Assembly (NCBI RefSeq): GCF_964204645.1
Contig: NC_134025.1
Span: forward strand, 16,343,101-16,407,100
Direction: 5' to 3'
Source: Tubulanus polymorphus
Lineage: Eukaryota > Animalia > Nemertea
DNA: 64,000 bases
This document shows positions 1 through 64,000 of this stretch, piece after piece (position 1 is the first letter of the stretch; every line of letters starts with the position of its first letter). Below the pieces are notes generated by a model. The model saw only the letters and a program-made list of their open reading frames with translations. It did not search any database and was not told the origin of the DNA. Position numbers and translations under genes: made by a program.

Positions 1-3000
1 TGTACACTCATTAGGATGTCTCTCGGTGGTGCTAGACAAAAGCGGATAACGACTGACTTTGAACAGTTCCGAAAAACAAAGAAATCGGTCATCAGTATAA
101 ATAATGATGACGATTTATGCCTAGCGAGGGCGCTAGTCGTGGCGAAGGCGCGAGCCGATAATGACCCTCGTTATAACATAATTCGTAAATGCGAAAAATC
201 ACCGCAACGAGAAGCCGCTCTCGCATTGCACCAGGCGACAGGAGTCCCCACCGGCAAGTGTGGAATCCCCGAGCTGGACAAAATGGTGAAGGCTAAACTT
301 GACGATTATTATGTTTTAGTGGTGACTGGAGACAATAACGCATACCACGTATTGTACGAAAACGATAAAAAAAATATTAACCCAGGATTCGAATGCGAAG
401 AAAATAAGCCTTTTATACACGAATGGCCACTTCGACGTCGTATCGTCAATGGCTGCATTTACGTGTCGTGTATATTTCTGTTTCTCGTGTAAAAAAGGAT
501 ATAATACAGCCGAAGCGCATCGTTGTAATGACAAATGTTCCTTATGTCGTGGCAATTGCGCTCGAGAACAGAGGGGCAATTATTTTTGCAATCGTTGCAA
601 TATGTACTATAAATCGGAAGCGTGTTTTGCCAATCATTTAAGACCTTTGGCAACGGGTCAAAGCCTTTGTAATTCGCGGGCACGGTGTATGCGTTGTGGC
701 TCTATTATTCCCCGATCGAAACTGGATCCTAAATTACACGATTGCGGTAAAAAGTATTGTTCCTCGTGTAAAGAAAAGCTACCTATAGGCCATCTTTGTT
801 ATATTGGGGTGACAAAAGGTCAGGAGCACGTGGTCCCCGAAGGCGATAAAAACACGCATCAATTAATCAATCCTTATTTAGACGCGAAAAGCGAAGAATT
901 CAAAATTAGAAAATTTATAGCGTTTGATTTCGAAACGACTACTGTGGATTCGAACCACGTTGTAGTATTAGGTATAGCACACAGAACGTGTCAAATGTGT
1001 AAATGGTCAAGGCGTACTCCAGACTCGTCATGCGACCATTGCGGTAAACACGAACACGTGTTCAAGTCGGATATCGATTTCTGCAAATGGCTGTTTACTG
1101 AGGAGAATAAGGGTTCCACTGTTTTTGCGCACAATTTTCAATCGTTTGACGGCTATTTTATTTTAAGATATTTGGTTTCGCAAGGCATACTACCGGACAT
1201 AGTACCAAACGGTGGTAAAATTATGACGATGTCTATCCAACATTTGGACATTAAATTTTTGGATACTTTGAATTTCCTACCTATGAAACTTGGTAAATTA
1301 CCGGAAACATTAGGTATTCCGGAATTGAAAAAGGGTTATTTTCCGTACACTTTTTGTACTGGAAAAAATATGAATTATGTAGGACCGATTCCGGATTTAC
1401 ATTATTATAATCCTGATGGCATGAGTTCCAGCGAGAGGAACGAATTTGTAAAGTGGCATACAGAGCGCCGGTCTGAAAATTTCGTTTTTGATATGCAACA
1501 CGAGTTGATAGGGTATTGTCGGTCCGATGTTGACATATTAATGCAATCGGTCATTAATTTCCAACATCAATTCTTTGCACTTACTTCAGTCGATCCTTTT
1601 AGAAATTCAATTACCATTGCGTCGGCATGCAATCTAGCGTTAAGAACAAATTTCCTAAAATCGGAAACAATTGGCTTAATACCCCCAGGCGGTTATAGAC
1701 CCAATGCTAAGTTTTCAAAAATGAGCATCCGTTGGTTAAGATGGCTATCTGAAAATAATGATATTCGAATTCAACATGCGTTGGATGGCGGTGAAGTAAC
1801 TATTGACCGCTATAAAGTGGATGGTTACCACGCCGAATCAAACACCGTGTATGAATTTCATGGCTGTCTGTACCACGGATGCCCTAAATGTTTTAAAAAT
1901 TCAGATATGCAGTCGCCGGTGCGGCCCGATAAAAAATTTGGTGAACTTTATCAGGCTACGTTAGAAAAGAGTGCAAAGATTAGGGCCCTTGGATATAATT
2001 TGGTGGAATTTTGGGAACACGAATATTGTAACTTGGTGAAAGAAAACCGTGTTTTTGCCGATTTTGTAAAAGAAGTAGATATTTCTGACCCGTTATTACC
2101 GCGTGACGCATTTTTCGGCGGTCGAACTAATGCAATCAAAATCTATCATAAGGCCGAAGATGATGAAAAAATTAAATATATTGACATATGTTCGCTATAC
2201 CCGTACGTTAATAGTCGTTGTAGCTATCCAATAGGTCACCCAACAGTTATAACTGAAAATTTCGGTGATATCAAAGATTATTACGGGTTGATTAAATGCC
2301 GAATTTTACCACCTCGGGGCTTATATTTACCCATCCTTCCATACAGAGCCAATGGCAAATTATCCTTTCCTTTGTGTCGCTCGTGCGCTGAAGATAGTAA
2401 TCAACGCGAAAGGTGTCGCCACTCGGAAGACGAACGTGCTATTACCGGAACGTGGGTCAGTTTAGAGATCCAAAAAGCCGTTGAATTGGGATACCGTATT
2501 ATCGGTATATTCGAAATTTGGAATGGTGAACGTAGCGAAACCGGATTATTTGCAGACTATATAGGAAAATTTCTAAAAGTAAAAACCGAAGTTAGCGGGT
2601 GGCCATCTCCCGATATGACTCGCGCCGAAAAAGACCAATTTCTATCCGATTATTTCGAGCGCGAGGGTATCCGTCTCGAAGAAAATAACATAAAGAAGGC
2701 GAAGGGCATGCAAACTGTCGCCAAACTATGTTTAAATAGCATGTGGGGTAAACTCGGTCAAAATGAAAACAAAACCACTGCTAAATATATTTCAGACCCC
2801 GGTGAAATGTACAGCATGCTTTTAGACGATAGTTTGGAGACACAAGATTTACTGTTGGGTAACGAAGAGGTGTTAAGGGTGCACTACAGAAAACGCAACG
2901 AATTTGTCGAATCCTCCGGTAAAACTAGCGTCGCCTTAGCCGCGTTCACAACGGCGCATGCTCGACTAATTCTCTATAGTTATATGGAGAAACTAGGGGA

Positions 3001-3457
3001 TCGAACCCTTTACACGGATACCGACTCAATCATTTACACAGTTAAACCTGATCAATGGGTTCCGCCAACTGGAAACTTTTTAGGGGATATGACCGATGAG
3101 TTGGCAGATAAATACGGAGATGGTGCCTATATTTTGGAATTCGTTTCGGCCGGTCCGAAAAACTATGCATTCCGTGTTTTCAGTCCGCGTGACAATAAAT
3201 TCTCATCGGAATGCAAAGTGAAAGGAATTAATTTGAATTTTAGAAATAAACAAATAGTCAACTTTAAATCAATGGTTGATATTATAGTCGGTGAAAAATA
3301 CGATCATTTGTACGTTTCCATTCCAAACAAGATAAATCGAGACATCAAAAAATGTTCCATATTTAATAGAGACGAGCGAAAAATATATCGCGCCGTATAC
3401 ACTAAAAGGGCTTTTGATCCAACGAACATATTTAACACGCTTCCCTACGGTTTTTAG
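1..3457 (+). CDS. Protein-primed family B DNA polymerase (vOTU-like region, exonuclease, VSR-like nuclease insert); one frameshift at the A8 run 367-374
   Basis: Motifs INNDDDLCLARAL, FDFET, HNFQSFDG, VDGY..YEFHGCLYHGC, DICSLYP, KLCLNSMWGK, YTDTDS. Removing one A at 367-374 joins ORF 16-492 to ORF 449-3457 through LLYTNGHFDVVSSM. Confidence 0.93.
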
Positions 3458-3893
3458 ATACGCGTTTTATTATTCTCCTCTAGTCACCACTATTTTTTCG
3501 AATTTAAATAATGAATTTTTTTGTACATTTACTATTTATATAGAATATTTATCCTTTACTAATATAATAAAGTTTATCAAATATTATGTTAAATTGAACA
3601 TCGTTATTCCTTTATTGATATGTTAATTATCATAGTCGCTTTGGATTACACTAAAGGATGGAATTTGATCGTGTAGATAAGGCCAACAATGAGAGGATTG
3701 ATTGATAGGCAATTGATGGAATCATGCTACAGACAGTCGACATATCGAAATGACTGAACTTTAAGGGAATGAATGACCGACGAAACAATGACAAAGACAA
3801 TTGACTTCTATTGACACACGTTTATTTTCATTTAATCGTGGATAATAAAGTCAGAACAACAATACATATTATTAGACCGTTAATTAAACGTAT

Positions 3894-4731
3894 TTATTTA
3901 TTCTTACTGGGAGCGTATGCGGAATATTCTGGAGCATTACGAACTCCGCTAGTGTCCTTTGCGCAGTATGCGCATCTATATTCTTGATTTTGATGACTTT
4001 GTTCGTACCAACACGGTTTCATATCGGATAGTTCGGGTACATCGTCGCTAAAATTAATGTCTTTTAATTTCTTCCACTGAGAGAGAGATAATTTTACACC
4101 TTTTCTAGAAGGTACGGTTTCGCCTTTCGCATCGCATAGTATATAGAACCGTATATCGATGTATACACGACTATTATGACTAGAACGATAGATTTTAATA
4201 AAGTTCGAACGACCGATAGTCATAACTCCCACATATCCCGCTTGTTGTTTGACTCGCTCAATTTCGTGTTCGATATCGGATTTACAGTAGTCGATATGTA
4301 CCCACTCTTGCAAATCTAACGCGATACCGTTTTTAGTCGGGTATAACTGGTGCTTCCGGTCGCAGCACTCGTATGTCCTGAGATCGATACGTTTTGAACC
4401 CTGCCATGTTTTCACGCACGCGTAAACGAGTTGTCCTAAATAATGAGGATCGGGTTGACCATCTGACGATGTGACGGTTTTCATTGACTGAGGCGTATCG
4501 ACGGCGTTATCATTAACGATTGAGTCTATAGAAAATAAAGTTACGAAATTAAGTATTTAGAACATACATACATCATTTTACGAAATATTGTCTCGAAACA
4601 GAAATAGACTTACCGAAATTAAGTTTGAGATGAACCGGTTTCCTTTTCCTATATGCGGGTGAAAGCTTCGCTTTTTTAGGAGAACTACATATTTTTAAAC
4701 TACATGTGCTTCGGCCGCTTGGTGAATCCAT
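3894..4731 (-). CDS. Tandem PC4-like ssDNA-binding protein, two exons (4731-4614, 4525-3894)
   Basis: Two PC4-like repeats (IDLRTYE..PTKNGIALDLQEW; IDIRFY..PSRKGVKLSLSQW). A GTAAGT..TTTTCTATAG intron at 4613-4526 joins a basic exon 1 (PKKAKL..RKRK) in frame. Confidence 0.75.
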
Positions 4732-4928
4732 GATATCCGCGATAGTCGATGTGAAGAGATCCGATGTTAACCGCCCGAAGTCTCCGAGTTAAATGACGTC
4801 TAAACATGATTTATATCGCGTTTTTATTGTCCACAAATATCAGGCCCGAACACGTTTTATGGCTTCGCTTTATTGTTATCGATATTCTCGCCCAAACACG
4901 TTTTCCCCCACCAACATGATGTAATCAA

Positions 4929-4972
4929 TGACGTCATCCATGACGTCATCCATGACGTCAGCGATGACGTCA
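4929..4972. promoter_or_regulatory. Four CRE/ATF palindromes (TGACGTCA) at 12-bp spacing near the Maverick terminus
   Basis: TGACGTCA at 4929, 4941, 4953 and 4965, followed by CTCCTCA repeats. Confidence 0.7.
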
Positions 4973-5030
4973 TTGCTCCTCACTGCTCCTCACTCCTCAC
5001 TCGGTCCCAAAGTGACCCTATATAACTACT

Positions 5031-6401
5031 CCTATAGCGTATGTGTTAGATATTTCGGGTTGGATTTATCTACTCCGATAGCTTTTTTATACAGTTGGTG
5101 ACACTTGCGTGAACATTTGTTTAATCCATATGTCATCCACGGTTCCTTAATATCTATTCTAAAATTTATAGAACTTTCTGGTGCATGATGCTCTAATACG
5201 TTATATATTTCATTCATTAGCAATTCGCACGCTGAATTCGTATCCAAATGATATACATAGGAAAAATTCGCTACAGATAAAGATTCAATAATGTTTTGTA
5301 ATTTATAGTTATTCAAATTCCGTGATTTTATTGGGCAGATATTTTTCTTTTTTGGAGGATTTTTAATAGATACTAAACACGGAAAGTGATCGGAAATATC
5401 TGATATAATGATACAGGAGTAAACCTGTCCTTTCATATAAGTATCAATATAAATATTGTCAATGAGTGCCGCTGTACTTGTTTTGCTTTAGTGAATATGT
5501 TATTGTAATCATTAATGAATTGCGTTTCATTAGTACCCGGTATTCGGTATATGTCCCCAATAATTATGTTATTATATTCAATGAATATTGATTCAAACTA
5601 GGAATGGTGGAGCGGTGTGGCCGACTGGTTAGAGCGTTCGACTCTGGGAAGCCAGGTCGTGGGTTCGAACCCCGTACATTGCCGTAGTGTCCTCGGGCAA
5701 GACACTTATCCTCATTGCCTCTCTCCACCCAGGAGTAAATGGGTACCTGGCTCTGATAGTAATGGCTCTGATAGATGACTCCTGAGCGCCTAGCAGCTGC
5801 TCGGATGTTACCTCTCCCCAGGGAGAGATGACTGATACATGGAATAGAGTTATAGGCTGGGGGTAATAATACCAAGTTTAGAGCGCATTTGAACATGACT
5901 CTAGTTTGGATACCTGCGATATATAAATGTCAATTATTATTATTATTATTATTATTCAAACTGCCCTTGTTTGAAAATATTTAGATCATTTCTTTCTATA
6001 AATGACAGCTCATTTTTTATAAAGATGGCTACACCTCCACCAGTTTGACCTTGCCGATGTTGTTCAATTAGGCTAAAACCTGGGATGCGACATTTACACT
6101 TGTTTCTGTCAGTAATTGAACTTTCACATAACAAAATAATATGTATCTTACAATTTTGTGATTTACAATTTGCTATTAAATTTCCAAGTTGATCGATTTT
6201 ATTTGCTAGCCCACGGATATTGAATTGTAAAATATTTAGTCCATTCTTGTTAGTGTCGAGACAATTGATATTATCAATATCTGGACAATTATTAGATTGT
6301 AGCATTTCATCTGACTTGTCATTTAAACAAAAGTTTTCGTTGTTTAGTATAGTAGTAATTCGTTCTAGTCCATTTATATTTCGGGTTTTCTGTTTCTTCA
6401 C
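5031..6401 (-). mobile_element. Degraded CR1/L2-like LINE ORF2, APE endonuclease region
   Basis: LNILQFNIRGL, IILLCES, GGGVAIFIK, FESIFIE (across the SINE), IDNI, ISDHFP, EPWMT motifs; truncated by the Maverick at 5030. Confidence 0.82.
5600..5953 (+). mobile_element. tRNA-derived SINE with CORE-like central domain
   Basis: Box A TGGCCGACTGG, box B GGTTCGAACCC, GTGTCCTCGGGCAAGACACTT..GTAAATGGGTAC segment, (TTA)n tail, TSD ATTCAAACT at 5591-5599 and 5954-5962. Confidence 0.88.
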
Positions 6402-6425
6402 AGAAAACCCTATTGAAATTCGCGT

Positions 6426-6536
6426 GATTATTAGGGTTTCTGCTGCCTCGGCAGAAGCTCTATTGGATTCCTGCTGATTATTATTAGGGTTTCTGCTGCC
6501 TCGGCAGAAACCCTATTGGATTCCTGCTGATTATTA
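6426..6536 (+). repeat. ~54-bp tandem duplication, each unit with a hairpin; possibly a Helentron/HINE 5' end
   Basis: Two copies of ATTAGGGTTTCTGCTGCCTCGGCAGAARCYCTATTGGATTCCTGCTGATT. Confidence 0.55.
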
Positions 6537-6856
6537 TTTTAACATATTTTCCACTGAGTTTCGTCACAAAAAAATCATCTTCTATTAGATTTGACTACTT
6601 ACAACAACGAAATGTTAAACTCTGATAATAATATAACAGTCTCTTCCTGCGCGTAGTTTCTATGGATGTACTGTGCTTCCTATTTTAAACTTGAAGTTAC
6701 TTAAAGATAACACCGGTGGAAATAGCAATCATTAATCATGCCGCGCATACTGGCGCGAATCTGAAAGTTTGTGACGTCAATTCATAAATAAATAAAGAAG
6801 GAATGCTCCGAGAATATCCAAATCACAGGTTACTGTGAATAACTAGGGTTCGACCA

Positions 6857-7516
6857 TTAAAACATCAACCCATTTAAAAGTATTATTTGCTGTAATATAT
6901 TTCCACATTCTTGTTCTAATATTCTATTAAATCGTTCAACAACTGCTGCTTTTTTATCCGATTTTGTTGAAAGATATTTAATATTATGATAATCCAAGAG
7001 TTCATGAACAGATGAATTATCAAATTTTTTTCCATCATCAAATTGCATTTTATTCTGGCTTTATTTTACCACCTGAAAGAAATTTTCTTAAAACATTTGA
7101 TGTTTGTACAGCATATTTACTATTAAGTGGGAAGCTCCATACATAACGACTACAAATATCAATCATATTCAATATCCACCAATAATCATCATTATCTTTC
7201 TAAACATTTTTCATATCAATTAAATCTCCTTGCCCCCCCCCCCCCCACTGTTGATCTACATAACTTACCATAGTTTTACGAGTTTTACATTTTCTAACAA
7301 TTTTTTTATGCGTTGTATATGTTGGTTGTTCTAACATAAAATCATTTATATCTTTATATTTAACTAAATTTTGTGGGATTATCTTATCTAACTTATCTTG
7401 TTTTACTTGAGGCCATATATTTTTGGTAGAAGAATATGCAACCGAACTCTCAGGGTTATAATATAAATTTCTTAAATATTGTTCTTTAGTATTTCGAGTT
7501 TTTTTTTATCCCCCAT
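6857..7516 (-). pseudogene. Retroviral-type (rve) integrase, frameshifted and truncated
   Basis: QYLRNLYYNPES, QFDDGKKF, KKAAVVERFNR; similar to 48308-49426. Confidence 0.85.
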
Positions 7517-7547
7517 TTATATATCGTTAATCCTAACTTTATATTTT

Positions 7548-8787
7548 TAATATTGAATATCATGTAGTTGAGAATTTTCAATATTTAATTGCGCATCAGA
7601 TATAAGATAAATTTTGAAATTTAAACTTCCTTTTTCCTTTTTCATGAATAATTGTATTCCATCTTTTGTATTTTGTAGTTTTTTCCCAGAACCATGTAAT
7701 AAATTATCCTCTGTTGTTCTAAAATCTGATCATAATGCATATTTATTACCGGTATAATAATCAATTTGATTAATATTACAATTTTCAAATGATTTTACTT
7801 TTTCATTCATAAAATGTTTTCTAATTTCTGGCCATTGATCAATCATTCTCATTCCTTGGCAAAATATTTTATTTGCTATACCTTTAATAGTTATTTCTAC
7901 TTTTGTTATTTCAGGATTATAATAATTATCTACCTTTATTGCGCCATTAGAATATATTGCAATGGTAAAAAATATTAATACACCTTTAATAGATCTTCTT
8001 GGGAAGTTAATATTCTCATTAATTATTTCATCATTTGCACTTAAGGTTACAATTTTAAATTTTTGAATATAATCATATAATAATGAAAATCCTTCATGAT
8101 ATTGAGTTTGAATTGTGCTCGCAATATTTTCATCAGTTACTGTGTCATATTCTACACATATATTCGATAATTTATGACCCATATCTTTAACTACACTTGA
8201 TAATACAATTTCATTAACAGGAGCAAATGTTATCTCGAATATAATATCTTCTTGAATTGCGTATTTATATAAAGGTGCATTATTATTTATCAATTCAAAG
8301 TCTTATGGAATTTTATATTTGCTTCCATAAATCTTTTTTATCAAATTATCTTTAGCATTAGTTATTATTGCATTATTAGCTTCTGATCTTAATTTATTAT
8401 GGTTTTTTGATTGGATGCCTTGAAATATTATATTATTTCTATTTTCTTTTGTTAACCATAAATCTTTGTAACGCATAAATAAATTATAATCATCTAATGA
8501 GAAAACTGTTTTTGGTCCAATCTTTATAGTTAGTTTTTAATTAAATATCTCCCAACAGTATCAACAACATAATTATTATTATTACCAGTTACATTTATAT
8601 CAGCTGACAAATAAATACTATTTGGAACATAAAACGTATTTTCTGTTAATCTCGGGATTCTAACATATATAGTTTCATCAGGATTAATATTAGAAGGATT
8701 ATGAGTAATTATATGATGAGATATCTCTGCTTTAATAGCATTAGATATTCTAGAATTCTTAGAAGGATTTATATATCTCCTACTCAT
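7548..8787 (-). pseudogene. Major capsid protein (probable double jelly-roll), copy A
   Basis: Fragments 8530-8787 and 7730-8293 are homologous to 45126-46370; beta-rich, about 410 codons in total. Confidence 0.68.
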
Positions 8788-8803
8788 TTATTTAACAAAA
8801 AAA

Positions 8804-10246
8804 TTAACATTTATTTTTTATCATATTCACTAACCCAAAAACAATAGCGCTAACAATTGTAATTAAAAATAAAATAATATGTTCAGCAGCAAAACTAAGA
8901 ATATTTCCAGCAGATTTTACTACAAAACCAACAATTGATGCTATAACTCCGGGTAAAGCTGCAGCAGATTTTTTAGATAGTTCCCATAGATATTTTGCTA
9001 ATTTATTAAAACCATCTTTAACTTTATCTTGTATAGAATTATTATGACTTGGAGGTTTATCCGGTTTATTGGGTGTAGGCGTAGATTTTGATGAATTTGA
9101 AATAGCTAAACCAATTGTTGTAAATAACATAGTTACAGCTGTTAGAATTGAAAGAATTGTTATACCTTCTAGTTTAAACAATAATTTTATTCTATCTTTC
9201 AATGATATTTCAGAATTTGGTTTTATCAACAAATCTTAAAAAATAGCTTTTAATCTATTAATATTAAAAATCGTATGATTTTTTTAATAATTTTATTTCT
9301 TCTTCCTGTAATTTTATATTATATTCTAAATCATCTTTTTCTTTTTCTAAATATGCATTTCTTTTTTTAAATTCAATTTCTTCAATAACTTTATTATCTC
9401 TATCTAATTTTAATTGTTCTATTTTTTTAATTTTGTCAGTTCTATCTTTTTCTAAAGTTTTGAAATTCTTAAATCTCTTATACTTTTATCATGTGCAATT
9501 TTATCAGATGCAAGTCTTATACTAATAATTTCTCTAATTGCTTTATCAGAAAATATATCTAATTCTTCTAATTCTTGATCTGTTGCGTCAAGAAATCCAT
9601 TCGGTAAAAGTTTTTCAATTGGAACTTTATTTGATTTAAGTTTACTACTTTTGGAAGTAATATTCTGTTCAGAAGTTACTTCTGGTTCTAAATTATTATT
9701 GATTATTTCGAAAAATTCATTAATTCTTTGTTTAAATACTCTTTTATTTTGATTTATTTCTGTGTCGGTAACATTTTCTATTTCATTACTATTACTTATT
9801 CTTTTAATTCTAAATGATTCTAAATTACTCAAAGTTTATTCTGCTAATATTTTGTTTTGACTTTTATAAGTGATATTAATATAATAATCACCTTTCAAAT
9901 GATAGTAATATTCACCATCTAAACATTTTAATTCTTGTACTAAATATCTGGCACCTCTATCATTTATATTATATCCAGATTTTTTAAATATAGTTTTAAA
10001 ATTATTTATATATTCATTATATTCTAAATTCTGTCTTACTAAATCTGGATTTTCATTTTCAATATTTATTCTCCGTCCAGCTCTTCTATCAAAATCGCCT
10101 GTTGATATTATATTATCATTAAAACCACTATCTGCTAAATTATTATTATATTCTGGCTCATTACCGTCATTAAGACTTGTTTCATTAAAATCAGGCGGAT
10201 GTTCTTCAGTATTCATTCCAATGTCTTCTCCACCATCTACATCCAT
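8804..10246 (-). pseudogene. Coiled-coil protein with C-terminal membrane segments, copy A
   Basis: Three fragments homologous to 43521-45100. Confidence 0.7.
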
Positions 10247-10268
10247 TTATATAATAAAAAAATTAAAA

Positions 10269-11650
10269 TTAAAAATAAAATATTCCTCCTATTACAATTC
10301 CTATACAAGTAATAGCTAATTTAGTAATTTCATGTGATTTATTATCATTATTACTTATTATTTTCATTATTTCATGTTGAATATTATCAGTTTTTATATT
10401 TTCTGTAGTATTGTAATCTTTTATTTTAGAATCATTATCCAATTTAATATTTTTAGTTTCTGTTGATTGAATACGTTTTTTAATTTTTTCACCTTCCATT
10501 AGTTTTGGAGCAGTAATAATCTTTTTATTTATCTCATTTAATCCAAACTTATTATTTATTGTTGCAGTTTTAATTAGATTATTATAACCAATTATATTTC
10601 CCATTTTTAATATTAAATCATTTGAAATAATTAACAAATTAGGGCCTATACAATAATTAAATCTTACATGTGATTTATCTAAATAATTTTGATATTTTAC
10701 GATGTTTTCTGGAATCGATCTAATTTTATCATTATGAATAGAATCTTCAAATAAAACTTTAAATTGTTTTTGTGTATCAAATGATGTATTTAAATTTCCA
10801 ATTATTGGGGATCTTGTTTCAACTTGAGCGCCTAGTATGCAAATCAAATAAGTTCTAATTGATTGATTTATTCTTTGTATACCAGCTTTAGTAAAACCTT
10901 CACTATTTTCTAAAATAAGATAAACCCAACCATTATTGTTTTCTTGTTTTAAATTATCATAGAATTTCGGCAATTTATTCAAATTTAATGTTTCTAAATC
11001 CTTAGTTTCTATTTTACCATAACCTAATTTATTATTATAGATATTATAAAAACTATTAGATGGTATGGGAAGTGTGCAATATTGTAAAATATTTTCAGGA
11101 CAAGGAAGTGATCTTATTGTTCCACGTTTTGTTCTAAAATCAGAATTATTTATATCTATATTAAACTCATTACAAATTTTATAAAAGTTTGATAAATTAA
11201 TATTATTATCTAATTCTTTAAAATACCTAGATCCTGGTAAAGGGGTCTCTAATTCATTTAATATTAATCTTATTTGAAAATAAGTATGAAATCTAAATAA
11301 ACTTTGAATTAATTTATATTTTGAATTATTCAAATGATCATTCCAACTAATTCCACATCCTGTTGTTGCACAATAAACAGCAAAATTTAATTGGTTCTGC
11401 CAATATTTCATATCAGATTTTAATAACTATTGTTTTTCATCTTTCAATTTTTTTAAATTAATTAAGTATACATGAAATATATTTTCCATCTTTGCATTAA
11501 AATTATTAGTTTCAGTAACATAAATATCTAAATTAATTAATGAATTTAAAACTTCATTTCTATATGAAATATCTTTATTTAAAATCTATTGCAGGAGTAT
11601 TACATTTAATTGATTTATTATATTGGAAAGCATTTGGAAAACTATCTACA
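10269..11650 (-). pseudogene. Conserved unknown protein (WQNQLNFAVYCATTGCG) with C-terminal TM helix
   Basis: 380-aa ORF plus degraded 5' part; homologous to 42180-43500. Confidence 0.7.
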
Positions 11651-11669
11651 ATTTATATAATAAAAAAAT

Positions 11670-13643
11670 TAATAATTTATTAATTCTTTTAATAATTTAT
11701 CTTGTTCTTCAACTGTTATTTTACCATTTAAACTTAATCTAATCTAATCTTAATCTATAATCTAATGTAATGTATTTTTTAATTTATTAATTTCTTTTAA
11801 AAGATAGCTAAATGTTTTAATGGTGAGAGTAATGCTAGAAATGTTATTACAGAACTAATTTTAACTGAACTACTAATAATAAAATAACATATAATCGTAC
11901 TTTTTAAATATTTTTTCTTTTTAATTTTTAAATCATTTTCAAATTCTAATATTTGTTTTTCCAAATATAATTTTAATTTAGTTAGTTATTCATATCATGA
12001 GGAATAATATCAATATTATCAACTTTATCATCCATTTATTTAGAAAAGAAATTACTAATTAGTATATTTATAAGCAACAAATAATACAATAACTGTTCCA
12101 CTAAAATCCATATTATTTCATATTTTTGTTGTTCACTACTAGTAAAAAAATTACGCATTTATATAGGAGGAATATATTTTTGTTTTTCCAAATAATCAAT
12201 TGTTAAGTTAGATAAAGTTACTGCTAATGTTAATTTCAAAATATCATTGATATCAAATCTATCAACATTAACACTTCCTATTTTAAATACTTTCTTTTAA
12301 TACCATTGAATAAGCAACAGTTCCAACTGATAGTAATGCTCCATTATATAAACCAGTTATTATCCACTTATTATCATTCATTTATTAATCAAAAAAATTA
12401 CTATCTTCAAAATATTTAGTTATCTTAGTTATAATTATTTCAGCATTTATAATATTATTAGTTTCATTTTCATATATTTCAGTTATTATTTTTTTAATAT
12501 CATTAATCTTAATAAAATCTACATCTAATTCATAAAATCTTAAAGACTCTCTAATTAAATCAGTAATCTTTTCAACATTAAAAGTTTCTTTATTTATTGT
12601 TGTTTCATAATCAAATGTTGTTTCATTAGAAAATGTAATATTTTTGATATGAGTTATTACATCAAAAATATTAAATTTCATTTCTTTCTCGCGTTTGAAA
12701 TCAAATCCAAAACATATACTCGGTCCTACTGTTATATTCATTTATATAATGAAAAAATTATTCTTTACATCTTATAACTAATTCATAAATTACAGGTAAG
12801 TTATTCAAATCAATTAAATAACCATTATGATTTCTAACTTCTAATTTAAAATTATTAAAATGTGGAATACAAGGCTTAAAATCACATTCAGCTAAATTAT
12901 AATTTATTTGAGTTCCAAATTGTTTAACATTTTTTAATTAATGATAAATTTTTAATTAATCACTTTTTAAAAATATAATTCTAAATCCAGCAGATAATAA
13001 AGTAGCTCTTTTATTAATTTCTTGCGCTAATGTTTCTAAATCATATAATCCTGGTTTTAAAAGTAAAGTAAACCATTTATTCTTATTTCTATCTTAAATC
13101 ATTGTCTATGATCAATAGTTTTATCCGATAAATTGTAAAATGAGTTACATAAACTTACATATACTAATTTTAAATCTACGCAATTCTTAAATTCTCTATC
13201 TAATTGTACTAGTAAATTATGCGATTTAAAATTTAATAGTTTTCTAGAATCAACAAATATTCTATATTCTTTTAATGTATCTTGCATTTATTTTACTTAT
13301 TTTATTCGAAATCTATTTCATGGTGCCCTTTTTCATTCTTATCTTTATATATGAAATAGAAATCACCTGATCATGATTCTTCAATATCTTCACTAGATAA
13401 TCTATGAAATCTATCTGGTAAATATGTTCTGAATTTATATGTATTTCCTTTTAATCCTTCATATTCTAAGTGAATAACTAATTTATCTCCATATTTGTTA
13501 GTAACTGTATCAATATTTGTAATCAAATATTTCTTATGAATTTTTAATTCATTTAACTTCTTAAATTTATAATCTACAGATTTGACATTTGTAGTATCTT
13601 TGATTCTATTTAAGAATTCACTGTGTATTTGTTTACTCTCCAT
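11670..13643 (-). pseudogene. Copy A small-gene block: 2-TM protein, 73-aa hydrophobic protein, 118-aa protein (12385-12741 intact), deleted penton, 117-aa protein
   Basis: Direct similarity to 61122-63590. Confidence 0.75.
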
Positions 13644-13702
13644 TTTAATAACATATCTTTTATTGAAATTGATTTTAGAAGTTATTAGATGAATATTTTA
13701 AG

Positions 13703-13824
13703 AGTAATAGGGAATAAGTTGTTTCAAGTCAAAGGTTGAAAGGTCGGAAAATAAATTCTAGTGCGCGAGAATTTATTTTTCGACCTTTCGACCTTCGGCT
13801 TGAAACAACTTATTCCCTATTACT
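13703..13824. repeat. 122-bp terminal fold-back palindrome of copy A
   Basis: AGTAATAGGGAATAAGTTGTTTCAAG...CTTGAAACAACTTATTCCCTATTACT with apex AGTGCGCG. Confidence 0.95.
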
Positions 13825-14222
13825 AGTGACTTTATGGAATTACTCAACGACAATTGGCTTTAAACTCAACAAACATTATTAAAGAATGTTTCAAACAAAA
13901 TGCTTTATATAACAACATGAATAAACTTGTTTTACAAAACAAGAAAGTACATTTTGAACTTTTGAATGGTCGAATCCCATTTATTCACAGTAACCTGTGA
14001 TTTGGCGATTCTCGGAGCCATCCTTCTTGATGACGTCACTAACAAGTGGTCACGGCCGTACGCGTGCACTCATTTCTTTGAAAATCTAGCGAGCGGGCAC
14101 CGGTGCCCGCACGCTTATTTGCGGAGCGGGACTACGTGACGCTGCGCCCCGCCCCTTCGCGCTGAGAACTCGTGTTTACGGGCCTTAAACACTAGCATTG
14201 AATGTCGCTTATTCTCAGACCT

Positions 14223-17200
14223 TGTAGCGGAAATTCGTTTCATTTCGTTCTGTTCTTTTTATTTTCCAGCTGCAGTCCTCCCCAGTTTAGTCTAAAATTC
14301 ATATTAAATTCCTATTAAATTCATATTAAAAGTTTGTATGATGTAAAATAAAACCTTATAACTTATATTTGTAATTCTGAGACAAGAATGTTTAATGCTT
14401 TGGACTTAGGTCTGGTGGATTAGAAACTATTTTTATTTCTACCTTAATGAAATATAGTATGATTTAATCTGAATTCAAAAACTGTACCTAAAGACCTTTT
14501 CTATGTGTTCGGGTCATTCCCGGTTTGTATTTTTCGAGTTAATGTGCCTTAATCGATGTTCCCGTGCTGAAATCGATATTTTTATGCTGTGCTCTGTGCC
14601 CGAGATGGCGCCACTATACGGTTCTTAATTATATTGTGTACTCGGGGTGCTTTGTTTTAGCCAATTAGATGGGCTCTATAAAAGGCAAAAATGTGCTTTA
14701 TTAATTAGTCTCGGTGCACATTCTTAGGTGTGTATTACTAAGATTTTGAACTATGGGGGGAGTGATTAATCTAATTTTCTTAGTAAGTCATACTTAGCAC
14801 TGATTCTCTTTAAGTATTTCTTGGTCCTTATTCTCAAAGTTGTTTTTCTTCCAAGATGTTTTCGGAAAACAATCTTTCAGGGTTCAAGGAGGTTTTCTCC
14901 TTTGAATTATTCCCCGAAGGTATTCTTCTTTCCGATTTCCTCTCTTGGTTTTTCCCTCAACTTTTGGGTTTTCGGAATGGTGACCATCTCTTGCATGAAC
15001 ATAATAGGAAGAATGATTAAATAAATACTTAACTGGAACTATGATCAAATATAGCGAAAATTTTTATCTTTATTAAGAGCACTTGGAGTTACATTTTCTT
15101 TAGCGTAAAAGGAGTGCAGGGTTTAAGCAACTATTATTGAGTCGTAATGTTAGAATATCTGAAATCTTTATTCCTAATACTATTGAATTCTGGTGCGAGT
15201 CGTGCACTTGTATTAAGGGCAATATGCCTTTGTTAATCTCCTCCTTTGGTGGCCGGTTGGCCATCTTATCTACCTAAAATGTTGTAAATAAGAGATAACC
15301 TCCAGGTTGTGTATATATTGTTCATTGTTTGAAAATTTCCAAGAAATAATAAATAGTATTCAAGAGAATATTATCATAAACATAAAATTCGAAATCTTTG
15401 CCTTTTTCCCTAAACTATATTTGTGGTGTCGGATTTACTATCATTTGAGGAAAGGATTTTCTTGTGCATTTTTTGGGATTCTGTGACACCATAATATTCT
15501 TGAAGAATCGTGTGGGTTGGAGAGTTTAGGGCATCATGTAAGTCTTCAAAAGGGATAGAATTGAGGGCACCCTCTAGTGGGAGAGGCCAACTATTGGTGA
15601 ATGCTCCTCGTTTTATTTAGTTGGTATCTATTATTCTTTTTGAAGCTAAACGGCTGATCAGGTCGGCTGTGGAGGCCGGAAATACTTGTAGCGCTGGAAG
15701 CAGTCCTGTATTTCCTCCTCAGTCGGAGAGAAAGCTAGGGGATTTTTATTTTATTTGACTCATTCATGATTCTTCTATTAATTCTTTTGGTCACAGTTTT
15801 TCATTCATGCACACGCCTTTTTCATGGGTGATTTGTGAGGACATTCAGTCACCCGTGTTACCATTATGACTCATCACTGAGAATTAGGACTCCTTAAAGT
15901 ATTCTTACTCACCAGAGGAAGACTTGACATATTTTTGCGCGTTAAATCTCATGGAGGAAAACAAGAGAATTTTCCCCTTCTAGCTTCTCTACCTCCCAGA
16001 TGCTAGTGACGTGAGCGAACCCTTGAAGCGACGCCTTTATGCAACTTTTTTAGCTCCGCTGTGACCGAAGGTCAGCGGAGCTGATGGGTTAGGGGGTTCG
16101 TCGTCGTCGTCCGTCCGGTGTTCGGTGTCCGGCGTCAACTTTTTCTTTATATCCCTACTAGTCCTACAGTTCTGATGGGATCTTGATGAAACTTGGTATG
16201 AATGATCTATGGGGGAGTGCCTACAAAAGTACAGAGCCATAATTTTGATTTTGCATAAATTATGCAAATTAGGGCTATTTTTAGATTTTCACTAAAATCG
16301 CTACTCCTCCATCGATTTTCAGCGGATTTCAATCAAACTTGGTATGAATGATCTATGGGGGAGTGCCTACAAAAGTACAGAGCCATATTTTTGATTTTGC
16401 ATAAATTATGCAAATTAGGGCTATTTTTAGATTTTCACTTAAATCGCTACTTCTACTTCAGTTTTCAGTAGATATCAACCAAACTTGGTACGAATGATGT
16501 ATGGGGGAGTGCCTACAAAAGTATAGAGCCATACTTTTGATTTTGCATAAATTATGCAAATTAGGGCTATTTTTAGATTTTCACTTAAATTGCTACTTCT
16601 ACTCCAGTTTTCAGTAGATTTCAACCAAACTTCATATGAATGATCTATTGGGGAGTGCCTACAAAAGTATAGAGCCATATTTTTGATTTTGCATAAATTG
16701 TGCAAATTAGGCCTTTTTTAGATTTTCCTTTCAATCGCTACTCCTCCAATTTTCAGCGGATTTCAAACTTAGTATGAATGTTTTTATAGGGGATTGTCTA
16801 AACCAGTATAGAGCCATATTCTAGATTATGCATAAATTTTGCAAATTAGGGATAATTTTTTTAGATTTTCACTTAAATCGCTACACCTTCTTCAGTTTTT
16901 ATCAAATTTGAATTAAACTTTTTATGAATGATCTATGGGATGATACCTACATAAGTATAGAGGATGTTTTGCAAATTAGTTCTATTTATAGATTTATCTT
17001 GTCTTCAAATCGCTACTATTCCTACAATTTTAATCAGATCAATTCCAAATTCGGTATGAATGTTCTATGGACCAAGGCCTATAAAGTTACAGAGTCATTT
17101 TTTAGAATTGTCCCCCTAGGGGCGCCCTTAGGGTGGAGTTTCTATTTCTTCAAATCGCTACTAGTCCTACAGTTTTAATCAGATCAATTCCAAATTTGGT

Positions 17201-17655
17201 ATGAATGTTCTATGGACCAAGGCCAAGTTGCAGAGCCATTTTTTTGATTCTTCCCTCAGGGGCGCCCCTTGGGGTGGAGTTTCTATTTCTTCAGATCGCT
17301 ACTAGTCCTATTGTTTTGATCAGATCAAGTCCAAATTTGGTATGAATGGTGTTTGGACCAATACCTACAAAGTACAGAGCCTTTTTTGGATTTGGCCAAA
17401 AGGGGGCACCCCTAGGTATGCAGCTTCTATTTCTTCAAGTCACACGCGGAGCTATATAAGCCGATAGGCTCCTTGTCCTTAAATGTATAGGATTATGGAA
17501 CGAGAGAGAGAGAGCTACCTGTATTCCCTCTTGGTCGAGGAAATTCCGAGAGTTGAGACCTTAGACTTGACATTATGAATTTTAACGGAAACGGAAGTAG
17601 ATTTTTGTAGTCACTTGCCAGAGCACGCTACCCCGAATCCCGGTATTCCGCTTCA
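14223..17655 (+). mobile_element. Probable 5' LTR of Gypsy element 1 (~2 kb plus HINE insertion)
   Basis: Starts TGTAGCGGAA, ends TTCCGCTTCA, followed 2 nt later by a PBS. Confidence 0.62.
16046..17476 (+). mobile_element. Non-autonomous Helentron-type element (HINE) with internal ~120-bp tandem array
   Basis: 5' TTTTTAGCTCCGCT..AGCGGAGCT stem, (TCG)n/TCCG microsatellite, about 10 diverging ~120-bp units, 3' GCGGAGCTA plus AGCCGATAGGCT hairpin. Confidence 0.8.
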
Positions 17656-17657
17656 AA

Positions 17658-17675
17658 TGGTGGCAGCGGTGGGAT
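17658..17675 (+). promoter_or_regulatory. Primer-binding site, tRNA-Leu type
   Basis: TGGTGGCAGCGGTGGGAT, complementary to the 3' end of tRNA-Leu. Confidence 0.85.
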
Positions 17676-17947
17676 CATCTTCGATATAAGCATATACGTG
17701 CATTATTACTATTTTTTTATCTATACGTTTTAGAGGTTTAGCCTTCCTTGGTGAGTGAGTCTCCGTAGAGTAATATAATCAGACACCCTCCATTTTCTCT
17801 TATCATTTTAACTACATTAAACTATAAAGGTTAGGTCAGGAAGTTTAGTTAGGTAGAAACCACAGCAGAGTTCGTTTATCGTTTTTCCGTGATAAAACTT
17901 TCTTTCATTCTTTTCATAGCGTATTTGTCTGTGAGTCTTTCGTGTGA

Positions 17948-18582
17948 ATGAGAATGAGTCGTCCGGCTACCCGCTCCATAACTAGATCTCTTGATACAAG
18001 TAGAAGTGCCGAAGATATTCGCCATTTAGCCGAAGCCAGGGATGAACCGGGTATACAGAGTCTGTCTAGGGGTGACGGACCTCGAGTTAATTCCTCGTCG
18101 ATGGATGTAGTATGTCCATATGTTTCCTCCGAGGCCTACAATTATAAAATGAAACCTGGAAGTTATACTGGTGATACTAGCTGGTCTGATTACCGTTTAA
18201 GTTTTGAAACCGTTTCTCGTATTAACTCGTGGCCTTATCAAAGCCGATTATCTTTTTGCTTCACTTCGGGGTGCAGCTAGACAGTTGGTCTGTGCAAAAC
18301 TTTCCTCAGGTGAAGCACTTAATTACTTTGAGATGTGCAAAGTTCTCGAATCAAGGTTCGGCAAAGGTGCCCATTTTCAGACCTATTTGGCTGAGCTCAA
18401 GAATCGCCGCCGTAAAAGACATGAATCCTTGCGAGAGTTGGGTCAATCTATTCTTGTTTCATGCGCACTTGCGTACCCAGATTTTCCGGGGGACCAACGC
18501 GAACAGATGGCGCGTATGCATTTTATTGAAGCTTTAGAAGATAAGGAAGTGAGATTAAAACTGTGGCAAACCAACTACCAAA
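17948..18582 (+). pseudogene. Gypsy gag, 5' part (frameshifted, interrupted by copy B)
   Basis: KPGSYTGDTSWSDY..FE, LESRFG, ESLRELG..LAYP motifs. Confidence 0.82.
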
Positions 18583-19333
18583 AGTAATAGGGGTAATGGG
18601 CTTTCAGATCAAAGGTCGAAGGGTCGAGCTCGTAAAAAAATGAAAATAACAATAATTTACAGTTGAATTAGTCGCGCACACTCCTAATTCAACTGTAAAT
18701 TATTGTTATTTTCATTTTTTACTCACTCGCCCCTTCAACCTTTAACCTGAAAGCCCATTACCCCTATTACTCTTAAAATGTTCATATATATATATATATA
18801 AACATAATTTACATGAATAACATATGAATTGATAGATTATTCAATATAAAGTGTGAGTAAAGTGTTAGTAAAAAAGTAACGAGTAATTAACGAGCTCTTA
18901 TAGAATAGATATATAGATATATTTACAACATTATTTCAATATTTATATTTGTATGAGTTAGATTTTTAAACATTAAAAGTGTTAGTAAAGTGTGATTGAA
19001 ATAATACATGATATAAATCATTGAACTTCTAAAATCAATTTAAAAAAAAATTTTGATATTAAAATGGAAGCAAATAAGTACTACTGCCCAACATGTAATA
19101 TCAATATAGATAAATCCCAAAAAGCAAGACACAATAAAACTAAAACACATTTAGAGAATAAATTGAAATTAGAATATGAAGATGATATATTAGAAACTAA
19201 ATTAGATGAATTAAAGAATGAAAAAGAAACATATAAATGTGATACATGTAATCAATCATTCAGTGATAAAAGATATTATAAAGAACATTTAAAATCTAAA
19301 AGTCATATTAGAAATAAGAATAATGATATTTTA
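18583..19333. repeat. Left TIR of copy B (189-bp palindrome 18583-18771 plus duplicated 5' end of pPolB)
   Basis: Inverted match to 30803-31550. Confidence 0.95.
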
Positions 19334-19418
19334 AGGAATGAAAAAGGATGACGTTAGTCGAAGAAATGGAAGAGGATTCTAAAATGTTAATCAATTTTAA
19401 TAAGAATATGTATAATAA

Positions 19419-20213
19419 ATGGAGCCGGAACAATCACAAGCTATAAATATAAACAATAATGGTGTAATAAATATATGCTATAAGAAATGTAATAAGTGTG
19501 AATTGAATAAATCATTAACAGAATTTCAAAAAAATGAAACTAAAAAAGATGGCAAACAAACATATTGCAAAAGCTGTACTAAACTATACAATAACAAATT
19601 TCTTGAAAATAATCCAAATTATTCAACACAATATTATATGGATAATATTGAAAAATTCAAAGTTAGAAATAAACAATGGAGAGAAAATCACTCCAGATTA
19701 TATAACAAAATATATGAGAGAATGGAGGGATAATAATAGAGAATATTATAAAGCGTATCAAAATAATTATAAGAAAGAAAGATATCAAACAGATTTTAAT
19801 TACAAATTGAAAAAATGTTTAAGATCTAAAGTATCAAAATTATTCAGTAAAGAAAACCACTCAGTTACACCAGCACATTTATTGGATAATTTTTCAGTTC
19901 AGATAATTTTTTTAAATCATGGATAATATATCAATTCGATGATAAAATGAATATAAATAATTATGGCAATTATTTTCATATTGATCATGTGTTACCAATA
20001 TCTAAATTTGACATGAATGATGAATATGATAAAAAGTTAATTTGGAATTGGAAAAACTTGAGACCTCTTGAAAAGAATGAAAATATGATTAAACATGACA
20101 AACTAGATTTACAGTTATATTTAGAACAGTTAACAAAAGTAAAGAAATTCATTGAATTATGGAACAATAATCCAAATAATGAACAATATGTTGAATCTTT
20201 ATTGAGTGGTTAA
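19419..20213 (+). pseudogene. HNH endonuclease with N-terminal Zn-binding motif, frameshifted
   Basis: KKCNKC..KDG..CKSC; HIDHVLPISKF..NLRPL..N..K. Confidence 0.78.
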
Positions 20214-20431
20214 AGATTAATATATCTCAAATGAAATATAATAAAAATTACATAACTTCAACTATCTATTATTTCTATTATATTTTTAATATTTTCTTTT
20301 CAAAAAAGAATACTTTATATCACAAATAAAAAATACTACAAAAACAATAACTAATACTAGAATTCTTTAACTTTAACTATCTTGTATCAGAATACTTATA
20401 ATATTTTTCTTATTAAATTTCTCTAATATTA

Positions 20432-21034
20432 ATGTCAAAGAAATCGAGTAAGAATAGTATTGATATTGAAAAAACATTAGATGATTTGGGCATAAGTGAT
20501 AATAAGGATCAAGTTGTTTCTAATTCTATTCAAGTTAATTACAATATTGATTATGAATACTACTTATATTGTAAGCACCATCTAGAATTATTAATTGCTA
20601 GTGGTAAATGTAATCAGTTTATTGGGAAAATAATAACTTTTCAAGAATTAGATGCTATGAAACCAGATAAAGTAATAAAATATTTTAAGATTTATGAAGA
20701 GGCAAGATTGGCCCGAATAAATGATTCTATTTCAGATGGTATTGTCAAATGTTATTCTAAGTTATGTAACCAGTTAATACCAATTGATGATGAAAATAAA
20801 TTATATAGTGATTTGAAAAATGACTACTTAGTTATGACTGAATTACAAAAATGGGTTGGTTATGCTTTATTTCAATTAGGATCGGTTATGACATTAATTT
20901 CTACTGGCGTCATAACATTTTCGAACATCAAACCTATGGAATATAAATCAGGTAAGAACGAAACAGATGTACTACAACCAAACGTCGAAACAGAAAATGA
21001 ATCAGAACAAAAATTAACTAAAATAAATGAGTGA
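20432..21034 (+). CDS. Conserved unknown 200-aa protein
   Basis: Homologous to 49794-50397. Confidence 0.7.
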   Translation: MSKKSSKNSIDIEKTLDDLGISDNKDQVVSNSIQVNYNIDYEYYLYCKHHLELLIASGKCNQFIGKIITFQELDAMKPDKVIKYFKIYEEARLARINDSISDGIVKCYSKLCNQLIPIDDENKLYSDLKNDYLVMTELQKWVGYALFQLGSVMTLISTGVITFSNIKPMEYKSGKNETDVLQPNVETENESEQKLTKINE

Positions 21035-21402
21035 TGGAGTTAAGAAAAAGGCTAGATCAGAGAAACAAATTAAATGGGCAAGAGAATTAGGTAAAAGATC
21101 TTCAGAATTAAAAAAGCTAAGAAAAAGAAATTAACTGATATAAATGAATCACAGAAATTATCTGATATTGATTCAAATAATAATCCATCTGATTCTTCTA
21201 ATGCTGGAAGTAATTATAAATTATATATTACAATTGGATTAGTAACAGTTATTATATTCTCTGGTGTAATATATAAATATAAGTATAAATCTGATTATAA
21301 CAATAATGATTCCAATGATAATAAACCTATCATACCAGAAAATAAGTCAAATCATAAAGCCATTGAAACTAAATCTAAATTATTATTAATGGATAAAATA
21401 AG

Positions 21403-22494
21403 ATGAAAAAAGAACAATATTTAAGAGAGTTATATTATAACCCAGAAAGTGAAGTATCATATTCTAACGTTACAGAATTATGGGGTAAAATTAAATCTGA
21501 TAAGGAAAATGGCAATATAAAATATAGTGAACTAAGATTATGGTTACAAAATCAACCAACATATCAAATCCACAAGAAAATGGATAAAACTTATTCAACA
21601 AGAAAAGTTATGGTTTCATATATCTTTCAACAATGGCAAGCAGATTTAATTGACATGAAGAACTTAGAAGAATACAACAAAGGATATTTCTGGATACTGA
21701 ATGTTATAGACATATTCAGTAGATACGCATGGTCAATTCCAATCAAAAATAAAACTGGAATAGAAGTTACAAATGCTTTTAAATCAATATTTAAAGAAGC
21801 TATTCCAGATAAGATACAATTTGATGAAGGTAAGGAATTTTATAACAAACATTTTAAAAAACTATTATCCGATAACGATGTAGATTATTTTTCAACACAC
21901 TCAGATAAAAAAGCATCTATTATAGAAAGATATTAATAAAACATTGAAAACTAGAATGTGGAAATATTTTACTGCTAATGAAACATATAAATATATCGAT
22001 GTATTAGATGATTTAGTGAAAGGTTATAATAATTCTAAACATAGTTCTATAAATATGAAACCTATACAAGCTAGAAAAGAAGATAATTCAGAAATAGTTT
22101 GGAATAATTTATATGGAGCGTTTGTTACACATGATTTCGGTTAACCTAGATTCAAAATTGGACAACACGTAAGAATATCTAAATATAGAAAAACATTTTA
22201 TAAAGGTTAAACTCCAAATTTTACTGAAGAAATATTCAAGATTAAAAAGATAATATTAACTAAACCTTTTGTTTATAAATTAGAAGATCTAAAAGATGAA
22301 GAAATATTAGGTTATTTCTATGAACAAGAATTATCACTTGTACCAAATTCAGATGAAATAGAATACAAAATAGAAAAAGTATTGAAAACAAAAACTCTTA
22401 AAGGAAAAAAGTATTCTTTGGTGAAATATAAAGGATATGATGGTAATTTAATGAATGGATTTTATCTAGTAAAATTAAAAGAATAAATGAATAA
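21403..22494 (+). pseudogene. rve integrase with chromodomain, copy B (stops and frameshifts)
   Basis: WQADLIDM, IDIFSRYAW, QFDEGKEF, ASIIER; near-identical to 48308-49426. Confidence 0.92.
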
Positions 22495-22981
22495 AGATAT
22501 ATTTATATTTGAACCGCATAATATGTTAGTTACTGGAGTAACCAATTGTGGTAAAACACATTTCATATTAGATTTGTTAGAAACTATTTATAAGAATCAT
22601 TTTGATAATATAATATTATTCTGTCCTACTTATGAAATGAATAAAACATATAATAGAGATATAGTTAAGATAAAAAAGTTTATTATATTAGATCCTAAAA
22701 CAGTAAAAGAAAATTTAGATAATTGTATAAAAATAGCAATTGATACTTATAAAGGATCAAATACATTATTCATTATAGATGATTGCGTAATTTTACATGA
22801 TTCAAAAGTTAGAGAAAGTGAGTTATGTTATCTAGCTTTCTCTGGGAGACATTTTGGGATAACAACATGGGTTTTAAATCAAAAATATAATTCAATTGTT
22901 AAAGACTTTAGGGAGAATATAAGATTTCTTGGATTTCTTGGATTCTTACTCGTACGTCTAGTATATAGTTATATAAATTAG
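22487..22981 (+). pseudogene. A32/FtsK-like packaging ATPase, 3' truncated
   Basis: Walker A GVTNCGKT, Walker B FIIDD, GRH..VLNQ. Confidence 0.9.
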
Positions 22982-22992
22982 TTTTATAATAA

Positions 22993-24202
22993 TTATTCTA
23001 ATTTTGTTTCTAATATATTTATAAAATCATCTCTGTTTATATCTAATTCACCAAAAGTCTTAGGTAGATTTATTAATTTTAATTGAGCCATCTTACCATA
23101 ATAATTAGTAGGTATATTAGCTTTTTCTCTTAATTTTTCTAAGTATTCATCAAAATCATCATAATCAAAATCAAAATGATTTCCAAAATTTTGTATTAGA
23201 TAACTTAAATCTATTTTTCTAAAATATAATAATTTGTATATTTGTTTAGGATTATCTTCTGCATAAGCTAATAATTTATCAAATAACAACTTATAGAATA
23301 TTTAATATTGGTTAGTTTTAGGATTAAAATATCTGATATATTTATTTGGGTTATTTAACAATGGTATCATACTCACCATTTTATAAACATTAATTAGATG
23401 TAACTTCTATTTATAATGAGTATTTTCATCAACAGGTTCAATTTTCTTATTACAATATTGGCACATTTTATTTCTTTCTATTTCTTCTAATTTCTTTTCA
23501 TGTTCTTCTAACTTCCTTTCATTTTCGATATGCGCTTGAGATTTTTTATGTTTAGAAAAATTACTTTTAGAAATATCTAAATCACAAATGTTACAATGTT
23601 TTTTAGAATCATCAATTGTTTCATTACCATTAGTTTCAATTGTATCAACATTATCTGTTTTATTATCTATGGTATCATTTGTTTCAATTGTATTAACATT
23701 ATCTATGATATTATCTATTATATTATTATCAGATATATTATTATCATTATTATTCTTTTCTTTTTCTATATGTTTATTTGATTTCTTATGTGATGCCCAA
23801 TTTTTATATGATATATATTTCTTACATACATCACAATATTTTTTCATTTGTCTTTTTGGTTTTGATATCAGGTTCAATCTTATCATTATTAGATGTAGTA
23901 GGTATTACATTATTAGATGTAGAAGGTATTACATTATTAGATGTAGTAGGTATTACATTATTAGATGTAGTAGGTATTACATTATTAGATGTAGAAGGTA
24001 TTGCATTATCATCAATTACATTACTTAAATTATCAACAACTTCACTTTTATTATTATCGATTTCTATTAGTTTAGTTTTATAAATTTTGAAAATAGGATC
24101 AAATATCAAAGCTATATTACGAGGTATTACATAATACAAACCATCATTATTTTCATGTGTATCGATGTATGGAATATGTTTATATACTTTACCTCCTTCC
24201 AT
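22993..24202 (-). pseudogene. MEGGKVY protein, B variant: NNVIP[ST]TS repeats then C2H2 zinc fingers
   Basis: ORFs 23831-24202, 23407-23886 (CDVC..HKKSNKH; CNIC..HKKSQAH) and 22993-23289. Confidence 0.7.
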
Positions 24203-24229
24203 TTATTATATAAATTTTAATTAAAGTTA

Positions 24230-27018
24230 AAATTCTAATACATAACACTATTCAATTGAGAATTTACAATATTTAATTGCGCGTCAGATATAATATAAAT
24301 GTGCATTTTAAAATTTTTGGTTCCTTTATTCTTTGTCATGAATAATTGTATTCCATCTTTTGCGTTCTGTAATTTTTTTCCAGAACCATGTAATGAATTA
24401 TCCTCTGTTGTTCATTCCAACTAATTCCACATCCTGTTGTTGCGCAATAAACAGCAAAATTTAATTGGTTCTGCCAATACTTCATATTAGATTTTAATAA
24501 CCATTGTTTTGCCTCATTTAAATTTTTGAAATTAATTGTATACACATGAAATATATTTTCCATCTTTACATGAAAATTATTGCTTTCAGTAACATAAATA
24601 TATAAATCAATTAATGAATTTAAAACTTCATTTCTATATGTAATATCTTTATTAAAATCTATTGCAGGAATATTATATTTAATTTATTTATTATATTGGA
24701 AAGCTTTTGGAAAACTATCTGCCATTTATATAACTAAAAAATTAAGAATTTATTAATTCTTTTAATAATTTATCTTGTTCTTAAACTGTCATATGGCCAT
24801 TTAAACTTATTATATAATCTAGTGTATTCTTTAATTTATTAATTTCTTTTATATTAGTTTTAATTTTTTCTTTATTACTTTTTATATTTAATTTTGAACT
24901 TATACCAGTTAAAACACTTGAACTTAAACCTAACACACCAATTGATATAGCTAAAGGTGTTAATGGACTGAATATTGCTAGAAATGTTATTACAGAACTT
25001 ATTGTAACCGAACCACTTATAATCAAATAATATATAATTTTACTTTTTAAATATTTTTTCTTTTTTATCTTTAAGTCGCTTTCAAATTCTAATATTTGTT
25101 TTTCTAAATATGTTTTTAATTTAGTTTTATTTATATCATGAGGAATAATATCAATATTATCAACTTTATCTTCCATTTATTTAGCAAAAAAATTACTAAT
25201 TAGTAAATTTATATGCTACAAATATAACAATAACAGTTCCGCCTAAAATCCAAATTATTTCATATTTCTGTTGTTCTTTACTCGGGGTATAATAATCTGA
25301 TATTGTAGGTTTATGTAGATGTAATTTTTCTTTATTTGTTACTGCGTTATATAAACTCATTGCATCATCAACTGATTGAAAATCTCTATGTGAAATCTTC
25401 TGATCATATAATTCTTTATTGATGTAATCCATATAGTTTTGTCGTTTTCTCTATATTCTTCCGCTGCTTTATTGTATTTCTCTAATGCTAAGCTATGTCT
25501 TTTTTGTTCTGTTAATGAACCATTTTTATCAATATGCTCGAATAAATAACCACCACCAGTAAATGATAAAGCGTTAACAATTGCCGATCCTATAATAGTT
25601 ATAATTGCAGAAGCCATTTATTTAGCAAAAAAATTATGCATTTATATGGGAGGAATATATTTTTGTTTTTCCAAATAATCAATAGTTAAATTAGATAAAG
25701 TAACTGCTAATGTTAATTTTAAAATATCATTTATATCAAATCTATCAACATTAACACTTCCCATTTTGAATACTTTTTTAATACCATTGAATAACCAACA
25801 GTTCCAACTGATAATAATGCGCCATTATATAATCCAGTTATTATCCACTTATTATCACTCATTTATTTATCAAAAAAATTACTATCATCAAAATATTTAG
25901 TTATCTTATTTATGATTAATTCAACATTTAATTCATTACTAGTTTCATTTGTATATATTTCAATTATTATTTTTTCAATATCATCGAAGATAAAATCTTC
26001 ATCTAATTCATAAAATCTTAGAGATTCTCTAATTAAATTAGTAATCTTTTCTACATTTAAAGTTTCTTTATCTATTGTTGTTTCATACTCAAATGTTGTT
26101 TCATTAGAAAATGTAATATTTTTGATATGTGTAATTACATCATTAACGTTAAATTTCATTTCTTTCTCATGTTTAAAATCAAACCCAAAACATATACTCG
26201 GCCCAACAGTAATATTCATTTATATAGTGAAAAAATTACTCTTTACATCTTATAACTAATTCATATATCACAGGAAAGTTATTCAAATCAATTAAATATC
26301 CATTATGATTTCTTATTTCTTATTATTAGGTTTAAAATCACATTCTGTTAAATTATAATTTATTTGAGTTCCAAATTGTTTAACATTTTTTAGCGGTAAA
26401 ATATTTAGTATACTAAAACTACAAATTGTTTCTTTAGTTGCTTCGAAAGTTTTTGTAGGCTCGATTAAATTGCAATAAATATAAAAGTGTGTAAAAGGTA
26501 TTATATTTGAATTACCATCTATGTTTCCTGTAACAGTATCTGGTGCAGTATCTGGTCTCTATCTAATTGAACTAGTAAATTATGAGATTTATAATTAGTA
26601 AGTTTTCTTGAATCAACAAATATTCTGTATTCTTTTAATTCCGCCATTTATTTTACATATTTTCTTATTCGAAATCTATTTCATGGTGCCCTTTTTCATT
26701 CTTACCTTTGTATACGAAATAGATATCTCCAGAACATAATTCTTCTAGATCTTCACTTGATAATCTATGAAATCTATCCGGCAAATATGTTCTGAATTTA
26801 TATGTATTTCCTTTTAATCCTTCATATTCTAAGTGTATAACTAATTTATCTCCATAGTTATTAGTAACTGTATCAATATTTGTAATTAGATATTTCTTAT
26901 GAATTGTTAATTCTGTTAACTTTTTGAATTTATAATCTACTGATTTGACATTTGAAGTATCTTTTATTCTATCTAGAAATGATTTGTTGTTCTCACTGTG
27001 TGTTTGTTTACTCTCCAT
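24230..27018 (-). pseudogene. Copy B structural block: 117-aa (26665-27018) and 118-aa (25863-26219) ORFs intact, penton internally deleted, small membrane genes damaged, only the MCP 3' tail left
   Basis: Similarity to copies C and D; deletion junction near 24412. Confidence 0.8.
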
Positions 27019-27080
27019 GTATAATACATATTTTTATTAAAATTTGATTAACACGTTAGAATTCTTTTCATTATCTCGTT

Positions 27081-30000
27081 CTATTTTGTTTCTTCTCTTT
27101 TGAATTTGAAGTATTCATCTAAATTACAACCATAAGCAACTGTATGAATTCCATCATCTAAAATATATCTTTTATCATCAAATGGGTTTAGACTTATCTT
27201 TTCAATTTCTTCATTAAACATTTCATGATCTTCAGATCTTAAACATCTCATCTTATGTTTTCTAACTTCTTCATTGAATATACAATTGATGTAATCTTTG
27301 AAATGAATATTCTTTTCTACTACACTTTTGGTTATTCCTTTTAACTTTTTAGCTTCATGTTCTTTAGTTTTATATGAATACATTTTAGATCTAATACCAA
27401 TGAATTCAATCATTTCTTCACCACCTAATTCATCTTTGAATTTACCGGGAACTTTTTTATTATCATTGCTAAACAATTCATGATCTTTAGGATAGTTACT
27501 AAAATCAAAATGATGTTTCAATGTTTTTAAATCATCAGTTATGTTATCAGTTTTTATCTTTAATATGTAACTGTCAGTATCAAAATATAATATTTCTATA
27601 TGTTTTTCTCCAAAAGGTGGTTGTAATACATTATAATAGAATTCATACATTAGTAATTTTGATAATTCTAAAACTGATGCGCCAACATAGATTCGTTTAT
27701 TAAATTTCATTGATGTTCTTCTCATCTTAACTGCAGCTAAATTTTCATCAAATATTCTGTTACCTAAAAACTTAGGATATGATTGTAAATGTCTAATTCT
27801 TTTACCATTACTAACTAACTCAATATCATTTCTATTTCTAATATTTTCACAAGTCTTACCATAGAATGCATTATTCATTAACTTGAAGAAATCTTTCTCG
27901 AAATCAGTTTTAGCTTCAGTTCTCTGTTTGGTGTTAAAATCTATATATTTTTCTAACCACTTAGATTGACTGAATGAAATATATCTATGTACTTTTTTTA
28001 GAACCATTCCTTGTTTTAGATAAAACTTTAACATTCTATAATGTACTACATAATTATATTTATCTTCTTGAGTTACCATTAACTTTTCTGTATGAATATG
28101 ATTTTCGGGTTTAATTCTTTTTTGGTAATTTGATAATTCTTCGTGTGTTACAGTTTTATGTTCGGGACAGTATGCTAGATTTCTAGATTTAAATTTTTTA
28201 TCTTCAGGATATTCTAAATCTACAACAAAGAAGTAACCAGTATCTGAATCATCTGCAATATCTAGAATTCTTTTCTTCCAATCAAATTTGTCATTATTTT
28301 CATTCTGTAAAACTTCACTCATTTCAAATACTCCATAAGGTTGTGGTTCCATCATTGCCCAACCATATAAATTATTTGCATCTATATATAATAACTTATA
28401 TCCGGGGTTATCATTTGCATTGAAATATCTATCGCCTAATACACCTGAAACTCCTCCTCTTATAGATTTTTCAAATAATAGTAATTGATCTATATTTGTT
28501 AACAAATCTATTTTTATATGTGTAAATTTTAATCCACAATCCCATGTTAAACCTGGTGATGAATAACAATGACAAGGATCAATGTTGAAATATTTTAGGT
28601 TTACAACCTTTCGAATATATCGGTTAATAATAATACATCTGATTTTAAATATATATCTACTAATTGCCCATGATTTTCTATTTTGAAATGATTCCAAATA
28701 TTCATTGTTCTATTATATACTTCATCTTTAACATATTCATTTTTTAATTTATCATAGAATTGTTCTTTCAATAATTCAGTTATATTGAAATCATTTTGTG
28801 ATTAATAAATTGAATATGGAATTGCTCCTCTATATCTCATTAATTGAAAATCATCATTATTTGGGTAGTGTTGCTTTAATATTTTTAATTCATCATCAAC
28901 TAATGATTTTGATAAGTTATCTAATGAACTATTTAAAAATCTATATGAATCTATAAATCTTAGACACCCAAATTGGAATGATATATAATTCTCAGATGTT
29001 TTAGCTAACATTTTAAATTTATAAGTTGGTATTTTATCTTTTGGTCTATTTGAATTTAATCTTACTATTTCATTATTGATTTCTTCTATTTTATGACATA
29101 ACTGTTTGATGAATAAATGAGCATCATATCCTGATAAATTATGAAATATTACTGGTACAAAATTAATTTTCTTAGCTTGTAAGTTACAATTCTCATGTGC
29201 GGCGCCTCTAAACTTTCCGTTCAAATGATCATGGTCTCTTACTTTTTTATCTTTATAATTAAATATCTTTTCACAATAATAACATTTATCTGCAAACGCA
29301 AATGCTTCTTTATCTTCTTCTGTCATTATGATTTCTATATTTGTATTCAATAATTTACTAAATCTTATTTCATATTCAATTAATAAGTCACAAAAATGAT
29401 TGATAACATTTTCATTTCTATAATGATGATATTCACTTTCAATTAGTTCTGGATAATCAGATTTTATATATAACCAGAAAGCTGCGGCTGATTGATGAAT
29501 CTTTTTAATAGTATTTGTTTTTGGTGGTTCATCTGAAAAATCATTTTCATTAGAATTTAATTTCTTTCTTTTATAATATATTTCTTTTCTATCTTGATCA
29601 GTAAGTTCTTTATTTAATGATTCAAAATCTCCATATATTACAAATGGTACTTTATTTTTGTAATCATATTTTTTGAATTCTAATATTTTATCTTTTTCAT
29701 TTGGTAAAACTAATTTACAATAATCATGATTTTCACATAATTGTTTATGATTTAATAATGTACTTTCATTACTGAATCTATGTAAACATTTTCTGCAAAG
29801 ATATATTTTATGGTGATCATTTTCTGATTTAAAAAATAAATCGATTTGTTTAATCCACATATAATGATTCTCATAATATAGTATATCTATAACATCATTT
29901 GAATCATAATCTTATGATAGATATAAAGGTTCTAATGTATAATGTTTTATGTTGTTACCTTTTGTATTTGGTAATTTGATTAAATCAACTACATTTATTC

Positions 30001-31072
30001 TTAAATTATTATCTCTTTCTATCTTTGGGATGTTTGTAATTCTAACAGGATACTTATCTATCTTATAATTATTTTCAAATGGTTTATAATGAGTTAATCT
30101 ACAAATATTATAAGTTGCAGGATGTAAACAACTAATTATTGCCCATAGAAAACATTTATCATCTTCATTTTGTACATTTATAACAGCATTAGTTTTAAAT
30201 GGTAGTTTAATATAACTCGATGCTTCAATATCTGGTTCTTTATAATATGATACATTATTTTCATCAATTGGTTTTGATTTGGTTAACTTATTATATTTTG
30301 TGTTATAAACATGTAAAGTCATAAATATTATTTCATCAAATATTAAACCAGATCCTTCAAAATGTTTCTCTTCTATTTTAGTTTTTACTTCATTATAACA
30401 TTTATCTAATTTATCATCTATATGTTGTTTTGAAATAATATGTTGTGAATGAGAATTTATATTATATATTGGTTTATCTTCAGATTTTATGAATTTAACT
30501 TTAGAAGATATACTTATTTTAGGATATTCAACATCAGTTATTATTTTTATTATTTCCTTCATATTTTCTAAATGTTTTTTATTTTCTTCTAATGTTTTTC
30601 CTTTACGAAATTTAAACTCGATAGCTGCTTGGCCAATATCACTTTTAAATGCTTCGGTTATCTCTATATCTTTTTTATTATCTAATGAATTAATATAATT
30701 TCTTACATCTTCCATGTATGGTCTTTTATTGTTTAATTTATTTTTTATGCTTTTAATTGTCTTCTGTTTCTTATCATTATCTTTATCAAAATAATCTTCA
30801 CCTAAAATATCATTATTCTTATTTCTAATATGACTTTTAGATTTTAAATGTTCATTATAATATCTTTTATCACTGAATGATTGATTACATGTATCACATT
30901 TGTATGTTTCTTTTTCATTCTTAAATTCATCTAATTTAGTTTCTAATACATCATCTTTATATTCTAGTTTCAATTTATTCTCTAAATGTGTTTTAGTTTT
31001 ATTGTGTCTTGCTTTTTGGGATCTATCTATATTGATATTACATGTTGGGCAGTAGTACTTATTTGCTTCCAT
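27081..31072 (-). pseudogene. pPolB with C2H2 fingers, vOTU-like motif and EndoVII-like insert, copy B
   Basis: INVQNEDDKCFLWAI, YGDFES, CYYC..VRDHDH..G.FRGAAH..CN, DANNLYG, KLMNNAFYGK, YFDTDS; split into three ORFs. Confidence 0.95.
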
Positions 31073-31550
31073 TTTAATATCAAAATTTTTTTTTTAAATT
31101 GATTTTAGAAGTTCAATGATTTATATCATGTATTATTTCAATCACACTTACTAACACTTTTAATGTTTAAAAATCTAACTCATACAAATATAAATATTGA
31201 AATAATGTTGTAAATATATCTATATATCTATTCTATAAGAGCTCGTTAATTACTCGTTACTTTTTTACTAACACTTTCCTCACACTTTTATATTGAATAA
31301 TCTATCAATTTATATGTTATTCATGTAAATTATGATTATATATATATATGAATATTTTAAGAGTAATAGGGGTAATGGGCTTTCAGGTTAAAGGTTGAAG
31401 TGGCGAGTGAGTAAAAAATGAAAATAACAATAATTTACAGTTGAATTAGGAGTGTGCGCGACTAATTCAACTGTAAATTATTGTTATTTTCATTTTTTTA
31501 CGAGCTCGACCCTTCGACCTTTGATCTGAAAGCCCATTACCCCTATTACT
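30803..31550. repeat. Right TIR of copy B (palindrome 31362-31550)
   Basis: Inverted match to 18583-19333. Confidence 0.95.
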
Positions 31551-31840
31551 ACCAAAGCTTGGACGAGCTTATTAGTTTCGCTCTACGAATAGAGGGTATT
31601 CAGCTTATGGAAAATGAGCGGGAGGATAGATCCAATATTCCTGTTTATCAGGTTCGCTCTTCCGAGGCTGCTAGAAATGATGAGATTACGCGCCTGCGTC
31701 AGGACTTTGAGAGGCTTAACGCTAATATCAGTAAAGTCGTGTCGCAACGAAATGACTATCCTGAGTATAGGTTAAAGCAGTGTTATCGATGCTTAAGATA
31801 TGGCCATTGTAGGAACCCCCCCTTCTTCTCATCCTCATAG
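31551..31840 (+). pseudogene. Gypsy gag, 3' part with degenerate zinc knuckle; pol and 3' LTR missing
   Basis: KLWQTNYQ|SLDELISFALRIEG is continuous once copy B is removed; CYRCLRYGHC. Confidence 0.82.
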
Positions 31841-32074
31841 AGAGAGTTTAAACGAGAAGCGGCTGGTCCAACAGGGGAAAGATAAGCTGACTAAGATATT
31901 AGCTGACTAAGGTATAGAACTATTGGTACCCAAATGATTATAGTGAGTATATTGAATTCAATTGAAATAATTTATTAAAAGTTGTGTACATTTGGTATGT
32001 AATTTGTCCATCATATGTCAAATATGAAATAGTTTCAACATTCCTTTTAAAATGATTAATGGTTTCTTATCAAC

Positions 32075-32256
32075 AGGCACGTCGCCAGATTTCAACACAA
32101 TGTTCTATTGAAATACCATCAAAAAGTGGTTCCCAGCAGACCTCATTAGCTCAAAAATCAGTAGCAGTATAGTGCGCACTGTTGTGCCCCAAATCAAATT
32201 TTCGCGTCAAAGGTGGTAATAGTAGAGATTATAACAGAAATTTCATGGGTGATGAA

Positions 32257-32350
<94 letters not shown>

Positions 32351-34858
32351 ATGGTGATGATGAATTTTATGATCCCTCATGGAACCCAGATGAAGAATCA
32401 GAGTAAGATTGAAATTTTATTTGATTGAAATGCATAACAGTATCAACTACAGAAATCAGGAAATTCCGAACAAAATCTTTAGAATATTTATTACGATTAA
32501 TTTCTTGAAAATTATTATTCAGTGTGTGTCATAATTAATTTCAGATGCATCGAGGAAGCAGATGTCTCCCTTCAAAATGAACCAAACTTAACTTCTCCGC
32601 ATCAAGAGACAAAGTTTTTATGCTTCGAGTCGTGTGTGTTGGGATTATTGGCGCTTTGCAACATTTGTCTCGCGCCTTGTAAAATAGTTAAGCGGTCGGT
32701 GATTGGTTCTGCGATGCAGTATGAAACAGTTTGTTCCGGCCCCGAGAAACATCATCGAATTTGGTGTTCTCAGCCCATGCATAACAGAATGCCACTAGGG
32801 AATCTGTTAATGGCTGCTGGCATTTTCTTCTCAGCTGTATCGCCCAGCAAATTTCTTACTTTTTGTAAGGGATTGAAAATAAGTATGTTTGGGATACATC
32901 ATTTCTTCAAGTTACAGTCCAGTTATCTGTACCTAGCTGTTGATAATGTTTGGAAGTCAAGTCAAGCCATACTGATCAGGGAGCTTCAGCAGCAAGGAAA
33001 CTCACTTGTTCTTGGTGGTGATGGTAGATGCTGTTCGCCAGGGCATTCAGCGAAGTATGGCTCTTATTCAATCATGAACATAGGTACAGAAAAGCTTATC
33101 GACTTCCACCTTGTGCGGGTAGATCTTAATTTTAGTTGATAAAATTTCTCATAAATTTCTGAACATTTCAGAATACCAATGACACATATTTTGAACCTTT
33201 AAAATATGACCAATCAAGGAAATAGTTGTTAACCCTACCTGAAAATTTCCTGTTGCATATATGTTTTAAAATTCTTAATTATTCCTTAATTTGCATTATT
33301 CACTCAGCATATGTTGTTAACTTTTCAGAGCAACTAAGTCAAGAATTCGAATGCGATGGAGCTTGAAGGTTTCAAACGATGTTTGAATTATATTCAGGCA
33401 CAGAAACTCAAAATCGGAGAAATAATTACAGATAGACACGTTCAAATTAAAAAGTACCTTCGGCTGAATCATCCATCTATACAGCATTACTATGATGGAT
33501 GGCATCTTACTAAGGGTAAAAAGCTCTTTTCGAATTTTAATTCATATGATTTACTCTGTTACACATTAAAAACCATAGTCTCGAAATTTAAAATAGGTTA
33601 GGTACTTAATTTTATTGTAAATTGCAGGAGTTTTCAAAAAGATAGAGAAGGCAGCAAAAACTAAGAAGTACAGTGTGCTTGGAGATTGGTCTCGATCAGT
33701 TAGTAACCATATTCATTGGTGTGCTGCAAGTAGCAATGGAATGGCAGATGCTGTTGTGGAGAAATGGAAATCCATTTTAAATCACGCAGCTAATGTACAC
33801 GAAGGTCATGATGGAGGCCTTTTCCAGGAATGTGCCCATGGTACTCTTGAACCACGGAACTGGATAAAAAACGGTCAGTGCTATAGTGCAGTTTTATGTA
33901 TCTTTGTTGGTTACATGTATGTACATGTATGTGTGATTTCACTTTAAAAAAAAAACATTGTAACATTGATCTTAAAAAACTGTCTCTAGGATCTGCTCCA
34001 CACAAAGTATTGAAGGGTATCGTGATGAACAAAAGCTTACTCGCTGACATAGGGAATATTTCACCGCGAGCCCAGACATCTTCACTCGAGTCTTATCATA
34101 GGGTTGTGATATACTTTGCGCTTAAGTCACTGCATTACTTTTATGACTCGATGAATGCTAGGTAATTTGAAAATCCTTTGATGATAAAATGAAAAATTAT
34201 GTTTAAATGTATGATGTTTATCTTCACTATCATGATCTAGAAACAAATCTTATTTTCTATTTAAAGACTCCAACTTTCAGCTCTTCGTTATAATGAGAAC
34301 CATAACAGAATGCAAGCTCATACAAAGGAGGGTATTCCGCAGTATCAGCTGTACTATGCTAAGTGGAAGAAAGGTATTGCCGCTGCCAAAGAAGTTAAAG
34401 TACCAGCTACATATAGTGAGTAAATTTTAGCGATTAATCTGATCATTGATTATTTCGCCTTATTTTTTTCATACAATGATATTGTGACTGAATTTTGTTG
34501 TATTGGATAGTATATAAATGAATTTGCGTATTTATAAGATTTATGATTATAAATTCGCTTTATCTAATGAATATAATGCATTACTCTAGGATATCTATCG
34601 GAATGTCTTCAAAAGGTGTGGAATGTGCGACAAGAAATACCAAATGTGGCTACTGCTATGGATATGTGGTTGGAGACAAGTAAAACAAAGGAGAAGGGTT
34701 TCATTGCTGATGTTTATGATCGATCTCAAATCAACAAGGAAGATGTGATATTAACACATACCAGTAGGTTCCACCAACCGGTAAAAAGGCCTGCAGAAAC
34801 TCAGCTGGAAGAAAATAAAAATTCTGGCAAAGCCAGAAAAAGGTCCAAAAAAAGTTAA
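32075..34858 (+). pseudogene. Multi-exon Kolobok-type DDE transposase (5' end missing, in-frame stop near 33336)
   Basis: GDGRCCSPGHSAKYGSY, MELEG, ITDRH, YDGWH, WSRSVSNHIHWC, QTSSLESYH separated by GT-AG introns. Confidence 0.8.
32260..32349 (+). repeat. (GAT)~30 microsatellite, poly-Asp in a probable transposase exon
   Basis: Directly visible; flanked by DEFYDPSWNP. Confidence 0.95.
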
Positions 34859-34944
34859 AAACATGTTTAGACTGACCGGTGTCAGTTTTTTATGACTCAT
34901 ATCTTATAAATAATATATTTTATACTGGATTATTAAAAACAGAA

Positions 34945-36228
34945 TTAGAGAGCATCCGGTATTTGTGGATATTGAAAACCAGTGTATATATTGTCTGGTG
35001 ATGGCCACTGGAGTCTTATTGCACTAACTACGCAAGATGGTAGAATCCGCCGATTTCTCTTCCCTAGTATTTTCCATGCCCACCTGCAAAATCGTCTGTA
35101 GGCAACGTGTCTGTACAATCTGCAAATATAGAAGAATTTTCAATGATGTAAAAATAGATCCACTTTTTGTATTTTTTTTATTACGTGTACATAGAAATAT
35201 TTGCCCTATATATATAGTTATAGTTACTATCCCTTTGAACTGATGATATTGAATTAATATTTACTTATAAACTGGCTCTTCGTAGCCAACAGGTCCATTC
35301 TGCTTTACAAATTCATAAAATGATACTTTCAGCACTTCTGGATCAAGGCAGTTTACTTTAAATCCATGGACTTCAGTGATGCATGTGGCCTGATCATTTT
35401 CCTCCATAATGGTTTTGAGGTCTCCAAATTCATTGCAACAGACACATTCTCTCGGTGTCTGCATTGGAGAACAATAGTAAACCCTGTTACACTATTTCTG
35501 CAAGAACACCTGAAATATATACATGTATAAGCTTATACACTGCTGTAGTAATAATGTAAAATCATGTATGTAAAGCCTATTTTAAGAATTGCATATATTT
35601 GCAGAAATAAACTTATGAGTTACCGGGTCTTGAATTTTACTAACAAACATTTAATGTACTTGAGAAACGCCTTATGGAAGTGTCATCACTCACTGTAGTA
35701 TTTATAATTTCTAATGGCAAATCGTTGAACAATAAATTAGATTGAATTTGACTTTAAAGCTCGCTTTTCGTTGATATCGTTGAATTTCTGTCTGGATCCT
35801 TTTTATTATAGACTGATACTTCAGAATATATTATTTTGATATTTTGCCAGTTATTTTATTTCTTTGATATTCTTTGAACTTGTCAGAGCAATAAGTTACT
35901 TCGAACCGTTCGAGGCCCTCCGGCCGGACGGACGTTAGTATTTCGAGCTGTGGTGTGAGTTTACGCCGATTTGGCAAGAATATGGCTCTATTTTTCGGGA
36001 ACGGCAAAAAGAAGTAAAAATACGAATAATACTATGTATTATCATCGTACCAATCTGTGTTGTCCTTACGCTGGTCAAATTCGTCGTCGCTAGATATTTC
36101 TTCGGAATCGGATGCAGACGACGTCGACGAATCACTACCGCTAGAAGAGTGCCGATCTTGTTCTAAATCGTCGGGCTCAGATTTCAAAATCGGTTCAAAC
36201 ATGTATGGCTGGACCTCTTGTGGATATA
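34945..36228 (-). pseudogene. KolX / P2X7-ballast-like Cys-rich protein, 3' part (5' end at 53203-53146)
   Basis: QPYMFEP, ECVCCNE..CIT...F...CL, YRHVAYRRFCRW..LG..NRRILPSCVVSAIR..WPSPD..YTGF; convergent with the transposase. Confidence 0.82.
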
Positions 36229-36790
36229 AGTAATAGGGGTAATGGGCTTTCAAGCCAAAGGTCGAACGGTCGAGCTCATTAAAAAACAAAACATTAAAAA
36301 TAATTTAAAACTATAATATATTTTCATAACCGTGTGTATTTTATATTATAACTAAATATTTATTCTAAGATATCAATAATTTAAATTTAAAAAGCATATT
36401 GTATTAAATCAATTGGTCGCTCCACTTCGCTACCGCTCCGCTCCGCGACCAATTGATTTACTTACAATACACAAATTCATATAATCAAATATATTTTAAT
36501 AATAATAATTATTCTATTATTCAACTGAAATACACACGGTTATGAAAATATATTATAGTTTTAAATTACTTTTAATATTTGTTTTTAATGAACTCGACGA
36601 TTCAACCTTTAACCTGAAAGCCCATTACCCCTATTACTCTTAAAATAATCATATACATGAATAACATTTAAATTGACAGATTATTCAATATAAAAGTATA
36701 TATTTACAACATTATTTCAATATTCATATTTGTGTGAGTTAGATTTTTAAACATTAAAAGTGTTAGTAAAGTGTGATTGAAATAATGCAT
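36229..36790. repeat. Left TIR of copy C (410-bp palindrome 36229-36638)
   Basis: Inverted match to 52584-53145. Confidence 0.95.
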
Positions 36791-36844
36791 GATATAAATC
36801 ATTGAACTTCTAAAATCAATTTTAATAAAAAATTTAGTATTAAA

Positions 36845-39800
36845 ATGGAAGCAAATAAATACTACTGTCCAACATGTAATATCAATATATATAAATCCCA
36901 AAAAGCAAGACACAATAAAACTAAAACACATTTAGAGAATAAATTGAAATTAGAATATGAAGATGATATATTAGAAACTAAATTAGATGAATTAAAGAAT
37001 GAAAAAGAAACATACAAATGTGATACATGTAATCAATCATTCAGTGATAAAAGATATTATAATGAACATTTAAAATCTAAAAGTCATATTAGAAATAAGA
37101 ATAATGATATTTTAGGTGAAGATTATTTTGATAATGATAATGATAAGAAACAGAAGACAATTAAAAGCATAAAGAATAAATTAAACAATAAAAGACCATA
37201 CATGGAAGATGTAAGAAAATATATTAATTCATTAGATAATAAAAAAGATATAGAGATAACCGAAGCATTTAAAAGTGATATTGGCCCAGCAGCTATCGAG
37301 TTTAAATTTCATAAAGGAAAAACATTAGAAGAAAATAAAAAACATTTAGAAAATATGAAAGAAATAATAAAAATAATAACTGATGTTGAATATCCTAAAA
37401 TAAGTATATCTTCTAAAGTTAAATTCATAAAATCTGAAGATAAACCAATATATAATATAAATTCTCATTCACAACATATTATATATAAACAACATATAGA
37501 TGATAAATTAGATAAATGTTATAATGAAGTAAAAACTAAAATAGAAGAGAAACATTTTGAAGGATCTGGTTTAATATTTGATGAAATAATATTTATGACT
37601 TTACATGTTTATAACACAAAATATAATAAGTTAACTAAATCAAAACCAATTGATGAAAATAATGTATCATATTATAAAGAACCAGATATTGAAGCATCAA
37701 GTTATATTAAACTACCATTTAAAACTAATGCTGTAATAAATGTACAAAATGAAGATGATAAATGTTTTCTATGGACTATAATAAGTTGTTTACACCCAGT
37801 TGAAGATTATAAACAACATAGTTTTAGATTAACTCATTATAAACCATTTGAAAATAATTATAAGATAGATAAGTATCCTGTTAGAATTAAAAACGTCCCA
37901 AAGATAGAAAGAGATAATAATTTAAGAATAAATGTATTTGATTTAATCAAATTACCAAATACAAAAGGTAACAATATAAAACATTATACATTAGAACCTT
38001 TATATCTATCAAAAGATTATGATTCAAACAATGTTATAGATATACTATATTATGAGAATCATTATATGTGGATTAAACAAATCGATTTATTTTTTAAATC
38101 AGAAAGTGATCACCATAAAATATATCTTTGTAGAAAATGTTTACATAAATTCAGTAATGAAAGTACATTATTAAATCATAAACAATTATGTGAAAATCAT
38201 GATTATTGTAAATTAGTTTTACCAAATGAAAAGGATAAAATATTAGAATTCAAAAAATATGATTACAAAAATAAAGTTCCATTTGTTATATATGGAGATT
38301 TTGAATCATTAAATAAAGAATTAACTGATCAAAATAGAAAAGAAATATATTATAAAAGAAAGAAATTATATCCTAATGAAAATGATTTTTCAGATGAACC
38401 ACCAAAAACAAATACTATTAAAAAGATTCATCAATCAGCTGCAGCTTTCGGGTTATATATAAAATCTGATTATCCAGAACTTATTGAAAGTGAATATTAT
38501 CATTATAGAAATGAAAATGTTATCAATCATTTTTGTGACTTATTAATTGAATATGAAATAAGATTTAGTAAATTATTGAATACAAATATAGAAATCATAA
38601 TGACAGAAGAAGATAAAGAAGCATTTGCGTTTGCAGATAAATGTTATTATTGTGAAAAGATATTTAATTATAAAGATAAAAAAGTAAGAGACCATGATCA
38701 TTTGAACGGAAAGTTTAGAGGCGCCGCACATGAGAATTGTAACTTACAAGCTAAGAAAATTAACTTTGTACCAGTTATATTTCATAATCTATCAGGATAT
38801 GATGCACATTTATTCATCAAACAGTTATGTCATAAAATAGAAGAAATTAATAATGAAATAGAAAGATTAAATTCAAATAGATCAAAAGATAAAATACCAA
38901 CTTATAAATTTAGAATGTTAGCTAAAACATCTGAGAATTATATATCATTCCAATTTGGGGGTTTAAGATTTATAGATTCATATTGATTTTTAAATAGTTC
39001 ATTAGATAACTTATCAAAATCATTTGTTGATGATGAATTAAAGATATTAAAAGAATATTACCCAAATAATGATGATTTTAAATTAATGAGATATAAAGGA
39101 GCAATTCCATATTCTTTCTATAAAAATCATAATGATTTTAACATAACTGAATTATTAAAAGAACAATTTTATGATGAATTAAAAAATGAATATGTTAAAG
39201 ATGAAGTATATAATAGAACATTGAATATTTGGAATCATTTCAAAATAGAAAATCATGGGCAATTAGTCGATTTATATCTAAAATCAAATGTATTATTATT
39301 AACCGATATATTCGAAAGGTTTAGAGATGTAAACCTAAAATATTTCAATATTGATCCTTGTCATTGTTATTCAAGTCCAGGATTAACATGGGATTGTGGA
39401 TTAAAATTTACAGATATAAAAATGGATTTGTTAACAAATATAGATCAATTATTATTATTTGAAAAATCTATAAGAGGAGGTGTTTCAGGTGTATTAGGGG
39501 ATAGATATTTCAATGTAAATGATAACCCTGGATATAAGTTATTATATATAGATGCAAATGATTTGTATGGTTGGGCAATGATGGAACCACAACCTTATGG
39601 AGTATTTGAATTAACTGAAGTTTTACAGAATGAAAATAATGATAAATTTGATTGGAAGAAAAGAATTCTAGATATTGCAGATGATTCAGATACTGGTTAC
39701 TTCTTTGTTGTAGATTTAGAATATCCTGAATATAAAAAATTTAAATCTAGAAATCTAGCATACTGCCCCGAACATAAAACTGTAACTCATGAAGAATTAT

Positions 39801-40859
39801 CAAATTACCAAAAAAGAATTAAACCCGAAAATCATATTCATACAGAAAAGTTAATGGTAACTCAAGAAGATAAATATAATTATGTAGTACATTATAGAAT
39901 ATTAAAGTTTTATCTAAAACAAGGAATGATCCTAAAAAAAGTACATAGATATATTTCATTCAGTCAATCTAAGTGGTTAGAAAAATATATAGATTTCAAC
40001 AGCAAACAGAACTGAAGCTAAAACTGATTTCGAAAAAGATTTCTTCAAGTTAATGAATAATGCATTCTATGGTAAGACTTGTGAAAATATTAGAAATAGA
40101 AATGATATTGAGTTAGTTAGTAATGGTAAAAGAATTAGACATTTACAATCATATCCTAAGTTCATTAGTAACAGAATATTCGATGAAAATTTTGCCGCAG
40201 TTAAAATGAGAAGAACATCAATGAAATTTAATAAACCAATCTATGTTGGCGCTTCAGTTTTAGAATTATCAAAATTACTAATGTATGAATTCTATTATAA
40301 TGTATTACAACCACTTTTTGGAGAAAAACATATAGAAATATTATATTTTGATACTGACAGTTACATATTAAAGATAAAAACTGATAACATAACAGATGAT
40401 TTAAAAACATTAAAACATCATTTTGATTTTAGTAACTATCCTAAAGATCATGAATTGTTTAGCAATGATAATAAAAAAGTTCCAGGGAAGTTTAAGGATG
40501 AATTAGGTGGTGAAGAAATGATAGAGTTCATAGGTATTAGATCTAAAATGTATTCATTTAAAACTAAAACTCATGAAGCTAAAAAGTTAAAAGGAATAAC
40601 CAAAAGTGTAGTAGAAAAGAATATTTATTTCAAAGATTACATCAATTGTATATTCAATGAAGAAGTTAGAAAACATAAGATGAGATGTTTAAGATCTGAA
40701 GATCATGAAATGTTTAATGAAGAAATTGAAAAGATAAGTCTAAACCCATTTGATGATAAAAAATATATTTTAGATGATGGAATTCATACAGTTGCTTATG
40801 GTTGTAATTTAGATGAATTCTTCAAATTTAAAAGAGAAGAACAATGCATCAATGATTAA
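36845..40859 (+). pseudogene. pPolB (ZnF, vOTU-like, exonuclease with EndoVII-like insert, polymerase), copy C
   Basis: Same motifs as copy B; three ORFs separated by a stop near 38986 and a frameshift near 40012. Confidence 0.95.
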
Positions 40860-41040
40860 TAAAGAAAATTATAATATAGAAAAAGTAATTGATTTAGTTA
40901 AATCACCTTTAGAATATTATGAATTAAATGAAGATGGAATTATTGAAGATAATCATAAAAGTAGTAATGAAATAAATGTTGAAATAATCATAAATAAGTT
41001 AAATAGATATTTTGATGATAGTAATTTTTTTGATAAATAA

Positions 41041-41261
41041 ATGAGTGATAACAAGTGGATAATAACTGGATTATATAATGGCGCATTACTTCAGTTGGAA
41101 CTGTTGGTTATTCAATGGTATTCAAAAAAGTATTCAAAATGGGAAGTGTTAATGTTGATAGATTTGATATAAATGATATTTTAAAATTAACATTAGCAGT
41201 TACTTTATCTAATTTAACTATCGATTATTTAGAAAAACAAAAATATATTCCTCCCATATAA
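41041..41261 (+). pseudogene. 73-aa hydrophobic protein, frameshifted
   Basis: Matches intact 62622-62843. Confidence 0.75.
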
Positions 41262-41285
41262 ATACATAATTATTTTACTAAATAA

Positions 41286-41708
41286 ATGGCTTCTGCAGTT
41301 ATAACTATTATAGGATCGGCAATTGTTAACGCTTTAGCATTTACAGGTGGCGGTTATTTATTTAAGCATATTGATAAAAATGGATCATTAACCGAACAAA
41401 AAAGACATAACTTAGCATTAGAAAAATATAATAAAGCTGCGGAAGAATATAGAGAAAAGAGGCAAAACTATATGGATTATATTAACAAAGAATTATATGA
41501 TCAGAAGATTTCACACAGAGATTTTCAATCAGTTGATGATGCAATGAGTTTATATAACTCAGTAACCAATAAAGAAAAATTACATCTGTACAAACCCAAA
41601 TTATCAGATTATTATACCCCAAGTAATGAACAACAGAAATATGAAATAATTTGGATTTTAGGTGGAACAGTTATTGTTATATTTGTAGCGTATAAGTTTA
41701 CTAATTAG
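41286..41708 (+). CDS. 140-aa protein with hydrophobic N-terminus and C-terminal TM helix
   Basis: MASAVITIIGSAIVNALAFTGGGYLF; IIWILGGTVIVIFVAY; present in all copies. Confidence 0.78.
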   Translation: MASAVITIIGSAIVNALAFTGGGYLFKHIDKNGSLTEQKRHNLALEKYNKAAEEYREKRQNYMDYINKELYDQKISHRDFQSVDDAMSLYNSVTNKEKLHLYKPKLSDYYTPSNEQQKYEIIWILGGTVIVIFVAYKFTN

Positions 41709-41728
41709 TAATTTTTTTTGCTAAATAA

Positions 41729-42163
41729 ATGGAAGATAAAGTTGATAATATTGATATTATTCCTCATGATATCAGAAAAACTAAATTAAAAATATATTTA
41801 GAAAAACAAATATTAGAATTTGAAAGTGACTTAAAGATAAAAAAGAAAAAATATTTAAAATCCAAAATTATATATTATTTTATTATTAGTGGTTCAGTTA
41901 CAATTAGTTCTGTAATAACATTTCTAGCAATATTCAGTCCATTAACACCTTTAGCTATATCAATTGGCGTATTAGGATTAAGTTCAAGTGTTTTAACTGG
42001 TATAAGTTCAAAATTAAATATAAAAAGTAATAAAGAAAAAATCAAAACTAATATAAAAGAAATTAATAAATTAAAGAATACACTAGATTATATAATAAGT
42101 TTAAATGGTCATATAACAGTTGAAGAACGAGATAAATTATTAAAAGAATTGATAAATTATTAA
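41729..42163 (+). CDS. 144-aa protein with two TM helices flanked by coiled coil
   Basis: Hydrophobic hairpin IIYYFII..VLTGI; present in all copies. Confidence 0.78.
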   Translation: MEDKVDNIDIIPHDIRKTKLKIYLEKQILEFESDLKIKKKKYLKSKIIYYFIISGSVTISSVITFLAIFSPLTPLAISIGVLGLSSSVLTGISSKLNIKSNKEKIKTNIKEINKLKNTLDYIISLNGHITVEERDKLLKELINY

Positions 42164-42179
42164 TTTTTTAATTCTATAA

Positions 42180-43500
42180 ATGGCAGATAGTTTTCCAAAA
42201 GCTTTCCAATATAATAAATCAATTAAATATAATACTCCAGCAATAGATTTTAATAAAGATATTACATATAGAAATGAAGTTTTAAATTCATTAATTGATT
42301 TATATATTTATGTTACTGAAAGCAATAATTTTCATGTAAAGATGGAAAATATATTTCATGTGTATACAATTAATTTTAAAAATTTAAATGAGGCAAAACA
42401 ATGGTTATTAAAATCTAATATGAAGTATTGGCAGAACCAATTAATTTTTGCTGTTTAATGCGCAACAACAGGATGTGGAATTAGTTGGAATGATCATTTG
42501 AACAAACCAAGTTTACCATTGATGTTATGACTTTTTAGATTTCATACATATTTTCAAATAAAATTAATATTAGATGAATTAGAATTTCCTTTACCAGGAT
42601 CAAAATATTTTAAAGAATTGAATTATAATATTAATTTTTCTAAGTTTTATAAAATATGTAATGAATTTAATATTAATTCAAATAAAGATTTTAGAGCAAA
42701 AATTGGAACAACGGGTGCATTAGGAATATTATATACTAAAGAATTTGGAATAATAATGACAAATTCAGATATAAGAACACTAAATTGGAATGAATTACCA
42801 AAATATTATAATAATATACAACAACAAAATAATAATGGTTGGGTTAATTTCATTTTAGAAAATAGTGAAGGTTTTACTAAAGCTGGTATACAAAGAATAA
42901 ATCAATCTATTAGAACTTATTCGATATGTATTTTAGGCGCGCAAGTTGAAACAAGATCCCCAATAATTGGAAATGATAACACTTCATTCGATGCGCAGAA
43001 ACAATTCAAAGTATTATTTGAAGATTCCATTCATAATGATAAAAATAGATCGATTCCAGAAAACATTGTAAGATATCAAAATTATTTAGATAAATCACAT
43101 ATTAGATTAAATTATTGTATAGGCCCTAATCTATTAATTATTTCTAATGATTTAGTATTAAAGATGGGAAACATAATTGGTTATAATAATCTATTTAAAA
43201 CTGCAACAATAAATAATTCATTTGGATTAAATGATATAAATAAAAAGATTATCACTGCTCCAAAATTAATGGAAGGTGAAAAAAAAAAAAAAAAAATTCA
43301 ATCAACAGAAACTAAAACTAATAATATTAAATTAAATAATGATTCTAAAATAAAGGATTACAATACATCAGAAAATATTAGAACTGATAATATTCAACAT
43401 GAAATAATTAAACTAAATGATGATAATAAATCCCATGAAAATACTTAATTAGCTTTAACTTGTATAGGAATTGTAATCGGAGGAATATTATATTTTAAAT
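42180..43500 (+). pseudogene. Conserved unknown ~435-aa protein with C-terminal TM helix
   Basis: ORFs 42180-42458 and 42618-43448; homologous to 10269-11411. Confidence 0.72.
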
Positions 43501-43520
43501 TTTAATTTTTTATTATGTAA

Positions 43521-45105
43521 ATGGCAGAAGGTGGAGGAGATTATGAAATGGGAGAAATGGGAAATAATAATGAAGGATTTATACCTGATGAACCACAACC
43601 TGATTTTAATGAAACTAATATTGATAATGATGATGAATCAGCATATAATTCTAATTTAGCAGATAGTGGTTCTAAAGCCCCATCAACAGATGAATTTGAT
43701 AGAAGAACTAGATCGAGAATACCTCCTGAAAATTTAAATCAAGGTTTATCAAGACAAGATTTAGAATATAATAAAATTATTTATAAATTCAAACCTGTAT
43801 TTGAAAGATCTGGGTATAATATAAGTGATAGAGATGCTGAACTTTTAGTAGAAAATTTAAAACTTTTTAAAAGTAAATATTATTATCATTTGGATGGTGA
43901 TTATTATATTGATATCACTAATCAAAGGACAAAACTAAATAAAATATTAGCGGAATCAACTTTGAAAAATTTAGAAACATTTAGAATTAAGAGAATAAGT
44001 AATAGTAATGAAATAACTGATGTTACACAAGAAGAAAGAGATGATAATATAACAGAATTTAGTGAAAGAATTGATGACTTATTGAAAATAATCAATAAAA
44101 ATTCAGAAACAGAAATGGAAGAGTATAGAGATCGATTTGATAAATTAAGATCTTCAACGCCCGAAACATCGAGAAGAGATATTCAACAAATTGATAATGA
44201 TTCAAGCCAATTAAATTATGGTAAAATAATTGATACAATGAATTCATTTGAAGAAGATATGATTAGTATTTTAGATACACCCGGTACTGAAACTGGAATA
44301 AATCGAATACTATCTTTACTTGAAAAAGGATTACTTGATTTAACTGATGAAGAATTAAAAGAATTTCCTGAACAAGCACGTAGAGAAATTAAAGGTATGC
44401 AAGAATCAGCTGGTGAAATTGCTAATATTAAGATGAGATTTTCTAAAATAACCATGTTAGAAAAAGAATTAGCTAATGCAAATGAAGAATTAAAACAATT
44501 AGAATTAAATGAAAATCTTCAAGTAATAGAGGAAGCTGATTATGAAAGCAGAAAGTTAGCTTTAGAAAAAGAAATAGATGATTTAGAATATAACATAAAA
44601 TTACAAAAAGAAGAAAGAGATACATTATTAAAATCATATGATCTTAATCATATTAAAAAATTAAAAGTTATTTTTAAAGATTTGTTGATTAAACCAAATT
44701 CTAAAATATCATTAAAAGACAGAATAAGATTATTATTTAAGTTAGAAGGTATAACAATTCTTTCAATTCTAACATCTGTAACTATGGTATTTACAACAAT
44801 AGGTTTAGCAATATCAAATGCTTTGAAATCTACTCCTACTCCCAATAAACCAGATAAACCCCCAGATAATAATAATTCTACACAAGATAAAGTTAAAGAT
44901 GGTTTAAAGAAATTAGCAAAATATTTATGGGAACTATCTAAATAATCTGCTGCAGCATTGCCAGGAGTTATTGCATCAATTGTTGGTTTTATATTGAAAT
45001 CTGCAGGAAACATTATTAACTTTGCTGCTGAACATATTATTTTATTTTTAATTACAGTTGTAAGTGCTTAAATTTTCGATTAGTAAACATGATAAAAATA
45101 AATAA
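43521..45105 (+). pseudogene. ~520-aa acidic/coiled-coil protein with C-terminal membrane segments (stop at 44945)
   Basis: Heptad-rich region, LEGITILSILTSVTMVFTTIGLAI, LPGVIASIVGF after the stop. Confidence 0.75.
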
Positions 45106-45125
45106 TTAATTTTTTTGTTAAATAA

Positions 45126-46372
45126 ATGAGTGGGAGTTATATCAATCCTTCTAAGAATCATAGAATATCTAATGCTATTAAAGCAGAAAGATCACATCAT
45201 ATAATTACTCATAACCCTTCTAATATTAATCCTGATGAAACTTTATATGTTAGAATCTCGAGATTAACACAAAATACTTTTTACGTTCCAAATAGTATTT
45301 ATTTATCTGCCGATATAAAAGTAATCGGTAATAATAAAAATTATGTTGTTGATAATGTTGGAAGATATTTGATTAAAAAAATTAACAATAAAGATTGGTC
45401 CAGAAACAGTTTTCTCATTAGATGATTATGATTTATTTATGCATTATAATGATTTATGGTTAACTAAAGAAAATGGAAATAATATGATATTTCAAGGAAT
45501 CCAATCAGAAAACCAAAATAAATTAAGATCAGAAGCTAATAGCGCAATAATAACTAATGCTGTAGATAAATTGATAAAAAGTATATATGGAATCAAATAT
45601 AAAATTCCATTAGACTTTGAATTGATAAATAACAATGCACCTTTATATAAATACGCAATTCAAGAAGATGTTATATTCAAAATAACATTTGCTCCTGTTA
45701 ATGAAATTGTAATATCTAGCGTTAATAAAGATATGAGTTATAAATTATCGAATATGTTTAGAATATGATACAGTAACTGATGAAAATATTTCAAGTATAA
45801 TTCAAACTAAATACAATCAAGGATTTTCATTATTATATGATTATATTGATAAATTTAAAACTGTAACTATTAATGCAAATGATGAATTAATTTATGAGAA
45901 TATTAACTTCCCAAGAAGATCTATTAAAGGTATATCAATATTTTTTACCATTGCAACATATACTAATGGTGCAATAAATGTTGATAATTATTATAATCCT
46001 GAAATAACAAAAGTAGAAATAACTATCGAAGGAATAGCAAATAAAATATTTTGTCAAGGAATGAGAATGATTGATCAATGGCCAGAAATTAGAAAACATT
46101 TAATGAATGAAAAAGTAAAATCATCTGAAAATTGTAATATTAATCAAATTGATTATTATACCGGTAATAAATATACATTATGGTTAGATTTTAGAACAAC
46201 AGAGGATAATTCATTACTTGGTTCTGGAAAAAAAACTACAGAACACTAAAGATGGAATACAATTATTCATGACAAAGAATAAAGGAAGTCTAAATTTCAA
46301 AATGCACATTTATATTATATCTGACGCGCAATTAAATATTGTAAATTCACAATTAGATAGTGTTATGTATTA
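45126..46372 (+). pseudogene. Major capsid protein (probable double jelly-roll), frameshifted
   Basis: About 410 codons, beta-strand-rich, highly conserved with copy A; inferred from size, pattern and context. Confidence 0.7.
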
Positions 46373-46405
46373 AAATTTTAACTTAAATAAAAATATATAT
46401 AATAA

Positions 46406-47356
46406 ATGGAAGGAGGTAAAGTATATAAACATATTCCATACATAGATACACATGAAAATAATGATGGTTTATATTATGTAATACCTTGTGATATAGCTTT
46501 GATATTTGATCCTATTTTCAAAATTTATAAAACTAAACTAATAGAAATTGATAATAATAAAAGTGGTGTTGTTGATAATTTAGGTAATGTAATTGATAAT
46601 AATGTAATACCTTCTACATCTAATAATGTAATACCTACTAAATCTAATAATGTAATACCTACTACATCTAATAATGTAATACCTTCTACATTTAATAATG
46701 TAATACCTTCTACATCTAATAATGAAATAATATTAAATGTTAGTGAAAATAGAAATTATTGTGGATATTGTAAAAGTGAATTTTCAAACGCTACATCAAA
46801 TTGGAATAAACATATGAATACAAGGGTACATATAAATAATGTTATAGAACGTGTTGGTTTAAAAGAATTTATAGAACACTTAGATATTAGATATGTTACA
46901 AAGTTTGTTTCAAATCAAAAAGTAAATGCTAAAGAATTATATGAAGATTTATTATTAGCAACACCTAATAAAGATGAATTAGATTTAACCGATGCTACTA
47001 AATTAGAATCAAACATTGTAAATGAAATATTAGGAGCAAACACTAATAATAATGAATATGGTGCCGTATGGCACCCACATGGTGATATAGTTACAGGAAA
47101 GCGCATTGATAATAAAGAATCTATCAAAGTTAAATCAGAAAATAAAGATATAGTTGAGATTACTAATAAGTATATCAATAAACCAATTATTTATGAAGAT
47201 ACGGTAAAAAGGGTGAAGAATAAGTACAAAAATAATAAAGAATTTGAAGTAGAAAATTCGGTAGAGAATTTGAATAGATTGTTAGGGTCTGATGATGAAT
47301 TGGAGAGTGATGATGAAAGTGATTCAGAAAGTGATTATCTAACACTCAAAAAGTAA
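46406..47356 (+). CDS. MEGGKVY protein, C variant: 8-aa repeats, one C2H2 finger, acidic tail
   Basis: NNVIPSTS repeats; CGYC..WNKHMNTRVH. Confidence 0.72.
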   Translation: MEGGKVYKHIPYIDTHENNDGLYYVIPCDIALIFDPIFKIYKTKLIEIDNNKSGVVDNLGNVIDNNVIPSTSNNVIPTKSNNVIPTTSNNVIPSTFNNVIPSTSNNEIILNVSENRNYCGYCKSEFSNATSNWNKHMNTRVHINNVIERVGLKEFIEHLDIRYVTKFVSNQKVNAKELYEDLLLATPNKDELDLTDATKLESNIVNEILGANTNNNEYGAVWHPHGDIVTGKRIDNKESIKVKSENKDIVEITNKYINKPIIYEDTVKRVKNKYKNNKEFEVENSVENLNRLLGSDDELESDDESDSESDYLTLKK

Positions 47357-47720
47357 TAAAGGTTGAAAATTGTATAAAATAATAGTAAATAAAAAAGGGG
47401 GTTTTAAGTATTAAGGTATCTAATACGCATTTAATACATATCTAATACGTATTTAATACATATCTAATACGTATCTAATACCTATTTAATAAGTATTATT
47501 TGAAAATACCTTAAATTATATTTCTTTTTTAAATTTATATTGAAACCTCAGTGATAATAAATAACCTTTATTATTTTCAAACTTATTCATATATTAGTTG
47601 AAAAAAATAAAAATAAATTGGTTGAAAATTGTATGAATAATATTTATTTAAAAAAAGGGGGTTTTAAGTATTAATGTATTTAATACGTATTTAATACGTA
47701 TTAGATAGATATATAAATAG

Positions 47721-48315
47721 TTATTTTATAAATTTATATTCATATGGAAATTGTAATCTCAGTAATAATTTTGAACCTTTATTATTCTTTAATTTATTCA
47801 TATATTCATCATGTAATTCAGTAGGTATAATTTGATTTTCTTCCAATGATTGTTGCATAGATTTTTTATCTTTGTTATAAAATAAAACTTGAAATCTTAT
47901 ATTCTCCCTAAAGTCTTTAACACTTGAATTATATTTTTGATTTAAAACCCGTGTTGTTATCCCAAAATAGATAACATAACTCACTTTCTCTAACTTTTGA
48001 ATCATGTAAATTTGCGCAATCATCTATAATGAATGATGTATTTGATCCTTTATAAGTATCAATTGCTATTTTAATACAATTATCTAAATTTTCTTTTACT
48101 GTTTTAGGATTTAATATAATAAACTTTTTTATCTTAAGTATATCTCTATTATATGTTTTATTCATTTCATAAGTAGGACAGAATAATATTATATTATCAA
48201 AATGAATCTTATAAATAGTTTTTAACAAATCTAATATGAAATGTGTTTTACCACAATTGGTTACTCCAGTAACTAACATATTATGCGGTTCAAATATAGA
48301 TAAATCTTTATTCAT
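47721..48315 (-). pseudogene. A32/FtsK-like packaging ATPase, frameshifted
   Basis: GVTNCGKT, IIDDC; a small deletion removes the GRH motif present in copy B. Confidence 0.9.
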
Positions 48316-49426
48316 TTATTCTTTTAATTTTACTAGATAAAATCCATTCATTAAATTTATCATCATATCCTTTATATTTCACCAAAGAATACTTTTTTCC
48401 TTTAAGGGTTTTTGTTTTCAATACTTTTTCTATTTTGTATTCTATTTCATCTGGATTTGGTACAAGTGATAATTCTTGTTCATAGAAATAACCTAATATT
48501 TGTTCGTCTTTTAAATCTTCTAATTTATAAACAAATGGTTTAGTTAATATTATCTTTTTAATCTTGAATATTTCTTCAGTAAAATTTGGGGTATAACCTT
48601 TATAAAATGTTTTTCTATATTTAGATATTCTGACGTGTTGTCCTATTTTAAATTTAGGTTCTCCGAAATCATGTGTAACAAACGCTCCATATAAATTATT
48701 CCAAACTATTTCCGAATTATCTTCTTTTCTAGCTTGTATAGGTTTCATATTTATAGAACTATGTTTAGAATTATTATAACCTTTCACTAAATCATCTAAT
48801 ACATCGATATATTTATATGTTTCATTAGCAGTAAAATATTTCCACATTCTAGTTTTCAATGTTTTATTAAACCTTTCTATAATAGATGCTTTTTTATCTG
48901 AGTGTGTTGAAAAATATTCTACATCGTTATCAGATAATAGTTTTTTGAAATGTTTGTTATAAAATTCCTTACCTTCATCAAATTGTATCTTATCTGGAAT
49001 AGCTTCTTTAAATATAGATTTAAAAGCATTTGTTACTTCTATTCCAGTTTTATTTTTGATTGGAATTGACCATGCGTATCGACTGAATATGTCTATAACA
49101 TTCAGTATCCAGAAATATCCTTTATTGTGTTCTTCTAAGTTCTTCATATCAATTAAATCTGCTTGCCATTGTTGATCGATATATGAAACCATAACTTTTC
49201 TTGTTAAATAAGTTTTATCCATTTTCTTGTGGATTTGATATGTTGGTTGATTTTGTAACCATGATTTTAATTCACTATATTTTATATCACCGTGTGGGTG
49301 CCATACGGCACCATTACCATTTTCCTTATCAGATTTAATTTTATTCCATAATTCTGAAACGCTAGAATATGATACTTCACTTTCTGGGTTATAATATAAA
49401 TCTCTCAAATATTGTTCTTTTTTCAT
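48308..49426 (-). CDS. rve (DDE) integrase with C-terminal chromodomain, open frame
   Basis: WQADL, QFDEGKEF, IIERFNKTLK; YKIEKVL..SLVKYKGYDDKFNEWI. Confidence 0.95.
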   Translation of the reverse strand: MKKEQYLRDLYYNPESEVSYSSVSELWNKIKSDKENGNGAVWHPHGDIKYSELKSWLQNQPTYQIHKKMDKTYLTRKVMVSYIDQQWQADLIDMKNLEEHNKGYFWILNVIDIFSRYAWSIPIKNKTGIEVTNAFKSIFKEAIPDKIQFDEGKEFYNKHFKKLLSDNDVEYFSTHSDKKASIIERFNKTLKTRMWKYFTANETYKYIDVLDDLVKGYNNSKHSSINMKPIQARKEDNSEIVWNNLYGAFVTHDFGEPKFKIGQHVRISKYRKTFYKGYTPNFTEEIFKIKKIILTKPFVYKLEDLKDEQILGYFYEQELSLVPNPDEIEYKIEKVLKTKTLKGKKYSLVKYKGYDDKFNEWILSSKIKRINE

Positions 49427-49432
49427 CTTATT

Positions 49433-49801
49433 TTAATCCATTGATAATAATTTAGATTTAGTTTCAATGGTTTTATGATTTGACTTATTTTCTGGTATGA
49501 TAGGTTTATTGTCATTGGAATCATCTTTATCATCAGATTTGAATTTTGATTTATATATTACACCGGATAATATAATAACTGTTACTAATCCAATTGTAAT
49601 ATATAATTTATAATTACTTCCAGCATTAGAAGAATCAGATGGATTATTATTTGAATCAATATCAGATAAAGTCTGTGATTCATTTATATCAGTTAATTTC
49701 TTTTTCTTAGCTTTTTTTAATTCTGAAGATCTTTTACCTAATTCTCTTGCCCATATAATTTGTTTCTCGGATCTAGCCTTTGTCTTAACGCTATCACTCA
49801 T
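49433..49801 (-). CDS. 122-aa basic protein with one TM helix
   Basis: LYITIGLVTVIILSGVIY; homologue at 21027-21397. Confidence 0.7.
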   Translation of the reverse strand: MSDSVKTKARSEKQIIWARELGKRSSELKKAKKKKLTDINESQTLSDIDSNNNPSDSSNAGSNYKLYITIGLVTVIILSGVIYKSKFKSDDKDDSNDNKPIIPENKSNHKTIETKSKLLSMD

Positions 49802-50397
49802 TTATTTTAGTTAATTTTTGTTCTGATTCATTTTCTGTTTCGCTGTTTGGTTGTAGTACATCTGTTTCGTTCTTACCTGATTTATATTCCATAGGCTTGA
49901 TGTTCGAAAATGTTATGACGCCAGTAGAAATTAATGTCATAACCGATCCTAATTGAAATGAAGCATAACCAACCCATTTTTGTAATTCAGTCATAACTAA
50001 ATAGTCATTTTTCAAATCACTATATAATTTAGTTTCATCATTAATTGGTATTAACTGGTTACATAACTTAGAATAACATTTGACAATACCATCACTTATA
50101 GAGTCGTTTATTCGGGCTAATCTTGCCTCTTCATAAATCTTAAAATATTTTATTACTTTATCGGGTTTCATAGCATCTAGTTCTTGAAAAGTAATAATTC
50201 TATTTAAAAAACTCTTTAGTTTTTCCACCGGCAATCAATAATTCTAGATGATGCTTACAATATAAATAGTATTCATAATCAATATTGTTATTAACTTGAA
50301 TAGAATTAGAAACAACTGGATCCTTATTATCACTAATACCTAAATCATCTAATGTTTTATAGAATATCAATACTATTCTTACTCGATTTCTTTGACA
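49794..50397 (-). pseudogene. Conserved unknown ~200-aa protein, frameshifted
   Basis: Homologous to 20432-21034. Confidence 0.7.
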
Positions 50398-50727
50398 TTT
50401 ATATTAGAGAAAAAAAGCAAAAAAATATTATAAGTATTCTTCAAATGATACTAGCTAGTTAAAGCTAAAGAATTCTAGTATTGACTACTGATACTAGCTA
50501 TTTGAATTTAAAGAATTTCTATTTGAATCTATTCAAAATATAAAGTATTCTCTTTTTGAAAAAAAAATATTAAAAATATAATAGAATTCACTAGCTAGTT
50601 GAAGTTATCGTTTTTTTATTATATTTTATTTGAATTCTATTTGATATCACCATGTGGGTGCCGTACGGCACCATCTCACTACTTTTGTTTATCTATTAGG
50701 AGCAGTAATTATGACTGTCCAGATAAG

Positions 50728-51403
50728 TCATTTCGGATCCTTGATATCAAATTCCTCAACGTATCGTTCATTATTTGGATCATTGTTCCATTGATCAATA
50801 AATTTCTTTGCCTTTGTTAACTGTTCTAAATATAACTGTAAATCTAGTTTATTAGATTTGATTTGATTTTCTTTCTTTTCTAAAGGCCTTAAATTTTTCC
50901 AACCCCAAATAAGTTTTTTATTGTATTCATCATTCATGTTAAATTTAGATATTGGTAACACGTGATCAATATGGTAATAATCCCCATAATTATCTATATT
51001 CATTTTATCATCGAATTGAAATATAATCCATGATTTGAGAAATTCATCTGAACAACCCAATAGATTAGATAGTGTTTCTGAATGTGTTTCTTTGTTGAAT
51101 TATTGTTAATCTAGATCTTAAGCATTGTTTCAATCTAAAATAAAGATCTGTTTGATATCTTTCTCTCATATATTCTGCCATATAATAATTATAATGTTCT
51201 ATATTATCTTCTCGGTATTGTTTGGTATATAGTTTAAAACAAGTTTTACAGCAATATTGAAAACCATCTTTGCTAATCTTACGCTTACTAAATTCTGTTA
51301 AAGCTAATTTATCTAATTCACACTTAGAACACTTCTTGTAGTATATATTTATAACACCAGTGTTATTTGTAATATTGATAGTTTGTGGTTGTTCTGGTTC
51401 CAT
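50728..51403 (-). pseudogene. HNH endonuclease, frameshifted
   Basis: KKCSKC..KDG..CKTC; HIDHVLPISKF..NLRPLEKKENQIK. Confidence 0.78.
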
Positions 51404-52583
51404 TTATTATACGTATTTTTTTACTAAATTGGTTAATATTTTAGATTCCTCTTCCATTTCTTCGACCAACGTCATCCTTTTTCATTCCTCGCTGCTTTTG
51501 ATAAGTCAGTTTCGATTCCTTGATATCTAAATAATACCACTGGGCAAAACCGCTCTTATAGGAGCGTTTTTCCTTAATGCGCATGTGTTAATCATAATTA
51601 TATATTCATTCTGTAAATTCTGTAAAATGGAAACAACACATGCGTTACATGCGTCACATGCGGCCATTTATGGCCGGTTTTGCTTAATGCACATGTGTTA
51701 ATCATAATTATATATTCATTCTATAAATTCTGTAAAATAGAAACGACCGAACATAGAAAATTCATACGCATTCATGTCCTCGTCACATGCGTTACATGCG
51801 TCACATGCGGCCATTTATGCGCGCTTTTGCTTAATGCGCATGCGCTTATCATAATAGAAACGACTGAACATAAAAATTCACCAATCAGATTTACACAATA
51901 CATTATACAAGTTGTTCGTTTCTTCCAATACATCATTTGATTTCTATAAATACAATTTATAATTACAAGCATTTTTTCAATTGCTGGTAAATATTTAACT
52001 ACATCAACAAATGTTAAACTTAATCATTGGAGTCTTAATGTTTTTGAAATTCTTATATAGTTTCTTCGTCGATCTTTTGGCAATTCTTGTGTTTCTTGTG
52101 CTAATTTCTATTGGTTCGATATCCATTGCTGTTGATTCCTCAGTCAGAAAGAGTATCTTGAGTTTCTCTATCACTTCTTGATGCGTATGGCGTTTTATTA
52201 ATCTAAAAGATATTAGCGGCAACTCTAGCCATCTAAAAGATATACTAAATACACTTAAATATATCTAAAGGTTTCATATTTAATATCCCTAATAACTACA
52301 AAAAACAGTACTTACATTTAGATTTAGAATTGTAAACTATAAACTCCTAATTTCGTTTCGAGAGATAGAATATCCTGAGCGTAATGTTACAGCGCCTGTT
52401 CATTTCTTGCCACGTCATCTGGTTCCGGTTCTAGAGTGTTATCTACACGTTTGCAATAATGACTCATATGTCTCGGCGTCATAGTAACAGCTGTAACAGC
52501 TGTGAATTTATAGATTTATTCAATAGTTCATTACATGAAATGTATATAGGTTCAAATAGAATCATGTTCTAGTATAAACAGCT

Positions 52584-53145
52584 ATGCATTATTTCAATCA
52601 CACTTTACTAACACTTTTAATGTTTAAAAATCTAACTCACACAAATATGAATATTGAAATAATGTTGTAAATATATACTTTTATATTGAATAATCTGTCA
52701 ATTTAAATGTTATTCATGTATATGATTATTTTAAGAGTAATAGGGGTAATGGGCTTTCAGGTTAAAGGTTGAATGGTCGAGTTCATTAAAAACAAATATT
52801 AAAAGTAATTCAAAACTATAATATATTTTCATAACCGTGTGTATTTCAGTTGAATAATAGAATAATTATTATTATTAAAATATATTTGATTATATGAATT
52901 TGTGTATTGTAAATAAATCAATTGGTCGCGGAGCGGAGCGGTAGCGAAGTGGAGCGACCAATTGATTTAATACAATATGCTTTTTAAATTTAAATTATTG
53001 ATATCTTAGAATAAATATTTAGTTATAATATAAAATACACACGGTTATGAAAATATATTATAGTTTTCAATTACTTTTGATGTTTTGTTTTTTAATGAGC
53101 TCGACCGTTCGACCTTTGGCTTGAAAGCCCATTACCCCTATTACT
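52584..53145. repeat. Right TIR of copy C (palindrome 52736-53145)
   Basis: Inverted match to 36229-36790. Confidence 0.95.
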
Positions 53146-53470
53146 GATATATAATAGTGCATTCGATGTCAGATATATCGGTTTCTTCGCTACTTGAAGT
53201 CATAATACTGTATTGTCAATTTTCCTTTGTTATGTTGATAGGCGCTTTGTTGCGTTGTTCAACAAAGATGACGTCAAGCGACGATTGAGTTTAAGCGCAC
53301 TTGGCGGCCATTTTTGGAACTCAGTGAGTGGAAAATAACTGAATTTCAAAAGCTTATATTAGGCATAATATTTTAAAAATCAACCTTGCATTCGTTTGTG
53401 TGATTTATTTAATGCATACGTATTGTATATTTACATTTACGATTAAATATAAATAGTGGGCATGTGCCCT
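53146..53470 (-). mobile_element. End of the Kolobok element: KolX start (ATG 53203), promoter region and terminus next to TTAA
   Basis: MTSSSEETDISDIECTIIY|PQEVQPYMFEP is continuous across copy C; ...CATGTGCCCT|TTAA fits Kolobok YY ends with a TTAA target. Confidence 0.65.
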
Positions 53471-53699
53471 TTAAGACTCAAGTGCCATGATTATCTTACA
53501 GTACAGCACTATATAAACAAATAAATTATTATCATAAGGGATAATTTATTTATTTTATTTTAATTTATTTATTTTACGTACGCACTAGGGGAGGGGTAAC
53601 TGTAAATGCGTACTGTAATGCTTAATGTATATTGAAAAATGGCTTATTTTGTGTACAAGGGGAGGGGTTGAAAATGTAGAATTTTATGCAATAAATGAA

Positions 53700-54800
53700 T
53701 GATCCCTAATTATTAAAAGTAGCTGAAATTAGATAATGAAAATTTATTGTAGAAAATGTAATAGTGCTACAAACCCAACATTGTTCATTTCGCAATAGCA
53801 TTTCTTCGTACTGTCTTACTCTTGCACCATCTCTCACTTCGTTGCCATTGAATGCTTCGATAAATTTCTTTATCATACCACTAATGGTAAGCATAGGATC
53901 CAATGCAATGATATCATTGATATTTGTTCCATCTAAATCGAACAGAATCGACCGCCCTTTGAAGATTTCAAATGAACATATTATAACGCATTTTATAAAT
54001 TTTTCTTAAGTTGATGGTAATTCTTGATTGATGTACCGTTAATAACTCTGTTTGCACTTCTCAACATAATGCCATGGGTTTTTTCTTCATGCGGATGTCG
54101 CACCTCGATATTTCTAGTTGTTGAATTTCCATCATCGCTGATTAATGGTGCATCTACTTGAATTCGCTGCACATGATTAACTGGTAAGTATCTGATACAA
54201 AAATCAGAAGCAATTTTTCTAAGAATATATCTTAACATACAATTGGTATTGAAATGTAGAATTTTTTCTTGCCGATTCTGATGGTAGATCATTCTATTCA
54301 ACGGTTGTGGGTGAATACCATGATGGCAACATTTTATGCACCCATCAAAGCCAGCTGCCGTCTGATGCATTAATGTCAAACAGTGACTCTCGTAATCACC
54401 CCTGATCATTATCAACTTGCCCTGATTGATAAAATATACTTATGGCGAATGCACTACATTTATTTTTAGAGTACATGTTTTTCAAGTCGAGGACATATAA
54501 TTTTGACTGGGGTATTCTGATATGAATTATTTACCTTTAATTCGAAGTGTTCAAGATTACGACTCCGGCTATTTTTGGTACGCCTTGCAATAATTCATTG
54601 AGTTCAGTAATTAATGGCTCTAAAAGCCGTTTACGCTTTTTCGTTTGTTCATTTTCATTAATCCATATATGAACGTATTTTCATATGCCTTCCCTTCTGA
54701 TGGTCTTAAATTGAAAAAACCAGTTGTTATTATTCCTCAGACTTCTATCAATTAATTACATGATATGTCGTGTGTCGGAGACATCAATTTCACTACATGT
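53700..54800 (-). pseudogene. Degraded CACTA/EnSpm-like transposase
   Basis: FFNLRPSEG..ENTFIYGL, LEPLITELNELLQGV, GDY..GCIKC, LDPML fragments. Confidence 0.5.
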
Positions 54801-54855
54801 ACCTTAGATTTAAACAGTTTTGTGATGGAATATGTCCATCAGTCGTTTTCTATGT

Positions 54856-55016
54856 TGTAACTGGAGGGTGCTGCCCTCTCTCTCTCTCGAAAATACAGAA
54901 CAATAGGTGATTGTGTTAATATCTTTTGTCCGCCTTTTTACTGGTTTTTGGGCTCTCAGAGTCGATATTTGGAGGAAACTTCTACTGTGGAACAGGCAGA
55001 ATAGGACCTCGTTACA
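54856..55016 (+). mobile_element. Short 5' LTR of Gypsy element 2
   Basis: TGTAAC...GTTACA, followed by tRNA-Leu-like PBS TGGTGGCAGCG at 55019. Confidence 0.72.
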
Positions 55017-55259
55017 TCTGGTGGCAGCGTGGTGGGATTTGATTGTGAAAAAACCAGTTGGAATTGAGTTGAAGCGGTGAACACGTTTTTCTCCGTTTAG
55101 TCTGTGTAAATTACGGTTACTTTTTGTGTGTACTTAACGTATTTTTTTACCTACTTCGTAATTCCTAGTACATATTTAGTATTATTTAAGTGCCTGTTTC
55201 CCCTACATTTATTTGCGGTCCTGTATTTTCTGTGTCATTTATATAAAAGAATAGTAATT

Positions 55260-57455
55260 ATGTCAGATGTTGAGCATGATGTGTGTGAGCCCTTGGCCTT
55301 ATCTAGGCCTATGTCACCAACGGCCGGAGCTGCACATCATGACCTCCTGGTTAGTGGGGAGGGTAACCTCTCGTTAAAACCAAAACGTGGCCGTCCAACG
55401 AAGACAAAAGCTGAAAATTTGAAAACATCTGAGGATTCCATCCTCCAGCGACTGACTGAAGTGATGGAGAGGGTCATGACGAGAGATGCACCCACCCCGA
55501 AAATGCACAATATTCCGGCACCCAAGCCCTATACCATGGGACACAAACAAAGACTGTGGATGACTTTAAGATGTTGTTGAAAGGGAGGGACCAAAAGACA
55601 ACTGAATCTGTGGAACGCTATGCCGACGAGTTAGCAGAACTGGCAAGGAACGCATACCCTGGCATTGCCTTCGAGCTGAAGGATGAATTGGCCAAAGACC
55701 AATTCCTTAAAGGTAATAGCCTACCCGTCTCAGCGAAGCAGTCAATGTATGCGGCCCAGCCAAGTTCGTTGGCTGCAGCAGTCGCCAAGCACGGACTCTG
55801 GAAACAGCGAGATGGTTGACTGAGGGCACGACTCATAAACAAAAAGTATCCGTTAACCAGACCCAGCTCGACTCGACTAGCTCAGCCATAACCAAACAAC
55901 TCGACGAATTGAAATCGATGATGGGAACGCTGATGACTCGAGTAGGCCATTTGGAAGCAGTTGTCTCTGGTAATGGCAATCGTCGACCGCCCGCCGATGA
56001 CAAATGTTGGCGTTGCAGGGATGCAGACCACCCCAAAAACTTGTGCCCACAAGTTAAATGCTATAATTGCGGGGGGAGTGGTCACTATTCAAGTAACTGC
56101 CACCTACCTAAGGGAAACCAGGGAAACGAGAAGCGGGGTTTTCAGGGGGGCAGTGGAAACCCCATCAGGAAATAGTCCCCCCTGTACCGCTGTATATACC
56201 CCCCGCAAGACGTAGAAAAAATCGGATGAATATGGCAAATGGTCTAACGTGCGATGCAAGTAGAGATGCACCTATTGATGGTTACCATCATACTAGCCCC
56301 ACCACCGTGAGACCATCAAACCATATTCAAATGATATCGAGACCATCAAACCATATTCAAATGATATCGAGACCATCAAACCATATGCAAACGACACCTC
56401 AAGATGGATATGTGGTTGCTGGCCCGGCATGTGATTCTAGTGGAGATACACCTACTGATGGTCCGCATCCTACTAGAACCATCACTGTTAGACCACCACA
56501 ACATACCCAAAGTATAGAAGAAAATCGACGTGACCCTTCGGAGAACAGTGAGGCTCCCAGTCCGGCTACGGAAAACACTTGTCACAAGTTGCGCGACACC
56601 AAGGTTCAAACAACAGGGAGAAAACCAGCCCAGACGAGCTTAGTTACAAACATCGGAACAGTGAGGCTCCACGCCTCGGGCCTTTTCTGTGATGCCGTAG
56701 TAAATGACCATTCGAAAGCGGTGGTACTCCTAGACACTGGTGCCTCCTGCACAATCATTAGGGTTCGGTATGGGACTCTAGTAGCCCGACTGGTGAAGCC
56801 GCTGCACTGAGGCCAATCAAAGGAATCGTGACAACGGCTACCGGTCAGCCAATGGAGTTACGTGGATTAGCTGATGTATGTCTGAGAGTTGGAACTGAAG
56901 AATTTCATGTCCCCATGATCGTCAGCGAGGATTTGGCACAAGACTGCTTGCTTGGAAGTGATTTCTTCGAGAAATATGGCTGCAATATAGATTACCGTAA
57001 CAAAGTGCTCCGCTTCGGAAGCCTCAGCGAGGTGCCTGTCCGCCAGAGCCCCAAACGCGCGAGCGCTTGCAGGGTGTTCATCAGTAAGAGCCAAATCATT
57101 CCAGCTGGATCCGAGGTGGTGGTAAATGGATACATGAAACGGAGTTATGCTCATAATAATTCGACCTCAGGGATGATCAGCAGCTGTGGACGGAATAATT
57201 TTTGCACTGGGAAAACACTTGTGGTACCGGAGGCAAACCAGATACCGGTTCGGCTGGCTAACTTCTCGGATGAGGCTTGTAGAGTCGACAGGGGCCAGAC
57301 TATTGGTCTATTCTGCCCCCTACAGTCAGTTGACATCATGACTGTCGACGACCATGCTCAAAACCCGTCAACTCCAAAAATCCAGCTGCAGGGTGGTGAC
57401 AATACTGAATTCATGGACCTCTTGAGAGAATTGAAAATCGACCAGCTTGAAATCC
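55260..57455 (+). pseudogene. Gypsy gag (two CCHC knuckles) and aspartic protease; truncated before RT by copy D
   Basis: ESVERYADEL..AYP, CWRCRDADHPKNLC, CYNCGGSGHYSSNC, LLDTGASCTI, CLLGSDFF. Confidence 0.88.
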
Positions 57456-57513
57456 CGTAAAAAATGAAAATAACAATAATTTCCAGTTGAATTAGTCGCG
57501 CACACTCCTAATT

Positions 57514-60500
57514 ATGGAAATTATTGTTATTTTCATTATCGAGTTTAAATTTCATAAAGGAAAAACATTAGAAGAAAATAAAAAACATTTAGAAAATATG
57601 AAAGAAATAATAAAAATAATTACAGATGTTGAATATCCTAAAATAAGTATATCTTCTAAAGTAAAGTTTATAAAATCTGAAGATAAACCAATATATAATA
57701 TAAATTCTCATTCACAACATATTATATATAAACAACATATAGATGATAAATTAGATAAATGTTATAATGAAGTAAAAACTAAAATAGAAGAGAAATATTT
57801 TGAAGGATCTGGTTTAATATTTGATGAAATAATATTTATGACTTTACATGTTTATAACACAAAATATAATAAGTTAACTAAATCAAAACCAATTGATGAA
57901 AATAATGTATCATATTATAAAGAACCAGATATTGAAGCATCGAGTTATATTAAACTACCATTTAAAACTAATGCTGTTATAAATGTACAAAATGAAGATG
58001 ATAAATGTTTTCCATGGGCTATAATAAGTTGCTTACACCCAGTTGAAGATTATAATAAACATACTTATAGATTAACAAATTATAAACCATTTGAAAATAA
58101 TTATAATATAGATAAGTATCCTGTTATAATCAAAAACATCCCAAAAATAGAAAGAGATAATAATATAAAGATAAATGTATTTGATTTAATCAAATTGCCA
58201 AATACAAAATGTAACAATATAAAACATTATACATTAGAACCTTTATATCTATCAAAAGATTATGATTCAAACGATGTTATAGATATACTATATTATGAGA
58301 ATCATTATATGTGGATTAAACAAATAGATTTATTCTTTAGAACAGAAAGTGATCACCATAATAAAATATATCTATGTAGAAAATGTTTACATAGATTCAG
58401 TAATGAAAGTACATTATTAAATCATAAACAATTATGTGAAAATCATGATTATTGTAAATTAGTTTTACCAAATGAAAAAGATAAAATATTAGAATTCAAA
58501 AAATATGATTACAAAAATAAAGTACCATTTGTAATATATGGAGATTTTGAATCATTAAATAAAGAACTAACTGATCAAGATAGAAAAGAAATATATTATA
58601 AGAGAAAGAAATTAAATTCTAATGAAAATGATTATTCTGAAGAACCACCAAAAACAAATACTATTAAAAAGATTCATCAATCAGCTGCTTCTTTCGGGTT
58701 ATATATAAAATCTGATTATCCAGAACTAATTGAAAGTGAATATTATGATTATAGAAATGAAAATGTTATCAATCATATTTGTGACTTATTAATTGAATAT
58801 GAAATAAGATATAGTAAATTATTGAATGCAAATATAGAAATTATAATGACAGAAGAAGATAAAGAAGAATTTGCGTTTGCAGATAAATGTTATTATTGTG
58901 AAAAGATATTTAATTATAAAGAGAAAAGTAAGAGACCACATGAGAATTGTAACTTACAAGCTAAGAAAATTAAATTTGTACCAGTTATATTTCATAATCT
59001 ATCGGGATATGATGCACATTTATTCATCAAACAGTTATGCCATAAAATAGAAGAAATTAATAATGAAATAGAAAGATTAAATTCAAATAGATCAAAAGAT
59101 AAAATACCAACTTATAAATTTAAAATGTTAGCTAAAACATCTGAGAATTATATATCATTCCAATTTGGTTGTTTAAGATTTATAGATTCATATAGATTTT
59201 TAAATAGTTCATTAGATAACTTATCAAAATCATTAGTTGATGATGAATTAAAAATATTAAAGCAACACTACCCAAATAATGATGATTTTCAATTAATGAG
59301 ACAAAAGGAGCAATTCCATATTCATTTTATAAATCACATAATGATTTCAATATAACTGAATTATTGAAAGAACAATTCTGTGATGAATTAAAAAATGAAT
59401 ATGTTATAGATGAAGTATATAATAGAACATTGAATATTTGGAATCATTTTAGAATGAAAAATCATGGACAATTAGTAGATTTATATTTAAAATCAGATGT
59501 ATTATTGTTAACTGATATATTCGAAAGGTTTAGAGATGTAACCTAAAATATTTTAACATTGATCCTTGTCATTGTTATTCAAGTCCAGGTTTAACATGGG
59601 ATTGTGGATTAAAATTTACAGATATAAAAATGGATTTGTTAACAAATATAGATCAATTACTATTATTTGAAAAATCTATAAGAGGAGGAGTTTCAGGTGT
59701 ATTAGGTGATAGATATTTCAATGTAAATGATAACCCTGGATATAAGTTATTATATATAGATGCAAATAATTTGTATGGTTGGGCAATGATGGAACCACAA
59801 CCTTATGGAGTATTTGAAATAAGTGAAGTTTTACAACATGATAATGATGATAAATTTGATTGGAAGAAAAGAATTCTAGATATTGCAGATGATTCAGATA
59901 CTGGTTACTTCTTTGTTGTAGATTTAGAATATCCTGAACATATTAAATTTAAATCTAGAAATCTAGCTTACTGTCCCGAACATAAAACTGTAACTCATGA
60001 AGAATTATCAAATTACCAAAAAAAGAATTAAACCCGAAAATCATATTCATACAGAAAAGTTAATGGTAACTCAAGAAGATAAATATAATTATGTAGTACA
60101 TTATAGAATGTTAAAGTTTTATCTAAAACAAGGAATGATCCTAAAAAAAGTACATAGATATATTTCATTTAGTCAATCTAAGTGGTTAGAAAAATATATA
60201 GATTTTAACACCAAACAGAACTGAAGCTAAAACTGATTTCGAGAAAGATTTCTTCAAGTTAATGAATAATGCATTCTATGGTAAGACTTGTGAAAATATT
60301 AGAAATAGAAATGATATTGAGTTAGTTCGTAATGGTAAAAGAATTAGACATTTACAAACATATCCTAAGTTCATTGGTAACAGAATATTTGATGAAAATT
60401 TAGCTGCAGTTAAAATGAGAAGAACATCAATGAAATTTAATAAACCAATCTATGTTGGCGCTTCAGTTTTAGAATTATCAAAATTACTAATGTATGAATT

Positions 60501-61092
60501 CTATTATAATGTATTACAACCACTTTTTGGAGAAAAACATATAGAAATATTATATTTTGATACTGACAGTTACATATTAAAGATAAAAACTGATAACATA
60601 ACAGATGATTTAAAAACATTAAAACATCATTTTGATTTTAGTAACTATCCTAAAGATCATGAATTGTTTAGCAATGATAATAAAAAAGTTCCAGGGAAGT
60701 TTAAGGATGAATTAGGTGGTGAAGAAATGATAGAGTTCATAGGTATTAGATCTAAAATGTATTCATATAAAACTAAAGAACATGAAGCTAAAAAGTTAAA
60801 AGGAATAACCAAAAGTGTAGTAGAAAAGAATATTCATTTCAAAGATTACATCAATTGTATATTCAATGAAGAAGTTAGAAAACATAAGATGAGATGTTTA
60901 AGATCTGAAGATCATGAAATGTTTATTGAAGAAATTGAAAAGATTAGTCTAAACCCATTTGATGATAAAAGATATATTTTAGATGATGGAATTCATACAG
61001 TTGCTTATGGTTGCAATTTAGATGAATACTTAAAATTTAAAAGAGAAGAAACAAAAGAGAAGGAAATAATGAAAAGAATTCTAACGTGTTAA
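57514..61092 (+). pseudogene. pPolB, copy D, N-terminally deleted and frameshifted
   Basis: Near-identical to copies B and C; DANNLYG, NNAFYGK, YFDTDS. Confidence 0.95.
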
Positions 61093-61121
61093 TCAAATTT
61101 TAATAAAAATATGTTATTAAA

Positions 61122-61475
61122 ATGGAGAGTAAACAAACACACAGTGAGAACAACAAATTATTTCTAGATAGAATAAAAGATACTTCCAATGTCAAATCAG
61201 TAGATTATAAATTTAAGAAGTTAAAAGAATTAATAATCCATAAGAAATATCTTATTACAGATATTGTTACAGTTACTAACAAATATGGAGATAAATTAGT
61301 TATACACTTAGAATATGAAGGATTAAAAGGAAATACATATAAATTCAGAACATATTTACCGGATAGATTTCATAGATTATCAAGTGAAGACTTAGAAGAA
61401 TTATGTTCTGGAGATTTCTATTTCGTATACAAAGGTAAGAATGAAAAAGGGCACCTTGAAATAGATTTCGAATAA
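61122..61475 (+). CDS. 117-aa conserved protein, possibly nucleic-acid binding
   Basis: Conserved in A, B and D immediately after the pPolB position; function is a guess. Confidence 0.7.
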   Translation: MESKQTHSENNKLFLDRIKDTSNVKSVDYKFKKLKELIIHKKYLITDIVTVTNKYGDKLVIHLEYEGLKGNTYKFRTYLPDRFHRLSSEDLEELCSGDFYFVYKGKNEKGHLEIDFE

Positions 61476-61492
61476 GAAAATATGTAAAATAA

Positions 61493-62248
61493 ATGGTAGA
61501 ATTAAAAGAATACAGAATATTTGTTGATTCTAGAAGGCTTACAAATTATAAATCTCATAATTTACTAGTACAATTAGATAGAGAATTTAAGAATTGTGTA
61601 GATTTAAAATTAGTTAATATAAGTTTATGTAATTCTTTTTATAATATATCGGATAAAACTTTTGAACATAGAGGGTTTATGATTTATATGAGAAATAAAG
61701 ATAAATGGTTTCATATATTTTTAAAACCAGGATTATATAATTTAGAATCATTAGCGCAGGAAATTAATAGAAGAGCTCGGTTAAAAATCGGGGGCACTTC
61801 TGTATTTGAAATTAAATTTAATAAAATTGATAGTACTAATAAAATAAGAATAAAGATATCTAATGAACAACATAAATTTATGGTAAACAAACCACTGGCT
61901 AAAATGTTAGGAATTAAACCTCTTACAGTTACTGGAAACGCAGAAGGCAGCTCAAATATAATACCTCTTACACACTTTTATATTTATTGCAATTTAATCG
62001 AGCCTACAAAAACTTTCGAAGCAACTAAAGAAACAATTTGTAGTTCTAGTATACTAAATGTTTTACCGCTAAAAAATGTTAAACAATTTGGAACTCAAAT
62101 AAATTATAATTTAACAGAATGTGATTTTAAACCTTGCATTCCTCAATTTAATAATTTTAAATTAGAAATTAGAAATCATAATGGATACTTAATTGATTTG
62201 AATAACTTTCCTGTAATTTATGAATTAGTTATAAGATGTAGAGAGTAA
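61493..62248 (+). CDS. Minor capsid (penton) protein, single jelly-roll, open frame
   Basis: IFVDSR..VQLDREFKN..LKLV, PGLYN, YIYCNLI, LEIRNHNGYLIDLN..YELVIR pattern typical of Polinton/virophage pentons. Confidence 0.78.
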   Translation: MVELKEYRIFVDSRRLTNYKSHNLLVQLDREFKNCVDLKLVNISLCNSFYNISDKTFEHRGFMIYMRNKDKWFHIFLKPGLYNLESLAQEINRRARLKIGGTSVFEIKFNKIDSTNKIRIKISNEQHKFMVNKPLAKMLGIKPLTVTGNAEGSSNIIPLTHFYIYCNLIEPTKTFEATKETICSSSILNVLPLKNVKQFGTQINYNLTECDFKPCIPQFNNFKLEIRNHNGYLIDLNNFPVIYELVIRCRE

Positions 62249-62264
62249 TTTTTTCATTATGTAA

Positions 62265-62621
62265 ATGAATGTAACTGGTGGGCCGAGCATATGTTTTGGA
62301 TTTGATTTTAAACGTGAGAAAGAAATGAAATTTAACGTTAATGATGTAATTAAACATATCAAAAATATTCCATTTTCTAATGAAACAACATTTGAGTATG
62401 AAACAACAATAGATAAAGAAACTTTAAATGTAGAAAAGATTACTAATTTAATTAGAGAATCTTTAAGATTTTATGAATTAGATGAAGATTTTATCATCGA
62501 TGATATTAAAAAAATAATAATTGAAATATATACAAATGAAACTAGTAATGAAATGAATGTTGAATTAATCATAAATAAGTTAACTAAATATTTTGATGAT
62601 AGTAATTTTTTTGATAAATAA
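62265..62621 (+). CDS. 118-aa conserved unknown protein
   Basis: Intact in A, B and D. Confidence 0.75.
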   Translation: MNVTGGPSICFGFDFKREKEMKFNVNDVIKHIKNIPFSNETTFEYETTIDKETLNVEKITNLIRESLRFYELDEDFIIDDIKKIIIEIYTNETSNEMNVELIINKLTKYFDDSNFFDK

Positions 62622-62843
62622 ATGAGTGATAATAAGTGGATAATAACTGGATTATATAATGGAGCATTACTATCAGTTGGAACTGTTGGTTATTCAATGG
62701 TATTAAAAAAAGTATTTAAAATGGGAAGTGTTAATGTTGATAGATTTGATATAAATGATATTTTGAAATTAACATTAGCAGTTACTTTATCTAATTTAAC
62801 TATTGATTATTTGGAAAAACAAAAATATATTCCTCCCATATAA
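62622..62843 (+). CDS. 73-aa hydrophobic protein
   Basis: Two hydrophobic helices; present in all copies. Confidence 0.75.
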   Translation: MSDNKWIITGLYNGALLSVGTVGYSMVLKKVFKMGSVNVDRFDINDILKLTLAVTLSNLTIDYLEKQKYIPPI

Positions 62844-62866
62844 ATGCATAATTTTTTGCTAAATAA

Positions 62867-63285
62867 ATGGCTTCTGCAATTATAACTATTATAGGATCGG
62901 CAATTGTTAACGCTTTAGCATTTACTGGTTGCGGTTATTTATTTAAGCATATTGATAAAAATAGTTCATTAGGAGAACAAAGAAGACATAACTTAGCATT
63001 AGAGAAATACAATAAAGCAGCAGAAGAATACAGAGAAAAACGACAAAACTATATGGATTATATTATGAATTATATGATCAGAAGATTTCACATAGAGATT
63101 TTCAATCAGTTGATGATGCAATGAGTTTATATAACGCGGTAACAAATAAAGAAAAATTACATCTATACAAACCTAAATTATCAGATTATTATACCCCAAG
63201 TAAAGAACAACAGAAATATGAAATAATTTGGATTTTAGGGGGAACAGTTATTGTTATATTTGTTGCTTATAAGTTTACTAATTAG
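62867..63285 (+). pseudogene. 140-aa membrane protein, frameshifted
   Basis: Matches 41286-41708. Confidence 0.75.
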
Positions 63286-63304
63286 TATTTTTTTTGCTAA
63301 ATAA

Positions 63305-64000
63305 ATGGATGATAATATTGATAATATTGATATTATTCTTCATGATATAAATAAAACTAAATTAAGAATATATTTAGAAAAACAAATATTAGAATTTGAA
63401 AGTGATTTAAAAGTTAAAAAGAAAAAGTATTTAAAAAGTAAAATTATATATTATTTGATTATAAGTGGTTCGGTTACAATTAGTTCTGTAATAACATTTC
63501 TAACAATATTCAGCCCATTAACACCTTTAGCTATATCAATTGGTGTATTAGGATTAAGTTCAAGTGTTTTAACTGATATAAGTTCAAAATCTATATCTTC
63601 TACATCTAATAATGTAATACCTTCTACATCTAACAATGTAATTCCTTCTACATCTAATAATGTAATACCTTCTACATCTAATAATGTAATACCTTCTACA
63701 TCTAATAATGTAATACCTTCTACATATAATAATGCAATAATATTAAATGTTAGTGAAAATAGAAATTATTGTGATTATTGTAAAGGCGAATTTTCAAACG
63801 CTCCATCAAATTGGAATAAACATATGAATACAAGGGTACATATAAATAATGTTATAGAACGCGTTGGTAAAAGAGAATTTATAGAACACCCATTTAGATA
63901 TGTTACAAAGTTTGTTTCAAATAAAAAAGTAAATGGTAAAGAATTATATGAAGATTTATTATTAGCAACGCCTAATAAAGATGAATTAGATTTAACCGAT
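63305..64000 (+). CDS. In-frame chimera: 2-TM protein N-terminus fused to repeat/ZnF part of the MEGGKVY protein (open to window end)
   Basis: Manual translation shows 232 open codons; junction near 63590. Confidence 0.7.
   Translation, partial: MDDNIDNIDIILHDINKTKLRIYLEKQILEFESDLKVKKKKYLKSKIIYYLIISGSVTISSVITFLTIFSPLTPLAISIGVLGLSSSVLTDISSKSISSTSNNVIPSTSNNVIPSTSNNVIPSTSNNVIPSTSNNVIPSTYNNAIILNVSENRNYCDYCKGEFSNAPSNWNKHMNTRVHINNVIERVGKREFIEHPFRYVTKFVSNKKVNGKELYEDLLLATPNKDELDLTD

Follow-up and report, generated by a model that had tools for sequence, protein, structure and literature searches.

TAAAT(G) signals resembling poxvirus promoters at the gene starts of an animal Maverick/Polinton lineage

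Small capsid-coding DNA elements that carry the promoter motif of a larger helper virus have been described in mavirus and Gezel-14T, the first of which is also integrated and helper-inducible (10.1101/068312, 10.1101/2022.07.28.501842, 10.1101/2025.10.09.676808). It was this helper-type promoter on nearly every gene that linked mavirus and Gezel to their helpers. A second precedent comes from the Polinton-like viruses associated with entomopoxviruses, which were found in occlusion bodies and are proposed to be poxvirus hyperparasites; they are about 12 kb long, a protease is present in all four, and they carry a tyrosine recombinase or no known integrase (PMC11296320). The words 'promoter', 'motif' and 'TAAAT' do not occur in the main text of that report, and the literature that we found, in which both virophage promoter matching and these entomopoxvirus-associated viruses are reported, held no report of a TAAAT(G) motif in Mavericks. 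Animal Mavericks could be nuclear elements that act autonomously, or they could parasitise larger viruses. A pox-type promoter in a Maverick lineage would make helper dependence testable, and the TAAAT(G) motif would provide a means of sorting such lineages by likely helper.

The window analysed here, a 64-kb stretch of DNA, holds four decayed copies (A–D) of one AT-rich Maverick/Polinton (Polintoviricetes). Copy C is the complete one, running from 36229 to 53145 (AGTAATAG...CTATTACT) with a 6-bp target-site duplication, GATATA, although several of its genes are broken and three genes of copies B and D are missing. Its terminal inverted repeats (~567 nt, 99% alike) lie at 36229..36790 on the forward strand and at 52584..53145 on the reverse strand; the outer 410 nt of the left repeat form a self-complementary fold-back (z -22), which recurs in the same orientation in the right one, and no flip-flop isomers of these ends were seen within copies B or C. 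At 36229, run X5 has 1676 reads with loose, disagreeing ends; runs X6 and X7 gave hardly any aligned reads and do not bear on expression. Copy B (18583..31550) is likewise present from end to end, with the 6-bp target duplication ACCAAA, an internal deletion and 189-nt fold-back ends. Copy A (6858..13824, reverse strand) is partial and more diverged (80–88%), with a 122-nt fold-back end. Copy D (57460..64000, forward strand), also partial, contains a 117-aa gene at 61122 (TAAAATG), a 118-aa gene at 62265 and, at 61493, a candidate minor capsid (penton) protein whose single-sequence model reaches a pLDDT of only 39. The elements have a GC content of 22–24%, against 34–38% in host DNA, and searches with Rfam and for tRNAs returned zero matches.

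The main genes of copy C are those of a Maverick. A protein-primed family B DNA polymerase (pPolB) spans 36845..40859 on the forward strand in three ORFs (36845–38986, 39086–40015 and 40053–40859), across which the family B catalytic motifs DANDLY, NAFYGK and YFDTDS follow in order; it contains an endonuclease VII-like insert (PF02945, E 1e-5), with no match to Pfam DNA_pol_B_2 and none in a PDB sequence search. On the reverse strand lie an rve integrase with a chromodomain, its ORF intact (48308..49426; PF00665, E 1.7e-9), and an A32-like packaging ATPase in two pieces (47721..48315; PF04665). The major capsid protein gene (45126..46370, forward strand) is in four pieces, 67–84% identical to the intact protein of a metagenomic relative, L001. 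The fold predicted for the intact relative is a double jelly roll (pLDDT 91.8) with TM-scores near 0.63 against the capsids of iridovirus and PBCV-1; the mavirus capsid ranks 44th, at 9% identity and below both of these, and the gene set as a whole is Maverick-like rather than Lavidaviridae-like.

With Maverick/Polinton elements it shares a length of about 17 kb, terminal inverted repeats and the 6-bp target duplication, as well as pPolB, the rve integrase, the A32 ATPase and the double-jelly-roll capsid. Copy C differs from other Mavericks in its fold-back ends, in the endonuclease VII-like insert and in having no Pfam-detected protease. In scans of ORFs from L001, from a second relative, L003, and from the window, an adenovirus-type protease, which is usual but not universal in these elements, had no Pfam match; nor did a subunit of a polymerase, a capping enzyme or a transcription factor turn up among them. 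In gene content, the rve integrase and the protease not found set the lineage apart from the entomopoxvirus-associated viruses.

An earlier, sequence-only reading of the window had listed sixteen starts as TAAATG. All sixteen are indeed TAAATG, fifteen at the exact coordinate and one displaced by a nucleotide (50398 instead of 50397), and its exceptions were equally accurate: TAAAATG at pPolB and the 117-aa gene, TAAGATG at the integrase of copies B and C. With starts defined by homology across the four copies (n=41, leaving out a duplicated 5' fragment of pPolB in copy B and a copy A gene with no remaining start codon), 33 are TAAATG, four TAAAATG, two TAAGATG and two other; 10 of the 14 starts in copy B, seven of eight in A and five of six in D read TAAATG, with one TAAAATG in each. 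By comparison, TAAATG occurs at 96 of 1642 non-start ATGs (5.8%) and at 1087 of 17776 first ATGs after a stop in Markov-simulated sequence (6.1%). The original observation is borne out (33/41 against about 6% in both nulls) and is stronger than first put forward.

TAAATG is common in this DNA, and one might suspect that 22% GC combined with first-ATG-after-stop ORF calling had created the pattern. The two nulls and the AT-rich controls rule this out: TAAATG is found at 0/7 and 0/5 starts in two AT-rich loci of distant Polintons (0/12) and at 6/84 starts in four unrelated AT-rich viral contigs taken from an IMG/VR promoter-pattern scan. Seven long loci of distant Polintons have it at 0/74 starts, unlike the uniform TAAAT(G) starts of this lineage, and it is missing at the three starts of a GC-richer Polinton family that shares the window. 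TAAG, the baculovirus late motif, was considered and rejected, as it occurs only at the B/C integrase; the orthologues in copy A, L001, L003 and L008 have TAAATG.

The four copies in the window are 80–97% alike and so are not independent of each other. Independent support comes from the relatives L001, L003, L006 and L008. In the intact L001 and L003, TAAATG stands at 7/7 starts and at 14/15 ORFs of 100 or more amino acids, respectively, the one exception in L003 being an ATG that lies inside a broken integrase. Four-fold sites are almost saturated (0.39–0.59, against 0.37–0.47 expected, in nine gene pairs), and the retention of TAAATG in spite of this argues for a promoter-like role. No relative came to light in IMG/VR, which was scanned with the integrase and with the capsid alignment. 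L003 also carries a deoxynucleoside kinase, whose 38 matches, most of them unnamed, include no poxvirus-named relative.

Vaccinia late promoters place TAAATG over the start codon with a conserved T 10 nt upstream, inside a T-rich core set off by a spacer of 5–7 nt, whereas intermediate promoters have a TAAA not always followed by TG, no T at -10 and an AT-rich core 15–19 nt upstream (PMC11980589); an intermediate scaffold based on G8R reads TAAAATG (PMC12917281). Upstream of the 41 anchored starts, with class ignored, T runs of five or more cover -14..-7 from TAAAT and never -5..-1, and 22 starts have one at -11..-9. Six or seven T within -13..-7 precede 22/41 starts but only 1/77 non-start TAAATG, while AAAA within -16..-10 is present at 14/14 T-poor starts and 10/77 non-start TAAATG. 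The T-run proposed earlier for many of the sixteen listed starts is found at 11, the remaining five being A-rich instead. Judged by its sequence, the T-run class has the geometry published for vaccinia late promoters, with TAAAT(G) over the start codon and T at -10 in a T-rich core. The A-rich class, which takes in the TAAAATG 'exceptions', resembles intermediate promoters, with the qualification that its A-run (-15..-10) lies nearer than vaccinia's and that some members have T at -10. Beside these likenesses of the candidate promoters (PMC11980589, PMC12917281, PMC5294985) stand differences from vaccinia: the element is without an RNA polymerase of its own, its A-run is somewhat closer, and no early-type promoter was noted.

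In copy C the T-run class comprises, on the forward strand, a late-like candidate promoter (41020..41043, T7 at -13..-7) before a broken 75-aa gene, two predicted membrane proteins of 140 aa (41286..41708) and 144 aa (41729..42163), a conserved but unassigned gene of ~442 aa with 1372 relatives and three stops in C (42180..43490), a gene of ~485 aa with a hydrophobic C-terminus and stops near its end (43521..45077) and the major capsid protein; on the reverse strand it comprises a broken gene of ~206 aa (49794..50398). To the A-rich class belong pPolB, a 316-aa zinc-finger-like gene (46406..47356, forward strand), the ATPase and, on the reverse strand, a 122-aa gene whose start lies inside the upstream coding sequence (49433..49801) and an HNH-nuclease-like gene in two ORFs (50728..51403). 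The match of class to function is loose and was read post hoc: most T-class genes are of no known function, and orthologues of the 117-aa, 118-aa and 485-aa genes change class.

Could TAA-ATG simply be a translational stop–start, or an overlap with the poly(A) signal, of a packed polycistronic genome, the T-run being the terminator of the gene upstream? A few starts directly after an upstream stop (41041, 62622 and the L003 ATPase) would fit, as would the A that precedes TAAA at 37/41 starts, often making AATAAA. We nevertheless consider it very unlikely. Head-to-head starts 19 nt apart in L001 and 28 nt apart in L008 both carry TAAATG, as does the head-to-head start of the L003 kinase, with no same-strand gene upstream; the midpoint of the T-run is fixed relative to TAAAT (-10.1 +/- 0.8, 19 T-class starts) and scattered relative to the upstream stop (-13 to +313, 12 starts); and trans-splice acceptors are rare (YAG at 2/42). 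Of the ~20-nt spacers noted at first, those in four C/D gaps hold (16–24 nt), but a range of 3–325 nt in L003 means that the figure is not general.

The same head-to-head pairs bear on a reading in which a host nuclear polymerase uses a compact initiator that leaves next to no 5' leader, and the poxvirus likeness is convergence in AT-rich DNA. The elements do reside in nuclear DNA, in roughly 50 copies, TATATAAA/TAAA looks like a TATA box, and a GC-rich sister group among host-like repeats has a looser signal (T-run plus TATA or TAAATA), which this model could fit too. Starts 19 nt apart leave it no room, however, and the motif sits on the start codon, unlike a TATA box, which lies about 25–30 nt upstream of the start site. 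The T at -3 is the disfavoured base for scanning initiation on normal mRNA, the motif is not shared by the co-resident Polinton family, and AATAAA, at about 5 per kb of coding strand, would be a liability. On balance we regard host transcription as unlikely. AATAAA is depleted neither here (O/E 0.98) nor in distant Polintons (0.94), so premature polyadenylation as a test separates none of these readings; depletion of TTTTTNT (O/E 0.33) accompanies a general depletion of homopolymers and is not separable from it.

Asfarvirus-like viruses, linear plasmids of a virus-like kind and other trans-acting elements are further conceivable sources, beside a poxvirus-like virion, of a pox-related cytoplasmic polymerase. 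Among the yeast virus-like elements pGKL1/2, which are not known to encode a capsid or an integrase, transcription of pGKL1 depends on pGKL2. These elements are linear and of pPolB type, and their TAAAN initiator, with slippage, is related to that of poxviruses; unlike in the Maverick lineage, the polymerase is encoded within the system and an upstream conserved sequence is used (PMC6211774). Given such TAAA-type initiators, something other than a strict poxvirus could be reading the signal. The late promoters of African swine fever virus, which are bipartite and have TATA at the start (PMC5294985), and the sister group's T-run with TATA or TAAATA point the same way. Strict TAAATG over the start codon with T at -10 is, by contrast, the poxvirus description, and the pox-early-like upstream sequence that the yeast elements need (PMC6211774) was not noticed here on informal inspection. 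We therefore hold a source of this kind to be rather improbable.

The explanation we favour, and think probable, is a virophage-like Maverick lineage that a helper virus transcribes with its pox-type cytoplasmic polymerase. Fixed geometry, conservation, head-to-head starts, absence from distant and GC-richer Polintons and the second class have all strengthened the promoter-like part of the original proposal; that the helper infects this host is what we infer from it. TAAAT(G) in its two contexts would serve the helper's RNA polymerase as two kinds of post-replicative promoter, and the genes for polymerase, ATPase, HNH and zinc finger (A-rich class) would fire before those for capsid and membrane proteins (T-run class). 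Transcription would start within the AAA of TAAAT, and through polymerase slippage the transcript would gain a 5' leader of poly(A), putting an A-rich context directly before the AUG. Intact members would replicate and be packaged only in helper-infected cells and would integrate through the rve integrase. An integrated nuclear copy would need a route to a cytoplasmic polymerase, for which only the analogy with mavirus offers a model. The hosts of Mavirus/EMALE and Gezel-14T are protists, and their helpers and motifs are of mimivirus type, whereas here the host is an animal, the capsid lineage Maverick and the motif pox-type.

If the helper reading is true, pox-like viruses are to be expected in hosts from which they may not have been described. 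It is conceivable, at somewhat less than even chances, that a widespread lineage of Mavericks in animals consists of virophages which parasitise pox-like viruses and are integrated, with fold-back ends and a poxvirus promoter programme of two stages (intermediate, then late), marking undiscovered pox-like viruses in non-insect invertebrates and possibly serving as an inducible antiviral defence, the looser signal extending to the GC-rich sister group. In protein-cluster look-ups, the only named members were Bartonella-labelled records and Lineus longissimus.

The AT-rich element present in the window as four copies is a Maverick/Polinton. All copies are decayed, and their GC content is 22-24% against 34-38% in the flanks, which contain retroelement fragments. 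Copy A occupies 6858-13824, copy B 18583-31550 (target duplication ACCAAA), copy C 36229-53145, from AGTAATAG to CTATTACT (inverted repeats 567 nt long, target duplication GATATA), and copy D 57460 to the end of the window. The gene set includes a family B polymerase split over three ORFs, which has an endonuclease VII-like insert and shows its catalytic motifs in the proper order, as well as a chromodomain-bearing rve integrase, an A32 ATPase and a capsid gene, the predicted fold of which in an intact relative is a double jelly roll; the ORFs scanned yielded neither a protease nor a polymerase subunit or capping enzyme. The retroelement fragments, together with named relatives in Lineus and Branchiostoma, point to an animal host.

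The start motif of these genes is a real feature. All 16 starts listed as TAAATG by the sequence-only reading do read so, with 50397 corrected to 50398, and its enrichment above chance is borne out: TAAATG stands at 33 of 41 homology-defined starts (TAAAATG at 4) versus 96 of 1,642 other ATGs and 6.1% under a Markov null that imitates first-ATG-after-stop ORF calling. Because the window copies are close kin, 67 integrase-bearing metagenome loci were added. Among ORFs of 100 or more amino acids, TAAATG starts number 7/7 in locus L001, 3/3 in its near-twin L002 and 14/15 in L003; distant Polintons have 0/74 in seven long loci and 0/12 in two AT-rich loci, and unrelated AT-rich viral contigs 6/84. 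Four-fold sites are near saturation between the motif-bearing relatives of the window elements, so selection maintains the motif. No Maverick paper reporting it was found in the open literature, including passages of PMC10328495, PMC11097642 and 10.1101/2025.10.09.676808; subscription papers lie mostly outside this scope, as do preprint supplements, and an earlier mention is possible.

Upstream sequence divides the starts into two classes, as seen in 42 starts chosen blind to class, 41 of them with TAAA, and 77 non-start TAAATG for comparison. Runs of at least five T span -14..-7 from TAAAT and never -5..-1. Six or seven T in -13..-7 mark 22 starts (T-class) versus 1/77 non-starts, while 14 starts have three or fewer and carry AAAA at -16..-10 in every case (A-class) versus 10/77; T content is in between at five. 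The T-run is anchored to TAAAT rather than to the upstream stop (midpoint -10.1 from TAAAT, s.d. 0.8, for 19 starts selected as T-class). Read post hoc, the T-class holds capsid and predicted membrane genes and the A-class polymerase, ATPase, HNH and zinc-finger genes; class differs between elements for three orthologues.

The T-class has a counterpart in vaccinia, and the A-class a possible one. According to a review (excerpts of PMC11980589; also PMC5294985), TAAATG overlaps the start codon in vaccinia late promoters, and the tenth base upstream is a conserved T; in intermediate promoters that T is missing, TG follows TAAA in some cases only, and the sequence further upstream is AT-rich. The A-run of the A-class lies a few bases nearer than this AT-rich stretch. 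Since TG is optional in intermediate promoters and a G8R-based intermediate scaffold reads TAAAATG (PMC12917281, in part), the TAAAATG starts initially set aside as exceptions are consistent with the A-rich, intermediate-like class.

The helper, a pox-like virus supplying RNA polymerase, is an entity that we infer. By analogy with mavirus (10.1101/068312) and Gezel (10.1101/2022.07.28.501842), as described in parts of those papers, we lean towards element genes being served by a helper-supplied polymerase and stage-specific factors. An intact element would stay silent until the helper brings both; A-class genes would be transcribed first and T-class genes later, polymerase slippage would give each mRNA a poly(A) leader, particles would assemble in the helper's factory, and the rve enzyme would integrate new copies. 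The polymerase could also be pox-related yet not from a poxvirus, as yeast virus-like elements use a TAAAN initiator (PMC6211774, in part). A host polymerase may instead read the motif as an initiator, against which stand the spacing of the signal, the T at -3 and a co-resident Polinton family without the motif (3 starts). Trans-splicing is an unlikely source of the signal, with YAG in only 2/42 starts. Neither stop-start coupling nor a role as terminator accounts for the motif at head-to-head starts (19 nt apart in L001, 28 nt in locus L008, and at the L003 kinase gene). Two indirect tests for cytoplasmic transcription do not discriminate between the readings: AATAAA is depleted neither here nor in distant Polintons, and TTTTTNT is depleted alongside a general homopolymer depletion. 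Polinton-like viruses associated with entomopoxviruses carry a gene set unlike that of the window elements, and a term search of the text and one supplement of PMC11296320 found no promoter analysis.

A quick tree of integrases, 70 rows in all, places those of the window with L001, L002, L003, L006, L008 and the Lineus longissimus integrase P0060 (SH-aLRT 97). TAAATG starts also occur on other branches (L004, L005, L012, L035, L036, L046 and L052, all short loci, some with 36-39% GC), and the trait may therefore extend beyond the clade of the window elements. GC-richer sister elements (L072-L077; capsid identity 34-37%, comparable gene content) have a less strict signal at several of their true starts, a T-run followed by TAAATA, TATA or TAAA 0-3 nt from ATG, which widens the case yet fits more than one model. 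The deoxynucleoside kinase gene of L003 (10340-10981, minus strand) has a T-class TAAATG start and three close relatives at 60-67% identity. Close integrase and capsid relatives labelled Bartonella sp. (P0040, P0166 and their clusters, on contigs of 0.5-2 kb) likely derive from the host.

In a DNA run from another sample under the same species label, compared over 33500-43400 only, read depth is about 550 in the element body and about 10 in the flank, and 1,676 reads have loose, mutually disagreeing ends at 36229. The family is thus dispersed in roughly 50 copies, an estimate that sets aside free copies and flank divergence.

Every element end is a long imperfect palindrome (36229-36638 and 52736-53145, 410 nt; 18583-18771 and 31362-31550, 189 nt; 13703-13824, 122 nt) whose outer stem is perfect over 24-26 bp, the form expected of an unfolded hairpin end; orientation is identical at both ends of one copy, and a literature search found no published description of such ends. 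Copy C has short direct repeats in both of its long non-coding stretches, at 47355-47701 between converging genes and at 51565-51855 before the right terminal repeat.

The co-resident, GC-richer Polinton family at 1-5000 (pPolB PF03175 at 449-3457, a PC4-domain gene at 3894-4484) lacks the motif and CpG depletion (observed/expected 1.55 versus about 0.5). A 71-bp inverted repeat (87%; 6792-6862 and 13961-14031) flanks the remnant of copy A, which was perhaps captured by another transposon. Copies B and D lie in or adjoin LTR-retrotransposon-like sequence (17948-18582, 31551-31840 and 55260-57460), with zinc knuckle and protease matches beside copy D (55918-57460) and gag-like sequence, by eye, around copy B. 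Segments at 16132-17361, 32250-32355 and 5600-5930 comprise tandem repeats of 146 bp, a GAT microsatellite and a putatively SINE-like stretch adjoining a LINE endonuclease fragment.
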